Assembly (NCBI GenBank): GCA_038064675.1
Contig: JBBTSM010000002.1
Span: forward strand, 6,507 to 70,506
DNA: 64,000 bases
DNA from: Patescibacteria group bacterium
GTDB taxonomy: Bacteria; Patescibacteriota; Patescibacteriia; UBA9934
Direction: 5' to 3'
Below the pieces are notes generated by a model that was given only the letters and a program-made list of their open reading frames with translations, did not search any database and had not been told where the DNA came from. This document shows, in pieces, positions 1 through 64,000 of this stretch. How positions within the stretch are numbered: position 1 is the stretch's first letter; every line of letters starts with the position of its first letter. Both the position numbers and the translations under genes were made by a program.

Positions 1-1
1 C

Positions 2-592
2 GACGTGTTGTCTGGAATGAGCGTCTCCCATCGAATCGACGTCGGATTGCACTCCTCGATTTCGATTGCCGCGCGAGTCCATGCCAATGCATCGCTTTCA
101 ATTTTTGTTATCGGCGATGTCGCATCCGATTGTGTGATCGATCGTGCAATCTCAGTAATCGGCGATTCCGCGTCTATTGAGCTTTCATCGTCGATCCGCA
201 CAAAAGGAAATACGCGATGCGCTATTTCCGATGATGTCGATATTGCCGCGAATGATTCGCGATGCGTTATTGACAATCGAGTGGTGGCGCACGATGCATC
301 TCGCGCTGTTATCCGTGAGCGAGTCGTCGTTCACCAGTCGGTAAACAGTGGAAGTATTGCGACAACAATTCGAGGAATGCTCATCGGAGAATCAGCGAGC
401 ATTCGTGCGATTCCTGAACTTGATATTGCAACGAATATGGTAAGTGCCAAGCACGCGGTAAGCATCGCTCGACCAAGCGCGCTGGCATTGGCATACTGCG
501 CATCACGGGGAATTGATCGCGAGAATGCGATGACGATGATTGCGGACGGCCTCTTATGCCCAGCAGGGTCGATGACTGATACAAAACTATGA
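2..592 (+). CDS. SufB/SufD family Fe-S cluster assembly protein (C-terminal part, 5' end outside window)
   Basis: Beta-helix style repeats are followed by the family C-terminal motif ...ALAYCASRGIDRENAMTMIADGL. It is directly upstream of and co-oriented with sufS/sufU/sufC. Confidence 0.6.
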   Translation, partial: DVLSGMSVSHRIDVGLHSSISIAARVHANASLSIFVIGDVASDCVIDRAISVIGDSASIELSSSIRTKGNTRCAISDDVDIAANDSRCVIDNRVVAHDASRAVIRERVVVHQSVNSGSIATTIRGMLIGESASIRAIPELDIATNMVSAKHAVSIARPSALALAYCASRGIDRENAMTMIADGLLCPAGSMTDTKL

Positions 593-1764
593 CGAACGAT
601 ATTGAAAACATCCGCGCTCAATTTCCAGGCCTTCGTCGAGACGTGGCGTATTTGGATAATGCGGCAACAACGCAAATGCATCAGTCCGCGATAAATGCGA
701 TGAATGCATATATTGTCGGAGGGCGATCGAATGTTGGTCGCGGACTGTACCCGATGGCGGAGGAAACGATGAGCCAGTACAACGCTGCGCGATTGGCGGT
801 TGCGAACTTCGTTGGAGCCGATGGTGGACGATGCGTTTTTACGAAAAGTGTCACCGAAGGACTGAATGTGATCGCGTTCGGATTGCGAGATCGATTACAG
901 CCGGGCGACGAGATTCTTGTTTCCGTCTTTGAACATCACGCGAATCTTTTACCGTGGCGATGTATTGCAAAGGAGCGCGGCGCGATTGTGAAAACGATGC
1001 CAATGCTCGCAGATTTTACGCTCGATCTTGAACGCGCAAAAGCGATGATGAATGATCGAACGAAGATTGTTGCGGTGACGATGATGTCGAATGTTCTTGG
1101 AGCAATGTTGCCGATCGCGGAACTCGCTCGTTGTGCACACGAGGTCGGCGCAATCATTGTCGTCGACGCTGCGCAGGCTGCTGCGCATCTTCCAATTGAT
1201 GTCGTTGATCTTGGCGTCGATGCTCTCGTCTTCGGATCACACAAATGTTACGGCCCAGCGGGAATCGCGGCGATGATTCTCTCGCTCGACCTCATCGATT
1301 CGATGGAACCGATGACTGTTGGCGGTGGAATGGTGGATCGTGTTACCGCCGATGGCGCAACGTGGCGACAAGGAATCGAAAAATTCGAAGGCGGCTCCCC
1401 AAACGTAGAAGGCGCGATCGGTTTTGCCGCGGCACTTGATTCGATTTCTTTCCCCGATGAGAAGCTTCGTTCTCGTCTTGTCGCCGATCTGAAATCGATC
1501 TCGGGTGTTACGGTTTTTGATCCTCCGGGTGCAGTCGGGATTGTCTCCTTCACTGTCAACGGCATGCATCCGCACGATGTTGCCGACATGCTCGGGCAAC
1601 GTGGCGTTTGTGTTCGTGCCGGGAATCATTGCGCCGCACCACTCGTGGAAAAGCTTTCTTCAACCGGAACGTTGCGTGCGAGTTTAGCGATGTATACCGA
1701 TGAACGAGATATCGAAGCACTCATCAGCAACCTCAAAGAGATTGTAAAGAAGGGGAAGGTGTAA
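589..1764 (+). CDS. sufS: cysteine desulfurase SufS (aminotransferase class V)
   Basis: The N-terminal motif FPGL..VAYLDNAATTQ is present. The PLP lysine motif SHKCYGPAGI is present. The catalytic Cys region near the C-terminus (RAGNHCAAPL) is present. Confidence 0.85.
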   Translation: MTNDIENIRAQFPGLRRDVAYLDNAATTQMHQSAINAMNAYIVGGRSNVGRGLYPMAEETMSQYNAARLAVANFVGADGGRCVFTKSVTEGLNVIAFGLRDRLQPGDEILVSVFEHHANLLPWRCIAKERGAIVKTMPMLADFTLDLERAKAMMNDRTKIVAVTMMSNVLGAMLPIAELARCAHEVGAIIVVDAAQAAAHLPIDVVDLGVDALVFGSHKCYGPAGIAAMILSLDLIDSMEPMTVGGGMVDRVTADGATWRQGIEKFEGGSPNVEGAIGFAAALDSISFPDEKLRSRLVADLKSISGVTVFDPPGAVGIVSFTVNGMHPHDVADMLGQRGVCVRAGNHCAAPLVEKLSSTGTLRASLAMYTDERDIEALISNLKEIVKKGKV

Positions 1765-1766
1765 CT

Positions 1767-2126
1767 ATGCTGCTTGAATACGAAAATCTTCTCGCACTTG
1801 CGAACCGTCAGAGCCGTCGAGGATTGATGGCTGATTTTTCTACATCGGCGACTGCGGTGAACGCGTCGTGCGGTGACGAATGTACCGTGTGGCTGAAGAT
1901 TGCGGACGACGAGATCGTCGATGTGTCGTTTGAAACAAAGGGTTGTGTGATTAGCCGAGCATCGGCTGCGGCGATTTCCGATGCAGTTATCGGTCCTATT
2001 GGTCAAATAGGACTTATGAATGGGAACAGCATCCGGTCGCTCCTTGGCGTTGCCGTGAGCCCGCTTCGTGAACGCTGTTTGACGACACCGTTGAAGGCAC
2101 TGCAAGATGCCATTTCTAAACTATGA
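1767..2126 (+). CDS. sufU: SufU/IscU-like Fe-S scaffold protein
   Basis: It has the NASCGDE motif and a second Cys in ETKGCVISRAS. Size and position after sufS fit a SufU. Confidence 0.7.
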   Translation: MLLEYENLLALANRQSRRGLMADFSTSATAVNASCGDECTVWLKIADDEIVDVSFETKGCVISRASAAAISDAVIGPIGQIGLMNGNSIRSLLGVAVSPLRERCLTTPLKALQDAISKL

Positions 2127-2770
2127 GTCTTGTTGTTGAGCATCTTTCAATTTCACGAAACGGGAAAGAAATTCTTTCCGATATTTCTTTTGCTTGCGCT
2201 CCTGGCGAACTTGTCGTGATTCGTGGAAAGAACGGAGCGGGGAAGAGTTCACTCTTCGTGGCATTGATGGCGTTGCCTGGTGTTGAAATCACTTCGGGGG
2301 ACTTTACGATCGGAGATAGGTCCTATTTGTCCAATAAGACCTATGAAATTGCGCGGGCGGGACTTTTTCTCGCGCACCAAGAGCCGCCAGCGATCGATGG
2401 TGTCTCTCTCGGCGTTGTTGCTCGTGCTGCGCTCGAAACCATGTGCGGCATTACCGAAGTTCCGGAAGCGCAACAGCGTATCCGTGAAATACTCGCCGAA
2501 CTTGGCTTGCCTGAAGACTTCGCGCATAAAACATTGCACTCTTCGATGTCTGGCGGCGAAAAGAAACGCGCTGAACTTTTTCAGCTTGTTCTCTTGAAGC
2601 CTAAATTCGCTTTGCTCGACGAAATCGACTCCGGTCTCGACTCTGCATCGTGCTCGATCGCGGCAACGGCGATCGCGAAGCTCCGATCAGAAGGTACAGG
2701 CTTCATCATTGTCACGCACTCGGATAGTTTCGCCGAGATTTTGAATCCAACGCGAGTCGTCGAGTTATAA
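2123..2770 (+). CDS. sufC: Fe-S cluster assembly ATPase SufC
   Basis: It has Walker A GKNGAGKSS. It has the ABC signature LSGGEKKR and Walker B LALLDEIDSGLD. It has the H-loop VTHS. Confidence 0.85.
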   Translation: MSLVVEHLSISRNGKEILSDISFACAPGELVVIRGKNGAGKSSLFVALMALPGVEITSGDFTIGDRSYLSNKTYEIARAGLFLAHQEPPAIDGVSLGVVARAALETMCGITEVPEAQQRIREILAELGLPEDFAHKTLHSSMSGGEKKRAELFQLVLLKPKFALLDEIDSGLDSASCSIAATAIAKLRSEGTGFIIVTHSDSFAEILNPTRVVEL

Positions 2771-2839
2771 AAACGAAAACCCGTCACGCCGACGACTTCC
2801 ATCGCCAGCGGCGGATGGGTTTCGTGAATGACGGGGGCG

Positions 2840-3435
2840 TTACGTGCTCCGAGTTCGTTCTTCCAGGGCCGCGAGCATCTCGAGGAGCCCAGGGTGCGTG
2901 ATGTTCGATCGTGTGAAAGCATTGAATTCTTCCGGGCGCGATGTGTGTCCCTGTTCTGCGTAGCAGACACCCTGCATGGCGCACTCGAGCTTATCGAGAT
3001 CAGCGAGAACTCGTGCTCCCTCCGATGTTCCGTCTTCGTACTCGAGCCAGAGCGCGTAGCACTCCGCGCCGAATTCGCCATGTGGCAAGAAGATATCGCG
3101 CATCACCGCGTCTTCGAGTACACGTTTTCCGCCTTGGCCTGCTTTCGCACTTCGGGTGGAAATGTGGCAGTTACGGCGTCCCCAGTGATGCATTCCGCGA
3201 CGTCGTGTACGAGTGCCATCGTTACCATTTTTTTGACGTCGAGCCTCAGCTTCGAAGCGATGACGAAGGCGAACATCGCGAGGGACCAGCTGTGGTCTGC
3301 GACGCTCTCCGCTTCCGGGACCGTGCGTGCCTGGAACGTGTCGCCCGGTCCGGGTTTTTTGTTCCAGCCAGTTCGTGCGGTTCGCTTGAGCCCCTCGAGG
3401 CGCATCATGAGTGCGAGAATTTCGACCATAGGCAC
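2840..3435 (-). CDS. HD-domain phosphohydrolase (YfbR-like 5'-deoxynucleotidase family); apparent frameshift
   Basis: The upstream ORF 3103..3435 carries the HD motifs ([20 protein letters not shown]). The downstream ORF 2840..3193 continues the family ([10 protein letters not shown]) in another frame. Together they are about 198 aa. Confidence 0.55.
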
Positions 3436-3463
3436 AGCCCTCTACCCCGAAATCTACCAGCTC

Positions 3464-3490
3464 TTAGCACTCTTCACAAGAGACTGCTAA
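3464..3490. promoter_or_regulatory. CIRCE-like inverted repeat (candidate HrcA operator) 20 bp upstream of clpP
   Basis: The sequence is TTAGCACTC-N9-GACTGCTAA. The consensus is TTAGCACTC-N9-GAGTGCTAA, so there is one mismatch. Confidence 0.45.
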
Positions 3491-3510
3491 GTTGGTACTA
3501 TTGTTTTACT

Positions 3511-4104
3511 ATGTCTGACATCCAATCCAACTACCTCATCCCATCGGTGATCGAGAAAACGAGTTATGGCGAGCGGTCGTACGATATTTATTCGCGATTG
3601 CTGAAAGATCGGATTGTGTTCCTTGGAACCGAGATTGACGACGGCGTGGCAAACGCGGTGATCGCCCAACTTTTGTTCTTGGAAAGCCAGGATAAAGAGA
3701 AGGAGATTACGCTCTACATCAATTCTCCAGGAGGATCGGTAACAGCCGGATTGGCGATTTACGACACCATGCAATATATCCAGCCAAAGGTGTCCACGAT
3801 TTGTATTGGGATGGCGGCGAGCATGGGCGCCGTGCTATTGGCCGCTGGAGCCCCTGGGAAGCGTTTTGCGCTCCCAAATGCTGAAGTGATGATTCATCAG
3901 GTGCTTGGTGGCGTGAAGGGCCAGGCAACGGATATTAAGATCCATGCCGACCGTATTTTGGCTGTTCGAGACAGTTTGAACGAAATCCTGTCAAAACACA
4001 CCGGAAAACCAATGAAAATTGTGGCGAATGACACCGAGCGCGACAACTTCATGACCGCGAAAGAGGCCCAGAAATATGGGCTTATTGACAAAGTGATCGC
4101 GTAA
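3511..4104 (+). CDS. clpP: ATP-dependent Clp protease proteolytic subunit
   Basis: It has a full-length ClpP signature. The catalytic Ser context is GMAASMGA. The His/Asp region is MIHQ. Confidence 0.9.
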
Positions 4105-4237
4105 AAGGTACAACGTGACTTCCTCCTACACTTTCTCCTGCGGTCACGACAAGCATGGGGATACAAGATTTTTGAGCACTTTGGCTTCGGCTGAACTGTT
4201 TCAATACTTTTATCTTCTTGACCGCAGAATAAAGGGT

Positions 4238-4359
4238 GGGAGGTTTTTATTTGGGCAATTTTGGGCTTGCAGTATCGAAAATTTTTTCAACGTACGATGA
4301 GTACGTCTCAAAAGTTTTTCTCACTGCGCACCCAAACTTGCCGCAAATAAAAACCTCCC
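4238..4359. repeat. structured inverted-repeat element (16-bp perfect arms GGGAGGTTTTTATTTG / CAAATAAAAACCTCCC, about 90-nt spacer with nested palindromes)
   Basis: The arms were read directly from the sequence. Nested IRs CGTAC-GATGA-GTACG and GAAAATTTTTTC lie inside. The region is non-coding and sits between convergent genes. Confidence 0.4.
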
Positions 4360-4396
4360 ACAATCGTAGTTAGGGCGTTCGATTTCGGTTCAAATC

Positions 4397-4436
4397 AAAA
4401 ACCCTCCGATTCCCTAGTAGTTTCGGAAGGTTTTTT
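4397..4436. terminator. bidirectional hairpin terminator between clpP and the convergent membrane-protein gene
   Basis: AAAAACCCTCCGA...TCGGAAGGTTTTTT has a stem with T/A runs on both sides. Confidence 0.5.
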
Positions 4437-4450
4437 GTTTGCTGTGTGGC

Positions 4451-6007
4451 TTAGCGGAGGTCGATGAGGTGTATCTCGGTTGGGCTGAAGGAACCATGGA
4501 TCTCACTGTCTACGCCGTGGGCGAAGAGCAGCCATTTGCCGTCGGTGCTGACCGTGATCGAAGCATCGCGACCGATATCGATTCCTTGTGGAGCATCGAA
4601 GATTTTCTTCTCGCCAACATATAGATCTGAGCAGAACATCGGCGCGCCGTTCCAAAGATCAACTCTCTGATCGGGGGTCATTGGCGGATCGGTCTGTAAT
4701 GCGTCTGTTGGGAAGTAGTGGCACCAGATGTTCACAATACTCGTCGACGAAGAGAAGCTCACGGTGTCTTCGATCCTTGATGTTATGTTGTACGAATCGA
4801 CGGATGCAATATTCGATATCGTAAAGACATGGTTGGGATACTGTTGGATTTCGAATGTACCACCAAGATCGGGATTGGAGAGGTGGTAGCTGAAGACGTT
4901 TTGAGATATGCGATTGAGGTATTTTGCCATTCCGTATAGCGGTCCAAGTTCCTGACGCTCGACCCGTTCGGAAATTGAAATATTCGGGAGATCAGACCAT
5001 GAGACGGAGAGTGTGCTTACCGTTGGCGGGAATGCAATGAGCGTGATGGTGTATACCGTTACTGCAAGCCAAGCCCATGGGAATGGTGTTGCGATCTTTT
5101 TCGCGCGGTCTCGGATCGCGAGTCCGACGAAGTACGCGCCAATCATTGCCACACCGCAGAAAATAATGCCCGTAATCCAGACAGTTGTCACTGGAGGGAT
5201 GATGTCTGAAAGGGTATTTGAGACGGTGAAGAGCCGATCAATGATCCATCGGAGCTCCGGAAGCCATCGAAGCTGTTGAATGGTTGGGTTATGTTGTGCG
5301 ATCGTTGAAAGGATGACGAAGACGGTGAAGATAATGGCGCTAACATTGAGCGGCGTGGATGATACCTTTCGTTCCGGATGTTTTTTCATGCTTTTTTCGA
5401 TCGCGGCTTTTTTGAGGAGATATCGTGTAGCGATGATCCCTGCGGTGATATTGATCAAACCAGCAAGGATGCTCGTGATGAGAAGATATGGTTTGTCGCT
5501 TGCACCGACGGTTGCATCGAACGCGGTAACGACTGAATAGACGAACGGAATGGTGATGATGAGGAAGGGGACTCCCGTCGCAATCGCGGTGATGGTTCGT
5601 GCCATTCGTCCACTTTCGATATGTCGGAAGATTGGTGCTAATGCATGAATGTACAGCGCGAGAAGAATCGCATACACCGGAACCGATACAGGTGTTGCGA
5701 TGATAAAAAATATCGTTGCAACAAACACAATCGGAGACGCGAGGAGTCCGACGCCGATAGCGTGGAGAACGAACGCTTGTGGCGATGTATATGTCATAGC
5801 GTGGCGGAATTCTTGGAGAATAAGTTTTGGTGAACCCAGATCGGCAAGCGCCTGTTCTTCTGCGATGGTTTCGGATTTCCCTTCGAGCGCACCAAAGTAC
5901 ACGGCATCTTCAAGGTGCGCGGAAAGTTCTTCTTGGAGGCGGAGCCCCCACACGTCGGCCGGAAGCTCTTCGGTTAAGACGTCGAAGAACGCGGTACGTT
6001 GGTTCAT
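4451..6007 (-). CDS. membrane protein (multi-pass core, C-terminal extracytoplasmic domain), co-transcribed with PadR regulator
   Basis: Hydrophobic helices run from about residue 80 to 290. There is no recognisable catalytic motif. There is a 4-bp overlap with the upstream padR-like gene. Confidence 0.5.
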   Translation of the reverse strand: MNQRTAFFDVLTEELPADVWGLRLQEELSAHLEDAVYFGALEGKSETIAEEQALADLGSPKLILQEFRHAMTYTSPQAFVLHAIGVGLLASPIVFVATIFFIIATPVSVPVYAILLALYIHALAPIFRHIESGRMARTITAIATGVPFLIITIPFVYSVVTAFDATVGASDKPYLLITSILAGLINITAGIIATRYLLKKAAIEKSMKKHPERKVSSTPLNVSAIIFTVFVILSTIAQHNPTIQQLRWLPELRWIIDRLFTVSNTLSDIIPPVTTVWITGIIFCGVAMIGAYFVGLAIRDRAKKIATPFPWAWLAVTVYTITLIAFPPTVSTLSVSWSDLPNISISERVERQELGPLYGMAKYLNRISQNVFSYHLSNPDLGGTFEIQQYPNHVFTISNIASVDSYNITSRIEDTVSFSSSTSIVNIWCHYFPTDALQTDPPMTPDQRVDLWNGAPMFCSDLYVGEKKIFDAPQGIDIGRDASITVSTDGKWLLFAHGVDSEIHGSFSPTEIHLIDLR

Positions 6008-6339
6008 ACGGCAAGATCGAGTGCGGTTGAGAGGCCTTGAACAAAGGCTCCAAGCTCGGCACGTCGATCCTTCAGTGCAGCTGCCCCAGGCTTTGTGATG
6101 CTGTAGTAGCGACGCTTTTTTCCGGTTGGCGACGACTTTTCCGTGCTTTCAACGAATCCGCGCGCCTCAAGACGATAGAGTAGGGGATACAGCGTACCCT
6201 CTTGGAATTCGAAGACGTTGTTGCTGCTTTCTGCAATCGATCGGACGAGCTCGTATCCATACGATTCCCCGTTCTTGGCGAGAATCTGAAGCACGAGCAG
6301 CTCTGCGGTCCCTTTAAGGAGTTCTGATGAGAATTTCAT
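6004..6339 (-). CDS. PadR family transcriptional regulator
   Basis: It has a winged-helix PadR signature: ELLVLQILAKNGESYGYELVRSI...EGTLYPLLYRLEARGFVES...RRYYSITKPG. Confidence 0.8.
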   Translation of the reverse strand: MKFSSELLKGTAELLVLQILAKNGESYGYELVRSIAESSNNVFEFQEGTLYPLLYRLEARGFVESTEKSSPTGKKRRYYSITKPGAAALKDRRAELGAFVQGLSTALDLAV

Positions 6340-6443
6340 AATGAGACGTTATGCATGACGTTACATACTTTGTATCACATAGTATTGAAGAGGTCAAATC
6401 CGGACCGGCAGAATCGTGGATTTACGCGATTAGGGTAGAATGT

Positions 6444-7103
6444 TGGTATATGACCGACGAGGATCGAATAGCACGGCAGGAGAGTGTCGAGGGGAACGAC
6501 CTTCCGGATGCTGCAATTGCTGAAGTTTTTGATGCGTACGAACGAGTGATTCCTTTGCCGAAAGCTCCTGGGGTAAAGCCCTGGATATTGTGTGTTGTGG
6601 GACTCGTGGGCGCCGGAAAGACTACAGTGGTGAAGCCGGTGAGCGAGCGTCTTGGCCTGGCGCGAGTTTCAAGTGATGAGTTGCGTGTTCTTCTTCGTGA
6701 TCGCGGCTACAATTTTTTGAGAACGCGCGAATTGGCAAAGATGCTCATCGAGAAATATCTCCGGCAAGGATTCGGTGTTTCTATCGACGCAGACAATGTC
6801 GATCCAGAACATCAGGCGATTTTGCAGAAGGCTGCCGACGCTGCTCAGATTCCCATTATTCGCATCCATATCAATCCGCCCGAGGCATTCATTCTTGATA
6901 AGCTACAAAATCGCATTCAATACGTGCCATCGGGAATTTTGGAGAACGCCGACGCTGCCATCGCGAACTATTTCCGTCGAAAACCTTTGCATGAGAAATA
7001 TCTTTCGCTCATCACATTCGATTGGGTTTTTGATACCTCAAAAGATAATCTTGCTCGGCAGATCGACGATTTCGTGACCGCGATGCACGGTCGGGGATTC
7101 TAA
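6444..7103 (+). CDS. P-loop NTPase / predicted kinase (AAA_33-like)
   Basis: It has Walker A GLVGAGKTT. The start is taken at MTDEDR because the longer ORF would abut the divergent padR start. Confidence 0.55.
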   Translation, partial: WYMTDEDRIARQESVEGNDLPDAAIAEVFDAYERVIPLPKAPGVKPWILCVVGLVGAGKTTVVKPVSERLGLARVSSDELRVLLRDRGYNFLRTRELAKMLIEKYLRQGFGVSIDADNVDPEHQAILQKAADAAQIPIIRIHINPPEAFILDKLQNRIQYVPSGILENADAAIANYFRRKPLHEKYLSLITFDWVFDTSKDNLARQIDDFVTAMHGRGF

Positions 7104-7133
7104 AACCTAAGATTCAAGACCTGATCCCTTCTG

Positions 7134-8993
7134 TTACTGCGAAATGACTTCGTCTGTTGGTGCGGTCGTGCTCGTGGCCTTGCCAACAAGGCAGGTTTCC
7201 GGAAGTGCGCGGTAGGTTGAGAGGTATGGGGTAACTTTGGTGGTGCCGTCGGCGTAGAGGACGGTGTAATCAAACGTGGCAACGGCTCCGGGGAAACCGT
7301 TTTGGCATTGTTCAACGCCTGGCGCAAGCGTGTCGGTTTCTTTGACCACTTTGGCTCCCATTGAGGTCCGCGAAAGAACGGTTGGCGGGTTGTAGCTTCC
7401 GGACCGGCCGTCTTTTGTGCCCCAGAACGTAAAGGTTACTGCGTTCAGTTCATCGTCGAATGATGTCACGAGGAGTGTGTACGTTGGCATGTCATTTTTG
7501 AACTTAAAGTCTGGTGCAGGGTCGTACAGCGTTGCGTCGGTTCCTGGATTGTCGTTGGTTACATCGTTGTAATAAGAAATAGCGAGGGAGTGGTTTCGTC
7601 GCTCCACCACCTCGAGCCCTGCATGCATCACGGCACGGAATGCCGTGGTGCCAAGCTGACAGAGCCCGCCGCCGACCTCCGGTTTAATCTCGTCGCCTTT
7701 AATAACGAGTTCGGAGAAATAGCCATCGTCAAGCGTAAAAGGACGAAGGTGCTCAAGCAGGGAGACGGTTTCGCCTGGGGCGATAAGAATGCCGTTGAGC
7801 TTTTCTGCTCCGTGCTTAATGTTTGCCTTTCGATTGGCGGTTGGGTGGGAGAATGTTGTGGTGGCCTCTCCAACAATCTCGCTAATACCAAGTCCGTTCG
7901 CGTCTTCCGTGCTGATACTTGGCATTTCTGTTCGTGTCGCGATGACGATCGGCGCATCGTCGGATGTCGCGGTTCCAAGTGCGGCTTCGAATGCCGCAAA
8001 AAATGCGTCGTCGTCCACAACGGTTCCATTTTTGCTTCCTTGGAATTCGTTTACCTTTCCGCCATCCAGGGTGAATCGAGCATTCTGCGCGCTGATGTCG
8101 ATGGTTTCGTGAAGTTCAGTGAGGAAATCCACCATTTTTTCCGGCTCAAGGCCAATCACCAGTCCTTGGTCCATGTCTTCGGTTGGGAAAATCCAGTCGG
8201 CGATAGTGCGCGTACTGACAGTCCACGTTTGTGGTTCGCCGCTCGCGTCGGTTCCGGCGATGGTGTATGGCGCCGCGGTGATTGCTGCAGAGGCAAGAGG
8301 GATGAGCGACGTTGCGTCCGATGCGGTCATGTATGGCGTGACCGGCATGGTGGCGACTGAGACAGGTTTGAGCGCAAGATCTTTTGCATCGGCAGCGATG
8401 CTCGTCATTGTGGATCCAAAGTTGAGCGTTTGGCCATTGGTTCCTTCGGTGACGGTGATGACAGGATCCTTGCCACGGGGGAGTGATACGTCAAAATCGG
8501 TGGCCGTGGCCTGGGTTTGCGCATCTGGGAATGCGGCGGCGATTGCTTCTTTCAGCCGATCTTCATTAACGATGACCGTTGCTGCAAACGACTTCTGACC
8601 GAAGAGTTGGAAGTACAGCGTCAGGATGCTGTCGATGGCCGGGTTACTGTTGTGGCCAACGGTAAGCGCCTCTTGTGCGGCAGCGCTCGGATCCCAATCT
8701 ACGAGATTGTACGCGACGTCGCTACCGTTTGAGCTAAAGAGATCGATGGTTTTTGTATCGTCACCAACCACGACGGGAAGGCCGGAGCTAATCATGGCAT
8801 CGTATGCTTTCTGGAGCGTTGATGTTGCGGCCAGTGCGTCCATGCCGGAAAGATTGATACCGGCTACAAAAATATTTTGTGCCACGCGACCTTTGTATGC
8901 GGCATGGGCATTCATGGCGAACATCGTCGTGGTAAAAAGCCCCGCAAGGAGGATGGTCAGGGCGATCAGGAGGGCTGCATGGACCTTTTTCAT
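7134..8993 (-). CDS. VanW family protein with N-terminal signal/anchor
   Basis: The N-terminal hydrophobic segment is MKKVHAALLIALTILLAGL. The VanW-type motif GGGLCQLGTTAFRAVMHAGLEVVERRNHS is present. Confidence 0.65.
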   Translation of the reverse strand: MKKVHAALLIALTILLAGLFTTTMFAMNAHAAYKGRVAQNIFVAGINLSGMDALAATSTLQKAYDAMISSGLPVVVGDDTKTIDLFSSNGSDVAYNLVDWDPSAAAQEALTVGHNSNPAIDSILTLYFQLFGQKSFAATVIVNEDRLKEAIAAAFPDAQTQATATDFDVSLPRGKDPVITVTEGTNGQTLNFGSTMTSIAADAKDLALKPVSVATMPVTPYMTASDATSLIPLASAAITAAPYTIAGTDASGEPQTWTVSTRTIADWIFPTEDMDQGLVIGLEPEKMVDFLTELHETIDISAQNARFTLDGGKVNEFQGSKNGTVVDDDAFFAAFEAALGTATSDDAPIVIATRTEMPSISTEDANGLGISEIVGEATTTFSHPTANRKANIKHGAEKLNGILIAPGETVSLLEHLRPFTLDDGYFSELVIKGDEIKPEVGGGLCQLGTTAFRAVMHAGLEVVERRNHSLAISYYNDVTNDNPGTDATLYDPAPDFKFKNDMPTYTLLVTSFDDELNAVTFTFWGTKDGRSGSYNPPTVLSRTSMGAKVVKETDTLAPGVEQCQNGFPGAVATFDYTVLYADGTTKVTPYLSTYRALPETCLVGKATSTTAPTDEVISQ

Positions 8994-9415
8994 ACGGACA
9001 GTTCGTTGCGGACTGGGAGATGAACGTCTCCGCGAGCTTTATTGAGGGTAATGGTGAGAATGCCGTTCTTGAGGCTTGCATCGGCGTCGTCTGGTGTAAT
9101 ACGGCAGGGAAGGATGATGGATCGTGAGAATGCGCCCCAGAAACATTCTTCGTAATGTACCGTGGCATTCAGGGGGAGTTTCGCGATGGACCGTTCGCCA
9201 CGTATCGTGACCATGTCTTCGTTGATGGTGATATGCAGGTCGTCCTCTGACACTCCAGCGATCGCGGATCGGATGATGACACGATCTGGTGTTTCGATGA
9301 CATCTACCGCCAATTGACCCTCAGTTCGTGCGAAATCAAATTCATCACCGACGCTTGTCGTATCGCGCTTCTTCGAAAACATATTGCTTGTATTGTACGG
9401 TATTTTTTTCTTCAC
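8990..9415 (-). CDS. Hsp20/alpha-crystallin family small heat shock protein
   Basis: It has an alpha-crystallin domain: AVDVIETPD...AIAGVSEDDLHITI..., GILTITLNKA. Confidence 0.8.
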   Translation of the reverse strand: MKKKIPYNTSNMFSKKRDTTSVGDEFDFARTEGQLAVDVIETPDRVIIRSAIAGVSEDDLHITINEDMVTIRGERSIAKLPLNATVHYEECFWGAFSRSIILPCRITPDDADASLKNGILTITLNKARGDVHLPVRNELSV

Positions 9416-9471
9416 GTCTCTTCATTGTTATGTGGATTGTTTGAAAGGTGATTTTGTGGTGAAATAGGCCT

Positions 9472-9831
9472 ATGAAATTTCTTCCCCGATGGATTGCGTC
9501 GGTGCTGACAATAGGCGTCGTTCTCACGCTTTCGTTTTGCGGCGCGATGGCGGCGACTGCAGCATCCTCCATGGCGACGCATGACGTGACGATAACTGAC
9601 GCGATGCATTGTTCTACCGATTCATGTCCGACATCTCCGGTGCCTTGTGTTACACAGTGTCTCCAAAAGCTTGATAGCGCACAGCAGCGAGCGCTTGTTG
9701 AGATCGTTGTCATTTTTAGCTTTCCAATTATTGCTTTGGTATTTTTTCGTCAATCTCGATCTCCTGAGTGGGTACAGACATTTTCGGCACCACCATGGCG
9801 GAGTCATCGGCTTTTTTCATTTCGAGAGTAA
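9472..9831 (+). CDS. small secreted/membrane-anchored Cys/His/Met-rich protein (possible metal-binding)
   Basis: It has a signal-like N-terminus. The MATHDVTITDAMHCSTDSCPTSPVPCVTQC segment follows. A C-terminal hydrophobic helix is present. It lies immediately upstream of the copper genes. Confidence 0.35.
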   Translation: MKFLPRWIASVLTIGVVLTLSFCGAMAATAASSMATHDVTITDAMHCSTDSCPTSPVPCVTQCLQKLDSAQQRALVEIVVIFSFPIIALVFFRQSRSPEWVQTFSAPPWRSHRLFSFRE

Positions 9832-9942
9832 GACGGTTAATCGACCTCGCCAGGCTCGGTCTTGGTGAAGACAGTTATCCAGTGTTTTTGATGAACGTTT
9901 AACCGCTTTAACCGAGGGGTGATCCCCGATTAACCTTTTAGT

Positions 9943-11265
9943 ATGCCAAATATTTTTCACTTTGCTGTTGCGGGGACACATTGTGCGAGTTGCGAGATTG
10001 TGATTGAGCGTGAGCTGAAGAAGCTTCCAGGCGTAGTGAAGGTTCACGCGTCGGCTGGTGCGAATACGGTTGATGTGACGATGCAGGACGGGAAGTCGAT
10101 CTCCGCTGATGAATGCACGAAGGTTCTGAAGCAGCACGGGTACACGTTCTCGGCATCGTCGACCTCAGCGAGGCCTTTTACGTGGGACCGAACGATTCTT
10201 GCAGCTGTAGCGATCGGCGTCATTTACTACCTTTTTACATCTACAGGAATCCTGAACTACGCTCCGGAAGAAGCAACGGGGAAGGGCTTGATCGCCGTGC
10301 TGCTCGTTGGCATTGTCGCGTCGTTCTCGTCGTGTACTGCGGTCGTTAGTGGATTTCTCGTCGCACTTTCATCAAAGGCTGCACAATCGAACGCTGCGCA
10401 GTCGTTTGTGACGAAGATGCGGCCACACTTCGCATTCAATATCGGTCGCATTGTCGGATTTGCTGGGTTTGGTGCATTGGTCGGTGCAATCGGAAGCCAG
10501 CTCGCACTGTCATCCACAATGAATGGCGTATTGATTGTTGCAATCGCACTCCTGATGATCGGCATCGGAGTGGATCTCTTGAATGTTCTTCCCGCGGGAC
10601 TCGCGATTCGTCCACCAAAGTTCTTATCTCATCGTATTCACGCGATTGTTGAGAGCAGGAGCCCATTCGCTCCAGCGATTCTTGGTGCGCTGACGTTTTT
10701 CTTGCCGTGCGGCTTTACGCAATCGATGCAGCTGTATGCATTATCGACCGGATCACCGATGCAAGCGGCACTGATTATGACCACGTTCGCTATTGGAACC
10801 CTTCCGGCATTGATCGGCTTTGGTGCAGCCACGTCGGCGTTCCGAGGAAAAGCGCTTGAACGTTTAACATTTAGTGTTGGCGCATTCGTTGTTGCGCTTG
10901 GTATTGCGAATGTTGGAAACGGCGCAACGCTTCTCGGGTGGCAGGGATTTTCGTTCGCAAGTTCAGCAACGACCGTTGCTGCTCCGGTGCTTATTGATGG
11001 AAAGCAACTTGTCATGATGGAGGCGTCGGCGTTTGGATACAATCCTGACGTCATTACCGTTCGGAAGGGATATCCTGTGGATTGGGAGATTTATGGCGGG
11101 AAGAATCTTGGCTGTGCGAGCTCGTTGATCCTTAACGCATTTGGTGTACAATCGACTATTCGTCCAGGCGAAAACACTGTCGCATTTACGCCAACAAAGG
11201 TGGGCACGTTCCCGTTTAGTTGTTCGATGGGAATGGTGCGCGGCACGATGGTCGTAATAGAATAA
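9943..11265 (+). CDS. HMA-domain membrane protein with C-terminal cupredoxin-like domain
   Basis: The N-terminal heavy-metal-associated motif is GTHCASCEIVIE. There are about 6 TM helices with a conserved LPCG motif. The C-terminal beta domain ends ...FSCSMGMVRGTMVV. Confidence 0.6.
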   Translation: MPNIFHFAVAGTHCASCEIVIERELKKLPGVVKVHASAGANTVDVTMQDGKSISADECTKVLKQHGYTFSASSTSARPFTWDRTILAAVAIGVIYYLFTSTGILNYAPEEATGKGLIAVLLVGIVASFSSCTAVVSGFLVALSSKAAQSNAAQSFVTKMRPHFAFNIGRIVGFAGFGALVGAIGSQLALSSTMNGVLIVAIALLMIGIGVDLLNVLPAGLAIRPPKFLSHRIHAIVESRSPFAPAILGALTFFLPCGFTQSMQLYALSTGSPMQAALIMTTFAIGTLPALIGFGAATSAFRGKALERLTFSVGAFVVALGIANVGNGATLLGWQGFSFASSATTVAAPVLIDGKQLVMMEASAFGYNPDVITVRKGYPVDWEIYGGKNLGCASSLILNAFGVQSTIRPGENTVAFTPTKVGTFPFSCSMGMVRGTMVVIE

Positions 11266-11266
11266 T

Positions 11267-13429
11267 ATGAAATCTACTTTTCCAGTTTCTGGCATGCACT
11301 GTGCTTCCTGTGCGGTCAGTATTGCTGGTTCGCTGAAAGAGGTTCCTGGAGTAACTGATGCTGGAGTGAACTTTGCAACAGGGAAGGCGACGGTGGAGTA
11401 CGACGAGGCAAAAGCGACGATGGCGCATTTACATAGGGCTGTTGCTGACGCTGGGTATTCGGTGCCGATGCAGAGTCATGAGGGAATGGGCCAGGATTCC
11501 ATGAACATGGAACACGAACACGGCGGCGTTCTCGCTGTCGCGCGTCGTCGGGCGCTTTGGGCGTCGGCGCTTGCTGTGCCGGTATTGATTCTTGCGATGA
11601 TGGGTTCTTCAATTTCGTTTGCGCCGGACGTCGAAGCAGTGTTCGCAACGGTCGTTGTTCTGGTTTTTGGTGCATCGTTTCATGTAACGACGCTGAAGCT
11701 TTTGAAACGTGGTCGTGCGAACATGGATACATTGGTGTCGCTTGGAACGATTGCTGCCCTTGGTTTGAGCTGGTTTGAATTGTTCCGTGGTGGTGACTTG
11801 TACTTTGAGGCAGCTGCAGTGATTACTGCTTTCATTTTGCTTGGTCGTTGGGCAGAAGCAAAGAGCCGCGGCCGGGCAAGTGAGGCGATGACGAAGCTGT
11901 TGTCGCTCGCGCCAAAGACGGCGCGCCGCGTGGTTGGCGATGGCGTTGAAGAAGTCGCGATTGATACGTTAAAGATTGGTGATGTTGTGGTGGTCAAGCC
12001 TGGAGAAAAAATTCCACTGGATGGCAAAATCATTCAAGGCTCAACAACGGTTGATGAGTCGATGGTAACGGGGGAGAGCGTTCCGGCACGTCGAGTGGAA
12101 GGCGATGAGGTGATTGGCGGAACAGTGAATATTGACGGTGCATTGCGAGTTTCGATCACGAAAACGATGGATCAGTCTCTCCTCGCGCAGATTGTGAAGA
12201 TGGTCGAGGACGCACAGACAAAGAAAGCGCCAATTGAGAAACTCGCCGATCGGATCTCCGGTGTTTTTGTGCCGATCGTCATTGTGCTGGCAGTTCTCGC
12301 GCTTGTTGGCATGATCGTTTCTGGTGCATCGATCGACGCCGCGGTGATTTGTGCGGTCTCAATTCTCGTCATCGCTTGTCCTTGCGCGCTTGGTCTCGCG
12401 ACCCCGATAGCCGTATTGGTCGGAACTGGTGCCGGAGCTGAACGCGGAGTGCTTGTGAAAGACGGAACGGCACTTGAGCATGCTTCGAGAGTTACTCGAG
12501 TGTTCTTCGACAAAACAGGGACGCTGACTGAGGGAAAGCCGGTCGTAACCGACGTGCTTCCGTTTGGATTAGCGACGAAGGACGACGTGCTTACAAAAGC
12601 TGCTGACCTTGAATCGCTTTCGGAACATCCATTGGCCGCAGCGATCGTTCTCGCGGTCGGAGATAAGACTAATAGGACCAATCCGACCAATGTTCTCGTT
12701 ACCCCAGGAGAAGGCATCTTCGGATCCGTCGATGGAATGGACGTTGCCGTCGGCACAGAGTCGTTCTTGCGCGGTCGAGGAATGACGTTGTCCGACCTGG
12801 CATCGGCATTCGCACTCCGATCGGAAGGGAAGACCGTGGTGTTTGTTGGTACGAACAAAGAGTGTATCGGTGCCATTGCGCTTCGTGATGAGCCGCGCGA
12901 AGGTGCAGTCGAGGCGATTGCTGATCTGAAGAAGATGGGGATTTCCGCGACGATGGTCACCGGCGACCATGCAGATGCGGCGAAGGCGATTGCGAAGCGT
13001 GTGGGAATTGATGACGTTGTTGCCGAGGTAAAGCCGGGGGAGAAGCGGAATGTGGTGATGAAAGCACAGGAAAAGGGGGAAGTAGTGGCGTTTGTAGGGG
13101 ATGGAATTAACGATGCTCCGGCACTTTCTCAGGCAGATTTGGGGATTGCGATGGGTTCTGGGACGGATATTGCCATCGAGGCTGGTCATGTGGTCGTTCT
13201 CTCCGGCGGTCCAACGGCGGTTGTGGATGCTTTGCGGTTAACTCGGGCAACGTATCAGATTATCCGTCAAAACCTTTTTTGGGCGTTTGCGTACAACATT
13301 ATCGGGATTCCCCTTGCAATGCTTGGGTTTTTGACGCCAATGCTCGCTGGAGGGGCCATGGCGTTCTCCTCGGTTTCCGTGGTCTTGAACGCCCTTCGCT
13401 TGAGGAAGTATGGAAAGAAGGTTGCATGA
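11267..13429 (+). CDS. copA: copper-translocating P-type ATPase
   Basis: HMA GMHCASCA is present. The TM6 CPC motif (IACPCALGLATP) is present. The phosphorylation site DKTGTLT is present. The hinge motif GDGINDAP is present. Confidence 0.9.
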   Translation: MKSTFPVSGMHCASCAVSIAGSLKEVPGVTDAGVNFATGKATVEYDEAKATMAHLHRAVADAGYSVPMQSHEGMGQDSMNMEHEHGGVLAVARRRALWASALAVPVLILAMMGSSISFAPDVEAVFATVVVLVFGASFHVTTLKLLKRGRANMDTLVSLGTIAALGLSWFELFRGGDLYFEAAAVITAFILLGRWAEAKSRGRASEAMTKLLSLAPKTARRVVGDGVEEVAIDTLKIGDVVVVKPGEKIPLDGKIIQGSTTVDESMVTGESVPARRVEGDEVIGGTVNIDGALRVSITKTMDQSLLAQIVKMVEDAQTKKAPIEKLADRISGVFVPIVIVLAVLALVGMIVSGASIDAAVICAVSILVIACPCALGLATPIAVLVGTGAGAERGVLVKDGTALEHASRVTRVFFDKTGTLTEGKPVVTDVLPFGLATKDDVLTKAADLESLSEHPLAAAIVLAVGDKTNRTNPTNVLVTPGEGIFGSVDGMDVAVGTESFLRGRGMTLSDLASAFALRSEGKTVVFVGTNKECIGAIALRDEPREGAVEAIADLKKMGISATMVTGDHADAAKAIAKRVGIDDVVAEVKPGEKRNVVMKAQEKGEVVAFVGDGINDAPALSQADLGIAMGSGTDIAIEAGHVVVLSGGPTAVVDALRLTRATYQIIRQNLFWAFAYNIIGIPLAMLGFLTPMLAGGAMAFSSVSVVLNALRLRKYGKKVA

Positions 13430-13476
13430 AAAGTGGATTTGTGCTATAGTATCGTCGCTAAGCATCCGTGACGTCA

Positions 13477-13519
13477 TTACTTCTCCGTGAGGAGCAGGGA
13501 ACGGCACTGGAGAAGTAAC
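13477..13519 (+). promoter_or_regulatory. 5'-UTR stem-loop (10-bp perfect IR TTACTTCTCC...GGAGAAGTAA) immediately before the RRM gene start
   Basis: Read from the sequence. The stem ends 9 nt before the ATG. Confidence 0.3.
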
Positions 13520-13528
13520 TAAGCCATT

Positions 13529-13786
13529 ATGGCAGACAACGCACGCGTTTTCGTAGGCGGCATCCCGTATGCAGCTACCGAAGATGAACTCAAGGCACTT
13601 TTCAGCGCAGCAGGTACAGTGGTTTCCGTTTTCCTCCCAATCGAGAAGGAAACTGGCCGCAAGCGTGGATTCGGCTTCGTCGAATTCAATACACCTGAAG
13701 AGCAGGAAAATGCAGTGAAGATGTTCGACCAGACCGATTTCGGTGGTCGCACGATCTCCGTTTCCCAGGCTCGCCCACGCGATTAA
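13529..13786 (+). CDS. RRM-domain RNA-binding protein
   Basis: RNP2 VFVGGI is present. RNP1 RGFGFVEF is present. Confidence 0.8.
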   Translation: MADNARVFVGGIPYAATEDELKALFSAAGTVVSVFLPIEKETGRKRGFGFVEFNTPEEQENAVKMFDQTDFGGRTISVSQARPRD

Positions 13787-13814
13787 TTCGCAAGGCGAAC
13801 TGGTGCGGAATCCA

Positions 13815-13839
13815 AAAATCTCCCGCGAGGGAGATTTTT
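13815..13839 (+). terminator. rho-independent terminator after RRM gene
   Basis: AAAATCTCCC-gcga-GGGAGATTTT is followed by a T run. Confidence 0.55.
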
Positions 13840-13853
13840 GTTATACTCACGAT

Positions 13854-14903
13854 ATGGAAAAATCTTTTGGGCATCAAAACATCGCGAAGTGGTTCTTTCT
13901 CCTGCTGTTCGCTGGGGTTGGTTTTCTCTTTTGGAAAGTATTAGAGCCTTTTGTTCTCGTTCTGATGACAGCGGCGATTGTGGCGATTATCGTTACGCCA
14001 GTGGAGCGTCATGTGCGCCAGTGGGTAGGACATCCAAGGATTTCCGCACTCATTATGCTGGTACTGGTGCTCGCGATTGTTGTTATTCCTCTTGCGACGA
14101 TTGCGCTTCTTGCAGCAAACCAGGCGGTGCAGATCATTCAAGATACGGTTGCGAATCCGGTGTGGGTGCAGTCGTTTGACATTTCTTCTTTGCCACTCAT
14201 TCAGGCGCTTCCGAATGTATTAGTGGCACAGATTGCCGCAATTGATCTTGCAGAGGTTTTGCGAGGCGTTGCGACGTGGATTGTGAAGAACATTGGAACA
14301 ATTTTCGCGAGCTCTGCGGATATTATTTTCCAAACGTTCATCTTCTTCGTTGCGCTGTACTTTTTCCTGGTGGATCGTGAAAAGATTCACGCGGAGTTGT
14401 TGGCGCTAAGTCCTCTGAAGAACACCATCGATGAAAGTATTGCGAAACGGATGGTGATGACGGTACGTGGTGTGGTGTTTGGTTCGCTGATTATTGCGGT
14501 GATTCAAGGGTTTATTGCTGCGATTGGGCTCACAATCTTCGGTGTTCCTGGTCCGTTAATTTGGGCTGGACTTGTGGTGATTGCGGCACAGGTACCAATG
14601 CTTGGAACGTCGGTGATTATGTTGCCCGCTGTTGGTTATCTTGCACTTTCTGGACAGACTCCGCAGGCCATTGGTCTCCTGATTTGGTCGATGCTCGCGG
14701 TTGGTCTGGTTGATAATCTTCTTCAGCCGCTTGTTGTCGGGAGCAGAACGCGCATGCACGCACTTCTCATCCTGCTTTCCATGCTCGGAGGATTGAGCGC
14801 GTTTGGTCCAATCGGATTTATTTTCGGCCCGACAATTCTTGCCGCCTTCCTGGTGCTTCTCGAGCTCTACAAATCCGGAATTCTTGAAAAGACTCGCGTG
14901 TGA
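13854..14903 (+). CDS. AI-2E family transporter (PerM/UPF0118-like permease)
   Basis: It has 8 TM topology and family-like segments. The start is moved to the ATG after the terminator. Confidence 0.65.
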   Translation: MEKSFGHQNIAKWFFLLLFAGVGFLFWKVLEPFVLVLMTAAIVAIIVTPVERHVRQWVGHPRISALIMLVLVLAIVVIPLATIALLAANQAVQIIQDTVANPVWVQSFDISSLPLIQALPNVLVAQIAAIDLAEVLRGVATWIVKNIGTIFASSADIIFQTFIFFVALYFFLVDREKIHAELLALSPLKNTIDESIAKRMVMTVRGVVFGSLIIAVIQGFIAAIGLTIFGVPGPLIWAGLVVIAAQVPMLGTSVIMLPAVGYLALSGQTPQAIGLLIWSMLAVGLVDNLLQPLVVGSRTRMHALLILLSMLGGLSAFGPIGFIFGPTILAAFLVLLELYKSGILEKTRV

Positions 14904-15709
14904 CAACGGAAATAGTGATTTTTGGCGTTGGAATGATGGTTGCGGTGATCGTTTTGCTTTGGTTCCTTATCTGGCATTTCGTTACAAAATACAGTAAGCA
15001 ATTTCAACCTGTTTCTTCGTTGCAAATGAGCAAGAAGCAGATTCGTATGAGGCAGTTGAATACGGAAGTTCTTTTGACGGAGGAGGAAAAGCAGGCAATG
15101 AAAAAGCGAATGTGGCGGGTTGGAGCGATTGCTGGTGGTATTATTCTTCTTCTCATCAGCATCGCGGCTTGGGATTATTGGCGGTTTGTAGTGAGTGGTG
15201 AATCTGTGCAAGCAACGATCACGAGCGTGAGTAAACATCGATCATCCGGCAGACGTCATCGAACAACTTACACATATACGCTTCGCGCGGATATGGACGG
15301 TGTAGTCGTTTCGGATTTGTATAGTGCAGGAAGCTATGGCAGCTATACGGTCGGAGAAACGATAGACGCGTACGCGAATACATTCGGGACGCATACCGAT
15401 CTTGCGATTGCGAACATCGTTCGAGCTGAGCCTCTTACTGCTGGGGGCATGGCCGCCGTGGCAGTTGTCATTGTTGGTGTTGGGCTATTTGGACAGGAAA
15501 AATGCATTCGAACCGGTCGGGCTCGTATCGCCAACCTTCCCGCACGATTCCGTACAGCGCGACTTGCAGGTTTGCCGACAGCTTCAGGATCATCGACTAC
15601 TTCATCAGTCTCGGCTACTCCTGCGCTCACGACGCCAGACGGATTGCCGATGTATAATATCGGCGGTACTCGCGAGCTCCCAAAAGATGATTTTCCTAAA
15701 GATTCTTGA
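14900..15709 (+). CDS. membrane protein (DUF3592-like core between two TM helices)
   Basis: Two TM helices flank a segment ...TITSVSKHRSSGRRHRTTYTYTLRAD.... Confidence 0.4.
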   Translation: MTTEIVIFGVGMMVAVIVLLWFLIWHFVTKYSKQFQPVSSLQMSKKQIRMRQLNTEVLLTEEEKQAMKKRMWRVGAIAGGIILLLISIAAWDYWRFVVSGESVQATITSVSKHRSSGRRHRTTYTYTLRADMDGVVVSDLYSAGSYGSYTVGETIDAYANTFGTHTDLAIANIVRAEPLTAGGMAAVAVVIVGVGLFGQEKCIRTGRARIANLPARFRTARLAGLPTASGSSTTSSVSATPALTTPDGLPMYNIGGTRELPKDDFPKDS

Positions 15710-15849
15710 GTGAACGATGTAACTCGAATGAAAGTAGACATCTTGATGACCACCGAACAGATTGTACAAATATCCTTTGCCGGTGTCGGTGGTGCGGCTC
15801 CGCTCTGAGCCCAAAGCTGGTTTCAGGAGATTGGAGAACTTCAGTTGTT

Positions 15850-15877
15850 TTGACGAAATGAGCATTTTTGGTACACT
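15850..15877 (+). promoter_or_regulatory. sigma70-like promoter for tRNA-Glu
   Basis: TTGACG-N16-TACACT lies about 18 bp before the tRNA 5' end. Confidence 0.35.
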
Positions 15878-15894
15878 ACTCCCGTTCAAAAGAC

Positions 15895-15969
15895 GGCTCC
15901 ATCGTCTAATGGTTAGGACACGGGCTTTTCAAGCCTGTAACCGGGGTTCGACTCCCCGTGGAGTCACCA
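15895..15969 (+). tRNA. tRNA-Glu (anticodon UUC), CCA encoded
   Basis: A cloverleaf was folded by hand. The acceptor is GGCTCCA/TGGAGTC. The anticodon loop is TTTTCAA. The T-loop is GGTTCGACTCC. Confidence 0.8.
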
Positions 15970-17449
15970 AATGCGACTCACCCACAAGGTGAGCCGTTTT
16001 TGTTTGTAAGATAAGCGCTTTTTTGGCGGTTCCAAATTGTCCGTCTGCGAATGGCAAACCTTCGGGAAAAAGTAAGCTTTGGAACCGTAATTTATGGGTG
16101 AGTGAAAACGCTTCCCACGCAACGCGAGGGTTACGCATGATGTTGATACCGTACTCGACAACATGTCCGATTTCATCGGACGTGCGCGGGATTAGCACGA
16201 GCTCTTGCTCGCACTCGGTTATGGCCTTTTTCGTCTTTGCAACGAGGTCGCGGGTGGTATCATCGTCGAGTACTTGCGCGAAGTTTTTACGAGCAAAATG
16301 CTCCTGCTCACCTTTCAAAGAGAGGATTTGTTTCTCCAACTCCTGCCGCCGTTTTTCATTTGCCGTTCCCGCCGCCTTCCAATTTTCCTCAATCGCAATG
16401 CGCAGAAGAACAGCAAGCCCTTCGTCCATACACGACTGCTCCAAAATTGTCATAAATGCTTTTTCAATTTCCGCTTTCGCCACGTTTGACTTCGGGCAGA
16501 TGTTGCAGCGATAAAATGGGTAGCGCTGCCCGCTCCGTCCTTTTGATAGCGACGCGGTAAACCGATGGCCCTTCGGACAGGTAGCGAATCGTCGCAAAGG
16601 AAAATCAGCTCGTTGTTTTTGGTACTTCGGTGCGCATTTGTTCTGGCGAGCGAGTATCGCCTGCACGCGATCAAACAATTCTTCGCTCACAATTGGCTCA
16701 AACGTCCCTTTTACGGGTTTACCGTACTCCTTTGCGAACGCCCGAATGTAACCCTTGTATACGGGATTATGTAGGATTTTGTTCCAGTATTTTATGCAAA
16801 CAGATTTGCCGTTCAACCTCGTAAAGCCCTCTCCTGTGAGTACTGCGAGCGCTTCCGTTTGCGTATAGCCGTGCTCGACGAGCTCGAACCCGTGACGGAT
16901 ATGTCCTGCGTAGGGCTCATGTGGTGCGACAGTCGCCTTATTGAGTACACGCACCCGTATGAATCCAAGCGTCGGCCTCGAAATATACCTACCTTCTCCA
17001 ACGGCACTGACCATGCCATTACGCGATTTCAGTGCACGCAATTCATTATCGAGCTGCGCCATGCCAACGTACATGTTCTCAAAAAATCTTCCTTCTGGTG
17101 TGTCATCAGTGGGTTGGGTTACAGAAACACAGCGGACGCCCAATCGCTTGAAAAAAGCTCGCAGAACATGGAAATCGGCGCTGTCACGCGTGAAGCGCGA
17201 AAAGTCGTAGAAATATACGGTAGAAACCTCGTGCTTATGCGCCTCAACGTACTGCATCATCTTTCGAAGCTCGGTGCGGTCGATGGTTTTTGCGCTCTCA
17301 CCACGATCAATAAAAATACTTTCAGGAAGTACGGTTTCTCCCGCCGTAGTTGCTAATTTGCGACCCTCTTTTTCTTGAAAATCCAAACTCGTCCCTTTCT
17401 CGGCCTGACGAACGGTTGAGACGCGGTTATAGAGGACGGCAATTGGCAT
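15929..17449 (-). CDS. large serine recombinase (resolvase/invertase N-domain + recombinase/zinc-ribbon C-domain)
   Basis: The N-terminal catalytic region is AVLYNRVSTVRQ...GESAKT. It is about 506 aa. The last about 13 codons are encoded opposite the tRNA-Glu 3' half. Confidence 0.85.
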   Translation of the reverse strand: MPIAVLYNRVSTVRQAEKGTSLDFQEKEGRKLATTAGETVLPESIFIDRGESAKTIDRTELRKMMQYVEAHKHEVSTVYFYDFSRFTRDSADFHVLRAFFKRLGVRCVSVTQPTDDTPEGRFFENMYVGMAQLDNELRALKSRNGMVSAVGEGRYISRPTLGFIRVRVLNKATVAPHEPYAGHIRHGFELVEHGYTQTEALAVLTGEGFTRLNGKSVCIKYWNKILHNPVYKGYIRAFAKEYGKPVKGTFEPIVSEELFDRVQAILARQNKCAPKYQKQRADFPLRRFATCPKGHRFTASLSKGRSGQRYPFYRCNICPKSNVAKAEIEKAFMTILEQSCMDEGLAVLLRIAIEENWKAAGTANEKRRQELEKQILSLKGEQEHFARKNFAQVLDDDTTRDLVAKTKKAITECEQELVLIPRTSDEIGHVVEYGINIMRNPRVAWEAFSLTHKLRFQSLLFPEGLPFADGQFGTAKKALILQTKTAHLVGESHLVTPRGVEPRLQA

Positions 17450-17472
17450 AGCTGTTTTGCGAAACGAACTTA

Positions 17473-17985
17473 TTATATCGTTCTGCGGCCATTACGAAGC
17501 TCCCGCAACTCACGCATAGCGCGGAGCATACGGTTCTCCACGTTCGTCTCGTATCGTGCGTAGATGCCGTACAGGCGTTCCATTGCCTCCGCTCCTACCT
17601 TTGGGGTGTATCCCGCACGTTCGACGACTTCCTCGCTCCACACCAACTCCTCGAATCCTGAAAAACCCTCCTTTGTTTTCGTGACGACAACACGGGGATC
17701 GAGGACGGACTGCACGAACTCACGCTCCGCCTTGGTGATGCGATTGAGTTTCACATAATGCACAGCGATGCGTTCGAGTAGGATGCTTTCCAGTGCGTTT
17801 TGTGGGGAGAACTCGACCCGAAGCTCGGTGAGTACGCCGAGCTCCGCATCCTTCTCATATTCGGTAAGTGTATCGCGCAACATGCCGTGTGTCGTCGCGT
17901 TATAGCGCGTCGCGGCCTTGCCTTCATCGGTTTGCGGGCCTCCGCCGTGCGTGGCCTGTTGTTTGTTATTGTCCATATACTTCAA
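17473..17985 (-). CDS. hypothetical protein (island cargo)
   Basis: The ORF is 170 aa and co-oriented. No motif was recognised. Confidence 0.4.
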   Translation of the reverse strand: MKYMDNNKQQATHGGGPQTDEGKAATRYNATTHGMLRDTLTEYEKDAELGVLTELRVEFSPQNALESILLERIAVHYVKLNRITKAEREFVQSVLDPRVVVTKTKEGFSGFEELVWSEEVVERAGYTPKVGAEAMERLYGIYARYETNVENRMLRAMRELRELRNGRRTI

Positions 17986-18231
17986 TGAAAAGTTTTGCGA
18001 AGCGGTTCACCTCGGCGGTGATGTTGTCGCGCGTATCCTCGTCTCTAATTTCCAAACGGTCGAACTCCTTACGGAGTTTGGCCTTCAAGGCCTCGTGCTC
18101 GACCATATCCAAATGCGGCGACTGTGCGCCACATTCGGTTCAAGGAGCTCTCGATGCCGAATGACAAAAGTTGTTTATTTATTATGGCTGCACACGTCGA
18201 GGATCTCTCGATCACGCATAGCCATACTGCC

Positions 18232-19068
18232 TTACGCTTTCTGTACTATCTCGCTCTCACACGTCACCATTTTTCCGCCCTGTACGAATATCGTAACCTT
18301 TTGATAATCGTGCGCCTTGATCGCATCGGTGATGTCTTTGGGGGACAGATCGCCGCGCTCTCGCTTCGTTCCTCGAAACGTAGTCACGTTGCCGTTCTTC
18401 AAGGCCACTTCTATCTTCTCGAAGTCACCAGAACGCATTACTTCAAGCACGTCTTTTTCTTCCTTACTCACGCTTCCTCCGCCAAGGAGCACTTCGCTGC
18501 ACACTTTGAACATTGGGCCGTAGTCGATGGAACCCTTCGTTCCGAGTTTGCCAAGGAGCTCGTTGACGAACTCGTGCAAGTTGATGCAAGTGAATGATTT
18601 TCCGCCCATGCCGCCGTAAAGGTTGATGGACACGGGATCGTAAAAATCCGCGCCAAGGTCTGGGGAGTATTTCAGGATGATGGGGATGCCGAGGAATGCA
18701 TAGCCGATTGCCTTTGCCGACAATCCCCTCGGCTCGGCAACAATGCCGCCCATTCGTGGGATACCTTCGTCCTTTTCTCCTTTGAAAAATGCTTTGTAAA
18801 GCGGGAGAAGCTGTTTGTTTGTAAATCCGTTTCGTTTGAGCTCCTGTGTTACAGCAAGGAAAATAAGCTCATTGAAAGAAAACTTGCGCCATTTGCCCTC
18901 GTCCTCCTGCGCGTCGAGGATGCCGTCTTTGCTCAAAAGGTGGATCTGCCGATAGGTGAGCGACGTATCGGAAACCCGAAAGTTTGGTTTGTTGATGAAC
19001 TCCAAGATATTCATTTTGGCGTCCATTCGTATCAAGTTGAGTTCTGCTGCATCGGAAAAATAGAGCAT
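18232..19068 (-). CDS. hypothetical protein (island cargo)
   Basis: The ORF is 278 aa. No motif was recognised. Confidence 0.4.
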   Translation of the reverse strand: MLYFSDAAELNLIRMDAKMNILEFINKPNFRVSDTSLTYRQIHLLSKDGILDAQEDEGKWRKFSFNELIFLAVTQELKRNGFTNKQLLPLYKAFFKGEKDEGIPRMGGIVAEPRGLSAKAIGYAFLGIPIILKYSPDLGADFYDPVSINLYGGMGGKSFTCINLHEFVNELLGKLGTKGSIDYGPMFKVCSEVLLGGGSVSKEEKDVLEVMRSGDFEKIEVALKNGNVTTFRGTKRERGDLSPKDITDAIKAHDYQKVTIFVQGGKMVTCESEIVQKA

Positions 19069-19201
19069 ATCGCTCTGTAGTGTAGCACTATGAATCGAAC
19101 GAGCAAGTTCGTTTTATGCACAGCACTTGAAATAGAACACACCCGCCGAGACGCAGGTACACGACGGGCGTGTTCCTTTGTCTCGTACGGGTGTACGAGT
19201 G

Positions 19202-19738
19202 CTACCGCTGCGGTTCGCCGCGATAGCTACGGCGGTGATCTTCCTCGCAGGACCGCGCCTCCGCCTCGCTGGCGCACGCGAAGGCGTAGCTATCGCCCCG
19301 CAGGTCGGTAGGGCCACCTCCGACTTTGACCCTGAACGGCGCGGGGTTGTTACCGCGGTAGAGGGAGACGAAGCCGAACTTGTCCGCCATCTCCTCACTG
19401 ACCGTGACCCAGTTCCTGCCGCATTCGACGATCCACGCCTTCGTCTCCTCGACGAGGGCGAGAGCGCCATCGCGGGTCTTGGTGCTGTAGTGCCCTTGCA
19501 ACCGCATGCCGTCCCCAGTCCTGATCTCGATGCGATAGATCTCCAACGGCGCGTACTGCCCGCCGCTGATCGAGAGGATCGCGGCGCTGACGATCTGCTT
19601 CTTGGAGCGAGGACAGGTGGCGGGCGGGTTCTCCATCATCAGGGTGAAGTGGTGGGTGTGTCCCTGAAAGAAGAAGAGATCGCCGATCAGATCGCTCTTG
19701 CTCGGTCCCGCGATGATGCGGAACGTTGTGGTAGCCAT
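19202..19738 (-). CDS. hypothetical protein in GC-rich patch
   Basis: The patch is about 62% GC against a 50% background. The minus-strand ORF has a balanced composition. The overlapping plus ORF is Arg/Ala/Leu-rich and looks antisense. Confidence 0.35.
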   Translation of the reverse strand: MATTTFRIIAGPSKSDLIGDLFFFQGHTHHFTLMMENPPATCPRSKKQIVSAAILSISGGQYAPLEIYRIEIRTGDGMRLQGHYSTKTRDGALALVEETKAWIVECGRNWVTVSEEMADKFGFVSLYRGNNPAPFRVKVGGGPTDLRGDSYAFACASEAEARSCEEDHRRSYRGEPQR

Positions 19739-19958
19739 AACGGCTCCTTCTGTGTTGAACACCTTCGTCGTTGAGAGTGAAGGTAAGCTCCGTTACGCCG
19801 CATCGCTGCCGCGCCACCTGACCATAACGGACAGGGATTTTCGAGCGTGTGCCCGTCGGCAGCCACGACTTTCGTCATGCTCACCGAAGGACACAGCTCC
19901 ACTATAACGTCATATTATACCAGAAAATGGATACTTTGTCAATAAAATATCTCGTAAA

Positions 19959-19978
19959 TACGGCTAGTATTAGCCGTA
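19959..19978. repeat. perfect inverted repeat TACGGCTA-gtat-TAGCCGTA just downstream of recombinase 2
   Basis: Read from the sequence. Confidence 0.35.
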
Positions 19979-19997
19979 TAATCTTCCGCACCTCTGC

Positions 19998-21665
19998 TTA
20001 TACAAATACCCGTGTTTCACCCCTTATTGGTAGTACTATACGCCCGCATATTGGGGTTTTCTTGCCTCCATTCCGATGGCATATAGCTGTTTTAGCTCTC
20101 CCACGAGCTGGTTCCAAAACTCTACCGATTGGCTCACCAAAAGCTTCTCCGTCGAATATGACGGGGATGTTTTTGTTATGGACGAATTCTTTGCAGAGAT
20201 AATCAAGCGGAGCATTGAGAATGGCCTTGTAAAGTTTGCCGTCGCGCACGATGAGGTCTTTGAAGACGATGGCGAGGATCTGACGCTTCAACGGCTCAGG
20301 AGCCCGTTTGTAGGCCTTAGGGAGATCACGAATGAACGCCACTGCTCGCTCCAGAATTTGAATGGCCGATTGGATCATTGTTTGGTTCGCCTCCAGCCGC
20401 GCTTTGCAGCGAGCCCGATCGGAAGAAACTTCTTCACGGATGGTTTCGTAAATTTCCTCACTGAGTTTATTTTCCAGATACTTGTTCACGAGCGCCCGCT
20501 CTTTAGCGTCCAGCTCTTCAATCTTTCGCGTAAGCTCCCGACGCTCTTTCGTCACGGACGTCTGTTCTCGCTCGTGGATTTCTTGCAGCTTCTTCTCAAT
20601 GCGCCCAACGATGCGTGCGGGCAAACGCACCACTTTCAACGCTTTCAAAACTTCGCCCTCCAGCTGGGTCGTTTCAACGTAGGACTGCGAGCAGAAGACG
20701 GGGTGACCTTCCCGTTTCTTGGAGCAGCGGTAATAAGAAATTACTCGACCCGAGGAAGTCGTCTGTTTTTCGTAAGTAATACCACCGCCACACTCCCCAC
20801 AAATCATAATCCCGCGAAGCAGAAAAGCGTTCTTTCGTTTCTTGCTGCGTCCATGCACTCGATCTTCCAAAGCAAACTGGACGCGCTGAAAAAGTTCTCG
20901 GGAAATGAGAGGCACGTGCGATCCCTTCGCTTCAACGCCATTCCAGCGGATGGAACCGATGTAGAAGGGATTTTTGAGCATGCGGCAGATAACCGAACCG
21001 GATAGCGGCTTATCGACACGCCCCTGCCGAATGCCCTGCGAGTAGAGCCACTTGGTCAACTCGATCGCTGTGTATTGTCCGGTCGCAAACATTTCAAAGA
21101 CCTTTACCGCAAGGTCGCGCGTCTTCGGATCGGGGGCGACATACTTTCTTTCGATGCCGTCGGAGTCGATCTCCTTCACGTTTTTGTAGCCAAATCCAGC
21201 TTTGGTATTCCAAAGTCCCTGCTGGGCACGCTGGTTCATGCCCTTGAGCACGTCTCGGCCAAGGTTGAGTGACTGGTACTCCGCCATTGCAGCAAGAATG
21301 CCCTCTGTGAATTTTCCCTCCGGTGTCTCGTCGATGTTTTCCGTGGCAGAAATGAGCTTGATCTTCTTTTTGCGGAGAGTTCCGACAATGGCCGCATGGT
21401 CGATGGTGTTACGCGCAAGACGGCTGACTTGGTGAACGTATACCGCGTCGATACCGCCCTGTCTGCAGCGATCTAATAGCGCCTGAAGACCCGGCCGAGC
21501 GTCAGTACGCGCAGATTCTCCCTCGTCACGAAATATGTGCCCAATCTCGTAGCCATCAGCGGCGGCACGCGTTTTGCAGACCTCCTCCTGCGCGGGCAAG
21601 GAAAATCCCCGCTCGGCTTGCCGGTCGGTTGAAACACGTAAATAGAGAAGTGCTATTTTACTCAT
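19998..21665 (-). CDS. large serine recombinase (second copy, different sequence)
   Basis: It has ALLYLRVSTDRQ...GESART... and is 555 aa. Confidence 0.85.
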   Translation of the reverse strand: MSKIALLYLRVSTDRQAERGFSLPAQEEVCKTRAAADGYEIGHIFRDEGESARTDARPGLQALLDRCRQGGIDAVYVHQVSRLARNTIDHAAIVGTLRKKKIKLISATENIDETPEGKFTEGILAAMAEYQSLNLGRDVLKGMNQRAQQGLWNTKAGFGYKNVKEIDSDGIERKYVAPDPKTRDLAVKVFEMFATGQYTAIELTKWLYSQGIRQGRVDKPLSGSVICRMLKNPFYIGSIRWNGVEAKGSHVPLISRELFQRVQFALEDRVHGRSKKRKNAFLLRGIMICGECGGGITYEKQTTSSGRVISYYRCSKKREGHPVFCSQSYVETTQLEGEVLKALKVVRLPARIVGRIEKKLQEIHEREQTSVTKERRELTRKIEELDAKERALVNKYLENKLSEEIYETIREEVSSDRARCKARLEANQTMIQSAIQILERAVAFIRDLPKAYKRAPEPLKRQILAIVFKDLIVRDGKLYKAILNAPLDYLCKEFVHNKNIPVIFDGEAFGEPIGRVLEPARGRAKTAICHRNGGKKTPICGRIVLPIRGETRVFV

Positions 21666-21714
21666 ACGTTATTGGGTGAATTATGCGGTTATTTTTGAAT
21701 TCACGAAAGCCACG

Positions 21715-21840
21715 TTTTTCACTGCGGAAATTCCCGAGAAATCACTGCATAATCTCCGGCCATTTCACTCCAAAAATCACTGGAAGAATGTCCTTTCGAC
21801 AAAAAGAAAATCGCATAAGTAAGCCATGAAAATCACTTTT
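21715..21840. repeat. iteron-like direct repeats (A/T)AATCACT(G) x3 plus two TTTCACT variants upstream of recombinase 2
   Basis: AAATCACTG is at 21739. AAATCACTG is at 21774. AAATCACTT is at 21829. TTTCACTG is at 21718. TTTCACTC is at 21763. Confidence 0.4.
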
Positions 21841-21865
21841 CCCCTTATCCAACTTTCTGGAGTTT

Positions 21866-22459
21866 TCAATCAGGAGTTTCTGCAGTGCCCGCAGAAAAGT
21901 TTCCGCAGTCCCGAGTGTCGGTTATTGCGGCACGTCGTGCCTCGGCTCCTATGAGATTTTTATAGGTGAATTTTTCATCATCCCCGCCTCCATATGCGAC
22001 CCATCGCTTCTGATGGGGGACAAAAAGAATCACCTTGCCGTCAGGGAGAGCTTTTGCCGGATCCTTTCCAAAACGTAAACCTCCTTTGTTTACATATTTC
22101 TTATTCACTACATCTTGTTTGTATTCGCCCTGCCGAAGGGGAGGTACTCGCTCACCCGAATACCCCCCTTCGCCCTGCCGAATGGGTGTATGAGGAAAAA
22201 CATATCGGTTCACATGACCGGCTGTACGGGCCACACTCAGCCACCCTGCCTTTTCTAGCTTTATGACTGACTCGTAGAGGCATGTGAGGCCAATTTTATT
22301 CTTCGTCTTCTTGCGGAGTGCTGCATTGGAAGGATTGCATTGCCCAGTTCTGCCATTACGAAAAGATTGCAAAACCCCATATACCCAGTAATCTCGAAAG
22401 CTGAGATCTGGGTCGAGGGCTATGCCGTGAGGGTTCATTGAAAATCCTTTATTCTCCAT
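21866..22459 (-). CDS. hypothetical protein (island cargo)
   Basis: The ORF is 197 aa. No motif was recognised. Confidence 0.35.
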   Translation of the reverse strand: MENKGFSMNPHGIALDPDLSFRDYWVYGVLQSFRNGRTGQCNPSNAALRKKTKNKIGLTCLYESVIKLEKAGWLSVARTAGHVNRYVFPHTPIRQGEGGYSGERVPPLRQGEYKQDVVNKKYVNKGGLRFGKDPAKALPDGKVILFVPHQKRWVAYGGGDDEKFTYKNLIGAEARRAAITDTRDCGNFSAGTAETPD

Positions 22460-22469
22460 ATTCTTCTGC

Positions 22470-22742
22470 TCAAATTCCGTCGTAGAGGATGGACTTCAAC
22501 CGCTTAATCGCATTTACAAATGCAGGAGCGTGAACCAGCGCGTCGTGCCCAAGAGTAAACTCATTAGTCAGACGTCTTACATCGCCATCGTCCGCAAAAA
22601 TAAACGTCGCTCGGCTACCGTCTCGCTCGCAGTTCACGATGCGCTTACCGTGGGCAAGGAGATATGCCGCGAGGTAAAAATTACTCGTTGGAAACTCCAC
22701 GATCTCTGTTTTCATACGTATTCTGATCCGGCTGCCGTGCAA
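22470..22742 (-). CDS. small hypothetical protein (island cargo)
   Basis: The ORF is about 80-90 aa. Its true start is probably MKTEIVEF. Confidence 0.35.
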   Translation of the reverse strand: MHGSRIRIRMKTEIVEFPTSNFYLAAYLLAHGKRIVNCERDGSRATFIFADDGDVRRLTNEFTLGHDALVHAPAFVNAIKRLKSILYDGI

Positions 22743-22820
22743 TCAAATAAAGCGCCTCGGCGAGTTGCTCGATGAGCTGGTCTTCGGCGCTTTGTTGTGC
22801 GGCATCTGGCTTGAACATAA

Positions 22821-22844
22821 GGGCTACTCAACAAAGAGTAGCCC
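22821..22844 (-). terminator. hairpin downstream of the 22881..23576 gene
   Basis: GGGCTACTC-aacaaa-GAGTAGCCC. Confidence 0.4.
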
Positions 22845-22880
22845 TATGCCTCCTATGACTGGTTTCACCAATTCACGAAA

Positions 22881-23576
22881 TTAGTGAAACCGCTTTTTTG
22901 CACGATGTTTTTGCAGCTTTATGCGTTTGACCTCGGCATCCTCCTTTGCCTTTGAAGGAAATTCGTCGTCTACGTTCATCTGGGCGGCGATGTCGCGATT
23001 GGTTTTGATCATTGCTATCGGTTCGCCCGTATCGCTGTCGATGCCGTTGATGACGCCCTTTTGATGATGTAGCTTGAGAACTTTGGCATTTTCTTCGGCA
23101 TTGGGTCGACTTCTTGGGCTTTTATGCCCCATAGCTTCGTGAATGTCTTTTACGAGCTTATCACGCAGGCGCTTCTCTCCAGTTGCGAGTGGCATATCTT
23201 CAGCGTGTTCAATACGTTTTGAACCGGCGGTGATAGTGACGGAAAAGTTTCCCGGAATATGGCGGATCTTATTTAGCACGAGAAAATACCGCACTGCATC
23301 GTGATAGTTTTCAGCGAGCTTTAACTTCTCCAGCATGACGCGGATAGCGCATTTCAGTTCCATGTGCCGACGCGCTACATCGGCCATTGGGATTCCGTCT
23401 GGGCGAAGCCAAACGGCAGCGGCTGGTGCCGTTTCAAAACCCTCAGCGGGTATGCCAATACTCGTGCGCAGCTTCTGTGCAATCGCATCTCCATTACAGT
23501 AAGCCAACCGCTCAACAAAACGTTGGCGGTTTATTTCCGTGGCCTTTTCAGCCAATTCTAAATCCTTATTCTTCAT
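22881..23576 (-). CDS. hypothetical protein (island cargo)
   Basis: The ORF is 231 aa. It has a basic C-terminus. Confidence 0.4.
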   Translation of the reverse strand: MKNKDLELAEKATEINRQRFVERLAYCNGDAIAQKLRTSIGIPAEGFETAPAAAVWLRPDGIPMADVARRHMELKCAIRVMLEKLKLAENYHDAVRYFLVLNKIRHIPGNFSVTITAGSKRIEHAEDMPLATGEKRLRDKLVKDIHEAMGHKSPRSRPNAEENAKVLKLHHQKGVINGIDSDTGEPIAMIKTNRDIAAQMNVDDEFPSKAKEDAEVKRIKLQKHRAKKRFH

Positions 23577-23661
23577 ATTCTCGCCCTTGCTTACCAGTGT
23601 AATTCCTGTAAACTATCCTTACAATCTGCCTAAACCGGCTTCGGCCGGCATGGCACTAAAT

Positions 23662-23813
23662 CCACGCAAATAGAGACGGTCTCGTGACCGGCCCATTTGC
23701 GTGGTTCGTATTCGAAAGAATACGAGGCGGCTCCGAAAGGTGTCCGTCGCCGGCTCGCGGAACCTTTTGTGTTCCGCGACCCCAAGAAAATAATTCGTAA
23801 AACCACGCAAATA
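23662..23813. promoter_or_regulatory. three copies of CACGCAAAT(A) motif (two direct, one inverted) in divergent intergenic region
   Basis: CCACGCAAATA is at 23662. The inverted copy ATTTGCGTGG is at 23695. CCACGCAAATA is at 23803 and overlaps the ATG of the downstream ORF. Confidence 0.4.
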
Positions 23814-24313
23814 TGTCAGACGCAACGAGACCGATCTACCGAATGTGGTGGTTCTGGGTCGCGGCAGTGTTCGTTTTTCTAATGATCGTCGGCGCGATGT
23901 CGGGTGGATCCACGCCAACCAACGACAGCACGTCACAAGAGGCCACAACCCCGATAGTGAACGGCGAGCATTTGCTCGGGTTGACGATTGACGAGGTGCG
24001 CGAGGAGATGGGAATCCCTGATGACGAGAGCACCATGGACCCGACCGCGCAGCAGCTAGCGCTTGGTGGCACGAGTACGTGGACGAACCAGTACACGGTC
24101 AGCGATCACACTATCGTGCTCGATTTCGATATGAAGTCGCGGCAGGTCACCGGCTTCTTCATTGGCACCGACGAGAAAGACGGGATTACGCGCGACTGGA
24201 AGGCACTGCTCCCGCTTAGTGGTCTTTCTGAGGACGCGCAGGGATACTCCATCAAGCCAATCGGTGCGCTCAAGAGTCCCGGCTTCTACACCGGAGTGCA
24301 GGCGACGGAATAG
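23813..24313 (+). CDS. membrane-anchored hypothetical protein
   Basis: One N-terminal TM (WWFWVAAVFVFLMIVGA) is followed by a soluble domain. Confidence 0.4.
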   Translation: MSDATRPIYRMWWFWVAAVFVFLMIVGAMSGGSTPTNDSTSQEATTPIVNGEHLLGLTIDEVREEMGIPDDESTMDPTAQQLALGGTSTWTNQYTVSDHTIVLDFDMKSRQVTGFFIGTDEKDGITRDWKALLPLSGLSEDAQGYSIKPIGALKSPGFYTGVQATE

Positions 24314-24333
24314 TGAAAACACTGCTTAAATCC

Positions 24334-25767
24334 CTACATGATCAAGTGATCAAATTTGGCTTTTAACTTTTCAAATAATGCCTGATCTCCACCCTGTTGC
24401 TTAGCTTTAACAAGCTCAAAAACATCCTCATCATCAAGCGGAATCATAAACCCGCGGTCATCAACCGCAGTATCCTTGCAACGCTGCAAAAGGAGAGTTT
24501 TGTTTTCAATTTTTCTACAAACAAGAAAACCAAACTTTCCCCGACTAGGACCAAACCGGCCAGACAGTTGGTCGATCTCTGGATTGGCCGGATCGTCCGA
24601 ATAGTTTTTACATTCAACAAAAACCATTTGAGCGGGGTAGTGACTACCAAGCCAGTGAAAGAATCCGTTACTCATCACATTAACATAGCTGATGTCGATT
24701 CTCTTTCTACCGCTGTGGAGCTCGTGCTGAACATGTGGGTTGGTGAGTGCAGGATAAAATAAGGCCGAAAGCAAAGCTTCTATGGCTTTTTCGTACCGAT
24801 CTGCTTCCGCATTGCCGACCTGTGTCTGTTGTACCTCGCCGATTAGAGCATCCCAGTCCGGCAAAACTGATCCTTCAATAGCGGCAAGCTCAGAATGACT
24901 CAATGGAGGCGAAATATGTCGCTTCACTTCTTCTCGATACCGTTTCAGGATCGCGGGGTTCCTCAGAGTTTCCCGCGCGTTTACTGCCTTGCCAAACCCA
25001 TATTTTTCTTTTACCGATTTTTTGGTGACTCTTACACCACCCTTTTTAAGTACCTGTACCAATGAAGAGTTGGCAGAGATTTCTTCACGTTGCAGGTGTG
25101 GAATGATGTAATCGCGAAAATACTTATCAGGATTGTAGTTCAAGTCCTGACGTACAATCCCTTTTGGCACAAGAAGAAGCCGACCATCGTTCACCGTTGG
25201 TAGCCGAGCGTATTCAACTTTCCATGAACGACTCGCAGGATCCCACAATGGGCCAGAAACCACGTCGTCCGTAAGGGGTATTCCGTAAGTTTCGCACATT
25301 TCCTGTGTGTAGCGAATCAGGAAAGGCCTAATAAGGTTCGTTGTTATGTCGGAGACGATGTCAACGTCAATTCCAGGTACCATCAAAACGGTTTCTTCGA
25401 GATCTTCCAATAACCCTGTTTTAGCCGCTTCACTTTTGCTTAAAGCATCCCAAACAGTTCCCGCTAAAAGGTTGCCCATCCCTCGGCCGTGCGAAACTCC
25501 AACCGAAAGCCCAAGATGTGTTTCATTAGGTTCCCCCAGTGAAGAAAGCAAGCGCCTTGCGTTTTCATGATCACCGCTCTGGATAGAAGAAATGACGGCC
25601 TTAAAAAAGTTCTGGATGATGGAGATGCACTCGCTTGCCCATACCGAGGAGAGGAGCTTCAAAGAAAGCGGGTCAACAAAAAGAGGGGTGTCATTGACGA
25701 CATCCACGTCCACGAAATCAAGGGTTGGTTGACTTCGACCTAAAGAAAAATGCTCAGAAATTCTCAT
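24334..25767 (-). CDS. PD-(D/E)xK nuclease-fold protein (C-terminal), unknown N-terminal domain; defence candidate
   Basis: The C-terminal GRKRIDISYVN...QMVFVECKNYS...EIDQLSGR matches the D...(E)xK core arrangement of restriction-endonuclease-like folds. Confidence 0.45.
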   Translation of the reverse strand: MRISEHFSLGRSQPTLDFVDVDVVNDTPLFVDPLSLKLLSSVWASECISIIQNFFKAVISSIQSGDHENARRLLSSLGEPNETHLGLSVGVSHGRGMGNLLAGTVWDALSKSEAAKTGLLEDLEETVLMVPGIDVDIVSDITTNLIRPFLIRYTQEMCETYGIPLTDDVVSGPLWDPASRSWKVEYARLPTVNDGRLLLVPKGIVRQDLNYNPDKYFRDYIIPHLQREEISANSSLVQVLKKGGVRVTKKSVKEKYGFGKAVNARETLRNPAILKRYREEVKRHISPPLSHSELAAIEGSVLPDWDALIGEVQQTQVGNAEADRYEKAIEALLSALFYPALTNPHVQHELHSGRKRIDISYVNVMSNGFFHWLGSHYPAQMVFVECKNYSDDPANPEIDQLSGRFGPSRGKFGFLVCRKIENKTLLLQRCKDTAVDDRGFMIPLDDEDVFELVKAKQQGGDQALFEKLKAKFDHLIM

Positions 25768-25814
25768 GCTTATTCTTAGTTCGGCGAACCTAGTTTTTTG
25801 GGAATCCGCAGTCC

Positions 25815-26648
25815 CTACGCTTGCGGAGGTTGGTACCCCAGCTTATAGAGCGCTCCATTGAGCGACCCCTTATGCCCCGCAATTTTTTCTTGCCAAGCTT
25901 TTATCAGGGAATCATCTAAAGATTTCATGAACTCAGTGCGGATTTGTTCGTTCCCCCACTCGACATAATTGAGAATCTTTTCTTCAGTTAGATTGGAAAA
26001 GATCTTTGATCTCGCGTAGACAAAGAGTGGCCCATCGTTCGCGGAAATCGCTCCTCTCGCGCTATTGAAAGTTCTAATTTTGCCTCGTAGCTCTAGGTCT
26101 ATTTGGCTCCCTTTGGCTAGCGCCTCGTCAGCAATCTTTTTGAACTCCAAAAGGCGATAGAGAAGCATCGAGTCGCTGGGCTCTGCGGCCTTTGTGATGT
26201 TCTCAATATGCTTCAGTACAAGATTATAAACTCGGTTAATCGGCGTTCCGTGAAGATAGAAGGTGGCCCCTTCACTTTCGTCCATGACCCATGGCGTGGC
26301 TCCTTTGCTCAACTCCATCTGGAATTCTGGCTCGAAGACGGACTTAATCCAGCTATGTGCTTCTCTAGCGGCTCTAATTCTTTCGACGTTAACGGCGAAG
26401 AGATGTTGAATAAGAATCATTGCCAAGGAGACGAACAGGGTGACGAATCCGGCACCAATCAACTCGATAATCAAGGATTCTCGAAAGGAGCTTGAAAGTG
26501 ACGTCCCTCTTCCAAGGAAGTAGACGATTGTCGTTAAAAACAAAACGAATCCAACGATCAGTAAAGTGATTTTTGTTTTCTCTCCAACTTTCATAGCAGC
26601 TTTACTCAAAACTGCCTTTATTCTCTCATAAAATCTAGGAAATTTCAA
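25815..26648 (-). CDS. 2-TM membrane protein with cytoplasmic C-terminal domain (partner of the nuclease-fold gene)
   Basis: Two hydrophobic helices lie within residues 26-82. It is co-oriented with and 47 bp upstream of 24334..25767. Confidence 0.45.
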   Translation of the reverse strand: MKFPRFYERIKAVLSKAAMKVGEKTKITLLIVGFVLFLTTIVYFLGRGTSLSSSFRESLIIELIGAGFVTLFVSLAMILIQHLFAVNVERIRAAREAHSWIKSVFEPEFQMELSKGATPWVMDESEGATFYLHGTPINRVYNLVLKHIENITKAAEPSDSMLLYRLLEFKKIADEALAKGSQIDLELRGKIRTFNSARGAISANDGPLFVYARSKIFSNLTEEKILNYVEWGNEQIRTEFMKSLDDSLIKAWQEKIAGHKGSLNGALYKLGYQPPQA

Positions 26649-26790
26649 TCATGGGTGCGTTGTGTTAACAACAAACCCCGCGTCGAGAACGACACGAGCG
26701 CGCCGTCCTCGAGGGGAGCGGGGCTTGTCGTCTCACGCGGGGCGAGAGAAGGGTACGCGTTGTCACACTGCACCCGAGGTGCGAGGCCGA

Positions 26791-27312
26791 TCACCACACG
26801 TTCGCGTCTCGCATGGCGGCGATCTGGTCGCGGAGGCCTTCGTTGTTGCTGGCCGCGATGATGCGCTCGACCAGCTCGTCGTCCATCAGGCCGAGCTCCC
26901 TCGCCGCGAGCACGCACACGGCCTCGTCCTCCTCCTCGCTGAACCCGGAGAAGGAGAAGATCATGTCGTCCGCGAGGGCGATCGCGCCGCCGTAGGCGCG
27001 GTCACGCTTGTCGGGCGCGGTCACGTCGCGGGTCTGGAAGCTGGAGACGTGGTCGGGGTGGCGCGACAGGCGCTCGGCCTTCTCGAGGGCGTGGTGGGCG
27101 TACTTGCGCACCTGCTCCCCGGAGGGGCGACGCACCTCGAAGCAGATGACGCACGGGATCTCCCCGCGTCGCCAGTAGGCGAAGAAGCCGCCCGTACGGG
27201 TACGGTCACGGATCGCGACGAGAGGGCCGATGCGTCCTGCGGCGTGGAGAACGGCGAGATCGAGCCGTCCTGCGGCTTCGGAACGGGAACAGGCGCGGAG
27301 AGGGAGTTCCAA
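26791..27312 (-). CDS. hypothetical protein in GC-rich patch
   Basis: The patch is about 65% GC. The minus ORF is more protein-like than the overlapping plus ORFs. Confidence 0.35.
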   Translation of the reverse strand: MELPLRACSRSEAAGRLDLAVLHAAGRIGPLVAIRDRTRTGGFFAYWRRGEIPCVICFEVRRPSGEQVRKYAHHALEKAERLSRHPDHVSSFQTRDVTAPDKRDRAYGGAIALADDMIFSFSGFSEEEDEAVCVLAARELGLMDDELVERIIAASNNEGLRDQIAAMRDANVW

Positions 27313-27499
27313 GAGTCCTCCAGAATCGGAAGAGGGTGGATGCCATTCGCCCCAAGACAGGGCTATTGCGAGCGCAAGTTAGCAAAAAGTCGCCGTTTTG
27401 TCTACACGACGATAGCAAGGGAATCAAAATTAAACCGCAGCAGCAGGAGCTTTTCCTTGTTTTTCAGGAGGTATTCGGTTAACGATGCTTTAGGTTCAC

Positions 27500-27537
27500 C
27501 ACAAGAAAACCACCCTTTATTGGGTGGTTTTCTTGTG
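27500..27537. terminator. 16-bp perfect palindrome CACAAGAAAACCACCC-tttatt-GGGTGGTTTTCTTGTG (bidirectional terminator-like; near island right edge)
   Basis: Read from the sequence. Confidence 0.45.
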
Positions 27538-27640
27538 TGTATAAAGGATAAAACCGATCGTGTTAGGGGACTCTAAAAGCAATAGCTCCTTTAAACATTT
27601 GTCCATTTATCCACCGTGCTCATTGGTGTGGTTTGGTAGG

Positions 27641-28396
27641 ATGTTTCCCAATATGTCAGCTGATCTCCTTTCGCTGCTTACTGCAGCCACCTTTACTCCG
27701 TCTGAAGCGAAAACGTATCTTACCGGCCTTGAGCTTGGGAGCGCGACGCTTTCGGATATTGTGAAGCGTGGAGGGATTTCGAAAACTTCGGCGTTTGAAG
27801 CGCTTGAATCGTTAAAGGATCGAAAGCTCGTGCGTGCAACCCGCCAAAAGGGTCGGGTCATTTATCGAGTCGCTGATGCAGGGAAAGTGGTGGACGTGTT
27901 ACGCGCGAAAATTGCAGAACAGTCCACGACGATCGATGACGTGGTGCGTGCATTGCCGTTATTTACCGCGCTGCAAGGTGGCACACAGCCTTCGACGATG
28001 ATTTACGAAGGCATTGATGCGGTTCATGGATATTTTGCGCATTTAGAAAAAGTTCAGCCCGATACACTGGATGAAATCGCGAATGGTGATGATATTTATA
28101 CGTGGATAGACCCTGAAGAAATTCGCAAAGCAAGGAAGTTATATCGATGGATTCCAAAACACCCAAGGACGCTGTATGTTGGTACGCCAAAAAACTGGAA
28201 TCCAAAATTTGCGCACCGCGTATTGAACAAGGCGTGGGGGACGTTCCGCGGGAATTTGGCGATTTACGGAAATTTTGTCTCCGTACTAACGTACACCACT
28301 CGACCGATTACGATTATCATCGAAGCAAAGGCGCTCGCAGATTCGCTTCGACTGTTGTTCGGAATCGCATGGCGAGCGAGTGACGACCCGAAATAA
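27641..28396 (+). CDS. TrmB-like winged-helix transcriptional regulator
   Basis: There is an N-terminal wHTH (TPSEAKTYLTGLELGSATLSDIVKRGGISKTSAFEALESL). There is a C-terminal domain of about 250 aa. Confidence 0.55.
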   Translation: MFPNMSADLLSLLTAATFTPSEAKTYLTGLELGSATLSDIVKRGGISKTSAFEALESLKDRKLVRATRQKGRVIYRVADAGKVVDVLRAKIAEQSTTIDDVVRALPLFTALQGGTQPSTMIYEGIDAVHGYFAHLEKVQPDTLDEIANGDDIYTWIDPEEIRKARKLYRWIPKHPRTLYVGTPKNWNPKFAHRVLNKAWGTFRGNLAIYGNFVSVLTYTTRPITIIIEAKALADSLRLLFGIAWRASDDPK

Positions 28397-28427
28397 AAAA
28401 CAACCGGCTGTATGCCGGTTGTTTTTA
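28396..28427. terminator. bidirectional terminator between TrmB-like gene and sod
   Basis: AAAAACAACCGGC-tgtat-GCCGGTTGTTTTT. Confidence 0.5.
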
Positions 28428-28430
28428 TGG

Positions 28431-29006
28431 TTATGCCATGAATCGTACCTCCGCCGCCGCCCAGTTGAGGTTGGCGAACACGGCGTTCACGTAGTCTGCG
28501 CGTTGTGCCGGCACGTAGTCGAGGAGATACGCATGCTCCCACACATCGAGGGCAAAGAGGACTTCGCAACCGGCGAGGTGGCCGACTTCGTGATCGGATA
28601 CCCAAATGTTGCGCAATGTATTTGTGGTGCGATCGAGCACTAAAAGTACCCACCCAATTCCACGCATCATCGCCATGGCTTTTACTTCATTCTTCCAGCT
28701 ATCGATCGATCCGTAGTATCCAGCAATCGCATCGGCGAGCGGGCCGGTCATTGATCCATCGCCACCAAGGCTCGCGAAGTAGATCTCGTGCAAACGCATG
28801 CCGTTCCATTCGAATGCGTATCGACGAGTAAGCTCGGAAAGCGCAATCGCGTTTGCCTCTGAATCCTTTTTGTATTCATCGATTTTTGCTATGACCGCAT
28901 TTACGTTCTTCACATATCCTGCGTACAGCTTGAGGTGCGCTTCGATCTGTTTCGCAGACAATCCTGTCATCTCTGGAAGGTTGAACCTTGCTTCTGAGTA
29001 AGGCAT
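28431..29006 (-). CDS. sod: Fe/Mn superoxide dismutase
   Basis: DVWEHAYY-type motif is present (LDVWEHAYLLDY). The metal ligands His and Asp are present. Confidence 0.9.
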   Translation of the reverse strand: MPYSEARFNLPEMTGLSAKQIEAHLKLYAGYVKNVNAVIAKIDEYKKDSEANAIALSELTRRYAFEWNGMRLHEIYFASLGGDGSMTGPLADAIAGYYGSIDSWKNEVKAMAMMRGIGWVLLVLDRTTNTLRNIWVSDHEVGHLAGCEVLFALDVWEHAYLLDYVPAQRADYVNAVFANLNWAAAEVRFMA

Positions 29007-29056
29007 AATGAGGCTTAAGAATAGAGAGATGGTAGCACGGGTGTGCTTGCAAAGCT

Positions 29057-30061
29057 ATGCGGATTTTTGCCATTGAAAGTAGCTGTGACGAGACCGCTGT
29101 GGCGATTCTGAACGGAGTCGATGGCGTTCTTTGCGTTGAGTCATCGCTGATCCGATCGCAGATTGATATTCACACCATATATGGCGGAGTGGTTCCAGAA
29201 GTTGGAGCTCGTCAGCATCTCGAGATGATCTCGCCGATGATCGCAAGGATGGTTCGTCCGGATGGTGCGGGTATTGATGCGATTGCGGTGACGGCGGGTC
29301 CTGGTCTTGCTCCGGCCCTACGGGTTGGTGTGGAGGTCGCAAAAACGTTAGCGTGGGCGTGGAGGAAGCCGCTTATCCCGGTTTGTCATCTCGAGGGGCA
29401 CATTTACGCAAACTGGATCGATAGTGTTCCGGAGTTTCCTGTGCTTGCATTGATCGTTTCCGGTGGACATACGGAGCTCGTTCTTATGCGTGATCACGGA
29501 AACTTTGAACGGCTTGGTGAGACGCTCGACGATGCCGCGGGAGAAGCATTCGATAAAGTCGCGAGGATGATGGGGCTTCCATATCCGGGCGGCCCGGCTG
29601 TTGATCGGCTTGCGGTGCAGGGCAACCCGAAGGCTTTCACATTTCCAAGACCGATGATGAATCGAGACGACGCAATGTTCAGTTTCTCCGGTTTAAAGAC
29701 TGCGGTGTTGTATGAGCTGAGGAAGAATGAATCTCGAATGGCGGACGAATCGTTCCGTGCCGACATCGCCGCATCGTTTCAAGAAGCGATCGTCGAGACG
29801 CTCGTCGAAAAAACGATGCGTACGGCGTGGAAGTGCATGCCAAAGAGTATTATTCTCGCGGGCGGTGTTGCGGCGAATGCGCAATTGCGAGATCGGCTGA
29901 AGACGGCAACGGAAGATCGGGGCATGACGATGCATTTGCCGCCGTTTCAATACTCTCTTGATAACGCGGCAATGATCGGTGCTGCGGGATATTTTCGAGC
30001 CGTGCGTGGCATCAGTGCCGATCCGCTGACGTTGGTTGTGGATCCGAACCAGGACATATGA
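29057..30061 (+). CDS. tsaD: tRNA N6-threonylcarbamoyladenosine synthase TsaD (Kae1/Gcp)
   Basis: It begins MRIFAIESSCDETAVAIL. It has HxxH metal motifs. Confidence 0.9.
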   Translation: MRIFAIESSCDETAVAILNGVDGVLCVESSLIRSQIDIHTIYGGVVPEVGARQHLEMISPMIARMVRPDGAGIDAIAVTAGPGLAPALRVGVEVAKTLAWAWRKPLIPVCHLEGHIYANWIDSVPEFPVLALIVSGGHTELVLMRDHGNFERLGETLDDAAGEAFDKVARMMGLPYPGGPAVDRLAVQGNPKAFTFPRPMMNRDDAMFSFSGLKTAVLYELRKNESRMADESFRADIAASFQEAIVETLVEKTMRTAWKCMPKSIILAGGVAANAQLRDRLKTATEDRGMTMHLPPFQYSLDNAAMIGAAGYFRAVRGISADPLTLVVDPNQDI

Positions 30062-30498
30062 CCGATACGACCTATAAGACCAATGCTCCTGAAGAAACTC
30101 AGGCGGTCGCCGCCGAGCTTGCGCAACATCTTGTTGGTGGTGAGTTCATTGCGTTGATCGGCGATCTTGGTGCGGGGAAGACCACGTTTACCCAAGGGCT
30201 TGTTGCCGCGATTGGATCGACAGCCCGCGTAAAATCGCCGACGTTTACCGTCATGAATGAATACGCAGTCTCGAGTCACCCAACAATTCGTCGAGTGGTC
30301 CATTGCGATTTCTATCGATTCACAAAGGCAGAAGAACTCGGCGCTCTCGAGCTTGATGAGTATCGGCGGCTTGATACGGTGATTATTGCTGAATGGCCCG
30401 ACGTGTTGCCTACCGTGGCATGGGAACCGACATATACGGTCAGGATCGAACATGAAGATGAGCAATCTCGGACGATTACGATTGAAGAGGGGATGTGA
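30058..30498 (+). CDS. tsaE: t6A ATPase TsaE (YjeE)
   Basis: It has the P-loop GDLGAGKTTFTQGL. It overlaps tsaD by 4 bp. Confidence 0.8.
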   Translation: MTDTTYKTNAPEETQAVAAELAQHLVGGEFIALIGDLGAGKTTFTQGLVAAIGSTARVKSPTFTVMNEYAVSSHPTIRRVVHCDFYRFTKAEELGALELDEYRRLDTVIIAEWPDVLPTVAWEPTYTVRIEHEDEQSRTITIEEGM

Positions 30499-30660
30499 TA
30501 GGGTGATATTATGTTCACCGAATGGAGTTATCGACTAGGACTTTTCCATTTTAGACCAGTTTCGATGAACGATGAGAAATCTTCCGAGGTGTACTTCGTG
30601 GTACATTGAGGAAGATTTCGATATCGTGAGTCGAAAATGGGCAAAATGGGGAAGTCCTAT

Positions 30661-31377
30661 ATGAGAACAGCGCGTTTTTTTGTCCCCGCAGATTGGATTG
30701 CGCAAAGCGCGCAGGCCTTTTCGATTCCGGCGGGTTCGATACACAAACAGATTGTTTCCGTGCTTCGGATGAAGCCATCGGATCATATCAGTCTGTGCCC
30801 GAACGACGGAACAGAAATTGATTGTGAAATTACGGAGATTACCAAGGCAGCAATCCTCGGAAAGATTGTTGGATCTCGAACGGCCGAGCCGTTGCGCCCA
30901 TCAATCACTGTGTGTGCGGCGATCACGAAGCGCGACACGTTCGAGTGGACGTTGCAGAAATGCACAGAGATTGGTGCGACGGCGTTTATTCCGATGATCA
31001 CCGACCGCGTGATTAAAAAGACGAAGGAGGTTCCGGCGCGATGGATGGATATTCTTCGTGAGGCGAGCGAGCAGTCTGGCCGGACGACACTTCCAATGAT
31101 CCACGATCCGTCATCGCTGAAGTCGGCAATTGAACAGACGGCGAAGTTCGATCGAATCGTTCTTCACGAGTCGGTTGGAAAGGTTGCGCCAATGCCAAAG
31201 GTTCGCGTGATGGACCACGTTGCGCTATTTATCGGACCAGAAGGGGGATTTTCCGATACCGAGATCGAAGAGCTGCGATCGGCGGGATCGACGATCGTTC
31301 AGATCGGCGACCTGGTGATGCGCGCCGAAACCGCGGCCACGGTTGCAACGGCGCTTATTCGATTTGGGGCAATATAG
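30661..31377 (+). CDS. rsmE: 16S rRNA (uracil1498-N3)-methyltransferase RsmE
   Basis: It has an N-terminal PUA-like domain plus a SPOUT domain (GPEGGFS). The start is chosen at MRTARFFVP. Confidence 0.8.
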   Translation: MRTARFFVPADWIAQSAQAFSIPAGSIHKQIVSVLRMKPSDHISLCPNDGTEIDCEITEITKAAILGKIVGSRTAEPLRPSITVCAAITKRDTFEWTLQKCTEIGATAFIPMITDRVIKKTKEVPARWMDILREASEQSGRTTLPMIHDPSSLKSAIEQTAKFDRIVLHESVGKVAPMPKVRVMDHVALFIGPEGGFSDTEIEELRSAGSTIVQIGDLVMRAETAATVATALIRFGAI

Positions 31378-31460
31378 TCAGAAAGTTGTTCTTTTTTGGA
31401 ATTTTTGTTAGGATTTTCTGTCCCGAGCATCTCGCTCGGTGGCAGCCACACAGGTGATTC

Positions 31461-32627
31461 GTGGATTCTCCTCTCTCCATCGCCGTTCGCCGCGGTCTCG
31501 TTCGCGAGCTTGTCCAATATCCGCTCTCCTACGAGGAGATCGGGCAGGTGCTCGGCTTCGATGTCAGTACGATTGCGAACGACATCAGTGCGCTCCGGCG
31601 GGCAGGCGATCCGATCGCTCGCTCGAAGCCGTCGTACGCCGTACGACTCGCGGTCTACGTGCAGACCCTCAACGCGGAATCGCTGGATCTGAGTCCGGAG
31701 ATCACGATCGAGGTGCAAAAAGCGCTCCATTTCGGCCTCAACCTCGACGGGTTCGAAGTGGTGACGCGTGCCATGATCGATGGCATCAACATGGCCCGTG
31801 CGCCGAAGATTCCGCCCCATCTCTGGAACACCCAGCGGCTGGTGCACGCCATCTTCGGCTATGCCGCGCCCATCGACCAGTTCCTTTTCCGGCCGTGGGA
31901 TCCGCGTTTCAACGGACGCAAGATCGATCTTGCGGACGAAATGGCACGGCAGTGGTATCCACGGATGCTCTCGAGCGGCGTCGATCTCGTGAGCACGGTG
32001 AAGAATCATGTGGATCTCGCCCGCCAGTTCGTGGCGTTCCACGTGTACGAAGGGCAAGTGATGGAGCACCATATCGCTCCCATCAATCCGGATCGTCCGG
32101 CCAGCTGCCGCGCGGACGTGGTGGTGGGCAACGCCGTCAAGGAGCGGCTGGACAATGCGCTGGCCGCGCTGAGCAGTCGTTATCGTGAAGTGCTGCGCCT
32201 TCGTTACCCGGAAGACGGGAGTGAGGGGGAAGAGCTGTCCAAGATCGGGAAGCGCATGGAGCTCAGCCGCGAGCGCATCCGGCAGATCGAAGCCGAGGCT
32301 CTGAAAGAGATGCGAACGTTCCTCGTGGCGGACGACGTTGACATCCATCCGGTGTCCACGTTCGCCGCCGTGGTTGCGAATGTTCGGAATCTGGCCAGGC
32401 GCTACACCCCCGAGAATCCTGCCGATCTCTACCTTACCGGTTCCATCGCCGAACTCAATCTCTCGCCTCGTGCACAGGCGGTGATCGAGGAGCTCGGTTT
32501 GAGTCGGGTCTTTGAACTTCGCGGGGAAGGCTCTGGAAATATTCTCCATGCGGTGAACGGGGGGCGGAGTGTGGCCGATGAAGTGAAGTCGGCGCTCGAT
32601 AGGATCGAGGCTCGCTCGAAATGCTGA
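31461..32627 (+). CDS. sigma-70 region-4-containing protein with C-terminal HhH (alpha-CTD-like) segment; atypical architecture; GC-rich insert
   Basis: The region 4 HTH is LSSRYREVLRLRY...EELSKIGKRMELSRERIRQIEAEAL. The C-terminal segment is LSPRAQAVIEELGLSRVFEL. The region is about 60% GC. Confidence 0.5.
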   Translation: MDSPLSIAVRRGLVRELVQYPLSYEEIGQVLGFDVSTIANDISALRRAGDPIARSKPSYAVRLAVYVQTLNAESLDLSPEITIEVQKALHFGLNLDGFEVVTRAMIDGINMARAPKIPPHLWNTQRLVHAIFGYAAPIDQFLFRPWDPRFNGRKIDLADEMARQWYPRMLSSGVDLVSTVKNHVDLARQFVAFHVYEGQVMEHHIAPINPDRPASCRADVVVGNAVKERLDNALAALSSRYREVLRLRYPEDGSEGEELSKIGKRMELSRERIRQIEAEALKEMRTFLVADDVDIHPVSTFAAVVANVRNLARRYTPENPADLYLTGSIAELNLSPRAQAVIEELGLSRVFELRGEGSGNILHAVNGGRSVADEVKSALDRIEARSKC

Positions 32628-32687
32628 TCTCTAGCTTCGACGAGATCTGATCGGCAACAGAACGGGTTCTGGGTACAACGCCCGCGT

Positions 32688-32720
32688 GGGCCGCCTTCAG
32701 GGGCGGCCCACTTTCTTTTC
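32688..32720 (+). terminator. rho-independent terminator after sigma-like gene
   Basis: GGGCCGCC-ttcag-GGGCGGCCC is followed by ACTTTCTTTTC. Confidence 0.5.
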
Positions 32721-32741
32721 GAATGATTTCTTAAACCATAG

Positions 32742-32825
32742 GAGCGATTTGGCGATCTCGTGATGCGCGCTGAGACTGTGGCCATCATCGGCACGGCGCT
32801 GATCCGATTCTCCACAATAGGCTAG
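32742..32825 (+). pseudogene. duplicated, diverged 3' fragment of rsmE (ERFGDLVMRAETVAIIGTALIRFSTIG*)
   Basis: It is about 75% nt and 70% aa identical to the rsmE C-terminus at 31306..31377 (IGDLVMRAETAATVATALIRFGAI*). It is a stand-alone in-frame remnant. Confidence 0.55.
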
Positions 32826-32827
32826 GG

Positions 32828-33226
32828 TTGATCATGGTAGAATATTTTACCATTTCATGGGGTGCTTTCATGCTCGGAGTTTACCTGAAGCCTGTCGATC
32901 GTGCGGAACTTACTGCCCTTCTGCAGGCCAGATCCAATCGGCCCGAGCGGTACAGGCTTTTTCGGGAAGTACATCGACTCGTTGATGTGCTTGAGTTCTT
33001 GCGCGCGCAAGCAAATACCGTGCAAGACCTTCGTGACCTTACCACTCGCTTCCCGGGAAATCCGGAGCTGAACAACCCCGCCGATACGCGGCCGGTGAGT
33101 CGTGTGGTCCGTTGGATGGAAAGCCATGGTGTCGTGAAGCGCAGGATGCTTGGCTACCAGCTTTGCTGGGAATCTGAAGATGCTTTCGGAATGCACGTTC
33201 TCGATCTCGTGTGGGGTCGGCGATAG
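32828..33226 (+). CDS. hypothetical protein
   Basis: The ORF is 132 aa. No motif was recognised. Confidence 0.3.
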   Translation: MIMVEYFTISWGAFMLGVYLKPVDRAELTALLQARSNRPERYRLFREVHRLVDVLEFLRAQANTVQDLRDLTTRFPGNPELNNPADTRPVSRVVRWMESHGVVKRRMLGYQLCWESEDAFGMHVLDLVWGRR

Positions 33227-33436
33227 CGCATTGGAATCGCATACGCTCTCGAGCCACCAAACGGTGTGGCTCGTTGCTGTTTTTGTTGAGTTCTTTTGAG
33301 AATTATGCTAGGGTTCTTGGTCATTATCCATGACGCCAATTTTAGAGTTCGTACAAAAATGGGAGGAATCTAGAGGGATTTCACGAGTATGAATTCTTGG
33401 GCGACGCGCTTCTTCCGAATGGTGGAGCGCGTCGTT

Positions 33437-35308
33437 TTATAATCCGAGGTTCCGTTTTACTTCTTCAATCGACGTGATGCCGTCAACTGCCTTCAAGAGA
33501 CCATCTTGGGTCATGGTTACCATGCCCTGTACTTTACCAAGTTCTCGCATGTCGTACTCACTGATAGTGCCTTTTTCGATGATCGTCTTTTCAAGATCCA
33601 CGGTTTTGATCAGAATCTCGTACGCACCAACGCGGCCTTTGTAGCCGGTGTTATTACATTTGTCGCAGCCTTTTGGCCCGTAGAATTTAAGATTTGCGGT
33701 ATCCACCTTCGCTTCGCCGGATGCTTCCGGAATTTCGTCCAGATGTTTTTTGACGTCCACGAGTGTTTCCGTGTCGATTTCCACGATCTGTTTACACTCT
33801 TTGCAGAGTTTGCGTAGCAGACGCTGACCCATGATTGCGTTTAACGCTGGAGCAAGAAGATGCGGTGCGAGTCCCATCGATAAGAATCGCGGAATGGCTC
33901 CGGCGGCATCGTTGGTGTGAATTGTTGAAAGGAGAAGGTGACCGGTGAGTGCGGCCTGAACAGCAATCTCGGCAGTGTCGAGATCGCGAATTTCTCCAAC
34001 CATCACGATGTCTGGATCTTGACGGAGAATCGAGCGCAGACCTTTCGCAAAGGTGTAGTCCTTACTGTAGTCAATTTGGCTCTGGTTGATGCCTTCGACT
34101 TTATATTCCACCGGATCTTCGAGGGTGATGATTTTCACGTCTGACGTGTTGAGCTTGCGGAGAATAGCGTACAGCGTGGTGGTTTTACCGCTTCCCGTTG
34201 GTCCGGTGGTAATAATCATGCCGTTTGGCTTTTCGATTTCTTTCTGGAGTTTCTTCAACGATGCTGGGCGGAAGCCGAGTGCTTCGAATTCGACGGCGAT
34301 CGAATCTGGATTGAGCAAACGCATAACCACAGATTCTCCGAAGGATGTCGGGATCGTTGAAACACGAACGTCAATTTCTTTGTTTTTTTGGTAAATCGTA
34401 AATCGACCGTCCTGTGCTTGGTCGTTCACGTTAATTTTTAAGCTCGAGATGAGTTTGATGCGTCCGATAATCTTTTTCCATTGGTCTGCGGCCAGTTTCG
34501 CGACATCCTGAAGGATGCCGTCTACCCGGAAACGCACGGCAATACCCTTCTCTTCGGCTTCGATGTGGATGTCGGAGGATCCGAGTTTGAGCGACGCAGC
34601 GATGACGACGGCAATGACATCAGTAACGTTGGAATGCTCCAGAACGCCGGCGATAGACGAGAAATCCGTCATCTGCGCTTGGAACTTCACAATTTCCTCT
34701 TCCGTAATTTGTACGCCTTTGACGATTGGCTTGATCTTCGGCAGCGCATCGTACATCTTGATACCTTGTACGAAGCTTTCTTCGCTCATGATGTACACTG
34801 CGGTGTTGGTTTTGTGCCGTTCGCCAAGCTCGAATGCAAGTTCTTTGATACGGGGATCTTCCGGTTGCGTAGATCCAATGCGAAGTTCCGGGCCGGTGAA
34901 CAGAAACGAAATCGCTTTAAGTTGCTTTGCCTGCTCCTCCGGAATGAGCACGAGTGCATCTGGACTAATTGGGAATCCCTTGAGGTTGATGTAGGGAATC
35001 TTTTTGGTTTGCGATGCACGCTCTACCTCTGTTTCCCGTTCGCGAAGCGAGATGTTCTGCATTTTTTCCGTCAACTTGGACGATGTTTCGTTGCCGCCAA
35101 TGATGATGGATGCTTTCGCGGTAGGTGGGGGAGTCGCTGGTGCTTCAACGACGGAGGCCGGTGCTGAAGTGGTTGGGCCTGGCGTTTGTGTTGCGGTTGG
35201 GATTGTCGCGGGTTCGGTTGAAGTTTGTGCAACCGTAACTGGAGCCGGTGTGCTATCGGCGGTTTTCTTTTTCAACAGGTCTGCAATGGATGGAAGGTTT
35301 CCTGGCAT
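33437..35308 (-). CDS. pilB: type IV pilus / type II secretion assembly ATPase (PilB/GspE family)
   Basis: Walker A GPTGSGKTT is present. Asp box, Walker B and His box are present. The C-terminal CxxC...CxxC (CKEC...CDKC) is present. Confidence 0.85.
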   Translation of the reverse strand: MPGNLPSIADLLKKKTADSTPAPVTVAQTSTEPATIPTATQTPGPTTSAPASVVEAPATPPPTAKASIIIGGNETSSKLTEKMQNISLRERETEVERASQTKKIPYINLKGFPISPDALVLIPEEQAKQLKAISFLFTGPELRIGSTQPEDPRIKELAFELGERHKTNTAVYIMSEESFVQGIKMYDALPKIKPIVKGVQITEEEIVKFQAQMTDFSSIAGVLEHSNVTDVIAVVIAASLKLGSSDIHIEAEEKGIAVRFRVDGILQDVAKLAADQWKKIIGRIKLISSLKINVNDQAQDGRFTIYQKNKEIDVRVSTIPTSFGESVVMRLLNPDSIAVEFEALGFRPASLKKLQKEIEKPNGMIITTGPTGSGKTTTLYAILRKLNTSDVKIITLEDPVEYKVEGINQSQIDYSKDYTFAKGLRSILRQDPDIVMVGEIRDLDTAEIAVQAALTGHLLLSTIHTNDAAGAIPRFLSMGLAPHLLAPALNAIMGQRLLRKLCKECKQIVEIDTETLVDVKKHLDEIPEASGEAKVDTANLKFYGPKGCDKCNNTGYKGRVGAYEILIKTVDLEKTIIEKGTISEYDMRELGKVQGMVTMTQDGLLKAVDGITSIEEVKRNLGL

Positions 35309-35310
35309 GG

Positions 35311-36333
35311 TTATCGAGAGAGCGCGCGGCGTGTGTGATGATGGAATCGTGAAGCAAACGGTGCGCGGTCCAGATACTCAGCGAGTAATGTCCACACGGC
35401 GTACGTAAATGTGGTCATGAATCCGGCCATGCAGACGGTAAACACCATGGCGGCGAACGTTCCAATGAGCGCAATGCCAATCATGATGCCGAGTGATCCC
35501 TGCGCGAGTGCTTCAGCAAAAAGGAATCCGGTTGGGAGTGCAAGGACTGTCAGGCCAAAGAAGAATGCAATCGTGAGCACGAGGTTTGCGGCAAAGACAA
35601 GGAGCGCCACTTCACACGCCACCAATGGGTGCCGCATGAATCGCGCGCAGCCTTCCCGAATTCCATCGAGGATAGAGACGTGTTCTTCGCCAACCGCGAT
35701 TAACGTGAGCATGGCAATGACATTTAGGACGAATGCAACAAAGAGCGTTGCCGCAGCGAGGAGAATTGCTGTTGCGCCGCCCGCAGGAATGTTGGTTGGA
35801 AGCTCGCGGATCAATGCTCCTCCGCCACCAAGTACGATGAAGATCGCAACATGGAAAAGGAGGTCGACGCCGAGAATACGGAGGAAGTGATGATGATGGA
35901 GCGCGCGAAGGAGGTCGCGACCGGTGAGGCGCTTTTTTCGGTGTACTGATCGGTGCATTGCTACAAGGAGGAGCTGTTGGCACAGCGTCACGATGAATGA
36001 TCCACCAAGAATAACAGCGCAAATACCGAGTGTAGCGGTAATGATATGCGCGGTGCCAGAAGACAATACAAGCCCGGCGTAGCTGCGGATGAATGTTGCG
36101 AAGTCTCCGCCGATAATGTTCACCACATCAATGCCTGGCGTGAGCGCAATCTCGGCTTGTTGCAACAGGTCGTTCACCACAACGCCGGTGCCAGCCAAGC
36201 CAGCAAGAACGGCAAAGGGCCAAAGCTCTTTGTGTTCCCACGCGGTTTGCAATGCACGCCAAAGCATTGGTCGGTAAATTGGACTTTCACTTTTCATTTT
36301 CATACTCCTCCGAGAATGAGCAAAGTATACCAC
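35311..36333 (-). CDS. polytopic membrane protein (function unknown)
   Basis: It has about 8 TM helices. It lacks PilC signature repeats. Its end is adjacent to the pilB start. Confidence 0.45.
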   Translation of the reverse strand: MVYFAHSRRSMKMKSESPIYRPMLWRALQTAWEHKELWPFAVLAGLAGTGVVVNDLLQQAEIALTPGIDVVNIIGGDFATFIRSYAGLVLSSGTAHIITATLGICAVILGGSFIVTLCQQLLLVAMHRSVHRKKRLTGRDLLRALHHHHFLRILGVDLLFHVAIFIVLGGGGALIRELPTNIPAGGATAILLAAATLFVAFVLNVIAMLTLIAVGEEHVSILDGIREGCARFMRHPLVACEVALLVFAANLVLTIAFFFGLTVLALPTGFLFAEALAQGSLGIMIGIALIGTFAAMVFTVCMAGFMTTFTYAVWTLLAEYLDRAPFASRFHHHTRRALSR

Positions 36334-36375
36334 TCAAAAACAAAACCACGATCGCGAGGATCGTGGTTTTTGTCA

Positions 36376-38247
36376 CTAGCCCTGTACTGGAAGTGGTACA
36401 AGAGTTTCCGCTTTTACTGCTGGACCGATGAGGGCAATGAATTCCTCCTTCTCGATGGTTTCCTTTTCAAGCAAGTGCTTCACGATAGCGTCCATTTGCG
36501 TGCGTTGCTTGCGGATAATTCCGCGAGCAGTTTCCTTTGCGGCATTGAGGAGCACGTTGATTTCGTCGTCGATGCGTTCTGCAATCTTTTCCGAATATCC
36601 GCGCTGCTCATTCATCTGCTTTCCAAGGAAAATCATCTCGTCTTGTCCGCCGTATGTGCGAGGGCCAAGCGCGTCGCTCATGCCGTACTGGGTAACGAGT
36701 TCACGAGCGAGATTCGTTGCACGTTGAAGATCGTTTGACGCTCCTGTTGTCAGATCCCCGAAGATTTCCTGTTCGGCAACGTAGCCGCCGAGCATCATCG
36801 CAAGTTCGTCTACGAATTCACGGCGTGAGTGCATCTTCTTGTCCTCGTCTGGAATGCTCATGGTGTATCCAGCAGCACGACCACGAGAGATAATGGAGAC
36901 TTTGTGCACGTCGTCGCAGTGCGGAAGCATGTGGCCAACAATGGCGTGGCCAGATTCGTGATACGCCGTAATGCTTCGTTCAATAGGGGAGAGCATGTGG
37001 CTCTTGCGTTCTGGCCCGAGCAATACCTTCTCGATGCTATTGAGCAAATCTTCTTGCATGATGGTTTTGCGATTGCGGCGCGCAGCGAAGATTGCGGCTT
37101 CGTTCATGATGTTCATGAGGTCGGCTCCAGAAAGTCCGGTGGTGCGTTCTGCGACGCGCTTCAAATCCGCGCTTGCATCAAGTGGCTTGCCTTCGGCGTG
37201 GATTTTGAGAATCGCCTCGCGATCCTTCAAGTCTGGACGATCAAGCGTGACGCGACGATCGAAGCGTCCTGGACGAAGCAATGCGGAATCGAGGACGTCT
37301 GGGCGGTTTGTTGCAGCAATCACGATGACGCCAAGGTTCGGCTCGAAGCCGTCCATTTCCACAAGAATCTGGTTGAGCGTTTGCTCGCGCTCGTCGTGTC
37401 CGCCCCCAAGGCCAGCACCACGCTGACGACCAACCGCATCGATTTCGTCGATGAAGACGATGCACGGCGCAGCTTTCTTTGCCTTTGCAAACAAGTCACG
37501 GACGCGGCTTGCGCCAACACCCACAAACATTTCAACGAATTCGGATCCAGAGATATGGAAGAACGGCACTTCGGCCTCGCCAGCAACGGCGCGAGCAATG
37601 AGGGTTTTACCGGTTCCTGGAGGGCCCATGAGGAGCACGCCTTTTGGAATTTTTGCGCCGAGGTCGGCGAATTTCTTTGGGGTTTTAAGGAATTCAACAA
37701 TTTCAGAAAGCTCTTCCTTCGCCTCAGGATTTCCTGCAACGTCGGCAAATGTAAGCTTGTTCTTTTTGTTCGTCACTTCGCGTGCGCCGCTTTGGCCGAA
37801 TGTCATGGCTTTGCTGTTCGCGCCTTGCATTTGGCGAAGCAAAAACCACAGCACCACGGAAAGAACGATGACGATTGCTGCCGTCGGCAAGACGTTTCGC
37901 GCAAAGGTGACCGCTGCGCTTGGTTCGTCGATTTGCACCGTAAGGCCGGAGCGAATTTCCGAGCTGACGTTGTCGCTGTCCAACAGATCGTTAAACGACT
38001 GGCCAGGTTCTTTTCGCGCAACAAACACCGTGTTGTCCGTGCTGGTTGCGGTGACAGTGTCTTCAACGACGGTTACTTTTGTGATTTCTTTACTCTCGAT
38101 TTTATCCATGAGCGCCGAAATGCTTACCGATTCCGTTTTGGTTTGCGACGGGATGGTTGCATTGGCGAAAATGACACCGAGGACGACGAGCACAAGAAGG
38201 AATCCGATGGCATTTTTTGATAATGGTTTCATAGGAAATTGAAGCAT
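36376..38247 (-). CDS. ftsH: ATP-dependent zinc metalloprotease FtsH
   Basis: The AAA Walker A is GPPGTGKT. The SRH is present. The zinc site is HESGHAIVG. Confidence 0.9.
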
Positions 38248-38345
38248 CAATGTTTCGAAATGATGACAGAAAAAAGCCCAAAAAGCAAACGAGCCGCCCT
38301 TGCGTGGGGCGACCCGTCGTGCCTGATGAATGTGTGCTCTGGTTG

Positions 38346-39500
38346 CTACACCAGGGCGAGGATCTGCCGACCGACCGTGTCGTTGCTGCTGCTTCGCAGC
38401 CGGTAGCCTCCGCAGTCGTCGAGGACGCCACGTTCTGCGAGCCAGCGAATGGCGCGCTCGACGAGCCGTTCCGCGACGCGCTGTGTGTCGCCGACCATGC
38501 AGCGCATCCGGTAGACGATGATCGCCATCGTCAGCGGTGTACTTTCAGTCTTCATGACCTTGAGCACTCCGGCGACTCCCTGGGCGACGGATTTCGTCTG
38601 ATTGGGGAGGTGCGCCTGTAGCGCCTCCGCGAGCGTTCTCGGTGCCGGAATCTCCGGCCGAGGCAGCGCGATGATCGCGACCGCCTCCTTGAATGCGGGG
38701 GCGGCGATCGGTGGAGCGGCTGCCGGCGTGTGCCTTGGCTTGAACCCGCGCGTGAGGTGCTTCTCCTGACGGAGGAGGTTCCCTGCGACGGTGCGAAAGT
38801 TCTTTTTTCTTCCGTTCTTCCGCCAGCAATCCAGTACGGCTTCGAATTGCGGATGCGCCAGCATCGCGAGCGCGTTGGCCGGGCTACGGAGGTCGTCCGC
38901 AAGCAATGCTCGGTGCTGGAGCAGCTCCACGAAGACGACTTGCGCTTCGCGCGGCTGCGCGAGGAACACTCGCACCGTGGAGAGCGCGACTTCGAGGGGG
39001 ACGCCCTGAGAGCGGAAGGCATGAGCAGCGTGCGCAGCTTCCTTCGCATTCTGTTTTCCGTCGGGCATCAGGCACCAGCAGCCGAACGCCACAGGCCACC
39101 ACGTGGTGGCGGTTGCTGCACCATGTCCGTGGAAGAATCGCGCCTTGCGGTCGTGGAGCATGTGCTCACCTTTCCAGATTTGGAAGGCGAAGAAGTTTGG
39201 GTTCATCTCGCAGCATGACGTCAGGACGATGTCTGCCATGGCGGCTACCCTCGCGAGGTCGTTCGAGCGGCCACCCATGTCCAACACCAGGAACGCGGTG
39301 ACGTCGATGCCATCGTGGCTCGAGTGTCGGGTGGCCATCTGGAAGAAGGTGGTCAGCGCGTCGATGACTTCTGCCATTGCGCGGATACCGAAGAGGGGAG
39401 GGGCGACGTCGATCTCTTGCATTGAAAAACCCTTGCCGGCAGCGCGGTATGCGCTTTGGGCAGAGAAGTATTCCCATACTTTCACGGTTTCGTCAATCAA
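38346..39500 (-). CDS. hypothetical protein, GC-rich patch between ftsH and rpsA
   Basis: The patch is about 62% GC. The ORF is 384 aa. It is followed by a GC hairpin with an ACGCAA loop at 38283..38310. The start is uncertain (TTG or internal). Confidence 0.4.
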   Translation of the reverse strand: MIDETVKVWEYFSAQSAYRAAGKGFSMQEIDVAPPLFGIRAMAEVIDALTTFFQMATRHSSHDGIDVTAFLVLDMGGRSNDLARVAAMADIVLTSCCEMNPNFFAFQIWKGEHMLHDRKARFFHGHGAATATTWWPVAFGCWCLMPDGKQNAKEAAHAAHAFRSQGVPLEVALSTVRVFLAQPREAQVVFVELLQHRALLADDLRSPANALAMLAHPQFEAVLDCWRKNGRKKNFRTVAGNLLRQEKHLTRGFKPRHTPAAAPPIAAPAFKEAVAIIALPRPEIPAPRTLAEALQAHLPNQTKSVAQGVAGVLKVMKTESTPLTMAIIVYRMRCMVGDTQRVAERLVERAIRWLAERGVLDDCGGYRLRSSSNDTVGRQILALV

Positions 39501-39527
39501 AAAACCGCCAACACTGGCGGTTTTTTG
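39499..39527 (-). terminator. rho-independent terminator of rpsA
   Basis: AAAAAACCGCC-aacact-GGCGGTTTTTT. Confidence 0.5.
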
Positions 39528-39542
39528 TGACGTAGCGAATGA

Positions 39543-40703
39543 TTACGCTTTGTCTTCGGTCTTTTCAGTTTTCTCAGTCTTTGCTGCGCCTTCTTCCTTG
39601 AGGGAGAGGCCGAGGCGGTGTTCGTCTGGTTCAACGGAGACGATGCGGAACTTCATGACATCGCCTGGTTTTGCCAACTTTGTTGGGTCTTCCACTGGCT
39701 TGTCGGAAAGCTCGGAAACGTGTGCGAGGCCCTGAATGTCGGCGTCGAGTTCAACGAAGAAACCAAATGGGTTTACTTTGATGATTTTGCCTTCTACCCA
39801 GCTGCCAACCTTGTATCGCTTTGCGACGGTCTTCCAAGGGTCTTCAGTAAGCTTTTTGATGGACAAGAAAATCTTGCTTCCTTCAATACCGATGATTTCT
39901 GCACGGACGCTGTCGCCCATCTTGAGTACGTCGCGTGGGTGATCAATACGCTGCCATGCAATTTCCGAGATGTGAACCAATCCTTCGAGTGGGGTGGTGC
40001 TTCCGGTTGGGAAGAACTTCACGAATGCGCCGAAGTCTGCAACTGCAGACACGTCGCCAGCAACGATGTCGCCAACGCGGCACTGCGCGATGATGTTCTT
40101 CTGTTCCTCTTCCCAAACTGCCTTTTCAGACACGATCAGTTTTCCATCATCCTCATGAACGTCCAATACGCGAACACGCATGGTTTCGCCAATAAAGCTG
40201 CGGAGCTTCTCGAAAATCTTCTGCTTATCGCCACCGGCAACACGTGGGTAGTGTTCTGGAGCAAGTTGCGACACTGGCAAGAAGCCCTGAACGTGGTTCA
40301 CGCGAACGATGAGCCCGCCCTTGTTTGCGTCCAATACCTTTACTGGGATTGGTTCGCCAGAGGTGGAGAGTTCGCTCAAATCTTTCCATGCGCGCTGCTG
40401 ACCAGCGTAACGGAATGAAAGCTCAACTTCGCCGTTCTCGTTTTCCATGTCGACCACGGTTGCTTCAACTTCGTCACCGTCTTTGAGGTTCTTGTAGGCT
40501 TCCGCTTCCGCATACAATTCGCGACCACGAACAACACCAGTGGTAAGGCCAAGAATGTCGATGCGGATTTCACGACCCTTTGTAGAAAGCACCTTGCCCT
40601 TAATGGTGTCGCCAAGCTTTGGGATGGTGAACAATCCCTCTTCCTTCAAGAGCTCGTCGAGCTTGCTTGATGTGACTACCGCTGCCTTTTTCGCTTCTTT
40701 CAT
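39543..40703 (-). CDS. rpsA: 30S ribosomal protein S1 (four S1 domains)
   Basis: It has a repeated S1 fold pattern: G..V.G.V......G..V. Confidence 0.85.
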   Translation of the reverse strand: MKEAKKAAVVTSSKLDELLKEEGLFTIPKLGDTIKGKVLSTKGREIRIDILGLTTGVVRGRELYAEAEAYKNLKDGDEVEATVVDMENENGEVELSFRYAGQQRAWKDLSELSTSGEPIPVKVLDANKGGLIVRVNHVQGFLPVSQLAPEHYPRVAGGDKQKIFEKLRSFIGETMRVRVLDVHEDDGKLIVSEKAVWEEEQKNIIAQCRVGDIVAGDVSAVADFGAFVKFFPTGSTTPLEGLVHISEIAWQRIDHPRDVLKMGDSVRAEIIGIEGSKIFLSIKKLTEDPWKTVAKRYKVGSWVEGKIIKVNPFGFFVELDADIQGLAHVSELSDKPVEDPTKLAKPGDVMKFRIVSVEPDEHRLGLSLKEEGAAKTEKTEKTEDKA

Positions 40704-40879
40704 AAAGAAAATATCCTGATCGAGCTACGGGCCAAATGGCCGATAGGCGCTCAGGGGCTAAGAATGAAGAAGTGGCAAAAGAGTACAGGGCTTAGCGAAA
40801 ATCGGCAAGTGTTGCGCCGTGGGCAAAGAGAATCGTATTGTGATATACATAATGTAAGAATCATCTCACCCAATGTCCT

Positions 40880-41347
40880 ATGACTGTTGGAGAATTGATG
40901 AAGACTGATGTGATTACGGTTTCGCCGTCGTTAAGCTGGCGAGAGGCTGCAGAATTGCTACTCGCTCGGGGCATTTCTGCCGCGCCCGTGGTTGATGACT
41001 CCGGCCATTTAGTAGGGATTTTGAGTGAGAAGGACCTGTTTCGTGGATTGTTTCCGAGTTTTAAAGATTGGGTACAGACGCCGGAGAATTACCTCGACTT
41101 CGATGCTATGGAGCATCATGCGGCTGATGCGATGGGAAAGAAGGTGTCCGACGTGATGAGTACGCGGGTGATTACTGCGGAACCACACACGCCTATTTTG
41201 AAGGTTGGGGCGCTGATGGTTTCATCCGGAATCCACCACATTCCCGTCGTTGAACACGATATTCTCGTCGGCATTGTCGGCCGTGGTGATATGTATCGGG
41301 CGATTATGAAACAGTATTTTGGGATGGGGAAATCTGACGCGACATAG
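40880..41347 (+). CDS. CBS-pair domain protein
   Basis: It has two CBS motifs. Confidence 0.75.
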   Translation: MTVGELMKTDVITVSPSLSWREAAELLLARGISAAPVVDDSGHLVGILSEKDLFRGLFPSFKDWVQTPENYLDFDAMEHHAADAMGKKVSDVMSTRVITAEPHTPILKVGALMVSSGIHHIPVVEHDILVGIVGRGDMYRAIMKQYFGMGKSDAT

Positions 41348-41453
41348 AGTGTGGAAATTGATACGATGGAAGCAATCCCCGGTGACTGTTGTTTATACTC
41401 GTAGCCTTGAGGCGTGGAGGGATCGCCCAGGTGGTCTGCGTAGCATATTTTTT

Positions 41454-41801
41454 ATGCTTGATACACAGGATATTCAGGTACTTCGTGAGATCTTCGGTGA
41501 GATGCTTGGGAAGAATAATGTGATTCTTCGAGACGAAATGTTTGCTGTTCGAGATGAGATGATCGGTCGGATAGACGGCGCTCGAGATGAGATGATCGGC
41601 AGAATTGACGGTACTCGTGACGAGATGACGGGTCGAATTGATGGGATGAAAGGCTGGATGGAGACATTACTCCAAAAGGAACTTCGTTCTGTTCGCGACG
41701 ACATCATCGAAGTCATTAATGACGGTGTACTGCCGCAGATTGATCGATTGAATATTCGTGTGACGCGGTTGGAGCGTATGCAGCGACAGGGATCGTTTTA
41801 A
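41454..41801 (+). CDS. small coiled-coil protein with 3 x 33-bp in-frame tandem repeat (RDEM(I/T)GRIDG(A/T))
   Basis: The nucleotide repeats cgagatgagatgatcggtcggatagacggcgct / cgagatgagatgatcggcagaattgacggtact / cgtgacgagatgacgggtcgaattgatgggatg run from about 41545 to 41643. Confidence 0.45.
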   Translation: MLDTQDIQVLREIFGEMLGKNNVILRDEMFAVRDEMIGRIDGARDEMIGRIDGTRDEMTGRIDGMKGWMETLLQKELRSVRDDIIEVINDGVLPQIDRLNIRVTRLERMQRQGSF

Positions 41802-41817
41802 TTTCCTTCTTCGATTT

Positions 41818-41856
41818 GAAGACCCACCCAACGCAATGGGTGGGTCTTCGCGTTTT
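41818..41856 (+). terminator. rho-independent terminator
   Basis: GAAGACCCACCC-aacgcaa-TGGGTGGGTCTTC is followed by GCGTTTT. Confidence 0.55.
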
Positions 41857-42279
41857 ATGAACTGGATCTGAACTGACCTTGGAGGGGGTTGTGATGGGAG
41901 GGCGGCGAGAGGCATCATCGGCGAGCTGGGGTATTCGATTTTAAAAAGGGTGTTTTGGTAATGCGAATCATTCGCAGAAAGAAATCGCTATTCGATATTT
42001 ACAACCTTCGAGGTCGGCGATGACGTCGTTTACGCTCGGCGATCGCGCATTTCCGAAATCGATCTCACTTTTCATCGATTTCAGGCTCAGAATGTATTCT
42101 GCTGCCCAGTTTTAAAACCCCAAAAAACGAGGGTATCGTTTTCTGCCGCAGCACCTCATACTCCCAGGCTTCGCGCCGTCTCGTCCCAACCCTCAAAGGT
42201 TCAGGTCAGATAGATCGGTTAGGCGTTCTCCACAGTACTTCTGCCTTTTTTATTGCGTTGTCGTTACACTACCAACACT

Positions 42280-42975
42280 ATGGCACACCCAAACGGAGAG
42301 ATGGTGCAGGATTTTCGGAAAGCGGTTGGGCGGTTAGTGCCGCTCGCACCAAAGACGATTCGTGATGAAGCAATGCGGCTTGCTGACGATTTGGAGCAGA
42401 ACGAATCATCAACGGTTGAGCAGATCCGCCAAGCATTGGTGTATGTTGGAAAAAAAGAATTTCCGTATCGAAAGGCGTACCAAGAGTTGTGTGCTGGCGA
42501 CGAGGAAGCGCGCTTGCAAGAGTTCGTCCTCGGAAAGCTCGACGCATCGTTAAAAGGAAAGATGGAGCCGGTGGTGAAGTACGGCGTGCACATTTTGGAT
42601 TTTGTGAAGAGTTCACAGTTCGAATCAGAGCTCACCGATGACGAGCGATCGCGGGTCGACCGTGAAATTCTTGCTGCACACGACGTGCTCGACCGGCAGT
42701 GCGACGAACGTGCGGCGGCTCGGCGGGGAACATACGACGAACTTGTTGCGCGATGGTCGGCAACACAGGAACACATCCAACAGATGATTGAGGTATTGCG
42801 CGGCATGGCGGATCGCGATCCGGAATATCATGATGATATTTTGGCGCGTGTCCAGCAATTCGAAGACGGATGGTCTATGGTGGAAACTGATCCGACGGTG
42901 GATGACGTGCAGAAAGAAATTACGTATTGGACCGGTGTGCTGAGTGAGGATGAAGAGGATGGTGCCTCGGAGTAA
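42280..42975 (+). CDS. hypothetical acidic protein
   Basis: The ORF starts at MAHPNGEMV. No motif was recognised. Confidence 0.4.
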   Translation: MAHPNGEMVQDFRKAVGRLVPLAPKTIRDEAMRLADDLEQNESSTVEQIRQALVYVGKKEFPYRKAYQELCAGDEEARLQEFVLGKLDASLKGKMEPVVKYGVHILDFVKSSQFESELTDDERSRVDREILAAHDVLDRQCDERAAARRGTYDELVARWSATQEHIQQMIEVLRGMADRDPEYHDDILARVQQFEDGWSMVETDPTVDDVQKEITYWTGVLSEDEEDGASE

Positions 42976-43009
42976 CTTGTGTTACCGTACTGACGAATTC
43001 GAGCCGATT

Positions 43010-43660
43010 ATGAATATTACCTGGAACGGTGCGGGAAGTATTGTTTTGACGGCAAAGCCTGGTCAAACAGAAGTGTCGTTGGTGACAAATCCGTTTTTTG
43101 CAGAAGGTTCGATGAAATTTCCAAAGCAGATCGAAGCATCAATGATTGCGCGAACGCACGATGATGATTCGACGGGAAACATGCAGGCAATTATTGCGGA
43201 GCATGACGGCGGTTCAACGCCTTTTGTTGTCGATCACGCTGGTGAATACGAAGTGCGCGGATTATTTGCCACGGGAATTTCGGCGCCAAAGAAGGACGGC
43301 ACACCACACACGATTTATCGATTCGACGTTGAAGGAATGCATGTTGGATTCCTTGGCGCGATTGATCGCGCGCTGACAGCAAAGGAGCAAGAAGCACTTG
43401 GCGCCGTGGATATTCTTTTGATCCCTGCCGGTGGAGGAAGCGTTCTTGGTGCGTCTGCCGCGGCTGAGCTCGTTACGCAGATCGAGCCACGCGTCGTTAT
43501 CCCAATATACGTGAACGCTTTTGAGGGCGACGGATATGCGGAAAGTGCGGCGTTTGTGCGGGAAATCGGTGCTCCGTCCGAAACTCTGACGAAGTACAAG
43601 ATGACGCGTGCAGGTCTTCCGGAAGAAGACATGGCGGTAGTCGTTCTTGCCCGTGGGTAG
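43010..43660 (+). CDS. MBL-fold metallo-hydrolase (lactamase_B_3-like)
   Basis: It has His/Asp-rich motifs (VVDHAGEYE, GAVDILLIPAGGG). It is about 216 aa. Confidence 0.55.
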   Translation: MNITWNGAGSIVLTAKPGQTEVSLVTNPFFAEGSMKFPKQIEASMIARTHDDDSTGNMQAIIAEHDGGSTPFVVDHAGEYEVRGLFATGISAPKKDGTPHTIYRFDVEGMHVGFLGAIDRALTAKEQEALGAVDILLIPAGGGSVLGASAAAELVTQIEPRVVIPIYVNAFEGDGYAESAAFVREIGAPSETLTKYKMTRAGLPEEDMAVVVLARG

Positions 43661-43663
43661 CAT

Positions 43664-43939
43664 ATGGATACCCCACGTATCGTCATTCCCAAGCGGCGAT
43701 TCCTTGTTGGGAAAACAGCGTGGATTGTTGCGGTGATTGCGGGCGTTGTGCTCGTTGGCACAGTGATCCAGATGCGCATGACCTGGACGCGAGAACGAAC
43801 ACGCGGGGTAACGAGTGACGCCGTTGATCTCTTAAACACCGTGAAGACAGAGCTCGGAACGGTTCTTCCTCCGGCGAGTGTGCTTGCACCAATTACCGAC
43901 GCGTTTACGTCAGACTCTTCCACTTCTTCCTCCAACTAA
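43664..43939 (+). CDS. small membrane protein
   Basis: It has one TM helix ([16 protein letters not shown]). Confidence 0.3.
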
Positions 43940-43944
43940 CCTGT

Positions 43945-46470
43945 ATGGCAAAAGCAAACGACACCACCGAAGTTCTTCCAGAAGATCCAGGTCTCGTCCC
44001 TGTTGGCGGGCTCATTCAACAAAGCATCACGGAAGAAATGCGTCATGCATACTTGGACTATGCCATGTCCGTGATTGTTGCTCGCGCACTTCCAGACGTT
44101 CGTGACGGTATGAAGCCGGTGCATCGCCGTATTTTGTATGCCATGTGGGATATCGGTTTGCGCGCGAATGCAAAGTTCCGAAAGTCTGCAACCATCGTTG
44201 GAGAGGTGCTTGGTAAATATCACCCGCACGGCGATATTTCCGTGTACGACTCCATGGTTCGCATGGCTCAAGACTTCTCGTTCCGCTATCCACTCGTTAC
44301 TGGTCAGGGAAACTTTGGTTCTATGGACGGCGACGGCGCCGCTGCGTATCGATACACCGAGGCAAAGCTTTCCCCGATTGCCGAAGAGATGCTTATCGAT
44401 ATTGAAAAAAACACGGTGAACTTTGTACCGAACTACGATGGTAGTCACGATGAACCAGCAGTGCTTCCAGCAAAACTTCCAAACTTGTTGCTCAACGGCA
44501 TGATTGGTATTGCTGTGGGTATGGCGACGAATATTCCCCCACATAACGTGAAGGAAATCAGCACAGCCATTTTGAAGCTCATCGACAATCCGGACACGAC
44601 GATCGATGAGATTGTTGGAGTGATGCCTGGTCCAGATTTTCCAACCGGCGGAATTGTCTATGGCACCAACGATCTTCGTGCGGCATATGCAACGGGTCGT
44701 GGGGGAGTCGTCGTTCGCGCAAAGACCGATATTATCGAAGGGAAAAAAGATACTGCGGTTATTATTGTCTCGGAAATTCCATACCTCGTGAACAAGAGTT
44801 CGCTTATTGAAAAGATTGCGGATCTTGTGCGTGAAAAGAAGCTTGAGGGCATTCGCGATATTCGTGATGAATCGAACAAAGAAGGTGTTCGTATTGTTAT
44901 CGAGCTCAAGAAAGACGCGTATCCACGAAAAGTGTTGAATCGTTTGTATCAATCAACACAGCTTCAGACGACGTTCCACTACAACATGCTCGCGCTTGTT
45001 GATGGAATTCAGCCTCGGGTGCTAAATGTGAAACAAATTCTTGAAGAGCACATTAAACACCGCAAAGAAGTGGTGAAGCGTCGTACGGAATACGATTTGG
45101 CACGTATTGATGACCGTTTGCACATTTTGGATGGCTTGCGTATTGCGCTTGCGAATATCGACAAGGTAATTGCCACCATCAAGAAATCGAAGGACAAGGA
45201 CGAAGCACGCGTGAATTTGATGAAGCAGTTTTCCATGAGCGAGCGTCAGGCGATCGCGATTCTGGAAATGCGGTTGCAGGCTTTGGCGAACCTTGAGCAG
45301 TTGCGCATTGAGCAGGAGTACGCCGAGAAGATGAAAATCAAGGAGGCGTTGGAAGCGATTTTGAAGAGCGAAAAGAAGTTGCTTGCGGTGCTCCGCGGCG
45401 AGCTTGTTGAGCTTGCAGAAAAGTTTGGCGACGAGCGACGCACAAAGATTGTGAAGGCTGGCGTGAAGGAATTCTCAATGGAGGATATTATTGCGGACGT
45501 TCCAGCCGTCGTCATGATGACGAAAGATGGTTACATCAAGCGCTTAGCGCCAGATACATTTACGCAGCAGGGTCGTGGCGGAAAGGGCGTTATTGGATTA
45601 ACAACAAAGGAGGAGGATATTGTTGAGGCGATGTATTCGGCGACGACGCATGACGACATGATGTTCTTCACGTCGCGCGGCCGCGTGTTCCGTTTGAAGG
45701 CGTACGAAATTCCAGAAGCGTCGCGTACGGCAAAGGGTCAGGCGATTGTGAACTTCCTCGAACTTGGACCTGGCGAGAAAGTCTCATCGGTGCTCGTTGG
45801 AAACTTGAAGAAACAGCTTGGTGCGAAGTTCATCATGATGGTGACGAACCGCGGAACGATTAAAAAGACAAAGCTCGAAGATTTTGAGAATGTCCGTAAG
45901 TCGGGATTGATCGCGATCAAACTCAACGACGGCGACAACTTGCAGTGGGTACGAACATCCACCGGGAAAGATCAGGTGATGTTGGCTACGATGAACGGTA
46001 TGTCGATTCGTTTTAACGAGGACGATGTTCGCGCGATGGGCCGTGTTGCTGCGGGTGTTCGCGGAATGAAGCTGAAGGGTGACGACGAAATTATCGGCAT
46101 GGAAGTGATTAGTGCGGAAGCGCAGAAAGAAGGTCGACAGCTTCTGACTATTATGGGAAATGGGTACGGAAAACGCACCGACATCGAAGAGTACGGCATT
46201 CAGGGTCGCGGCGGATCTGGAATCAAGACCGCGCAGATTACCGCGAAAACAGGAAAGCTCGTGTGCGCATATGTGACAGAGATGAAAGATTCGCGCGACT
46301 TGCTCATCATGTCGCAAGGCGGACAGATCATTCGTACATCAGTGACATCGGTTTCTGTCATCGGTCGCGCAACACAAGGCGTTCGTGTGATGCGTTTCAA
46401 ACAGGCAGGTGATATGGTTGCAACAGCAACAGTTGTTGCGGGAGCGGTGGAAGAGAAGGAGGAAAAGTAG
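43945..46470 (+). CDS. gyrA: DNA gyrase subunit A
   Basis: The active-site region AAMRYTE-like is [11 protein letters not shown]. The QRDR-like segment is [12 protein letters not shown]. There is a C-terminal beta-pinwheel. Confidence 0.9.
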
Positions 46471-46551
46471 AGGCGGCCCGCTGGGTCGTCTCAAACAAAA
46501 CACGTCGCGCAGTGCGGCGTGTTTTTGTATCATGGTAAAATGTGCCCAAGT

Positions 46552-49341
46552 ATGTCAAACGAAAAGATTCCGGATAAAGAAGAACAAAATGGGTCTCTTC
46601 CTAAAAAACAAGACGGAGGTACGCTTGGGCGTGATGTTTTCGGTGTATTGTCCGATGAAGATATTCAACCATACGATTTGGATGAGTCTGACGGGTCTCA
46701 AATCGAGCCTGGAATGACGGTGCAAACAAATATTCCTGCGATTCCTGGGGCTATAAGCTCCTACAGTTCCCCCCTGGGTCAGGGTTCTGATAATGCTTCG
46801 TTGGCAGGTGTTTCTGCGCTTGAACTGGAGAATAGAGCGAAGGAGGGGCACGCAATGACCCACGAACGGCTTGTAGAGACCGAAGCATTGTCCTTGAAAC
46901 ATTTGGTTTCCAGAACGCGAGCAACATTACAAAAAGAAGTTGACGCGCGACCGGCTCTTACAAACGTCGTTGAACTTATTGATGGTTTAGAAATACAGCT
47001 TGCTGGTCTGATTGAGGAGCTTGAAGATAATGCTGCGGATTGCGATGGGGTGCATATCGATGCATCTCGATACTCCCTGATGCCCATTGATACGCTAGTA
47101 GCGGCGATCGCAGAAGATCTTGCTCGAGTTTCAGAATTTGTTGGTCGAGATAGTAAAAATGGCTATTTAGGATCTACGTATACTGCTTCTGCAAAGACAT
47201 ATATTACAGAGCGGCTTCGCTATGAATCGCTGAGAGAATATTTACTCGTAAGCGCGAAACAGCAGGAGGGAAACCTCGGACAAGAAGGCGTGTCATCGCA
47301 TCGCCAACATCCGTCTGAGGTTCCTACGACGGATATTGTCGATGAGTTTCGACGAGCCCAGATTTTGGACGACGCGCGCAACATCGTTGGCGTTGATGCA
47401 CTCGCGACTCGATTGCGCATTATCGTCGCATTCTTTGACCGCTCTGCCGAGCTTCTCGCTCAGGAGAAAAATGCAGCCATTGCGCTACGGAAAAGGACGA
47501 AATTGACTTTGAATCGCGATCTGCTTCTTCGCGAAATTGATAGGCGCCTTGCGGACTCGATACAGACGCTTGGAATATCCGAATCCGCATCGGATCAAGG
47601 TATTCGTTCCGCGTATGAAAAACGAATGACTGAACTTGAGAAGAGGCATTCCAGTATAAACACGGAAGAGTATGCCCATCTGGTGGCAGAGCTCGAACAC
47701 GCTCGCGATATGCTTCTAGGGAGGAGCGCGCAGATGCAATCTGAGGCTCGTGCTGTGCTTGGAATTGACGAAACAGCTTCAGAGTCGGAAATTTTGTCGA
47801 TGTATACCCAGCGCGTGAACGCTGTAAACAGAGGAAAGACACACCTTTCTTCGATGGATGTTGAATTGATAGTAGGAGAACTCCGCCGATGCGTAGACAG
47901 CCTTATTTCGCCAGCGCGCCAAGGGCTTTTAAGAGACATTGCAACGCTTCGTATTTCGGAAGCGGCTTCGATGGAAGAAATACTTTCCGCATACGATCAT
48001 CGTATTGCCGCTCTTGAGAGTGGGGGCAAACATGCGACTTCACGTGGAATCACCGAAAAGCGTACGGAGCTTGTGTTGGCTCGCGATAGAATGCTTTTAT
48101 ACAGAAAGGGACAGCAACAGCGAGAGATGGAGGCACTCGCCGCGAAGAATCCTCATGTGTTATTTGGCATTCCAGAAGATGCGACGCGTATGCAGATTGA
48201 GCAAGCGTTTGCTGCACATATGCAGGTTTTAGACTTTGATCGTGCGGAAGATCGAAGGGAAATAGCGGATCTTCAGCGCGCGCGGGAGCGATTGTTGGTT
48301 CGTGCTGAAGCTCGGGAAAAGGAAGAGACATTTCGTCGTGCAGAAGAGAATCGAGAGGCTCAAGAAGAAGCGGATCGGGCGCATTATGCCTGGCTTACAA
48401 GACCGATGGTTTTCCCGGAAGTTCAGAAGCAGGTTCCTGAGCAGAGGCGAGAGGTATCTGAAGGCCTCTTAACGAAGTTGGCCCGTATTCCTGGGCGATG
48501 GATTCGTGGATTAGTCCTCAGCGGAACCGCTTTTGCTGCTATTGGCGAATCCGCGGAGCATCAGAAGGAGATTGAGCAGGCGGCGGAATCTGCGCGCGCT
48601 GCTGAAACGTTGCGAAGTGATCAAGGAGGGGTAGACGTGGATCAGGATAGGAATACTGAGGATTCGGTGGCTACTCGAATCCTGCCTGTTGAAGTTCCAA
48701 ATACCGACCATGTCGTTGCGGATCGTGAGACCTTGTGGAAAGTTCTGAGCGATGAAATTCGCAATCGCGATTTGCGTGTCACGAACGAAAAGATTGTGAC
48801 ATTGAAACATTACGCCGATTTGGAAAATCCGGGAGTCGATTGGGAAAAGCTTCAGGTTGGGCAGGTTATTCATTTGAAGCAGGTGGAGGGCATGCTCGAT
48901 CAAATGGAAGGGAAGCCGACGCCGCTCCCAGAATCCGGATTCCGTGCGGTGCTCACAGACGAATCCATTGCTGAGGACAATATTCCTGCATCAACCTTCG
49001 GTAAGGAAGTTCAACGAATCAATCATGTTATTGATAGAGGAATGACTCCGGAATTCGCAGAAGCTAAGGCGTATAGCGACATTCCTCGCAACGGACACGA
49101 AAAACACGCGATGGTGAAAGGGGAATGGATTTACAAGATTATTCACCTCATGCTTGGTGAGAGCGGCTTCAACTGGAGTGTGCCACGCATGACGCGATTG
49201 AAAAACATGACACTGCAGGAGAATGGATTATCGGAAGCTCAGGCCGCGAAGCTTCCGCCCGGTGCGATTGTTTCATTCAATAGCGTGCTTCAAGAAATTC
49301 AAGCAATGAAAGCGGCAAAGGAAAAGACGAAAAAGAAGTAG
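46552..49341 (+). CDS. large hypothetical protein with four J-domain-like helical repeats and a C-terminal LysM-like segment
   Basis: The repeats are LGISESASDQGIRSAYEKRM, LGIDETASESEILSMYTQRV, LRISEAASMEEILSAYDHRI, FGIPEDATRMQIEQAFAAHM. The C-terminal segment is KHYADLENPGVDWEKLQVGQVIHLKQ. Confidence 0.5.
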   Translation: MSNEKIPDKEEQNGSLPKKQDGGTLGRDVFGVLSDEDIQPYDLDESDGSQIEPGMTVQTNIPAIPGAISSYSSPLGQGSDNASLAGVSALELENRAKEGHAMTHERLVETEALSLKHLVSRTRATLQKEVDARPALTNVVELIDGLEIQLAGLIEELEDNAADCDGVHIDASRYSLMPIDTLVAAIAEDLARVSEFVGRDSKNGYLGSTYTASAKTYITERLRYESLREYLLVSAKQQEGNLGQEGVSSHRQHPSEVPTTDIVDEFRRAQILDDARNIVGVDALATRLRIIVAFFDRSAELLAQEKNAAIALRKRTKLTLNRDLLLREIDRRLADSIQTLGISESASDQGIRSAYEKRMTELEKRHSSINTEEYAHLVAELEHARDMLLGRSAQMQSEARAVLGIDETASESEILSMYTQRVNAVNRGKTHLSSMDVELIVGELRRCVDSLISPARQGLLRDIATLRISEAASMEEILSAYDHRIAALESGGKHATSRGITEKRTELVLARDRMLLYRKGQQQREMEALAAKNPHVLFGIPEDATRMQIEQAFAAHMQVLDFDRAEDRREIADLQRARERLLVRAEAREKEETFRRAEENREAQEEADRAHYAWLTRPMVFPEVQKQVPEQRREVSEGLLTKLARIPGRWIRGLVLSGTAFAAIGESAEHQKEIEQAAESARAAETLRSDQGGVDVDQDRNTEDSVATRILPVEVPNTDHVVADRETLWKVLSDEIRNRDLRVTNEKIVTLKHYADLENPGVDWEKLQVGQVIHLKQVEGMLDQMEGKPTPLPESGFRAVLTDESIAEDNIPASTFGKEVQRINHVIDRGMTPEFAEAKAYSDIPRNGHEKHAMVKGEWIYKIIHLMLGESGFNWSVPRMTRLKNMTLQENGLSEAQAAKLPPGAIVSFNSVLQEIQAMKAAKEKTKKK

Positions 49342-49402
49342 AGACGCATGACGGCCGGCTTCCCGAGGGATGCCGGCCGTTCGTGTTGGTGACGTGTTCG
49401 TC

Positions 49403-50704
49403 CTACGCCGCGCTGAGCGCGTGATCGAAGCGCCGCTCGATTTCTCGCAGCCCGTCGGCTCTGTCGTCTCCCCGGTGGGCGACGCCGCGAATGAGATCCG
49501 TGATTTCACCCATCTCGCGGAGATGGTAGGGCTGGACCCAGGGGGCGCAGTCCATCATCCATTGCAGGCCCGCCTCACGGAAGCGTTGCAGCGCGTCAAT
49601 GTCTCCGCTGTTCACCATCTGGATGGCCGCCGAGAGTTGGTCGCGGAGCGCGACGGCCTTCAGGAACGCAGCCGCCCGACGAGCATTGCTCGCGATGCGG
49701 TTGTACTGCCTCGCTTCGAAGCCGTCGATCATTTCCTGTACTGCGGCGTGCGCGAATGCCGTCCAGGGAAGGATCGGGTTGATGAAGCTCCGTTTGAGCT
49801 CGTCGCGGTACCCCTTGAGTCGCTTGACGAAGTTGGTCACGCGCTGCTCGCTGACACCCAGCGGAAGCTCGGTGGTGATACCGAGCCACCACGACTTCTT
49901 GTCGTCGAGCTCTGTCGCCATCCGGCTACAGCGCTGGACCACGCGACCGATCCACTCCTCGATGTCGCGGCCACTGTACGTGACGGCCTCGAGCACATCG
50001 TGCTGGTCCGCGGTGAGCGCTTCCGCGCGGCGTTGAATGGCACGAACGATGAGCACGTAGCGGTACACATTCCGGCGGTTGATGGAATCGAGGGGATTCT
50101 CCATGCTCGCGAGGAATGCGCGGATCTCCTTAGCAAGCTTCGCGTTGGAATGCACGAAATTCTTGAGGAAGCGGATGTTCTCGCGGTGCGTCTCTGCATC
50201 GATCCGACGCTTGAGGCGGGTCTTCAGTGCGAACCCAAGCTTTTCGTCGCTCATCACGACGAGCGTGCGGAGAAGGACGATTTCGTTCTTCACTCGGCTT
50301 GCCGCACGACGCATGGCGCGGTTCACGCCGAACACCCCTGCTTCGAAGCCGGAGACGATCGGAAGGCGCTTCAGCTTGGTGGGATCGTCGGCTCCGTAGA
50401 TTTTGCTGCCCGGGGCGAAGATCACTTCGCGATCCACCTTCGTGAACCGCTGGAACACCTGGAAGCTCTGGGGGCCGCTCGTCATGCCCCACACCGATCC
50501 TTCGGAGAGACACGCGGCTTCGCCTTCAATGATGCGTCCGATGTGGCCGGAACCGTCCGGAGTGATGACGCCCTCGTGATTGACGAAGAGCATCAGTGCG
50601 AGCACGTGGACGAGGGGGAGGGTCGGGATGGGCTTGTCGCCAAGGGGGCTGATCACGATATTTTCCGGTCTGAGTGTGATACTGGCACGGGTGTGCCGGC
50701 GCAA
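49403..50704 (-). CDS. hypothetical protein, GC-rich patch
   Basis: The patch is about 62% GC. The ORF is 433 aa. A GC hairpin plus a GTTGGTGACGT box lie downstream at about 49350..49400. The start is uncertain. Confidence 0.4.
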   Translation of the reverse strand: MRRHTRASITLRPENIVISPLGDKPIPTLPLVHVLALMLFVNHEGVITPDGSGHIGRIIEGEAACLSEGSVWGMTSGPQSFQVFQRFTKVDREVIFAPGSKIYGADDPTKLKRLPIVSGFEAGVFGVNRAMRRAASRVKNEIVLLRTLVVMSDEKLGFALKTRLKRRIDAETHRENIRFLKNFVHSNAKLAKEIRAFLASMENPLDSINRRNVYRYVLIVRAIQRRAEALTADQHDVLEAVTYSGRDIEEWIGRVVQRCSRMATELDDKKSWWLGITTELPLGVSEQRVTNFVKRLKGYRDELKRSFINPILPWTAFAHAAVQEMIDGFEARQYNRIASNARRAAAFLKAVALRDQLSAAIQMVNSGDIDALQRFREAGLQWMMDCAPWVQPYHLREMGEITDLIRGVAHRGDDRADGLREIERRFDHALSAA

Positions 50705-50726
50705 GAGAATAGCCAGGTTTGTGGCT

Positions 50727-50756
50727 TGACGTCAAAGGGGTATTTCGCTATCCTTT
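50727..50756 (+). promoter_or_regulatory. candidate promoter of rpmF
   Basis: TTGACG-N17-TATCCT. Confidence 0.3.
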
Positions 50757-50777
50757 GCGCATTCTTCAATTCTCCCT

Positions 50778-51065
50778 ATGCCATTGCCGTCATTCCGAAG
50801 CTCACGTTCAAAGGTTCGCCGACGCCGTTCCCACCACGCGTTGAAGGCCCAGCAGGTCGCGGTTTGCGCAAAGTGTGAGGCAATTCTTTTGCCACACCGC
50901 GCATGTAAGAACTGCGGAGCATACGGCGATCGCAACGTTGCAAAGAAAGGCGCTGCAGAGGTAAAGAAGGCTATCGCGAAGACGGTCAAGAAGGCTCCAG
51001 CAAAGAAGGTTGCGGCAAAGAAGACGTCCAGCCAGCCTGGCCACGAAGGTCATAACCACGAGTAA
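50778..51065 (+). CDS. rpmF: 50S ribosomal protein L32 with Lys/Ala-rich C-terminal tail
   Basis: It has ...RRRSHHALKAQQVAVCAKCEAILLPHRACKNCGAY (L32 CxxC...CxxC). Confidence 0.7.
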   Translation: MPLPSFRSSRSKVRRRRSHHALKAQQVAVCAKCEAILLPHRACKNCGAYGDRNVAKKGAAEVKKAIAKTVKKAPAKKVAAKKTSSQPGHEGHNHE

Positions 51066-51127
51066 ATTCCAACACAATGCCTGCCGTTTGGCGGGCGTTG
51101 TTGTTTTCGGTATACTCTCAGCAATCT

Positions 51128-51634
51128 ATGTCGAATCGCCACCTGGCTCGTACAATGGCCATGCAAGTTCTTTACGAATGGGATTTTCGCGGAAAGGAGG
51201 CGGTACGGCTTCCGGAAGTTGTTGCGTTGGTTCGCGAAGAATTTGCACCGAAGTTCGATGATGGTGGCTACGTGGAGCAGCAGGTTGGTGAAATCATCAA
51301 TCATCTTCCAGCGATCGACACCATGATTAATACGTTCATGCCGAACTGGACAGTGGATTCGATCACGATTATTGATCGAAACATTCTCCGACTTGGTGTG
51401 TACGAGCTGCGTTTCGATCAATCAATTCCGTCAAAGGTCGCCATCAACGAAGCGATCGAGCTTGGAAAGAAATTCGGTGGGGAAGCATCAGGAAAGTTCG
51501 TGAACGGCGTACTTGGTGCGATTTTGAAGGATATGGCCGCAAAGGGGGAGAAGAAAGAAGCCGATGTGGAACGGGAGAAACGTGGAGACGTTGCCGATGG
51601 CGCGTCTCCAGAAGAATCGATCAAAGAAAAATAG
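51128..51634 (+). CDS. nusB: transcription antitermination factor NusB
   Basis: It has ARTMAMQVLYEWDF... and the conserved helices. Confidence 0.8.
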   Translation: MSNRHLARTMAMQVLYEWDFRGKEAVRLPEVVALVREEFAPKFDDGGYVEQQVGEIINHLPAIDTMINTFMPNWTVDSITIIDRNILRLGVYELRFDQSIPSKVAINEAIELGKKFGGEASGKFVNGVLGAILKDMAAKGEKKEADVEREKRGDVADGASPEESIKEK

Positions 51635-51635
51635 T

Positions 51636-52328
51636 ATGCAGAAAGATATTGAGGCACTCGCAAAAATCTTGAATATTCCTTTGAAACCCGGCGGTCACCT
51701 TGAACAGGCCGTTGTTCATCGTTCCTATTTGAACGAACATCCGGATTTTCCATTGGCACACAATGAGCGCTTGGAGTTTCTTGGCGACGCCGTCCTCGAG
51801 CTCGTTGTTACTGAGCATCTCTATAACACGTACGAGAATCCGGAAGGCGAGCTGACAACGTGGCGATCGTCGATTGTGAATGGAGACAGTCTTGCTGTCA
51901 TCGGTCACGAAATTGGCATCGAGCCATACTTGTATCTTTCACGAGGTGAGGAAAAGGATTCGAACTCAAAGGCGCGTCGCTACATTCTTGCAAACGCGAT
52001 GGAAGCGATTATCGGCGCCATCTACTTGGATTTTGGATGGGATCTCTCGAAGGAGTTTATTCTCAAACACGTTGTCTCGAAACTTGGCGACATCATCGCA
52101 GAACGTTCGTACATCGACCCAAAGAGTAAGTTTCAGGAAGCGGCGCAATCGCGGTTGTCCGTTACGCCGAGTTACAAGGTTCTTGAGGAATCCGGACCAG
52201 ACCATCAAAAGACATTCATCATGGGTGCATATCTTGGCAAAGATTTGATTGCGAAGGGGGAGGGAACAAGTAAGCAAGAAGCGCAGATTTCGGCCGCCGC
52301 GAATGCGTTGAAAGAAAAGGGGTGGTAA
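51636..52328 (+). CDS. rnc: ribonuclease III
   Basis: The RNase III signature is ERLEFLGDAVLELVV. The C-terminal dsRBD is present. Confidence 0.85.
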   Translation: MQKDIEALAKILNIPLKPGGHLEQAVVHRSYLNEHPDFPLAHNERLEFLGDAVLELVVTEHLYNTYENPEGELTTWRSSIVNGDSLAVIGHEIGIEPYLYLSRGEEKDSNSKARRYILANAMEAIIGAIYLDFGWDLSKEFILKHVVSKLGDIIAERSYIDPKSKFQEAAQSRLSVTPSYKVLEESGPDHQKTFIMGAYLGKDLIAKGEGTSKQEAQISAAANALKEKGW

Positions 52329-52375
52329 GAATCGGGCACAAATAAAACGAGGAACCGATGTGGTTCCTCGTTTTA

Positions 52376-52452
52376 TGGTGCGAGCAGAGGGACTCGAACC
52401 CCCGACCCTTTGGTTCGAAGCCAAATGCTCTATCCAACTGAGCTATGCCCGC
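52376..52452 (-). tRNA. tRNA-Arg (anticodon UCG), CCA encoded
   Basis: A cloverleaf was folded by hand. The acceptor is GCGGGCA. The anticodon loop is CTTCGAA. The T-loop is GGTTCGAGTCC. Confidence 0.8.
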
Positions 52453-52525
52453 ATATCCACTGAACGTCGCAATAGTACTCGTTTTCTTGACCCTGGTCAA
52501 AAAATTGTGCATCATACAGCCGTTC

Positions 52526-52600
52526 GCATCGGTAGCTCAGCGGTAGAGCAGGTGACTCTTAATCACTTGGTCGTGGGTTCGAATCCCGCCCGGTGCACCA
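52526..52600 (+). tRNA. tRNA-Lys (anticodon CUU), CCA encoded
   Basis: The acceptor is GCATCGG/CCGGTGC. The anticodon loop is CTCTTAA. The T-loop is GGTTCGAATCC. Confidence 0.8.
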
Positions 52601-52655
52601 GAACACGATCTCCCATTTGGGAGGTCGTTTTCTTTTTTGCTATACTGTACGCAAT

Positions 52656-52862
52656 ATGTCCATGCTTCTTCTTGCCGGCATTGTATTGACCGGCTTTCCG
52701 CTCCTGCTCATTATCGGCTTTGCGAGCTATATCTTCTTTGGCTTCATCAACGACGACAAGGACGCACGAGCCGTCCTGAACGTGGTTCTTGCAGTGATGG
52801 GTATCGGCATCGTCCTCATTCTTGCCTATTTCGCTACAAAGATCTTCGTCATCACGCCGTAA
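52656..52862 (+). CDS. small membrane protein (2 TM)
   Basis: It begins MSMLLLAGIVLTGFPLLLIIGF... Confidence 0.3.
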   Translation: MSMLLLAGIVLTGFPLLLIIGFASYIFFGFINDDKDARAVLNVVLAVMGIGIVLILAYFATKIFVITP

Positions 52863-52884
52863 GCGGCGAAATCGATTCCAAACA

Positions 52885-52911
52885 AAAGGCGCCCCTTTCG
52901 GAGCGCTTTTT
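52885..52911 (-). terminator. terminator of hup
   Basis: GCGCUCC-gaaa-GGGGCGC lies on the minus strand and is followed by a U run. Confidence 0.5.
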
Positions 52912-52913
52912 GA

Positions 52914-53204
52914 TTAGCTGACCAACTTGCCTTTGAGCGCATCCTTCAAGGCCTTTCCGGCTTTGAACTTTGGCACGCGAACGGCAGGAACTTGGATCTT
53001 TTCGCTTGGGTTTCGTGGATTTACTCCCATACGAGCGGATCGAGTTCGGGCAGAGAACGTGCCGAATCCTGCGATGGTGACCTCGTCGCCATTCATGAGG
53101 GCAGCCGTTACGATTGCCTCGAAGGCTTCTACGATATCCTCAGCGGATTTCTTTGGCACCCCAAGCTTTTCTGAAAGACGAAGCGCGAGTTCTGCCTTAT
53201 TCAT
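52914..53204 (-). CDS. hup: DNA-binding protein HU
   Basis: It has MNKAEL...GFGTFSARTR..RNPSE. It is a full-length HU. Confidence 0.85.
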   Translation of the reverse strand: MNKAELALRLSEKLGVPKKSAEDIVEAFEAIVTAALMNGDEVTIAGFGTFSARTRSARMGVNPRNPSEKIQVPAVRVPKFKAGKALKDALKGKLVS

Positions 53205-53271
53205 AGAAAACGTAAGGTCAAATGAATGCGCTTATCTTAGCGGAATTTCTGATGGGCGTCAAGCATTTCAC

Positions 53272-54861
53272 TTATCTGGCGTATTCGGTGACTCGAGTTT
53301 CGCGGATAATCGTTACGCGAACTTCTCCGGGGTAGGTAAGGTCTGCCTCAATCTTCTTGGCGATATCGCGGGCAAGATTGTGGGCAGAAAGATCGTCCAC
53401 AACGCCTGGTTGCACGAAGACACGAACCTCACGACCAGCCTGGATGGCGTACACTTTTTCGACGCCCGGGAATCCAGATGCGGTCATTTCAAGATCCTGA
53501 AGACGTTGCAGATACTCTTCGAGACTGTTTCGTCGAGCGCCCGGTCGAGCTCCCGATATCGCATCAGCTGCCTTCACGATAACGCCTTCCAGCGTTCGCG
53601 GCTTGTCCTCGTGGTGAGCGATGGATTGGTAACAAAGTTCTTCAGGGAACCCAAACTTCTTCATGATGTTGTACCCAATCTGTGGGTGCGCGCCCTGCAT
53701 GTCGTGATCCACCGCCTTTCCGATGTCGTGGAAGAGCCCTCCCTTTTTACAGATCATCGCATCGGCACCAAGTTCTTCCGCCATCATGCCGGAGAGACGA
53801 GCGACTTCGATGGAATGTTGAAGCACGTTTTGTCCGTAGCTTGTACGGAATTTCAAGCGGCCAAGAATGGCGACGAGTTTTGGATCGATGCTTGGGACTG
53901 GGATGCCGAGTTCGTACAGCGCGTCTTCGCCGGCCTTGCGCATGTCCTTCGCGAGTTCCTGCTTTGCGGCGTTGATCGCTTCTTCAATCTTCGCAGGTTG
54001 AATACGTCCGTCCTTCAATAATGCTTCCAGTGCGCGCTTGGCAACCTGACGACGAACAGGGGAGAACCCGCTGATCGTGATGGAATTTGGCGTGTCGTCG
54101 ATGATGAGCTCACAGCCGGTGAGATGCTCAAGTGTTTTGATGTTGCGACCTTCTTTTCCAATGATGCGTCCCTTCATGTCGTCGCTAGGAAGATCCACGA
54201 ACGTCGTGGTTGCATCAACTACTTGGCTACTCGCAAACTTACTGATGGCCAATGAAAGCACGTTGCGTGCCTTGGCCTCTACGGCGTCTTCGCTGATCTG
54301 ATCCATCTTTCGGATGCGCGAGAGCATCGCGTCGGTTTCTGTTTCCTCGATGCGCTTGAAAAGCACTTCAGCTGCAGCTTCTTTTGTCATTCCTGCTACA
54401 GATTGGAGCTTCGTAAACGCCTCGTCGTGGAGCTTTGCGACGTCGGTTTTTGCGACGACAAGTTTCTCCTTTTCTTCCTCGAGCTTTGTCTTTTTGTTTT
54501 CGAAGTCGAGGAGCGTTTCATCAAAACGACGCTCGCGATCTGCGATTCGAGTCTGCGCCTCCTTGAGTCCGGTTTCGTGGAATGCGAGTTCGCGTTTTCC
54601 ATCCTCAACAATCTTCATCGCCCGTTCTTTGGCATCAAGCAAAAGTTGCTGCTCCGTGGTGCGAGCGGCTTGAACGATATTCTGCTCTCGAGATTTTGCG
54701 TCTTGCGCGATGCGATCTTCTTCAGCTCGCGCCTTTTTGAGGATTTCTTCTGCACGAGCTTCGGCATTTCCGGCAATCTGTTTTCCGCGAACGTCACGAA
54801 CGAAGTATCCAATGGCGCCTCCTGCAGCAATCGCGAGAAGGGCGGTGATAAGAGTAGGCAT
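53272..54861 (-). CDS. rny: ribonuclease Y
   Basis: It has an N-terminal TM and a coiled coil. The KH domain GRIIGKEGRNI is present. The HD domain HHEDKP is present. Confidence 0.85.
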   Translation of the reverse strand: MPTLITALLAIAAGGAIGYFVRDVRGKQIAGNAEARAEEILKKARAEEDRIAQDAKSREQNIVQAARTTEQQLLLDAKERAMKIVEDGKRELAFHETGLKEAQTRIADRERRFDETLLDFENKKTKLEEEKEKLVVAKTDVAKLHDEAFTKLQSVAGMTKEAAAEVLFKRIEETETDAMLSRIRKMDQISEDAVEAKARNVLSLAISKFASSQVVDATTTFVDLPSDDMKGRIIGKEGRNIKTLEHLTGCELIIDDTPNSITISGFSPVRRQVAKRALEALLKDGRIQPAKIEEAINAAKQELAKDMRKAGEDALYELGIPVPSIDPKLVAILGRLKFRTSYGQNVLQHSIEVARLSGMMAEELGADAMICKKGGLFHDIGKAVDHDMQGAHPQIGYNIMKKFGFPEELCYQSIAHHEDKPRTLEGVIVKAADAISGARPGARRNSLEEYLQRLQDLEMTASGFPGVEKVYAIQAGREVRVFVQPGVVDDLSAHNLARDIAKKIEADLTYPGEVRVTIIRETRVTEYAR

Positions 54862-54983
54862 ACGGAATCACCCGGCCGAATTCCGAAAACAAAGGGGGAG
54901 GATTGTTCAAAAACATCAAGAGTAAACCCAGATTTGTGCCACCGGAACTGGACGAGTTCAACAAGATTTACGCCTCGAGCGTA

Positions 54984-55709
54984 TCACGGTACCAGCTTTT
55001 TCGCCAACGATGCCCAATTTTCAGGGGTAATATCGCTGAGCGGGGTTGTGGAATCGATTCCGTACGGTCCGATAGCCGATCGGCGGAGCTGGGTAAGGTA
55101 TCCAGCCGTCCCAAGATTCTCGCCGAGATCTCGAGCGATGGCTCGAATATAGGTTCCCGATGAGCAGTCGATGACGACGGGGAGGTTTAGGGGGAGAATG
55201 AGCGATCGTTGCGTTTGAGCGACCGGCGGATTACCACCTTGAGCGAATTGAGCGTCCTGAATTACAAATCGGGAAATCTTTACCGGCCGTGGTGGTCGGT
55301 CAATTTCGATACCTTTACGGGCGAGGTCGTAGAGTTTCTGTCCACCGATCTTGATCGCGGAATGCATCGGGGGAATCTGAAGAATGTCGCCCGTGAGACT
55401 TTTCATCGCCGTTTCGATCGCTTCCAAGGTTAGATCGGCTCCACCGACCGCAACGATCTCGCCTTCTGGATCAAGCGTCGTCGAGCTTTCGCCTAGTCGG
55501 ATGATCGCTTCATACGTCTTTCCCATGCCAAGGAATGTATTCAAATGCTTCGTCGATTCTCGTCCAACGCCAAGAATCAACATCCCCGTTGCAAACGGAT
55601 CCAACGTACCGGCATGGCCAACGGTGCGCTCGCCGGTAATTTTGCGAACCCGGTCCACGACGTCGTGGCTGGTGATGCCTGCGGGTTTGTCGATGAGGAG
55701 GAATGGCAT
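54984..55709 (-). CDS. truB: tRNA pseudouridine(55) synthase
   Basis: It has LIDKPAGITSHDVV...GHAGTLDP. Confidence 0.85.
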   Translation of the reverse strand: MPFLLIDKPAGITSHDVVDRVRKITGERTVGHAGTLDPFATGMLILGVGRESTKHLNTFLGMGKTYEAIIRLGESSTTLDPEGEIVAVGGADLTLEAIETAMKSLTGDILQIPPMHSAIKIGGQKLYDLARKGIEIDRPPRPVKISRFVIQDAQFAQGGNPPVAQTQRSLILPLNLPVVIDCSSGTYIRAIARDLGENLGTAGYLTQLRRSAIGPYGIDSTTPLSDITPENWASLAKKLVP

Positions 55710-55730
55710 AGATCGATGTGCCGATTCTTG

Positions 55731-56288
55731 TTACTTGGTTTCATTCTGCGCTTGAACCGTTACCCCAATATTCTGGAGCGCATGTTGTACCGCGAGCACC
55801 TCTTTTTCATCGATAGAGCTCAGGAGGAGCGTTGTGTTCTCATTGAACGTACAGGAAAACGTCCACTGGATATAATTTCCTCCTCCTCCGTGTCTGTACC
55901 GTCGGAGACGGTTTGTGAGAGAGACCTGGATTTGTGTAAAGGAGACAGGCTCTGCACCTGTGAATGTTCCGTAAACGGTGCGAATATTTTTTCCAGACGG
56001 ATTCCACTCAGAGACGATGTCGGTTGGGATTGGACCCCGATATATCCTTCTGGGTAAGAGAATGCACACGAGAGCGATGGCATAGACTATCCCAATGGTG
56101 AGGGCGTTATTGTGCAAAAGACTCGATTCCGAATAGCCGATAGAAAAAAAGAGAAAACCAAATACGATGAGTGGAATAATCAAAAATTGAAATACTCGAG
56201 TCCAAGGTCCGTATGTGTGGATGACGAGCGTATTCTCTTGCTGCGTTACGCGACCCCATTGATTATGTGCGATTACCTCTGCCTTCAT
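55731..56288 (-). CDS. membrane protein (hypothetical)
   Basis: It has two TM helices. The longer track ORF would overlap adk. The start is trimmed to MKAEVIAHN. Confidence 0.4.
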   Translation of the reverse strand: MKAEVIAHNQWGRVTQQENTLVIHTYGPWTRVFQFLIIPLIVFGFLFFSIGYSESSLLHNNALTIGIVYAIALVCILLPRRIYRGPIPTDIVSEWNPSGKNIRTVYGTFTGAEPVSFTQIQVSLTNRLRRYRHGGGGNYIQWTFSCTFNENTTLLLSSIDEKEVLAVQHALQNIGVTVQAQNETK

Positions 56289-56333
56289 AGGTTGTTTTCT
56301 ATTCTGTAAGTATGTCATACACTGTGCACATCT

Positions 56334-56918
56334 ATGAACCAACCGCTCAAAATTATCTTGTGTGGGCCGCCAGGATCTGGAAAGGATACGCATGCCGCAG
56401 TGCTTTCGGCAACGTTTGGTATCCCGACGATTTCCATGGGTGGACTCTTGCGATCCGAAATTGTGAAGCAAACCGCGGATGGTATTACTGCGGCTGGCTA
56501 CATGTCGCGCGGCGAAATGGTGCCGGAGGAGATTGTGACGCGGTTGGTGAAAGAACGGCTGGCGGACGAGAGTTGCAAGAATGGTTACATCTTGAACGGA
56601 TACACGCGGTCGCTCGACAAGCTCGAGACCTATCTTTCTTTCGATCACCCAACGCACGTTGTCCATTTATTGCTTGCCGACGACGACGTTCGCGATCGTT
56701 TAAAGGTTCGTGGGAGGCATGATGATCAGGCCCACGTTGTTGATGCGCGTTTGAAACTGTATCACGAGTCGGAAACGCTGGTGTGCGAGTTTTGGAAGAA
56801 CGATCCGTCCGTTTGGTATAAAGAAATTTGGACGAACCGCGTACCGATTGACATTACCAAGGACATCATCGATTTCATGCACGCTTCCATGCACATGCAA
56901 AATAGGTTCACCAAATAA
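56334..56918 (+). CDS. adk: adenylate kinase
   Basis: It has the P-loop GPPGSGKDT. It has the NMP-binding and LID segments. Confidence 0.85.
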   Translation: MNQPLKIILCGPPGSGKDTHAAVLSATFGIPTISMGGLLRSEIVKQTADGITAAGYMSRGEMVPEEIVTRLVKERLADESCKNGYILNGYTRSLDKLETYLSFDHPTHVVHLLLADDDVRDRLKVRGRHDDQAHVVDARLKLYHESETLVCEFWKNDPSVWYKEIWTNRVPIDITKDIIDFMHASMHMQNRFTK

Positions 56919-56926
56919 ACGAACGA

Positions 56927-56952
56927 CCGCGGCTCCTGCGTAGGAGCCGCGG
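56927..56952. terminator. GC hairpin CCGCGGCTCC-tgcgta-GGAGCCGCGG (first of four family members; shared by adk and cassette A)
   Basis: Read from the sequence. Related copies are at 57273..57297, 57811..57835 and 58229..58254. Confidence 0.5.
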
Positions 56953-56992
56953 CGCGTTGGCGACGTAGGCAGAGTGCCGAGATGTGGCGCGG

Positions 56993-57202
56993 TCAGTAGT
57001 CACCATCGTCGTCTTCGTCCCCGTCTGGGTTTTCGTTATCGAGATCGTCTTGGATGATCCACCGGTCTTGGCTGCCCGAATTCTCCGGTGCAACGTCGGT
57101 ACCGGCCGACAGAACCCAGATGAACGGGGCTTGAGGCTCGGCGGGACGAGCCCTGCCGCTACAGGTGGGACACGTTTCTTTTGAGCATGTACAGCGGATC
57201 AT
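56993..57202 (-). CDS. small Cys-motif acidic protein, cassette A (69 aa)
   Basis: The sequence is MIRCTCSKETCPTCSGRARPAEPQ...DGDEDDDGDY. An RBS AAGGAGG lies 8 nt upstream. It is a paralogue of cassette C. Confidence 0.5.
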   Translation of the reverse strand: MIRCTCSKETCPTCSGRARPAEPQAPFIWVLSAGTDVAPENSGSQDRWIIQDDLDNENPDGDEDDDGDY

Positions 57203-57238
57203 CCAAGGGTGCCTCCTTTGTGCCTGTACACAATGTAA

Positions 57239-57301
57239 GGCTTTTGAAAATTTTCCGCAATAAATGCAGCCGCCGCGACTCCTGCGTGGAGCCGCGGCGC
57301 G
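57239..57301. repeat. 63-bp perfect direct repeat, copy 1 (promoter-like TTGCGG-N17-TACATT region + terminator hairpin)
   Basis: It is identical to 57777..57839. Confidence 0.6.
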
Positions 57302-57345
57302 TGTTCGGGGAATCGTGTGTGGTGCGCTTGGTGTCAGAAGCGCCC

Positions 57346-57744
57346 TCAGGGATCGAGCGGCCCTCCGGGCCCGCGGCCGAGCCCTCGGGTCTGTCGTGCG
57401 CCTTCCACCGCTGCCCGACCGAGCTCGGGTCCAGTCATCTTGAACACGCGATCGAATGCCCCGCGCGTTTCCGGTCGTTGCTGATCGTTCACGATCGCTT
57501 CGGCCGTGGTTTCTTCGAACACGGCGTCGGCACCGGCCTTGGACGCGATGTCCGCGCCACGCTCGGCGACCCGCGCGTCCCAGTCGGCGAAGCAGGCAGC
57601 TTCGTCTCTCGGATCGATCCACGGAACCTCAGCGTCGGGCGGCAGAGGCGGACCGTGCATCGTCCGGAGCTCGACGGGCTTGTTGGGGTGAAGCGGACAG
57701 ATCCGTCCGGTGTGTTGTCCGCAGACGCAGGTATTCTCGGCCAT
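57346..57744 (-). CDS. small Cys-motif protein, cassette B (132 aa)
   Basis: The sequence is MAENTCVCGQHTGRICPLHP.... An RBS GAGGA is present. Confidence 0.45.
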   Translation of the reverse strand: MAENTCVCGQHTGRICPLHPNKPVELRTMHGPPLPPDAEVPWIDPRDEAACFADWDARVAERGADIASKAGADAVFEETTAEAIVNDQQRPETRGAFDRVFKMTGPELGRAAVEGARQTRGLGRGPGGPLDP

Positions 57745-57776
57745 CGGCAATCCTCACGGGTGTGCTTGAAATGTAC

Positions 57777-57839
57777 GGCTTTTGAAAATTTTCCGCAATA
57801 AATGCAGCCGCCGCGACTCCTGCGTGGAGCCGCGGCGCG
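57777..57839. repeat. 63-bp perfect direct repeat, copy 2
   Basis: It is identical to 57239..57301. Confidence 0.6.
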
Positions 57840-57871
57840 TTGGCGACGTAGGGTGCCGAGATGTGGAGCGG

Positions 57872-58090
57872 TCAGCAGTCACCTTCATCGTCATCCCCAT
57901 CTGGGCCTCCGCCAATCACCTCGTCATCGATGTTGTCGCCCCACCAGTCTTTGTTGCCCGAATCCTCCGGTGCAACGTCGGTACCGACCGACGGAACCTG
58001 GCCGAGCGACGTTTGAGGCCTGGCGGGACGAGCCCTGTCACTGCAGGTGGGACACGTTTCTTGTGAACAGCGACAAAGAATGTCTTCCAT
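57872..58090 (-). CDS. small Cys-motif acidic protein, cassette C (72 aa), paralogue of A
   Basis: The sequence is MEDILCRCSQETCPTCSDRARPARPQ...GTDVAPEDSG...DGDDDEGDC. Confidence 0.5.
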   Translation of the reverse strand: MEDILCRCSQETCPTCSDRARPARPQTSLGQVPSVGTDVAPEDSGNKDWWGDNIDDEVIGGGPDGDDDEGDC

Positions 58091-58286
58091 GAATGCCTCG
58101 GTGTGCGTATTTAATGTACGGCTCCGGAGTATTTTACGCAATTCCGAACGAACGTTTGAACATGAGCATTTCCACAGATATCATCCGATCGGATGGTATT
58201 TTCGGAAGAAAAGAACACGAAACGAACAACCGCGACCCCTTGCGTGGAGCCGCGGCGCGTGTTCGGTGATTTGGTCGTCGTCGCCT

Positions 58287-58526
58287 TCAGGAAGAGCCGG
58301 TGTGCGCTTCGCACGGAGAGCCGGGTCGGCAGTGCGGGCAGTCTGGCGCCCGCGTGGCGGTCGCTCGGCGTTCGGAGTCGGGGACTTGTCCAGTCATTCG
58401 ACCCCAAAGTGCCTCGTATTGTCCATCGTCGAGAGCCTCCTTCGGATTGGGCAGTTCCGCCCTTGCTCGAGGGTATCCCATGATCGGTACTCTTGTTTTG
58501 TGATTGTTTTCGTGTTCGGAAACCAA
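58287..58526 (-). CDS. small protein with C-terminal CPHC..C motif, cassette D
   Basis: It has ...APDCPHCRPGSPCEAHTGSS. The start is uncertain (TTG at 58526 or ATG giving 64 aa). Confidence 0.35.
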   Translation of the reverse strand: MVSEHENNHKTRVPIMGYPRARAELPNPKEALDDGQYEALWGRMTGQVPDSERRATATRAPDCPHCRPGSPCEAHTGSS

Positions 58527-58609
58527 AAGAAGGGTAGCTCCCGGGAAAGATTATCGCAATCCTCAGTCATTTCTTGCCCCAAAGCCGTTCGTCGAGTACA
58601 CTCTTGGCC

Positions 58610-60643
58610 ATGAACATCTCTGAACTTGCCCGCCGGTTGCGGGTTTCTACTGAAGAATTGCGTTCCAAGCTGCCGGAGCTTGGTTTCGATATTGGTGGCA
58701 AGGCCATCAAAATTCCAGATCGCGACGCTGGCCGCATCATGAATGCATGGCAAGACTACAAAAAGCGCCAATACCTCCAGCAAAAAATGGAGAACCAGAA
58801 GGCACAGATGCTTCTCAAGGAGAAGGTAAAGTCTGGCGACGCGCCAAAGGTAAAGATCCCACCAACGCTTTCCGTGCGTGAATTTGCGGTTGCACTGAAC
58901 ATGCCGGTGGCGAAAGTCATGCAGGAACTCATGAAGGCCGGTATTTTGGCCAGCTTGAACGAACGTATTGACTACGAAACGGCGTCGATCGTGTCTGAGG
59001 ATCTTGGGTTCATCACCGAACCGATGGAATCAGCCGACGAGTCTGTTGATGCTCACGCGGCGGATCGTATGGCCGAGGTGAAGGAAGAGGAATCGCATCA
59101 TACGGAAAATCTTGTTGCTCGTCCGCCGGTTATTGTTGTTATGGGACACGTGGACCACGGTAAGACGCTTATTTTGGACACTATTCGAAAGACTCGCGTT
59201 ATCGACACGGAAGCTGGAGGAATTACGCAGCACATCGGTGCATATCAGGTGGAAAAGAACGGAAAGATGCTTACGTTTATTGATACTCCTGGCCACGAGG
59301 CGTTTACCGTGATGCGTTCGCGTGGTGCGAAGGTTGCGGACGTGGCGATTCTCGTTATTGCTGCAGACGACGGCATGCGCCCGCAGACTCGCGAGGCGAT
59401 CGACATCATTAAGGCTGCAAAACTCCCGTTTGTTGTTGCGATTAACAAGATGGATAAGCCGGGCGCAAACATCGAGCTTGTGAAGAGCCAGCTTGGTGAA
59501 CTTGGATTAACGCCAGAAGACTGGGGAGGGAAGACGATTTGTGTGCCGGTGTCTGCAAAGACTGGCGCAAACATCGATCAACTCCTCGATATGGTGTTGT
59601 TGGTTGCTGATCTTGAGAAAGAACACATCGTCGCAAATCCAAACCGCCACGCCGTTGGAACAATTATTGAATCGCACGTGGACAAGGGCCAGGGCCCTGT
59701 TGCGACGATCATCGTCCAAACCGGAACATTGCACGCCTCGGATATTCTTTCTGTGCAGGGCGTGAACTACGGTAAGGTTCGGGCAATGAAGTCGTTTGAC
59801 GGTAAAGCGATTAAAGAAGCGCCTCCTTCAACGCCGGTGATGATTCTTGGCTTTAAGGAAGCGCCTTCCGTTGGGGATATTTTGGAAGTTCCGGAAAACG
59901 CCGACGAATTGCAGACCATCAAGTCGCAGGCCACAAAGAAGAGTGCTGTTGGACAGATGACGGTAAAGACGACTAATCAAACAGAAGAGGAAGTGGAAGA
60001 GGACGGCAGCAAGGCGGTGCTTAATGTGTTCGTGAAGGCCGACATGCTTGGATCGCTCGAGGCAATTATCGGTATGTTGGAAAAGATCGACAACCCATAT
60101 GTTGGTTTGACGATTGTGGGAAAAGGTCTCGGAAACGTGACCGATGCAGAAGTTTTGCGTGCAGAGGCTGCGAACGCCGTGGTGCTTGCGTTCAATGTGA
60201 AGCCAACGCCGGCCGCGCACGAACTCGCTCGTGATAAGCATATCGCCGTCGAAGAATATTCGGTTATTTATAAGCTCTTCGAAAATACGGTCGAGCGACT
60301 GAAGAAGCTCATTCCTTCTGAAAAGATCCATACTGAAGTTGGTGTTGCCGAAGTGCTCGCGCTCTTCAAGAAGACTGACAAGGGCCATATCGTTGGCGCA
60401 AAGGTGAAGAAGGGCAAGCTTATTCCAGGTGCCATCGTTCGCGTGCTCCGCGAAGGAAAGATTGTGGGAGAGGGAAAGATTGAAGCGCTTCAGAGTGGGA
60501 AATCTGCAGTAAAGGATGTGCTTGCGGGCCAAGACTGTGGATTAAGTTTTGTGGGCAAGACAAAAATTGAAATCGGCGATATCCTTGAGGCCTACACCGA
60601 AGAGCTTCATGCCCGTACATTGAGTGTAGAGGGTGCAAAGTAG
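58610..60643 (+). CDS. infB: translation initiation factor IF-2
   Basis: It has a GTPase with G1 GHVDHGKTL, DTPGH and NKMD. Confidence 0.9.
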   Translation: MNISELARRLRVSTEELRSKLPELGFDIGGKAIKIPDRDAGRIMNAWQDYKKRQYLQQKMENQKAQMLLKEKVKSGDAPKVKIPPTLSVREFAVALNMPVAKVMQELMKAGILASLNERIDYETASIVSEDLGFITEPMESADESVDAHAADRMAEVKEEESHHTENLVARPPVIVVMGHVDHGKTLILDTIRKTRVIDTEAGGITQHIGAYQVEKNGKMLTFIDTPGHEAFTVMRSRGAKVADVAILVIAADDGMRPQTREAIDIIKAAKLPFVVAINKMDKPGANIELVKSQLGELGLTPEDWGGKTICVPVSAKTGANIDQLLDMVLLVADLEKEHIVANPNRHAVGTIIESHVDKGQGPVATIIVQTGTLHASDILSVQGVNYGKVRAMKSFDGKAIKEAPPSTPVMILGFKEAPSVGDILEVPENADELQTIKSQATKKSAVGQMTVKTTNQTEEEVEEDGSKAVLNVFVKADMLGSLEAIIGMLEKIDNPYVGLTIVGKGLGNVTDAEVLRAEAANAVVLAFNVKPTPAAHELARDKHIAVEEYSVIYKLFENTVERLKKLIPSEKIHTEVGVAEVLALFKKTDKGHIVGAKVKKGKLIPGAIVRVLREGKIVGEGKIEALQSGKSAVKDVLAGQDCGLSFVGKTKIEIGDILEAYTEELHARTLSVEGAK

Positions 60644-60661
60644 TCATCGATAATTTTTTCT

Positions 60662-60973
60662 ATGCAAGAACTCAATTCATCGAACTTTGATGCAGTGGTG
60701 TTGCAGTCGTCGTCACCGGTGCTGATTGATTTCTGGGCGCCGTGGTGCGGTCCATGCAAGATGATGGCTCCAACGATTGAGGTATACGGCAATGAGCATC
60801 CAGAAATTCTCGTCGTTAAGGTGAATGTGGACGACGCACCAGACTTGGCACAGCGCTACAATGTGCTCTCCATCCCAACATTCATGGTGATGAAGGGTGG
60901 GGCAGTGGTTGAGCAGTTTGCCGGAGCAATGACGAAAGACGTTCTCGCAGAACGCGTTGCACGACATCTCTAG
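60662..60973 (+). CDS. trxA: thioredoxin
   Basis: It has the active site WCGPC. Confidence 0.85.
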   Translation: MQELNSSNFDAVVLQSSSPVLIDFWAPWCGPCKMMAPTIEVYGNEHPEILVVKVNVDDAPDLAQRYNVLSIPTFMVMKGGAVVEQFAGAMTKDVLAERVARHL

Positions 60974-61064
60974 GAAGTAAAAGTGAGGGCAGAGGGCAAT
61001 GAGCAAGGGAATTTCCATTGCCTCTGTCCTTCGCCCTCATTTTTCTGTTAAAATTTCCCCAACT

Positions 61065-61988
61065 ATGGAAACCCAAAACGTCGTGATTATCGGTTCTGGT
61101 CCTGCGGGCTACACTGCAGCAATTTATGCGGCACGCGCCAATCTTTCGCCAACGATGATCGCGGGTTTACAGCCTGGTGGACAGCTCACGCTTACATCCG
61201 ACGTGGAGAATTGGCCAGGCGAGGCTGACGGCGTTCTTGGGCCGGAACTGATGGAGAAGCTCAAGAAGCAGGCACTTCGTTTTGGTACCGAATTCATCGA
61301 CGATGTGGTAACTGAAGTCGTCGGAACTTCATCACCGTTTACGATCAAAACTGCAACGCGATCGATTCAATCGAAAGCCGTCATCATCGCGACCGGTGCG
61401 TCGGCGATGTGGCTTGGTGTTCCTGGGGAAGAACGATTGCAGGGTAAGGGTGTTTCCGCGTGCGCAACGTGCGATGGATTTTTCTTCCGCGGAAAAGAAA
61501 TCGTTGTGGTTGGCGGGGGAGACACGGCGATGGAAGAAGCGACGTTCTTGACTCGCTTCGCAAACAAGGTGACTATCGTTCACCGTCGCGAAGAGTTCCG
61601 TGCATCAAAAATCATGATCGATAAGGCCAAGAATAACCCAAAAATCGAGCTCGTGATGAACACGACAATTGAAGAAATTCTCGGCGACGATCACGTGACG
61701 AGCCTTCGAACACGAAATGTCGTCAGCGGCGAAGTTGGCGAGATCGTATGTGATGGAATCTTTATGGCCATCGGTCACAAGCCGAATACCGCAATCTTTA
61801 AAGGCCTCATCGATCTCGATGAAAAGGGTTATATCGTCACGAATCCTCGATCAACGGCGACGAATATTCCCGGAATTTTTGCTTGCGGCGACGTCGCGGA
61901 CCACGTCTATCGCCAGGCTGTTACCGCCGCCGGAACCGGATGCATGGCCGCGCTTGATGCTGAGCGATGGATTGAATCTCAGGAGTAA
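61065..61988 (+). CDS. trxB: thioredoxin-disulfide reductase
   Basis: FAD GSGPAGYTAA is present. The redox CATC is present. NADPH GGGDTAME is present. Confidence 0.85.
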   Translation: METQNVVIIGSGPAGYTAAIYAARANLSPTMIAGLQPGGQLTLTSDVENWPGEADGVLGPELMEKLKKQALRFGTEFIDDVVTEVVGTSSPFTIKTATRSIQSKAVIIATGASAMWLGVPGEERLQGKGVSACATCDGFFFRGKEIVVVGGGDTAMEEATFLTRFANKVTIVHRREEFRASKIMIDKAKNNPKIELVMNTTIEEILGDDHVTSLRTRNVVSGEVGEIVCDGIFMAIGHKPNTAIFKGLIDLDEKGYIVTNPRSTATNIPGIFACGDVADHVYRQAVTAAGTGCMAALDAERWIESQE

Positions 61989-62761
61989 TCCTGGACGTTT
62001 TTCAGATTTTCGAGTATATTCTTACCGCTGTCCGCTTCGGTTGATCTCCCGGTATTCCAATTCCGTCCGTATTGGTTCGCTGAATGGAGCTTCGAAAGCG
62101 GACACCCTCCTCCTGACGACGAACGACCCGCACCCGTTCCGGCCGTCGTCGTGCACGAGCGCATTGCATTGTCGTAGTCTCGCGACGCCGATGACGCAGT
62201 GTGTCCCTATGGCGGGAGAGGCGCTATTGCTGGTGTGCCGATCAGAATTTCGTGCACCCCTTTGACGCCTTTCCCGTCATTCCCTTCCTTGAGTTCAGCG
62301 TTTCCACAATGATCGGAGCTCTTCCGCCTCAGATTGCTGAGCTACCGGATCACGGAAATGTTGGACTCACCCCTTATCCCTTGCGTTCAAGTTTTCTATT
62401 GAACATCGTTGCAACCTCAACCTCAAGTTGTTGTCAGCCCTGCACACTGAATGCAGCGTTTTTCGCAGAGATCGTGAACGTAGGGGGTTTCTTCCACTCG
62501 GCTGACGTCGAGTACACGCTTTGTTGAGCTTCGTGATGATGGTGCTGAGGGTCTCCGCATGTCCTTGGTTCCTCCGGATCTCGAAGTTCAACAAACTCTG
62601 CCCAGCGATGGGCACACGGTTCGGCCACTCCGGGGGTTCGCCTCGTTTGAGTGCTGGATAGTTCGGCGCGTTCTGTTGGTTCATCGCCTGGAGACTGATG
62701 GATTGATGGAACGCGCCGTTTTCGTTTTTTTGACACGTCCATTTCTGATATCATTCTCCAT

Positions 62762-64000
62762 ATGTCTGATGTCGGAGAACAAGTTTTCGAGAAAAACTAC
62801 ACCACCACACAACTCCTTCGAGATGTGTGGCATTTTCTTTCGCCGTATAAAGGCAAAGTGATTTTTGCGACGATTGCGCGATTGCTTGGCGACTTGGCAT
62901 GGCTGTATCCGGCGTGGGCGCTTGCGTTAACTATCGCATTCTGTGCAGGTTGGAAATCTGGTGATTCGTTGGGTCCAATTTGGATGATTTTTGGCTTATG
63001 GATTCTTGCCACTGTTACTCGATTGGTCGGTCAGTTTTGCGCAAGAATTTTCGGTTTTGCGGCCGGAGAGCGTGCCGCCCTTGATGCGCAGGCGCAATTT
63101 ATTAAACAGCTTTTCGCGCTCGACATGTCGTGGCACGAGCGCGAGAACGCTGGGAATAAAATGAAGCGCATTGAGCGGGGGAGCGATGCGATTGATCGGC
63201 TTTTACGTATTTGGATTAATAGCGCTATTGAAGTCGGCGTAAACCTTATTGGAACTGTCGTGATCATTGCGTTTGTTGATAGGACGATTGGGGTGATTAC
63301 TGGAATCTTTATTGGTGTATATAGCGTAATGTCGTGGTATTTGCTGAAGAAGGCTCGTGCTGCTGCGCAACAGGTGAACGCAAAAGAAGAAGAGTTGAGT
63401 GGAGCAATGTTTGAAGGCGCGAATAACATTCGCACGGTAAAGGTTCTTGGGATGTCGTCGTCGATCACGACGAAAATTCATCGAATCACCGCGGAAGTTT
63501 TTGATCGTGTGAAACATCGAATCTTCCGTTTTCAGACGCGGACGATTGTGTTGGGATCATGGTCCAATGGATTCAAGCTTGCGGTACTTCTCGCGATCGT
63601 ATTTGGGATTACTCGCGGATACTACGGCGTGAGTTTTTTAATTGTGTTTAACATGTACTTTGGTCGGGTGAACGAATCCGTTTCCGAGCTTTCGGATAAC
63701 GTTCAGGACTTTATTCTCGCGAAGCTCGCCATAGCGCGGATGCAGGAGGTGCTCAACGTGCCATCGTTTCCGGATGGTGAGCATGCAACACGAGCATTTC
63801 CTGCAAACTGGCAAACAATTTCCGTTCGCAATCTCTCGTTCTCTTATGGCGGGGATGAAGTACTTCATAATGTTTCGTTTGATCTTCGCCGTGGCGAGCG
63901 TATTGGTTTGGTTGGATTATCCGGAGCAGGGAAATCGACGCTCTTCAAGCTGTTGCTGAAGGAAAACGAAAATTATACGGGCGAGATTTTGGTGGACGAC
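62762..64000 (+). CDS. ABC transporter permease/ATP-binding fusion (exporter type), 3' end outside window
   Basis: It has a six-TM exporter domain. The NBD starts with Walker A GLSGAGKST at the window edge. Confidence 0.7.
   Translation, partial: MSDVGEQVFEKNYTTTQLLRDVWHFLSPYKGKVIFATIARLLGDLAWLYPAWALALTIAFCAGWKSGDSLGPIWMIFGLWILATVTRLVGQFCARIFGFAAGERAALDAQAQFIKQLFALDMSWHERENAGNKMKRIERGSDAIDRLLRIWINSAIEVGVNLIGTVVIIAFVDRTIGVITGIFIGVYSVMSWYLLKKARAAAQQVNAKEEELSGAMFEGANNIRTVKVLGMSSSITTKIHRITAEVFDRVKHRIFRFQTRTIVLGSWSNGFKLAVLLAIVFGITRGYYGVSFLIVFNMYFGRVNESVSELSDNVQDFILAKLAIARMQEVLNVPSFPDGEHATRAFPANWQTISVRNLSFSYGGDEVLHNVSFDLRRGERIGLVGLSGAGKSTLFKLLLKENENYTGEILVDD

Follow-up and report, generated by a model that had tools for sequence, protein, structure and literature searches.

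A relic of the rsmE 3' end points to horizontal insertion of a GC-rich sigma-like gene between rsmE and pilB in a groundwater Patescibacteria genome

In the genome of an uncultivated groundwater Patescibacteria, the last codons of rsmE appear a second time behind a GC-rich gene, here named sigL, that codes for a sigma-like protein. The question raised by this locus is whether such an arrangement is the trace of an insertion and by which route the DNA would have come in. The original prediction was a classic site-specific integration into the gene terminus, in which the element supplies a replacement 3' end and displaces the original one. We analysed the window, that is the whole stretch of DNA of 64 kb, and compared it with Uhrbacteria-like relatives, among them the genomes L007, L024 and L035. 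The features of the locus, in window positions, are the following.

30637..31377, + strand: rsmE, 16S rRNA m3U1498 methyltransferase, intact (Pfam, TIGR00046 and orthologue alignment)
31306..31377, + strand: first of the two rsmE 3' ends, the working one, reading GDLVMRAETAATVATALIRFGAI*
31386..31460, + strand: sigL leader, with a promoter read from the sequence that a stricter promoter scan did not list
31461..32627, + strand: sigL, 388 aa, the same as the NCBI-annotated protein
32686..32725, + strand: sigL intrinsic terminator, an 11-bp stem at 32686-32711 followed by a T-run
32726..32744, + strand: short spacer from the shared sigL module to the relic, with no significant match to the L007 downstream sequence
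32745..32825, + strand: relic of an rsmE 3' end, about 78 terminal nt of one allele with frame and stop codon kept, detected by nhmmer
32835..33226, + strand: orf118 cassette, an extended -10 and a CDS at 32870-33226 (118 aa)
33250..33284, + strand: orf118 intrinsic terminator, conserved in L007 and L035
33286..33436, + strand: resident pilB-proximal unit, present in all locus variants, right limit of the variable slot
33437..35308, - strand: pilB/T2SSE ATPase (Pfam T2SSE, E 8e-121; synteny), conserved gene bounding the variable slot on the right

The RsmE protein is full length, with a PUA-like N-terminal domain (PF20260) and a SPOUT methyltransferase domain (Methyltrans_RNA, PF04452, E 9e-43), and its TIGR00046 score is 146.5 bits for a cut-off of 41. 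In an alignment with 13 orthologues its C-terminus matched as far as the stop codon, which shows an intact gene; the orthologues begin (MRTARFF) at ATG 30661, which is likely the true start. The region 30600-33450 was 100% identical in ten contigs from independent assemblies and several sequencing runs, which excludes an assembly artefact.

Comparison of the two termini showed that the final 59-72 nt of rsmE (31306-31377) are repeated at 32751-32825, in frame and with the stop at the end, the second copy reading ERFGDLVMRAETVAIIGTALIRFSTIG* from 32742-32825. Between 31306-31364 and 32751-32809, 45 of the 59 nt are identical (76%), and the longest exact run, GTGATGCGCGC, covers 11 nt. A nhmmer profile of the last 90 nt of rsmE from 14 genomes matched 32745-32814 with an E-value of 4.1e-13, and the rest of the 64-kb window gave nothing better than 0.015. 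Such a gap excludes chance or low complexity. Apart from the short length of the repeat, nothing speaks for a fortuitous similarity or a chimeric assembly, and this explanation is refuted by the profile values, by the rsmE reading frame and stop position that the second copy keeps, and by the ten identical contigs. The duplication of the terminus around a 1.4-kb GC-rich insert was thus confirmed, and the stand-alone in-frame remnant, predicted at about 75% identity, does derive from an rsmE 3' end. For want of a plausible RBS or start, and with a strong terminator in front of it, this relic is probably not expressed.

The two copies are direct repeats around a single gene and neither exceeds the variation that rsmE shows in the clade, as would be expected if the rsmE end had been duplicated in place, by a local tandem or target duplication, with a spare copy decaying neutrally and sigL as a fast-evolving resident. 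The nature of the differences argues against this origin. Third codon positions hold 11 of the 15 differences, an excess with a binomial p of 0.0018 against uniform decay and of 0.03 when decay is confined to the relic; the relic contains zero frameshifts and zero internal stops, and at the 4 changed amino acids the states are conservative and occur in orthologues. The identity between relic and working copy (0.76) is at the same level as that of the rsmE body between species (0.75-0.80). The relic terminus is moreover of the L035 type (RFST..) and the working terminus of the L024 type (RFG..), two distinct allele types. Since the differences lie mostly at third codon positions, the copies represent two different rsmE alleles and not a duplication in place. 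With sigL wholly absent from related genomes and foreign-looking in composition, we consider an in-place origin very improbable.

The 1.4-kb insert consists of a single gene, from promoter to terminator, with one ORF. Its leader exhibits a promoter-like TTGTTC (31386-31391) and TAGGAT (31409-31414) with a spacer of 17 nt, then a 5' hairpin CCGAGC/GCTCGG (31423-31439) and the RBS AGGTGA (31452-31457). The GC content of sigL is 0.61, compared to 0.52 for the window, with a GC3 of 0.74 compared to 0.55-0.60 for the neighbouring genes, and the gene is anomalous in GC in both the window genome and L007. The leader is 81% identical between these two genomes and the coding sequence is less conserved (66% nt). 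As predicted, the gene is followed by an intrinsic terminator (32686-32711 and the T-run), which is also the right edge of the sequence common to the window and L007; similarity between them past the terminator, where a right arm of an element would lie, was not significant. No Rfam-type RNA family was found in the leader, the relic or the inserts of L012, L015 and L007.

Behind the relic, the extended -10 of orf118, TGgTAGAAT (32835-32843), is kept in L007 and L035. The orf118 protein had no family match in Pfam, PHROG, PADLOC or NCBIfam, and a word-indexed search for homologues returned only orf118 itself. In the pilB-proximal unit a promoter-like TTGAGT-17-TAGGGT and a hairpin occur together with the conserved motif GATGGGAGG and, beside the pilB stop, a bidirectional terminator; an Rfam search of the unit gave no match. 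A four-codon mini-ORF (MGGI*) in this unit was dropped, the multiple alignment backing a conserved RNA/DNA motif at GATGGGAGG.

The content of the rsmE-pilB interval varies between related genomes. In L013, L014 and L016 it is empty, pilB following rsmE directly; L024 and L035 have a small orf118-type gene only, without sigL; the window has sigL and orf118. Sites empty of sigL therefore exist in relatives, as the original prediction had proposed to look for, and they support the sigma-like gene as an insertion relative to these genomes. The interval from rsmE to the convergent pilB would be a gene-gain hot spot in the Uhrbacteria-like lineage. In L007, the order is reversed: orf117, a decayed rsmE end adjoining sigL on its left, the sigL homologue, then pilB. 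This contig of 2.8 kb stops before rsmE, and that its cassettes come after rsmE is assumed. Among the genomes compared, the window and L007 are the sole carriers of sigL, so that a systematic pattern rests on two events.

We found also that each rsmE end of the window runs collinear with its right-hand cassette. For the working end (last ~45 nt) and the sigL leader, the collinear partner is the L007 relic with its leader; for the relic end with the promoter and gene of orf118, it is the working rsmE end, promoter and orf118-type gene of L035. The L007 relic taken alone gave a weak nhmmer E-value of 0.28 and is convincing only via the collinearity of the leader. Two alleles are present, each going with its right-hand cassette, and either the working end or the relic could be the incoming one. 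On the basis of these comparisons, we regard the locus as the genuine trace of a gene inserted horizontally at a variable spot, in which a genome-reduced uncultivated bacterium would have gained one regulatory gene, the adjacent housekeeping gene being undamaged. Such a footprint is clean and datable, and it singles out the stretch between rsmE and pilB as one in which related genomes vary.

How the DNA was added was then considered. We favour, with moderate confidence, a slot holding stacked cassettes, each after its own rsmE end, that were added by recombination guided by rsmE or pilB homology with no dedicated integrase. The slot would be filled by small self-contained cassettes, each a single gene between a promoter of its own and a terminator. 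Here sigL and orf118 would be stacked, and directly before each would stand a separate version of the rsmE terminus (60-80 nt), one completing the working rsmE and the other (32745-32825) being left as a non-functional relic. DNA of a related genome, carrying a cassette and the adjoining piece of rsmE end, would have joined a locus already holding another cassette, and the incoming cassette would have been added, not swapped in. As the route we infer a Campbell-type event with a single crossover or, once DNA has been taken up, homology-facilitated illegitimate recombination. Both cassette promoters lie within ~10-15 nt of an rsmE stop, and an additive insertion that spares rsmE and the cassettes thus almost must bring a spare rsmE end. 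What counts against the homology-guided model is that homologous recombination is inefficient across about 20% divergence and that the two independent insertions both have their break within the last 80 nt of rsmE, as a site-specific mechanism would likewise give. A sliding-window identity analysis of rsmE with nine relatives gave no signal of a mosaic or recombination tract, the relatives being too distant, and no diagnostic microhomology was resolved at the junctions.

Site-specific integration with tandem accretion is possible as well, and homology-anchored recombination of foreign DNA fits the data equally well. Under this alternative, recombinase-less mobilisable cassettes, with an att site mimicking the rsmE 3' end, would be inserted by an integrase encoded elsewhere (possibly a serine recombinase of the window or a tyrosine recombinase elsewhere in the genome); every insertion would restore rsmE and move the older end and cassette downstream, the newest cassette adjoining rsmE. 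Direct repeats of the rsmE 3' end on both borders and a restored, intact rsmE agree with it. Every cassette has an rsmE end at its left, and the opposite order in the two genomes is that given by accretion in different sequence. Both relics start within ~16 nt of each other, near GTGATGCGCGC, the sole perfect match of this length, and the L007 relic starts ...ATGCG straight after the orf117 terminator. Two large serine recombinases (15929-17449 and 19998-21665) are present with a strain-specific island 10-15 kb upstream of the insert. These genes are however separated from the insert by core genes. The sites of large serine recombinases are normally short, with a 2-bp crossover, and direct repeats of 60-80 nt are not left behind. 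As predicted, the insert contains no recombinase, sigL being its only gene; none was found beside it either, and no tyrosine recombinase was detected anywhere in the 64-kb window.

The number of rsmE ends also bears on accretion, since n cassettes predict n+1 ends. The window has two cassettes and two ends. Past the innermost cassette, no further relic was found in the window or in L007: for a third, older copy after orf118 (33255-33436) or after the L007 sigL, local alignments did not exceed those of shuffled sequences and nhmmer returned nothing, and no significant extra end followed the single cassette of L024 or L035. The start points of the relics differ, at about -78 in the window and about -62 in the decayed L007 copy, in these two genomes only. 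Searches of viral, phage and plasmid collections gave no relatives of sigL, only generic matches to RpoD regions 3-4, and the other members of its family are ordinary chromosomal genes. The 'classic' form of the prediction was therefore not supported: with no recombinase in or beside the insert, no identical core longer than 11 nt, junctions that differ between the two genomes and an innermost cassette without relic, site-specific integration is unproven, and we hold it to be rather unlikely.

Insertions at the 3' end of a protein-coding gene, with a replacement end carried by the element, are known for ICESt1, ICESt3 and the integrase-less CIME derivatives at fda in Streptococcus thermophilus, and for SGI1 at trmE. 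Like these, the insert described here is flanked by direct repeats of a gene 3' end with the gene intact, and in those systems tandem stacking is possible and integrase-less derivatives exist. Unlike ICESt1, ICESt3 and SGI1, it is a single 1.4-kb gene with no linked integrase, its repeats are only 76% identical with a longest match of 11 nt, and there are fewer relics than accretion predicts. To our knowledge, neither an rsmE target nor a Patescibacteria host is among the described cases of integration at gene 3' ends, and nothing relevant on integration at rsmE came out of a full-text literature search.

Homology-facilitated illegitimate recombination in natural transformation has been described in Acinetobacter and Streptococcus pneumoniae. 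It adds foreign DNA that has homology on one side only, and makes hybrid genes where this DNA is anchored and short duplications where the illegitimate joint forms. The locus would resemble it in that foreign DNA is added without an element-encoded recombinase; pilB, next to the slot, is moreover a gene of the type IV pilus, the machinery by which DNA is taken up. It differs in that neither diagnostic microhomology nor a mosaic tract was resolved.

Small cargo modules piling up at one conserved site, with partial copies of the target between them, recall also the hot spots of tycheposons and the arrays of integrons. Tycheposons target tRNA genes and have tyrosine recombinases carried or adjacent, and integron cassettes are promoterless, bounded by attC hairpins and located beside intI. 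Unlike both, the present locus has no tRNA target, tyrosine recombinase, attC hairpins or intI, and its cassettes have their own promoters. A bolder proposal is a cassette-capture system, in which recombinase-less promoter-to-terminator cassettes (sigL, orf118, possibly others) would be inserted into the rsmE 3' end in trans, through a recombinase encoded elsewhere, the housekeeping terminus serving as attB, with stacking as in integrons and tycheposons and each cassette bringing a replacement end; the cargo would include a fast-diverging sigma 3-4/alpha-CTD fusion that rewires promoter recognition. We regard this proposal as speculative and improbable. If a trans-acting recombinase proves responsible, the system would be a new one in the Candidate Phyla Radiation; if not, the locus would be an instructive but ordinary case of additive horizontal transfer.

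The SigL protein was then examined. Its layout comprises a N-terminal HTH, a helical region, a sigma region 3-like part (~99-200), a sigma region 4 (~226-290) and a degenerate RNAP alpha-CTD-like C-terminus (~325-385). Region 4, the -35 recognition HTH, was matched by Pfam Sigma70_r4 (PF04545) with an E-value of 1.2e-14 and 54 bits for a cut-off of 24.1, and the C-terminus by RNA_pol_A_CTD (PF03118) with an E-value of 0.011 and 15.9 bits, below the cut-off of 23.8. No Pfam match to sigma region 2 (PF04542), which serves in core binding and -10 recognition, was obtained. In the same way, hhalign profile-profile comparison with RpoD aligned region 4 alone, and BLASTP aligned residues 99-285 with RpoD from the beginning of region 3.0, covering regions 3.0-3.2. 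The cargo predicted from the sequence, a sigma region 4 with a weak alpha-CTD-like C-terminus and no region 2 detectable by Pfam, family profile or hhalign, was thus recovered.

The same cargo had been considered odd. The protein is less odd than supposed, having a sigma region 3 too and belonging to a family that recurs in Patescibacteria with a canonical alpha-CTD elsewhere. The proteins P0122-P0124 align with SigL over ~380 residues, full-length and collinear, with E-values of 1e-30 to 1e-33, and other family members exhibit a canonical alpha-CTD (PF03118) with E-values of 1e-12 to 1e-28. The SigL C-terminus has lost residues of the NCL and FGxKS motifs that these members keep. Against the PDB, the family profile matched alpha-CTD structures at an E-value of 5e-34, and in the AF2 model of SigL (pLDDT 81) the C-terminal alpha-CTD-like domain is folded, though degenerate in sequence. 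Full-length Foldseek alignments with sigma factors (TM 0.15-0.18, E about 5e-3) were not decisive as to region 2. Given the collinear similarity, SigL is a full-length member of a recurrent, unnamed Patescibacterial family with HTH, sigma regions 3-4 and alpha-CTD, without region 2. A literature search for sigma/alpha-CTD fusions in Patescibacteria gave nothing relevant.

Compared to sigma-70 factors, SigL shares regions 4 and 3 and differs by the absent region 2 and the extra N-terminal HTH; compared to the RNAP alpha-CTD, the family profile matches strongly whereas the domain of SigL itself is degenerate. Lacking region 2, SigL is probably unable to act as a sigma factor, and its likeliest role is that of a transcription regulator binding DNA via its sigma-4-type and N-terminal HTH domains. 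This undescribed family combines two promoter-recognition modules, sigma region 4 and alpha-CTD, in one polypeptide without the core-binding region 2, and it may matter for transcription control in Patescibacteria.

Duplication of the rsmE 3' end around a GC-rich sigma-like gene, first read from the sequence alone in the original prediction, proved to be real. The host genome is that of a Uhrbacteria-like Patescibacteria from Hainich groundwater well H41, and the genes around the insert run in the order TrmB-like, sod (minus strand), tsaD, tsaE, rsmE, sigL (encoding a sigma-like regulator), the rsmE relic (the displaced second 3' end), orf118 (a small gene), pilB (minus strand), a 340-aa gene (minus strand) and ftsH (minus strand). 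The interval contains the following features.

30637-31377, rsmE, full-length RsmE (TIGR00046 at 146 bits)
nine nt after the rsmE stop, promoter-like TTGTTC-17-TAGGAT of sigL, then a leader with a 5' hairpin and an AGGTGA ribosome-binding site
31461-32627, plus strand, sigL (388 aa), start codon GTG
32686-32711, strong intrinsic terminator of sigL, then a spacer of about 20 nt
32745-32825, rsmE relic
immediately after the relic stop, extended -10 TGgTAGAAT ahead of orf118
32870-33226, plus strand, orf118 (118 aa)
33250-33273, terminator of orf118

The C-terminus of rsmE aligned with 13 orthologues as far as the stop codon. The repeat pair 31306-31364 and 32751-32809 was identical at 45 of 59 nt, the second copy stayed in frame up to its stop at 32825, and the relic matched a profile of the relatives' rsmE 3' ends with an E value of 4e-13, nothing in the rest of the 64-kb window scoring better than 0.015. 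The segment 30600-33450 was 100% identical among ten contigs, which derive from independent assemblies and several sequencing runs.

The working end and the relic differed at 15 positions over 20 codons, 11 of them third positions, with synonymous changes in eight codons and four replacements (A/V, T/I, V/I, A/G) of which all states are found in orthologues. No frameshift or premature stop was found in the comparison of the two copies. The third-position bias gave a binomial p of 0.0018 against uniform decay and of 0.03 against drift of the relic only. The identity between the copies, 0.76, equals that of the rsmE body between species (0.75-0.80); judged from this agreement, the two ends are termini of different rsmE alleles, one horizontally acquired, and not an in-place duplication.

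Genomes and metagenomes were scanned with RsmE, which gave 27 loci. In the closer relatives (RsmE 65-90% identical, with the synteny sod-tsaD-tsaE-rsmE ... pilB of the window), genomes lacking the insert were found: the rsmE-pilB interval was empty (3-155 nt) in L013, L014 and L016, held an orf118-type gene as sole occupant in L024 and L035, and was filled with unrelated DNA in L012, L015, L027 and L020. A single true homologue of SigL (52% identity) was found among 5.8 billion proteins, on the 2.8-kb contig L007, in the order orf117 (a homologue of orf118), terminator, a decayed 3' end of rsmE that has lost 1 nt, sigL leader, sigL homologue, terminator and pilB; compared with the window, both orders of the two cassettes (promoter-gene-terminator units) therefore exist. 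Each rsmE end goes with the cassette on its right: an rsmE end and the 81% conserved leader lie directly ahead of sigL in the window and L007, and an rsmE end lies directly ahead of the orf118-type gene in the window, L035 and L024. The relic terminus RFSTIG-stop and the promoter following it are collinear with the working terminus RFSTTS-stop of L035 and its promoter, and the working terminus of the window, RFGAI-stop, runs on into sigL-specific sequence missing from the empty-site genomes. The duplicated rsmE end with sigL is thus a real footprint of horizontal insertion at a variable slot, a known type of event, here with an unusual host and with rsmE as a target gene not described before.

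The interval is closed by a short conserved unit beside the pilB stop, present in all locus variants. This unit (window 33286-33436; L013 6718-6872; also L014, L024, L035 and L007) is retained even at empty sites. Its promoter-like TTGnnn-17-TAgGnT is accompanied by a 5' hairpin, by the motif GATGGGAGG (GATGyGrGG), which is conserved, and by a bidirectional terminator. The unit had no Rfam match and may represent a short leader or a small RNA. A 12-nt direct repeat, TA(G/T)GCTAGGGTT, brackets the orf118 cassette, with one copy at the relic stop codon (32818-32829) and the other at the -10 of the pilB-proximal unit (33304-33315); taken alone it is without statistical significance, its score being reached in 45/500 shuffles.

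Other occupants were also seen after rsmE. About 1.2 kb of homologous DNA, apparently non-coding, is common to L012 (5027-6200), L015 (4768-5990) and L027 (960-1709); it opens with a hairpin immediately after the rsmE stop, lacks a clean ORF and had no match in Rfam. A second TrmB-like gene, divergent and on the minus strand, comes after it in L012 and L015. In a more distant clade (L017, L018, L019 at about 6710-7790; L022, L031, L033) the synteny is inverted, in the order ftsH, pilB, rsmE, then tsaE/tsaD (minus strand), and the segment directly after rsmE is also variable: in some of these genomes it comprises about 1 kb that includes a TraR/DksA-like zinc-finger gene under its own TTGACA/TATAAAT promoter, and in L021 and L023 it is empty. 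Relics of rsmE were absent from this segment throughout the clade.

The sigL gene has a GC content of 0.61 and a GC3 of 0.74, compared with about 0.52 and 0.55-0.60 in the neighbouring genes. With a two-sequence profile, a full HMMER scan over 1.84 billion representatives gave 137 proteins at E<1e-10; roughly thirty of them, 370-450 aa long, were matched via sigma region 4 and the C-terminal domain, the closest over their whole length. By Pfam, these family members have an N-terminal HTH, Sigma70_r4 and a canonical RNA_pol_A_CTD (E 1e-12 to 1e-28), and the family profile matched solved structures of alpha-CTD (E 5e-34) and sigma domain 4 (E 2e-24). The SigL of the window aligned with them over its full length. 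Of the domains first proposed for it, sigma region 4 held and region 2 was indeed undetectable, but the alpha-CTD is degenerate in this copy (Pfam E 0.011; alignment). In BLASTP, its residues 99-285 aligned to regions 3.0 to 4 of RpoD; an AF2 model from 18 sequences was confident (pLDDT 81), and Foldseek gave sigma factors as top matches but with low TM. With no detectable region 2, SigL is best interpreted from its domains not as a sigma factor but as a regulator that binds DNA or as a sigma-4 mimic. Between the window and L007, the leader (31386-31460 and 525-597) is 81% identical and the terminator (32686-32725 and 1828-1868) nearly identical, whereas the coding sequence is far less conserved (66% nt, 52% aa), which hints at autoregulation and suggests either strong constraint on the regulatory RNA/DNA or diversifying selection on the protein.

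The other genes of the family, on groundwater CPR-like contigs, lie among housekeeping genes (uvrB; efp, tRNA synthetase, rpsR, ssb, rpsF) and not at rsmE. In two such contigs (L039 6236-10252, L041 2729-5071) a conserved gene of about 297 aa, with no assigned function, and a DUF3298/PdaC gene come after the HTH/sigma-4/alpha-CTD gene, which in L039 is preceded by a gene for a 254-aa protein with a faint Sigma70_r4 match; together these genes may form a small regulatory cluster that is conserved.

Two models fit the insertion. Site-specific integration with accretion, the interpretation given in the original prediction, agrees with the gene end being present as direct repeats, with the restoration of rsmE, with the pairing of every cassette with an rsmE end, with the opposite cassette orders, and with relic starts that lie at most about 16 nt apart, near the sole 11-nt exact match. 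However, no integrase was found in the cassette or next to it and tyrosine recombinases are absent from all 64 kb, the junctions are not identical, the relics are fewer than accretion predicts, and the cassette was not traced on viral, phage or plasmid sequences. The absence of a recombinase from the insert was thus borne out, and the interpretation is supported only in part. We favour homology-guided addition, in which foreign chromosomal DNA would have been anchored in rsmE or on the highly conserved pilB side and added either through one crossover of a circularised fragment or, following uptake, through homology-facilitated illegitimate recombination; the relic would be a by-product, as both cassette promoters abut the rsmE stop. 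Such addition would explain the allele-level divergence of the ends, the absent recombinase, the absent outer relics and the unequal junctions; neither a mosaic tract nor a diagnostic microhomology could be made out. A dedicated mechanism of cassette capture seems to us rather unlikely.

The sole recombinases of the window, which also count against site-specific integration, lie in a strain-specific island 10-15 kb upstream; enzymes of their class, the large serine recombinases, do not usually leave repeats of 60-80 nt.

15929-17449, minus strand, large serine recombinase 1 (Resolvase + Recombinase)
19998-21665, minus strand, large serine recombinase 2 (Resolvase + Recombinase + Zn ribbon)

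In the relatives covering that side (L012, L013), none of the island genes was found upstream of TrmB-sod, and the island therefore looks like an integrated element specific to this strain or what is left of a prophage. It spans 15929-27560: after the recombinases come about 6 kb of hypothetical genes, DUF5659 and DUF8370 among them, and GC peaks at 0.70 around 27000-27300.

Follow-up and report, generated by a model that had tools for sequence, protein, structure and literature searches.

The genomes of CPR bacteria are very small, and for many of their genes no function is known. Among integron cassette arrays, chromosomal ones such as the Vibrio VCRs carry near-identical attC repeats, and SWIM-type zinc-finger proteins carry the motif C-x-C-xn-C-x-H. 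At chromosomal hotspots, genes turn over in the intervals that separate conserved core genes (Oliveira, Touchon & Rocha 2017, PMC5635113). The gap between adk and infB in the 64,000-nucleotide stretch analyzed here (the window), which belongs to a groundwater Candidatus Uhrbacteria (CPR) MAG, resembles such hotspots in that its accessory content differs between close relatives, includes toxin-antitoxin genes and lacks mobility genes. Unlike the hotspots, it is very small, its copies carry the same promoter and terminator, and its content seems to have been made mostly in place from one resident small gene rather than imported.

As in integron arrays, the gap contains small ORFs in one orientation, each followed by one member of a hairpin family. 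It differs from them in having no integrase, in its 26-29-nt terminator stems, which are not attC sites, in the promoters that its units would carry for themselves and in its repeats, which track the genome. An integron was rejected as the identity of the locus since no intI or attI is adjacent and every called gene up to 10 kb away on either side is a core gene. Moreover, attC sites are imperfect palindromes of 57-141 nt with RYYYAAC/GTTRRRY core sites, and the flanks found here, GTTCGGG and GTTGGCG, do not fit GTTRRRY; cassettes of integrons are generally promoterless, yet each ORF here has a conserved promoter-like site.

The gap consists of four minus-strand units, each with a promoter-like site, a small ORF and a GC hairpin, and every part of the four-cassette anatomy described in the initial annotation was located. 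The flanking core genes are both on the plus strand: adk (56334-56918; Pfam ADK) is convergent with the cassettes and infB (58610-60643) is divergent from them. The array is GC-rich, as had been noted, with 60.6% GC against 52.1% for the window, the figures given earlier being about 62% and 50%. An AT-rich spacer of 86 nt (58143-58228), between the hairpin of ORF D and the promoter-like site of gene C, holds the perfect palindrome CATCCGATCGGATG (58182-58195).

In this Uhrbacteria clade the adk|infB gap serves as a gene slot whose content varies with the lineage. The slot measures 0.8-1.7 kb, and adk is 80-95% identical in related Uhrbacteria genomes. The window has a B-type gene between infB and adk, as have the related loci L007, L012, L014, L016, L018/L019, L020/L021, L022 and L023, and a B-like gene, usually alone, is present in the slot of at least nine related genomes. 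One cassette was found in L007, L014 and L020-L023, two in L013 and three in L012. The slot of L018 has three cassettes and HicB, its sister contig L019 having both hicA and hicB, and that of L011 has one cassette and hicAB. Most relatives hold a single cassette in the same slot, in agreement with the earlier proposal of an expanding array. Genes A and C are known only from the source genome, and B-type and D-type genes occur at this site in relatives.

Gene B (57346-57744, minus strand) encodes 132 aa from its ATG; public gene callers start it at this ATG and not at a TTG. It belongs to a modular zinc-knuckle/FDRVFAMTPEELG family, whose members have an N-terminal C-x-C-x7-C-x2-H knuckle, the FDRVFAMTPEELG helix motif and one of three interchangeable tails, and B itself has lost the four residues RGCF of the ancestral end to a TGA stop. 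An exhaustive profile search revealed 15 relatives that share modules; the relatives are 30-45% identical at the protein level and keep the motifs. The knuckle can reasonably be regarded as a putative zinc-binding site, since seven B-type proteins have C6, C8, C16 and H19 without exception; the Cys motif singled out in the initial annotation is thus a conserved feature. An AlphaFold model based on the 16-sequence alignment reached a pLDDT of about 90 over helices 45-119, and residues 1-44 were without regular structure (pLDDT 48-75); the model obtained from two sequences was poor (pLDDT 58.7).

A search of 5.8 billion proteins with B returned only B itself and one relative. The B-family profile gave no confirmed matches in metagenome and viral contigs, and tblastn of B found no match in 50,697 phage records. 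One protein, P0013, resembles phage proteins only through its NUDIX domain. Neither A-D nor three other slot proteins matched Pfam, PHROGs, NCBIfam or PADLOC, which agrees with the initial annotation, where the family was not recognised; an identity as toxin-antitoxin or known anti-phage defence proteins was rejected on the same searches, and among the slot genes the models for such systems match only the hicAB pairs of the relatives. To judge from these sequences, the B family is tiny, undescribed and modular.

The B-type proteins share with small prokaryotic zinc-finger/zinc-ribbon and SWIM-type proteins an N-terminal set of four Cys/His residues in two close pairs. They differ from them in the spacing of the motif (C-x-C-x7-C-x2-H, and C-x-C-x4-C-P-x-C in A and C), in the long helix and in the modular tails; no described zinc-finger family was matched in Pfam or NCBIfam and the model has no confident zinc-binding fold. 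A stretch of 21 residues is similar to the villin/dematin headpiece (VHP; EDFSRVFAMSPEEFGKLA in dematin, REAFDRVFAMTPEELGQAA in the family). Membership of VHP was rejected: a PDB profile search matched dematin only, over 18-21 residues and without significance (E = 0.17-0.22), the Pfam VHP model matched 0 of 16 members at E <= 10, and fold searches returned no headpiece structures.

Gene A (56993-57202, minus strand) encodes an acidic protein of 69 aa (pI 4.05) with an N-terminal C-x-C-x4-C-P-x-C motif, shared with C, and an acidic tail; a ribosome-binding site, AAGGAGG, lies 8 nt ahead of its ATG. Gene C (57872-58090, minus strand; 72 aa) is its paralogue, as originally claimed, the two proteins being 59% identical and the two cassettes 83% identical in nucleotides. 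Among the 5.8 billion proteins A matched only itself, and a profile of A and C retrieved only A and C. Both match the N-terminal half of the B proteins with E values down to 6e-6, in a tiny database and with a match that leans heavily on Cys, suggesting that A and C are probably short, distant paralogues of this half.

ORF D (58287-58481, minus strand) has 64 codons for amino acids, of which about the last 26 (RAPDCPHCRPGSPCEAHTGSS) are homologous to B-type tails. In a small database this tail found L011D with E = 5e-13; it also matches P0004, and both proteins have a B-type N-terminus. Public gene callers call A, B and C but not D, which has a weak ribosome-binding site and a poor -10 (TACCCT). 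D is probably a remnant or mosaic gene, a tail fragment of a B-type protein, and may be a pseudogene. B and D are pieces of one modular family, to which A and C probably also belong, a kinship that the initial annotation had not noted.

The hairpins that follow the ORFs are all oriented with the minus-strand genes. The hairpin of A (56927-56952) has the structure CCGCGGCTCC-loop-GGAGCCGCGG with the tail UCGUUCGUUUAUUU and a sense-RNA fold of -28.6 kcal/mol; it starts 9 nt past the adk stop, and it may terminate transcription in both directions. Those of B (57271-57299) and C (57809-57837) lie within the two copies of a repeat described below. The hairpin of D (58229-58256) folds at -23.5 kcal/mol in the sense strand against -14.4 kcal/mol for the other strand and has two G.U pairs in the sense RNA only. 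The predicted sense-RNA stability of the four ranges from -23.5 to -28.6 kcal/mol. They are 26-29 nt long, have near-perfect stems of 10-12 pairs and stand 35-60 nt past each stop codon. The family relationship suggested earlier was supported by the four members found, which have in common the 14-mer GGAGCCGCGGCGCG; the 64 kb contain exactly four occurrences of this 14-mer, all within the array, and the copies share the 5' flank CACGCGCCGCG as well as the stem. The hairpin at 38.3 kb, to which the initial annotation ascribed the same style, is similar in having a GC stem, an ACGCAA loop and a T-rich tail, but its sequence does not make it a member of the family.

In an alignment of 16 copies from 9 genomes, 96.9% of the cells were paired, 7 of 12 pairs were altered on both sides and G.U pairs were confined to the sense strand. 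The pairing score was reached by 0 of 500 shuffles, and shifted registers were only 35-56% paired. The hairpins thus resemble Rho-independent terminators in having a GC-rich stem-loop past the stop codon, formed in sense RNA, with covariation and a T-rich stretch. They differ from the usual Rho-independent terminators in being all homologous in sequence and restricted to one locus, and the window copies are followed by interrupted U-tracts (UCGUUCGUUU(AUUU) and GGCUGCAUUUAUU); the relatives have clear T-tracts after the stem (GGUUUGUUUUUU, GUGUUUUUG and similar). A terminator scanner called only the hairpins of A and D as full stems. The hairpins are predicted to be homologous intrinsic terminators acting in sense RNA.

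The identity of the hairpins groups by genome and not by gene: the copies of the window and L007 are 85-100% alike whatever gene precedes them, and hairpin plus flank is identical at 36 of 36 positions between the two. Within the 64-kb window and every 16-kb related locus the hairpin occurs solely in the adk|infB slot, and an identity as REP/BIME palindromes was rejected on this confinement. Rfam had no family matching this region in the window or in the relatives, and the DNA pattern of the hairpin gave 0 matches in metagenome contigs.

The direct repeat reported initially, 57239-57301 and 57777-57839, was observed at 63 of 63 positions, with a perfect run of 64 nt, and extends to 70 matches in 71 nt. 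In its first copy (57232-57302, minus strand) the hairpin of B is joined to the promoter-like site of A (-35 TTGCGG, 57255-57260; -10 TACATT, 57232-57237), and in the second (57770-57840, minus strand) the hairpin of C is joined to the promoter-like site of B (57770-57798). The copies are 538 nt apart and flank gene B; CRISPR-like arrays and MITEs were rejected on this anatomy, in which the 71-nt repeats enclose a gene. In the 71-nt repeat the predicted terminator of one unit runs into the promoter-like site of the following one, which is the joint expected from head-to-tail duplication and had gone unnoticed in the initial annotation. It is composed of GCTGCATTTATT followed by GCGGAAAAT. The first part resembles the terminator tail by the adk stop in single-cassette relatives (GCTGCGTTTATTTGG) and the second resembles the start of the infB-side promoter in the same relatives (GGATTGCGGAAAA), these being short matches of only about 12 nt and 9 nt. 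Since the repeat is conserved at 70/71 and the accompanying A and C genes at about 84%, duplication needs an extra assumption, be it gene conversion, selection or a further event of recent date.

Promoter-like sites of the form TTGCG(G/T/A)-N17-TAC(A/C)(T/C)T, as listed in the initial annotation, were found before all four ORFs. The site of C (58113-58141, minus strand; TTGCGT-N17-TACATT) is similar to the promoters that precede B in L012 and L014. That of D (58532-58560, minus strand) is TTGCGA-N17-TACCCT, and its -35 and upstream flank (GAGGATTGCG) are fixed beside infB in all relatives. Back-to-back with it stands a promoter-like site of infB (58574-58602, plus strand; TTGCCC-N17-TACACT), whose -10 ends 7 nt before the infB ATG. 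The window contains four instances of the pattern TTGC-N19-TACAYT where 0.13 would be expected, namely in cassettes A, B and C and at infB itself. In twelve putative cassette promoters from relatives the hexamers are conserved and the spacers vary. The cassette sites match the E. coli consensus at only 7 of 12 positions, and they were not called by a generic sigma-70 scanner because TTGCGG matches TTGACA at only 3 of 6 positions.

The array could in principle be a non-coding repetitive element or a set of small RNAs, with the ORFs as chance frames in GC-rich DNA. Hairpin and flank are indeed conserved beyond the ORFs, the 36/36 identity with L007 standing against a coding dS of 0.52; long antisense ORFs are present, for example at 57181-57801 on the plus strand, and D is passed over by gene callers. 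However, the antisense ORFs are not kept in L007, relatives with only 30-45% identity keep the protein motifs, the model of B predicts confident helices and Rfam has no match. The B-family genes are coding: dN/dS is below 1 in 18 of 19 scorable pairs (0.18-0.65, and 1.07 in one pair, compared to 0.04 for adk), third-position changes are in excess, indels in the coding region are multiples of three and ribosome-binding sites precede the starts of A and B. The comparison of A with C gave a dN/dS of 0.59 and 16, 12 and 14 changes at the three codon positions, without the third-position excess, and since it comprises only 66 codons and two sequences, the case for coding is weaker for A and C than it is for B. 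The patterns of substitution thus point to cassette proteins that are coding but weakly constrained, more firmly so for B than for A and C, and we consider the non-coding explanation very improbable.

It is also unlikely, if somewhat less so, that the locus is an integron-like or other mobile cassette array imported by recombination at the hairpin or the joint; horizontal acquisition had been proposed in the initial annotation. Such an origin would account for the repeated hairpin between small ORFs, for the position of B between near-perfect 71-nt direct repeats, as after the insertion of a circle with one repeat copy, for the gain of hicAB by the slot in two lineages and for a GC content above that of the genome. 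Against it, no integrase or recombinase lies within 10 kb on either side of the array, where all called genes are core, the closest being serine recombinases at a distance of about 35 kb. Further, the hairpins lack the paired R''/L''-L'/R' core sites (GTTRRRY) of attC and group by genome rather than by gene, and each cassette has a promoter-like site of its own. The hairpin had 0 matches in metagenome contigs and the protein family none in viral/phage collections. The GC3 of A (0.63), C (0.59) and D (0.615) is that of host genes (about 0.45-0.65), only B being higher (0.73). The GC excess of the array is located in codon positions 1 and 2 and therefore reflects amino-acid composition. Horizontal acquisition is thus not supported, because third-position GC matches the host and no recombinase is nearby; a B-type gene is, in addition, syntenic in at least nine relatives. 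An assembly artefact, that is, a collapsed or chimeric repeat, might be suspected because the genome is a MAG and three short-read contigs (L003, L004 and L006) break off within the 71-nt repeat. However, two independent public assemblies, the NCBI MAG and an ENA contig, agree at 100% identity over the whole array. Besides the contig of the window, at least two assemblies made separately from different replicates of the sample have it unchanged, indicating that it is not an artefact. In addition, 71 nt is less than a typical read length, so that single reads can bridge the repeats, and we regard this explanation as hardly credible.

Local duplication is the explanation that we consider likely: the array would be a variable slot in which one resident B-type unit was duplicated head-to-tail and the copies were reshuffled. 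The ancestral slot would have held one self-contained transcription unit, with a TTGCG-N17-TACATT promoter back-to-back with that of infB and, at its end, a GC hairpin serving as intrinsic terminator in sense RNA. Its product would have been a small cytoplasmic B-type protein with the knuckle, a Pro-rich linker, a Trp/acidic segment, the helix motif FDRVFAMTPEELGQAAVEGAR and one of the alternative tails. Head-to-tail multiplication of this unit would have generated the terminator-promoter joint that now flanks B as the 71-nt repeat. The copies would then have diverged through truncation and module exchange, A and C becoming short versions with the knuckle and an acidic tail, D retaining only the C-terminal CP-x-CRPG-x-PC tail module and B losing its last four codons. 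The 70/71 identity of the repeats would most simply have been kept by gene conversion or unequal crossing-over, and the repeats would make B prone to loss or amplification.

As to function, we offer only the tentative guess that the proteins are dispensable, evolve fast, bind zinc and serve as adaptors or antagonists, making protein-protein contacts through their acidic or helical tails, probably in some genetic conflict. A further and more doubtful suggestion is that the joint acts as a portable homology block, by which units could be gained, lost, amplified and recombined through homologous recombination without a dedicated recombinase, continually yielding new module combinations in a family that is in conflict with phages or with the host cells of these episymbiotic bacteria. 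If true, the locus would be the equivalent of an integron, but without a recombinase and devoted to the diversification of a single modular protein.

The reach of these results is limited, as they open no long-standing question and the array is not a new kind of genetic system. For genome scans they carry a warning, in that GC-rich DNA with repeats and hairpins is not necessarily foreign; here the GC excess reflects amino-acid composition, and the repeats appear to reflect local duplication. The B family would be an undescribed family of small proteins from one Uhrbacteria clade only, and the adk|infB slot may serve as a worked example of how a gene family is born, copied, truncated and reshuffled between two essential genes.

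The interval between adk (56334-56918, plus strand) and infB (58610-60643, plus strand) carried four minus-strand small ORFs, A (69 aa, 56993-57202), B (132 aa, 57346-57744), C (72 aa, 57872-58090) and D (64 aa, 58287-58481). Each was preceded by a promoter-like sequence TTGCG(G/T/A)-N17-TAC(A/C)(T/C)T and followed by a GC hairpin (56927-56952, 57271-57299, 57809-57837 and 58229-58256, respectively), as proposed in the initial annotation, and the array sequence was identical in two independent public assemblies. The strict pattern TTGC-N19-TACAYT matched four times in the window against 0.13 expected, at cassettes A, B and C and at the promoter of infB itself; a generic sigma-70 scanner made no call at the cassette promoter-like sites. 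All four copies of the 14-mer GGAGCCGCGGCGCG in the 64 kb fell within the array region. The GC content of the array, earlier put at about 62% against 50%, was 60.6% against 52.1% for the window, and the reported 63-nt direct repeat was real, extending to a perfect run of 64 nt within a 70/71 repeat (57232-57302 versus 57770-57840).

The promoter-like site of infB (TTGCCC-N17-TACACT, 58574-58602, plus strand) ends 7 nt 5' of the infB ATG (58610), which suggests that the infB mRNA is leaderless. This site and the first cassette promoter are back-to-back, their -35 elements separated by 13 nt. Between the terminator of D and the promoter of C, an AT-rich spacer of 86 nt holds a perfect 14-nt palindrome, CATCCGATCGGATG (58182-58195), which looks operator-like.

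B and its homologue in the related locus L007 differed at 23, 25 and 43 first, second and third codon positions, with one 6-nt indel. The dN/dS ratio among seven B-type genes was 0.18-0.65, with a single pair at 1.07, and that of adk was 0.04 (window versus L007). Comparison of A with C gave dN 0.22 and dS 0.37 (ratio 0.59) and 16, 12 and 14 changes by codon position, that is, no third-position excess; indels were of 6 and 3 nt in the coding regions and of 3, 2, 4 and 1 nt in the flanks. Judged by sequence, the ORFs appear to be coding and to form one modular family. The dS of B between the window and L007 (0.52) was under half that of the neighbouring adk (1.22), which could reflect codon or GC3 bias in B, or cassette recombination between lineages.

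An exhaustive profile search with the B family against 1.84 billion representatives returned 15 proteins only, of modular build. Module M1 is a knuckle, C-x-C-GQQTGRIC-P-x-H-P, followed by PVEFRT..GPPLP..E.PW, module M2 is Q.P..REAFDRVFAMTPEELGQAAVEGAR, and the alternative tails are GPFDPRGCF, TPDCPDCRPGFPYQAHAGSY and RTIYELDLVPRG. Two proteins (P0004 and L011D) join a B-type body to a D-type tail, the tail of P0008 (RELDLVPRG) is the core of separate small genes (L013_1, L012_2 and L018_1), P0012 has M2 first and the knuckle last, and P0013 has M2 fused to a NUDIX domain. The latter protein (L017, 60-918) lies on a contig of 67% GC beside an ORF resembling a peptidoglycan-binding domain, and is the sole clear case of the FDRVFQMTPEELGQAALDGAR motif beyond the Uhrbacteria slot. 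A and C were similar to the N-terminal half of B proteins (E down to 6e-6 in a small database, leaning on Cys residues). Since window D could be aligned solely across its last ~26 codons and hairpin, it is probably a tail fragment or a mosaic. Window B stops at a TGA (57346-57351) where L007 (701-715) has CGC, four codons short of the ancestral RGCF end, which four relatives keep; this loss and an in-frame TAG in the L012 homologue look like early decay.

The relatives recovered through adk were Candidatus Uhrbacteria, and the adk protein was also found on groundwater contigs (Hainich well H41) and in MAG GCA_964357295.1. The adk-infB gap held a single B-type gene in L020/L021, L022 and L023, as did L016 beside infB, on a 756-nt contig that excludes the adk side. 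It held a B homologue and a second adk paralogue in L007, a B homologue and two unrelated small genes in L012, two other small genes in L013, a D-type gene with hicB/hicA in L011, and three small genes, including a permuted B-type one, in L018/L019 (HicB in L018, hicA and hicB in L019). All cassettes in these loci had the same promoter form and hairpin family, and GAGGATTGCG adjoining infB was invariant across all relatives. By this comparison the slot is variable, with B as its resident gene. The second adk paralogue (L007, 783-1352), between the B cassette and adk, is 47% identical to the main adk. Two lineages carry the hicB/hicA toxin-antitoxin pair in this slot, encoded on the other strand from the cassettes (L011, 8586-9120; L018, 2200-2660; L019, 479-939). 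L014 has a B-type gene, and after the last cassette hairpin in both L013 (5283-5560) and L014 (8586-8870), each read in the minus sense, a promoter-like site, TTGACG-N17-TATCTT, precedes ~230 nt without a convincing ORF. The first ~95 nt of this segment are near-identical in both loci and include two small hairpins; the segment, which has a terminator of its own at the end and no Rfam match, is a candidate small RNA.

The alignment of 16 hairpin copies from nine genomes had standard pairs in 96.9% of cells and two-sided changes in 7 of 12 pairs, with a covariation score reached by none of 500 shuffles; shifted registers paired at 35-56% only. G.U pairs were frequent on the minus (sense) strand only, the D hairpin folded at -23.5 kcal/mol as sense RNA against -14.4 for the opposite strand, and clear T-tracts followed the stems in relatives, those of the window being interrupted. 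The hairpins fit intrinsic terminators predicted to work in the sense RNA. A dispersed REP family was rejected; outside the slot, the hairpin family was absent from the 64-kb window and from every 16-kb related locus, and it was also absent from the metagenome contigs searched. The hairpin at 38.3 kb (~38283-38313), earlier considered of the same style, does have a GC stem, an ACGCAA loop and a T-rich tail, but belongs to a separate sequence family.

Horizontal acquisition of the array, as initially proposed, was not upheld: A, C and D had GC3 values of 0.59-0.63, at the level of host genes, B alone being higher (0.73), the GC excess of the cassettes sat in codon positions 1 and 2, and hairpin identity grouped by genome, not gene. 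The four window hairpins and that of L007 were 85-100% alike, and those of L013, L014 and L018 94-100% alike despite unrelated ORFs upstream; in sequence the C promoter came close to those of the B genes in L012 and L014. The 71-nt repeat covers exactly the stretch that opens with the terminator hairpin and closes with the -10 hexamer of the gene that follows. At its centre, GCTGCATTTATT is followed by GCGGAAAAT, with ATT common to both; they match, respectively, the terminator tail overlapping the adk stop (GCTGCGTTTATTTGG) and the infB-side promoter start (GGATTGCGGAAAA), the two ends of the single-cassette state in relatives. If the entire ancestral unit were duplicated head-to-tail, a novel terminator-promoter joint would result, and since the repeat centre is the joint expected from such an event, albeit by short matches, we infer that it took place. 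Identity between the repeat copies (70/71) is far higher than between A and C (~84%), which suggests that gene conversion, selection or some later event was at work. The array seems to have arisen in place rather than by import, and the earlier reading of a recent expansion stands.

The genes within 10 kb on each side of the array were housekeeping genes (gyrA, nusB, rnc, hup, rny, truB, adk, infB, trx, trxB and mgsA), with no recombinase among them. Two large serine recombinases with Resolvase and Recombinase domains (15929-17449 and 19998-21665) adjoin a tRNA (15895-15966) and a LOOT RNA (23627-23744), and the region 15895-23744 probably represents one integrated element or two. An orphan ORF of 384 aa (38346-39500, minus strand; GC 0.63, GC3 0.77) without a Pfam match, whose terminator is the hairpin at ~38283-38313, is more foreign-looking in composition than the cassettes. 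Other GC-rich ORFs (GC 0.58-0.62) without Pfam matches lie at 49370-50878 (plus), 31299-32549 (minus), 19178-19774 (plus) and 23813-24313 (plus). Between truB and adk, a 185-aa ORF without a Pfam match (55731-56288, minus strand) is called by public gene callers and is 195 aa long in a further sample (L005).

The proteins, not recognised in the initial annotation, had no match in family libraries, and the family is undescribed and new. An AlphaFold model from 16 sequences (pLDDT 78.5) had helices at 45-88, 91-101 and 105-119, all with pLDDT ~90, and a knuckle region without regular structure; fold searches gave nothing specific. The top PDB sequence match, dematin headpiece (18-21 residues, E ~0.2), was taken as chance since the Pfam VHP model did not support it. 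The proteins lack hydrophobic N-termini, and A and C are strongly acidic (pI 4.05). In the earlier interpretation, the new family and recent expansion held and a zinc role for the Cys motif is plausible; the horizontal origin did not hold.

The likeness to an integron array is superficial, and this class was rejected, the array showing none of the three integron hallmarks examined: an integrase (within 10 kb on each side), attC anatomy and cassettes that lack promoters. Small hotspots of gene turnover flanked by core genes have been described in many bacteria (PMC5635113), and the adk-infB slot behaves in the same way, although its content is mostly made locally. Weak constraint, copy-number change, decay (the L012 B stop, the window B tail and the D fragment) and hicAB neighbours are typical of dispensable conflict genes; our low-confidence working guess is that the products are zinc-binding proteins that serve as adaptors or antagonists by way of protein contacts. 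The locus exemplifies how an orphan small gene of a CPR genome can be duplicated locally and have its modules shuffled, and the phenomenon is of a known kind.
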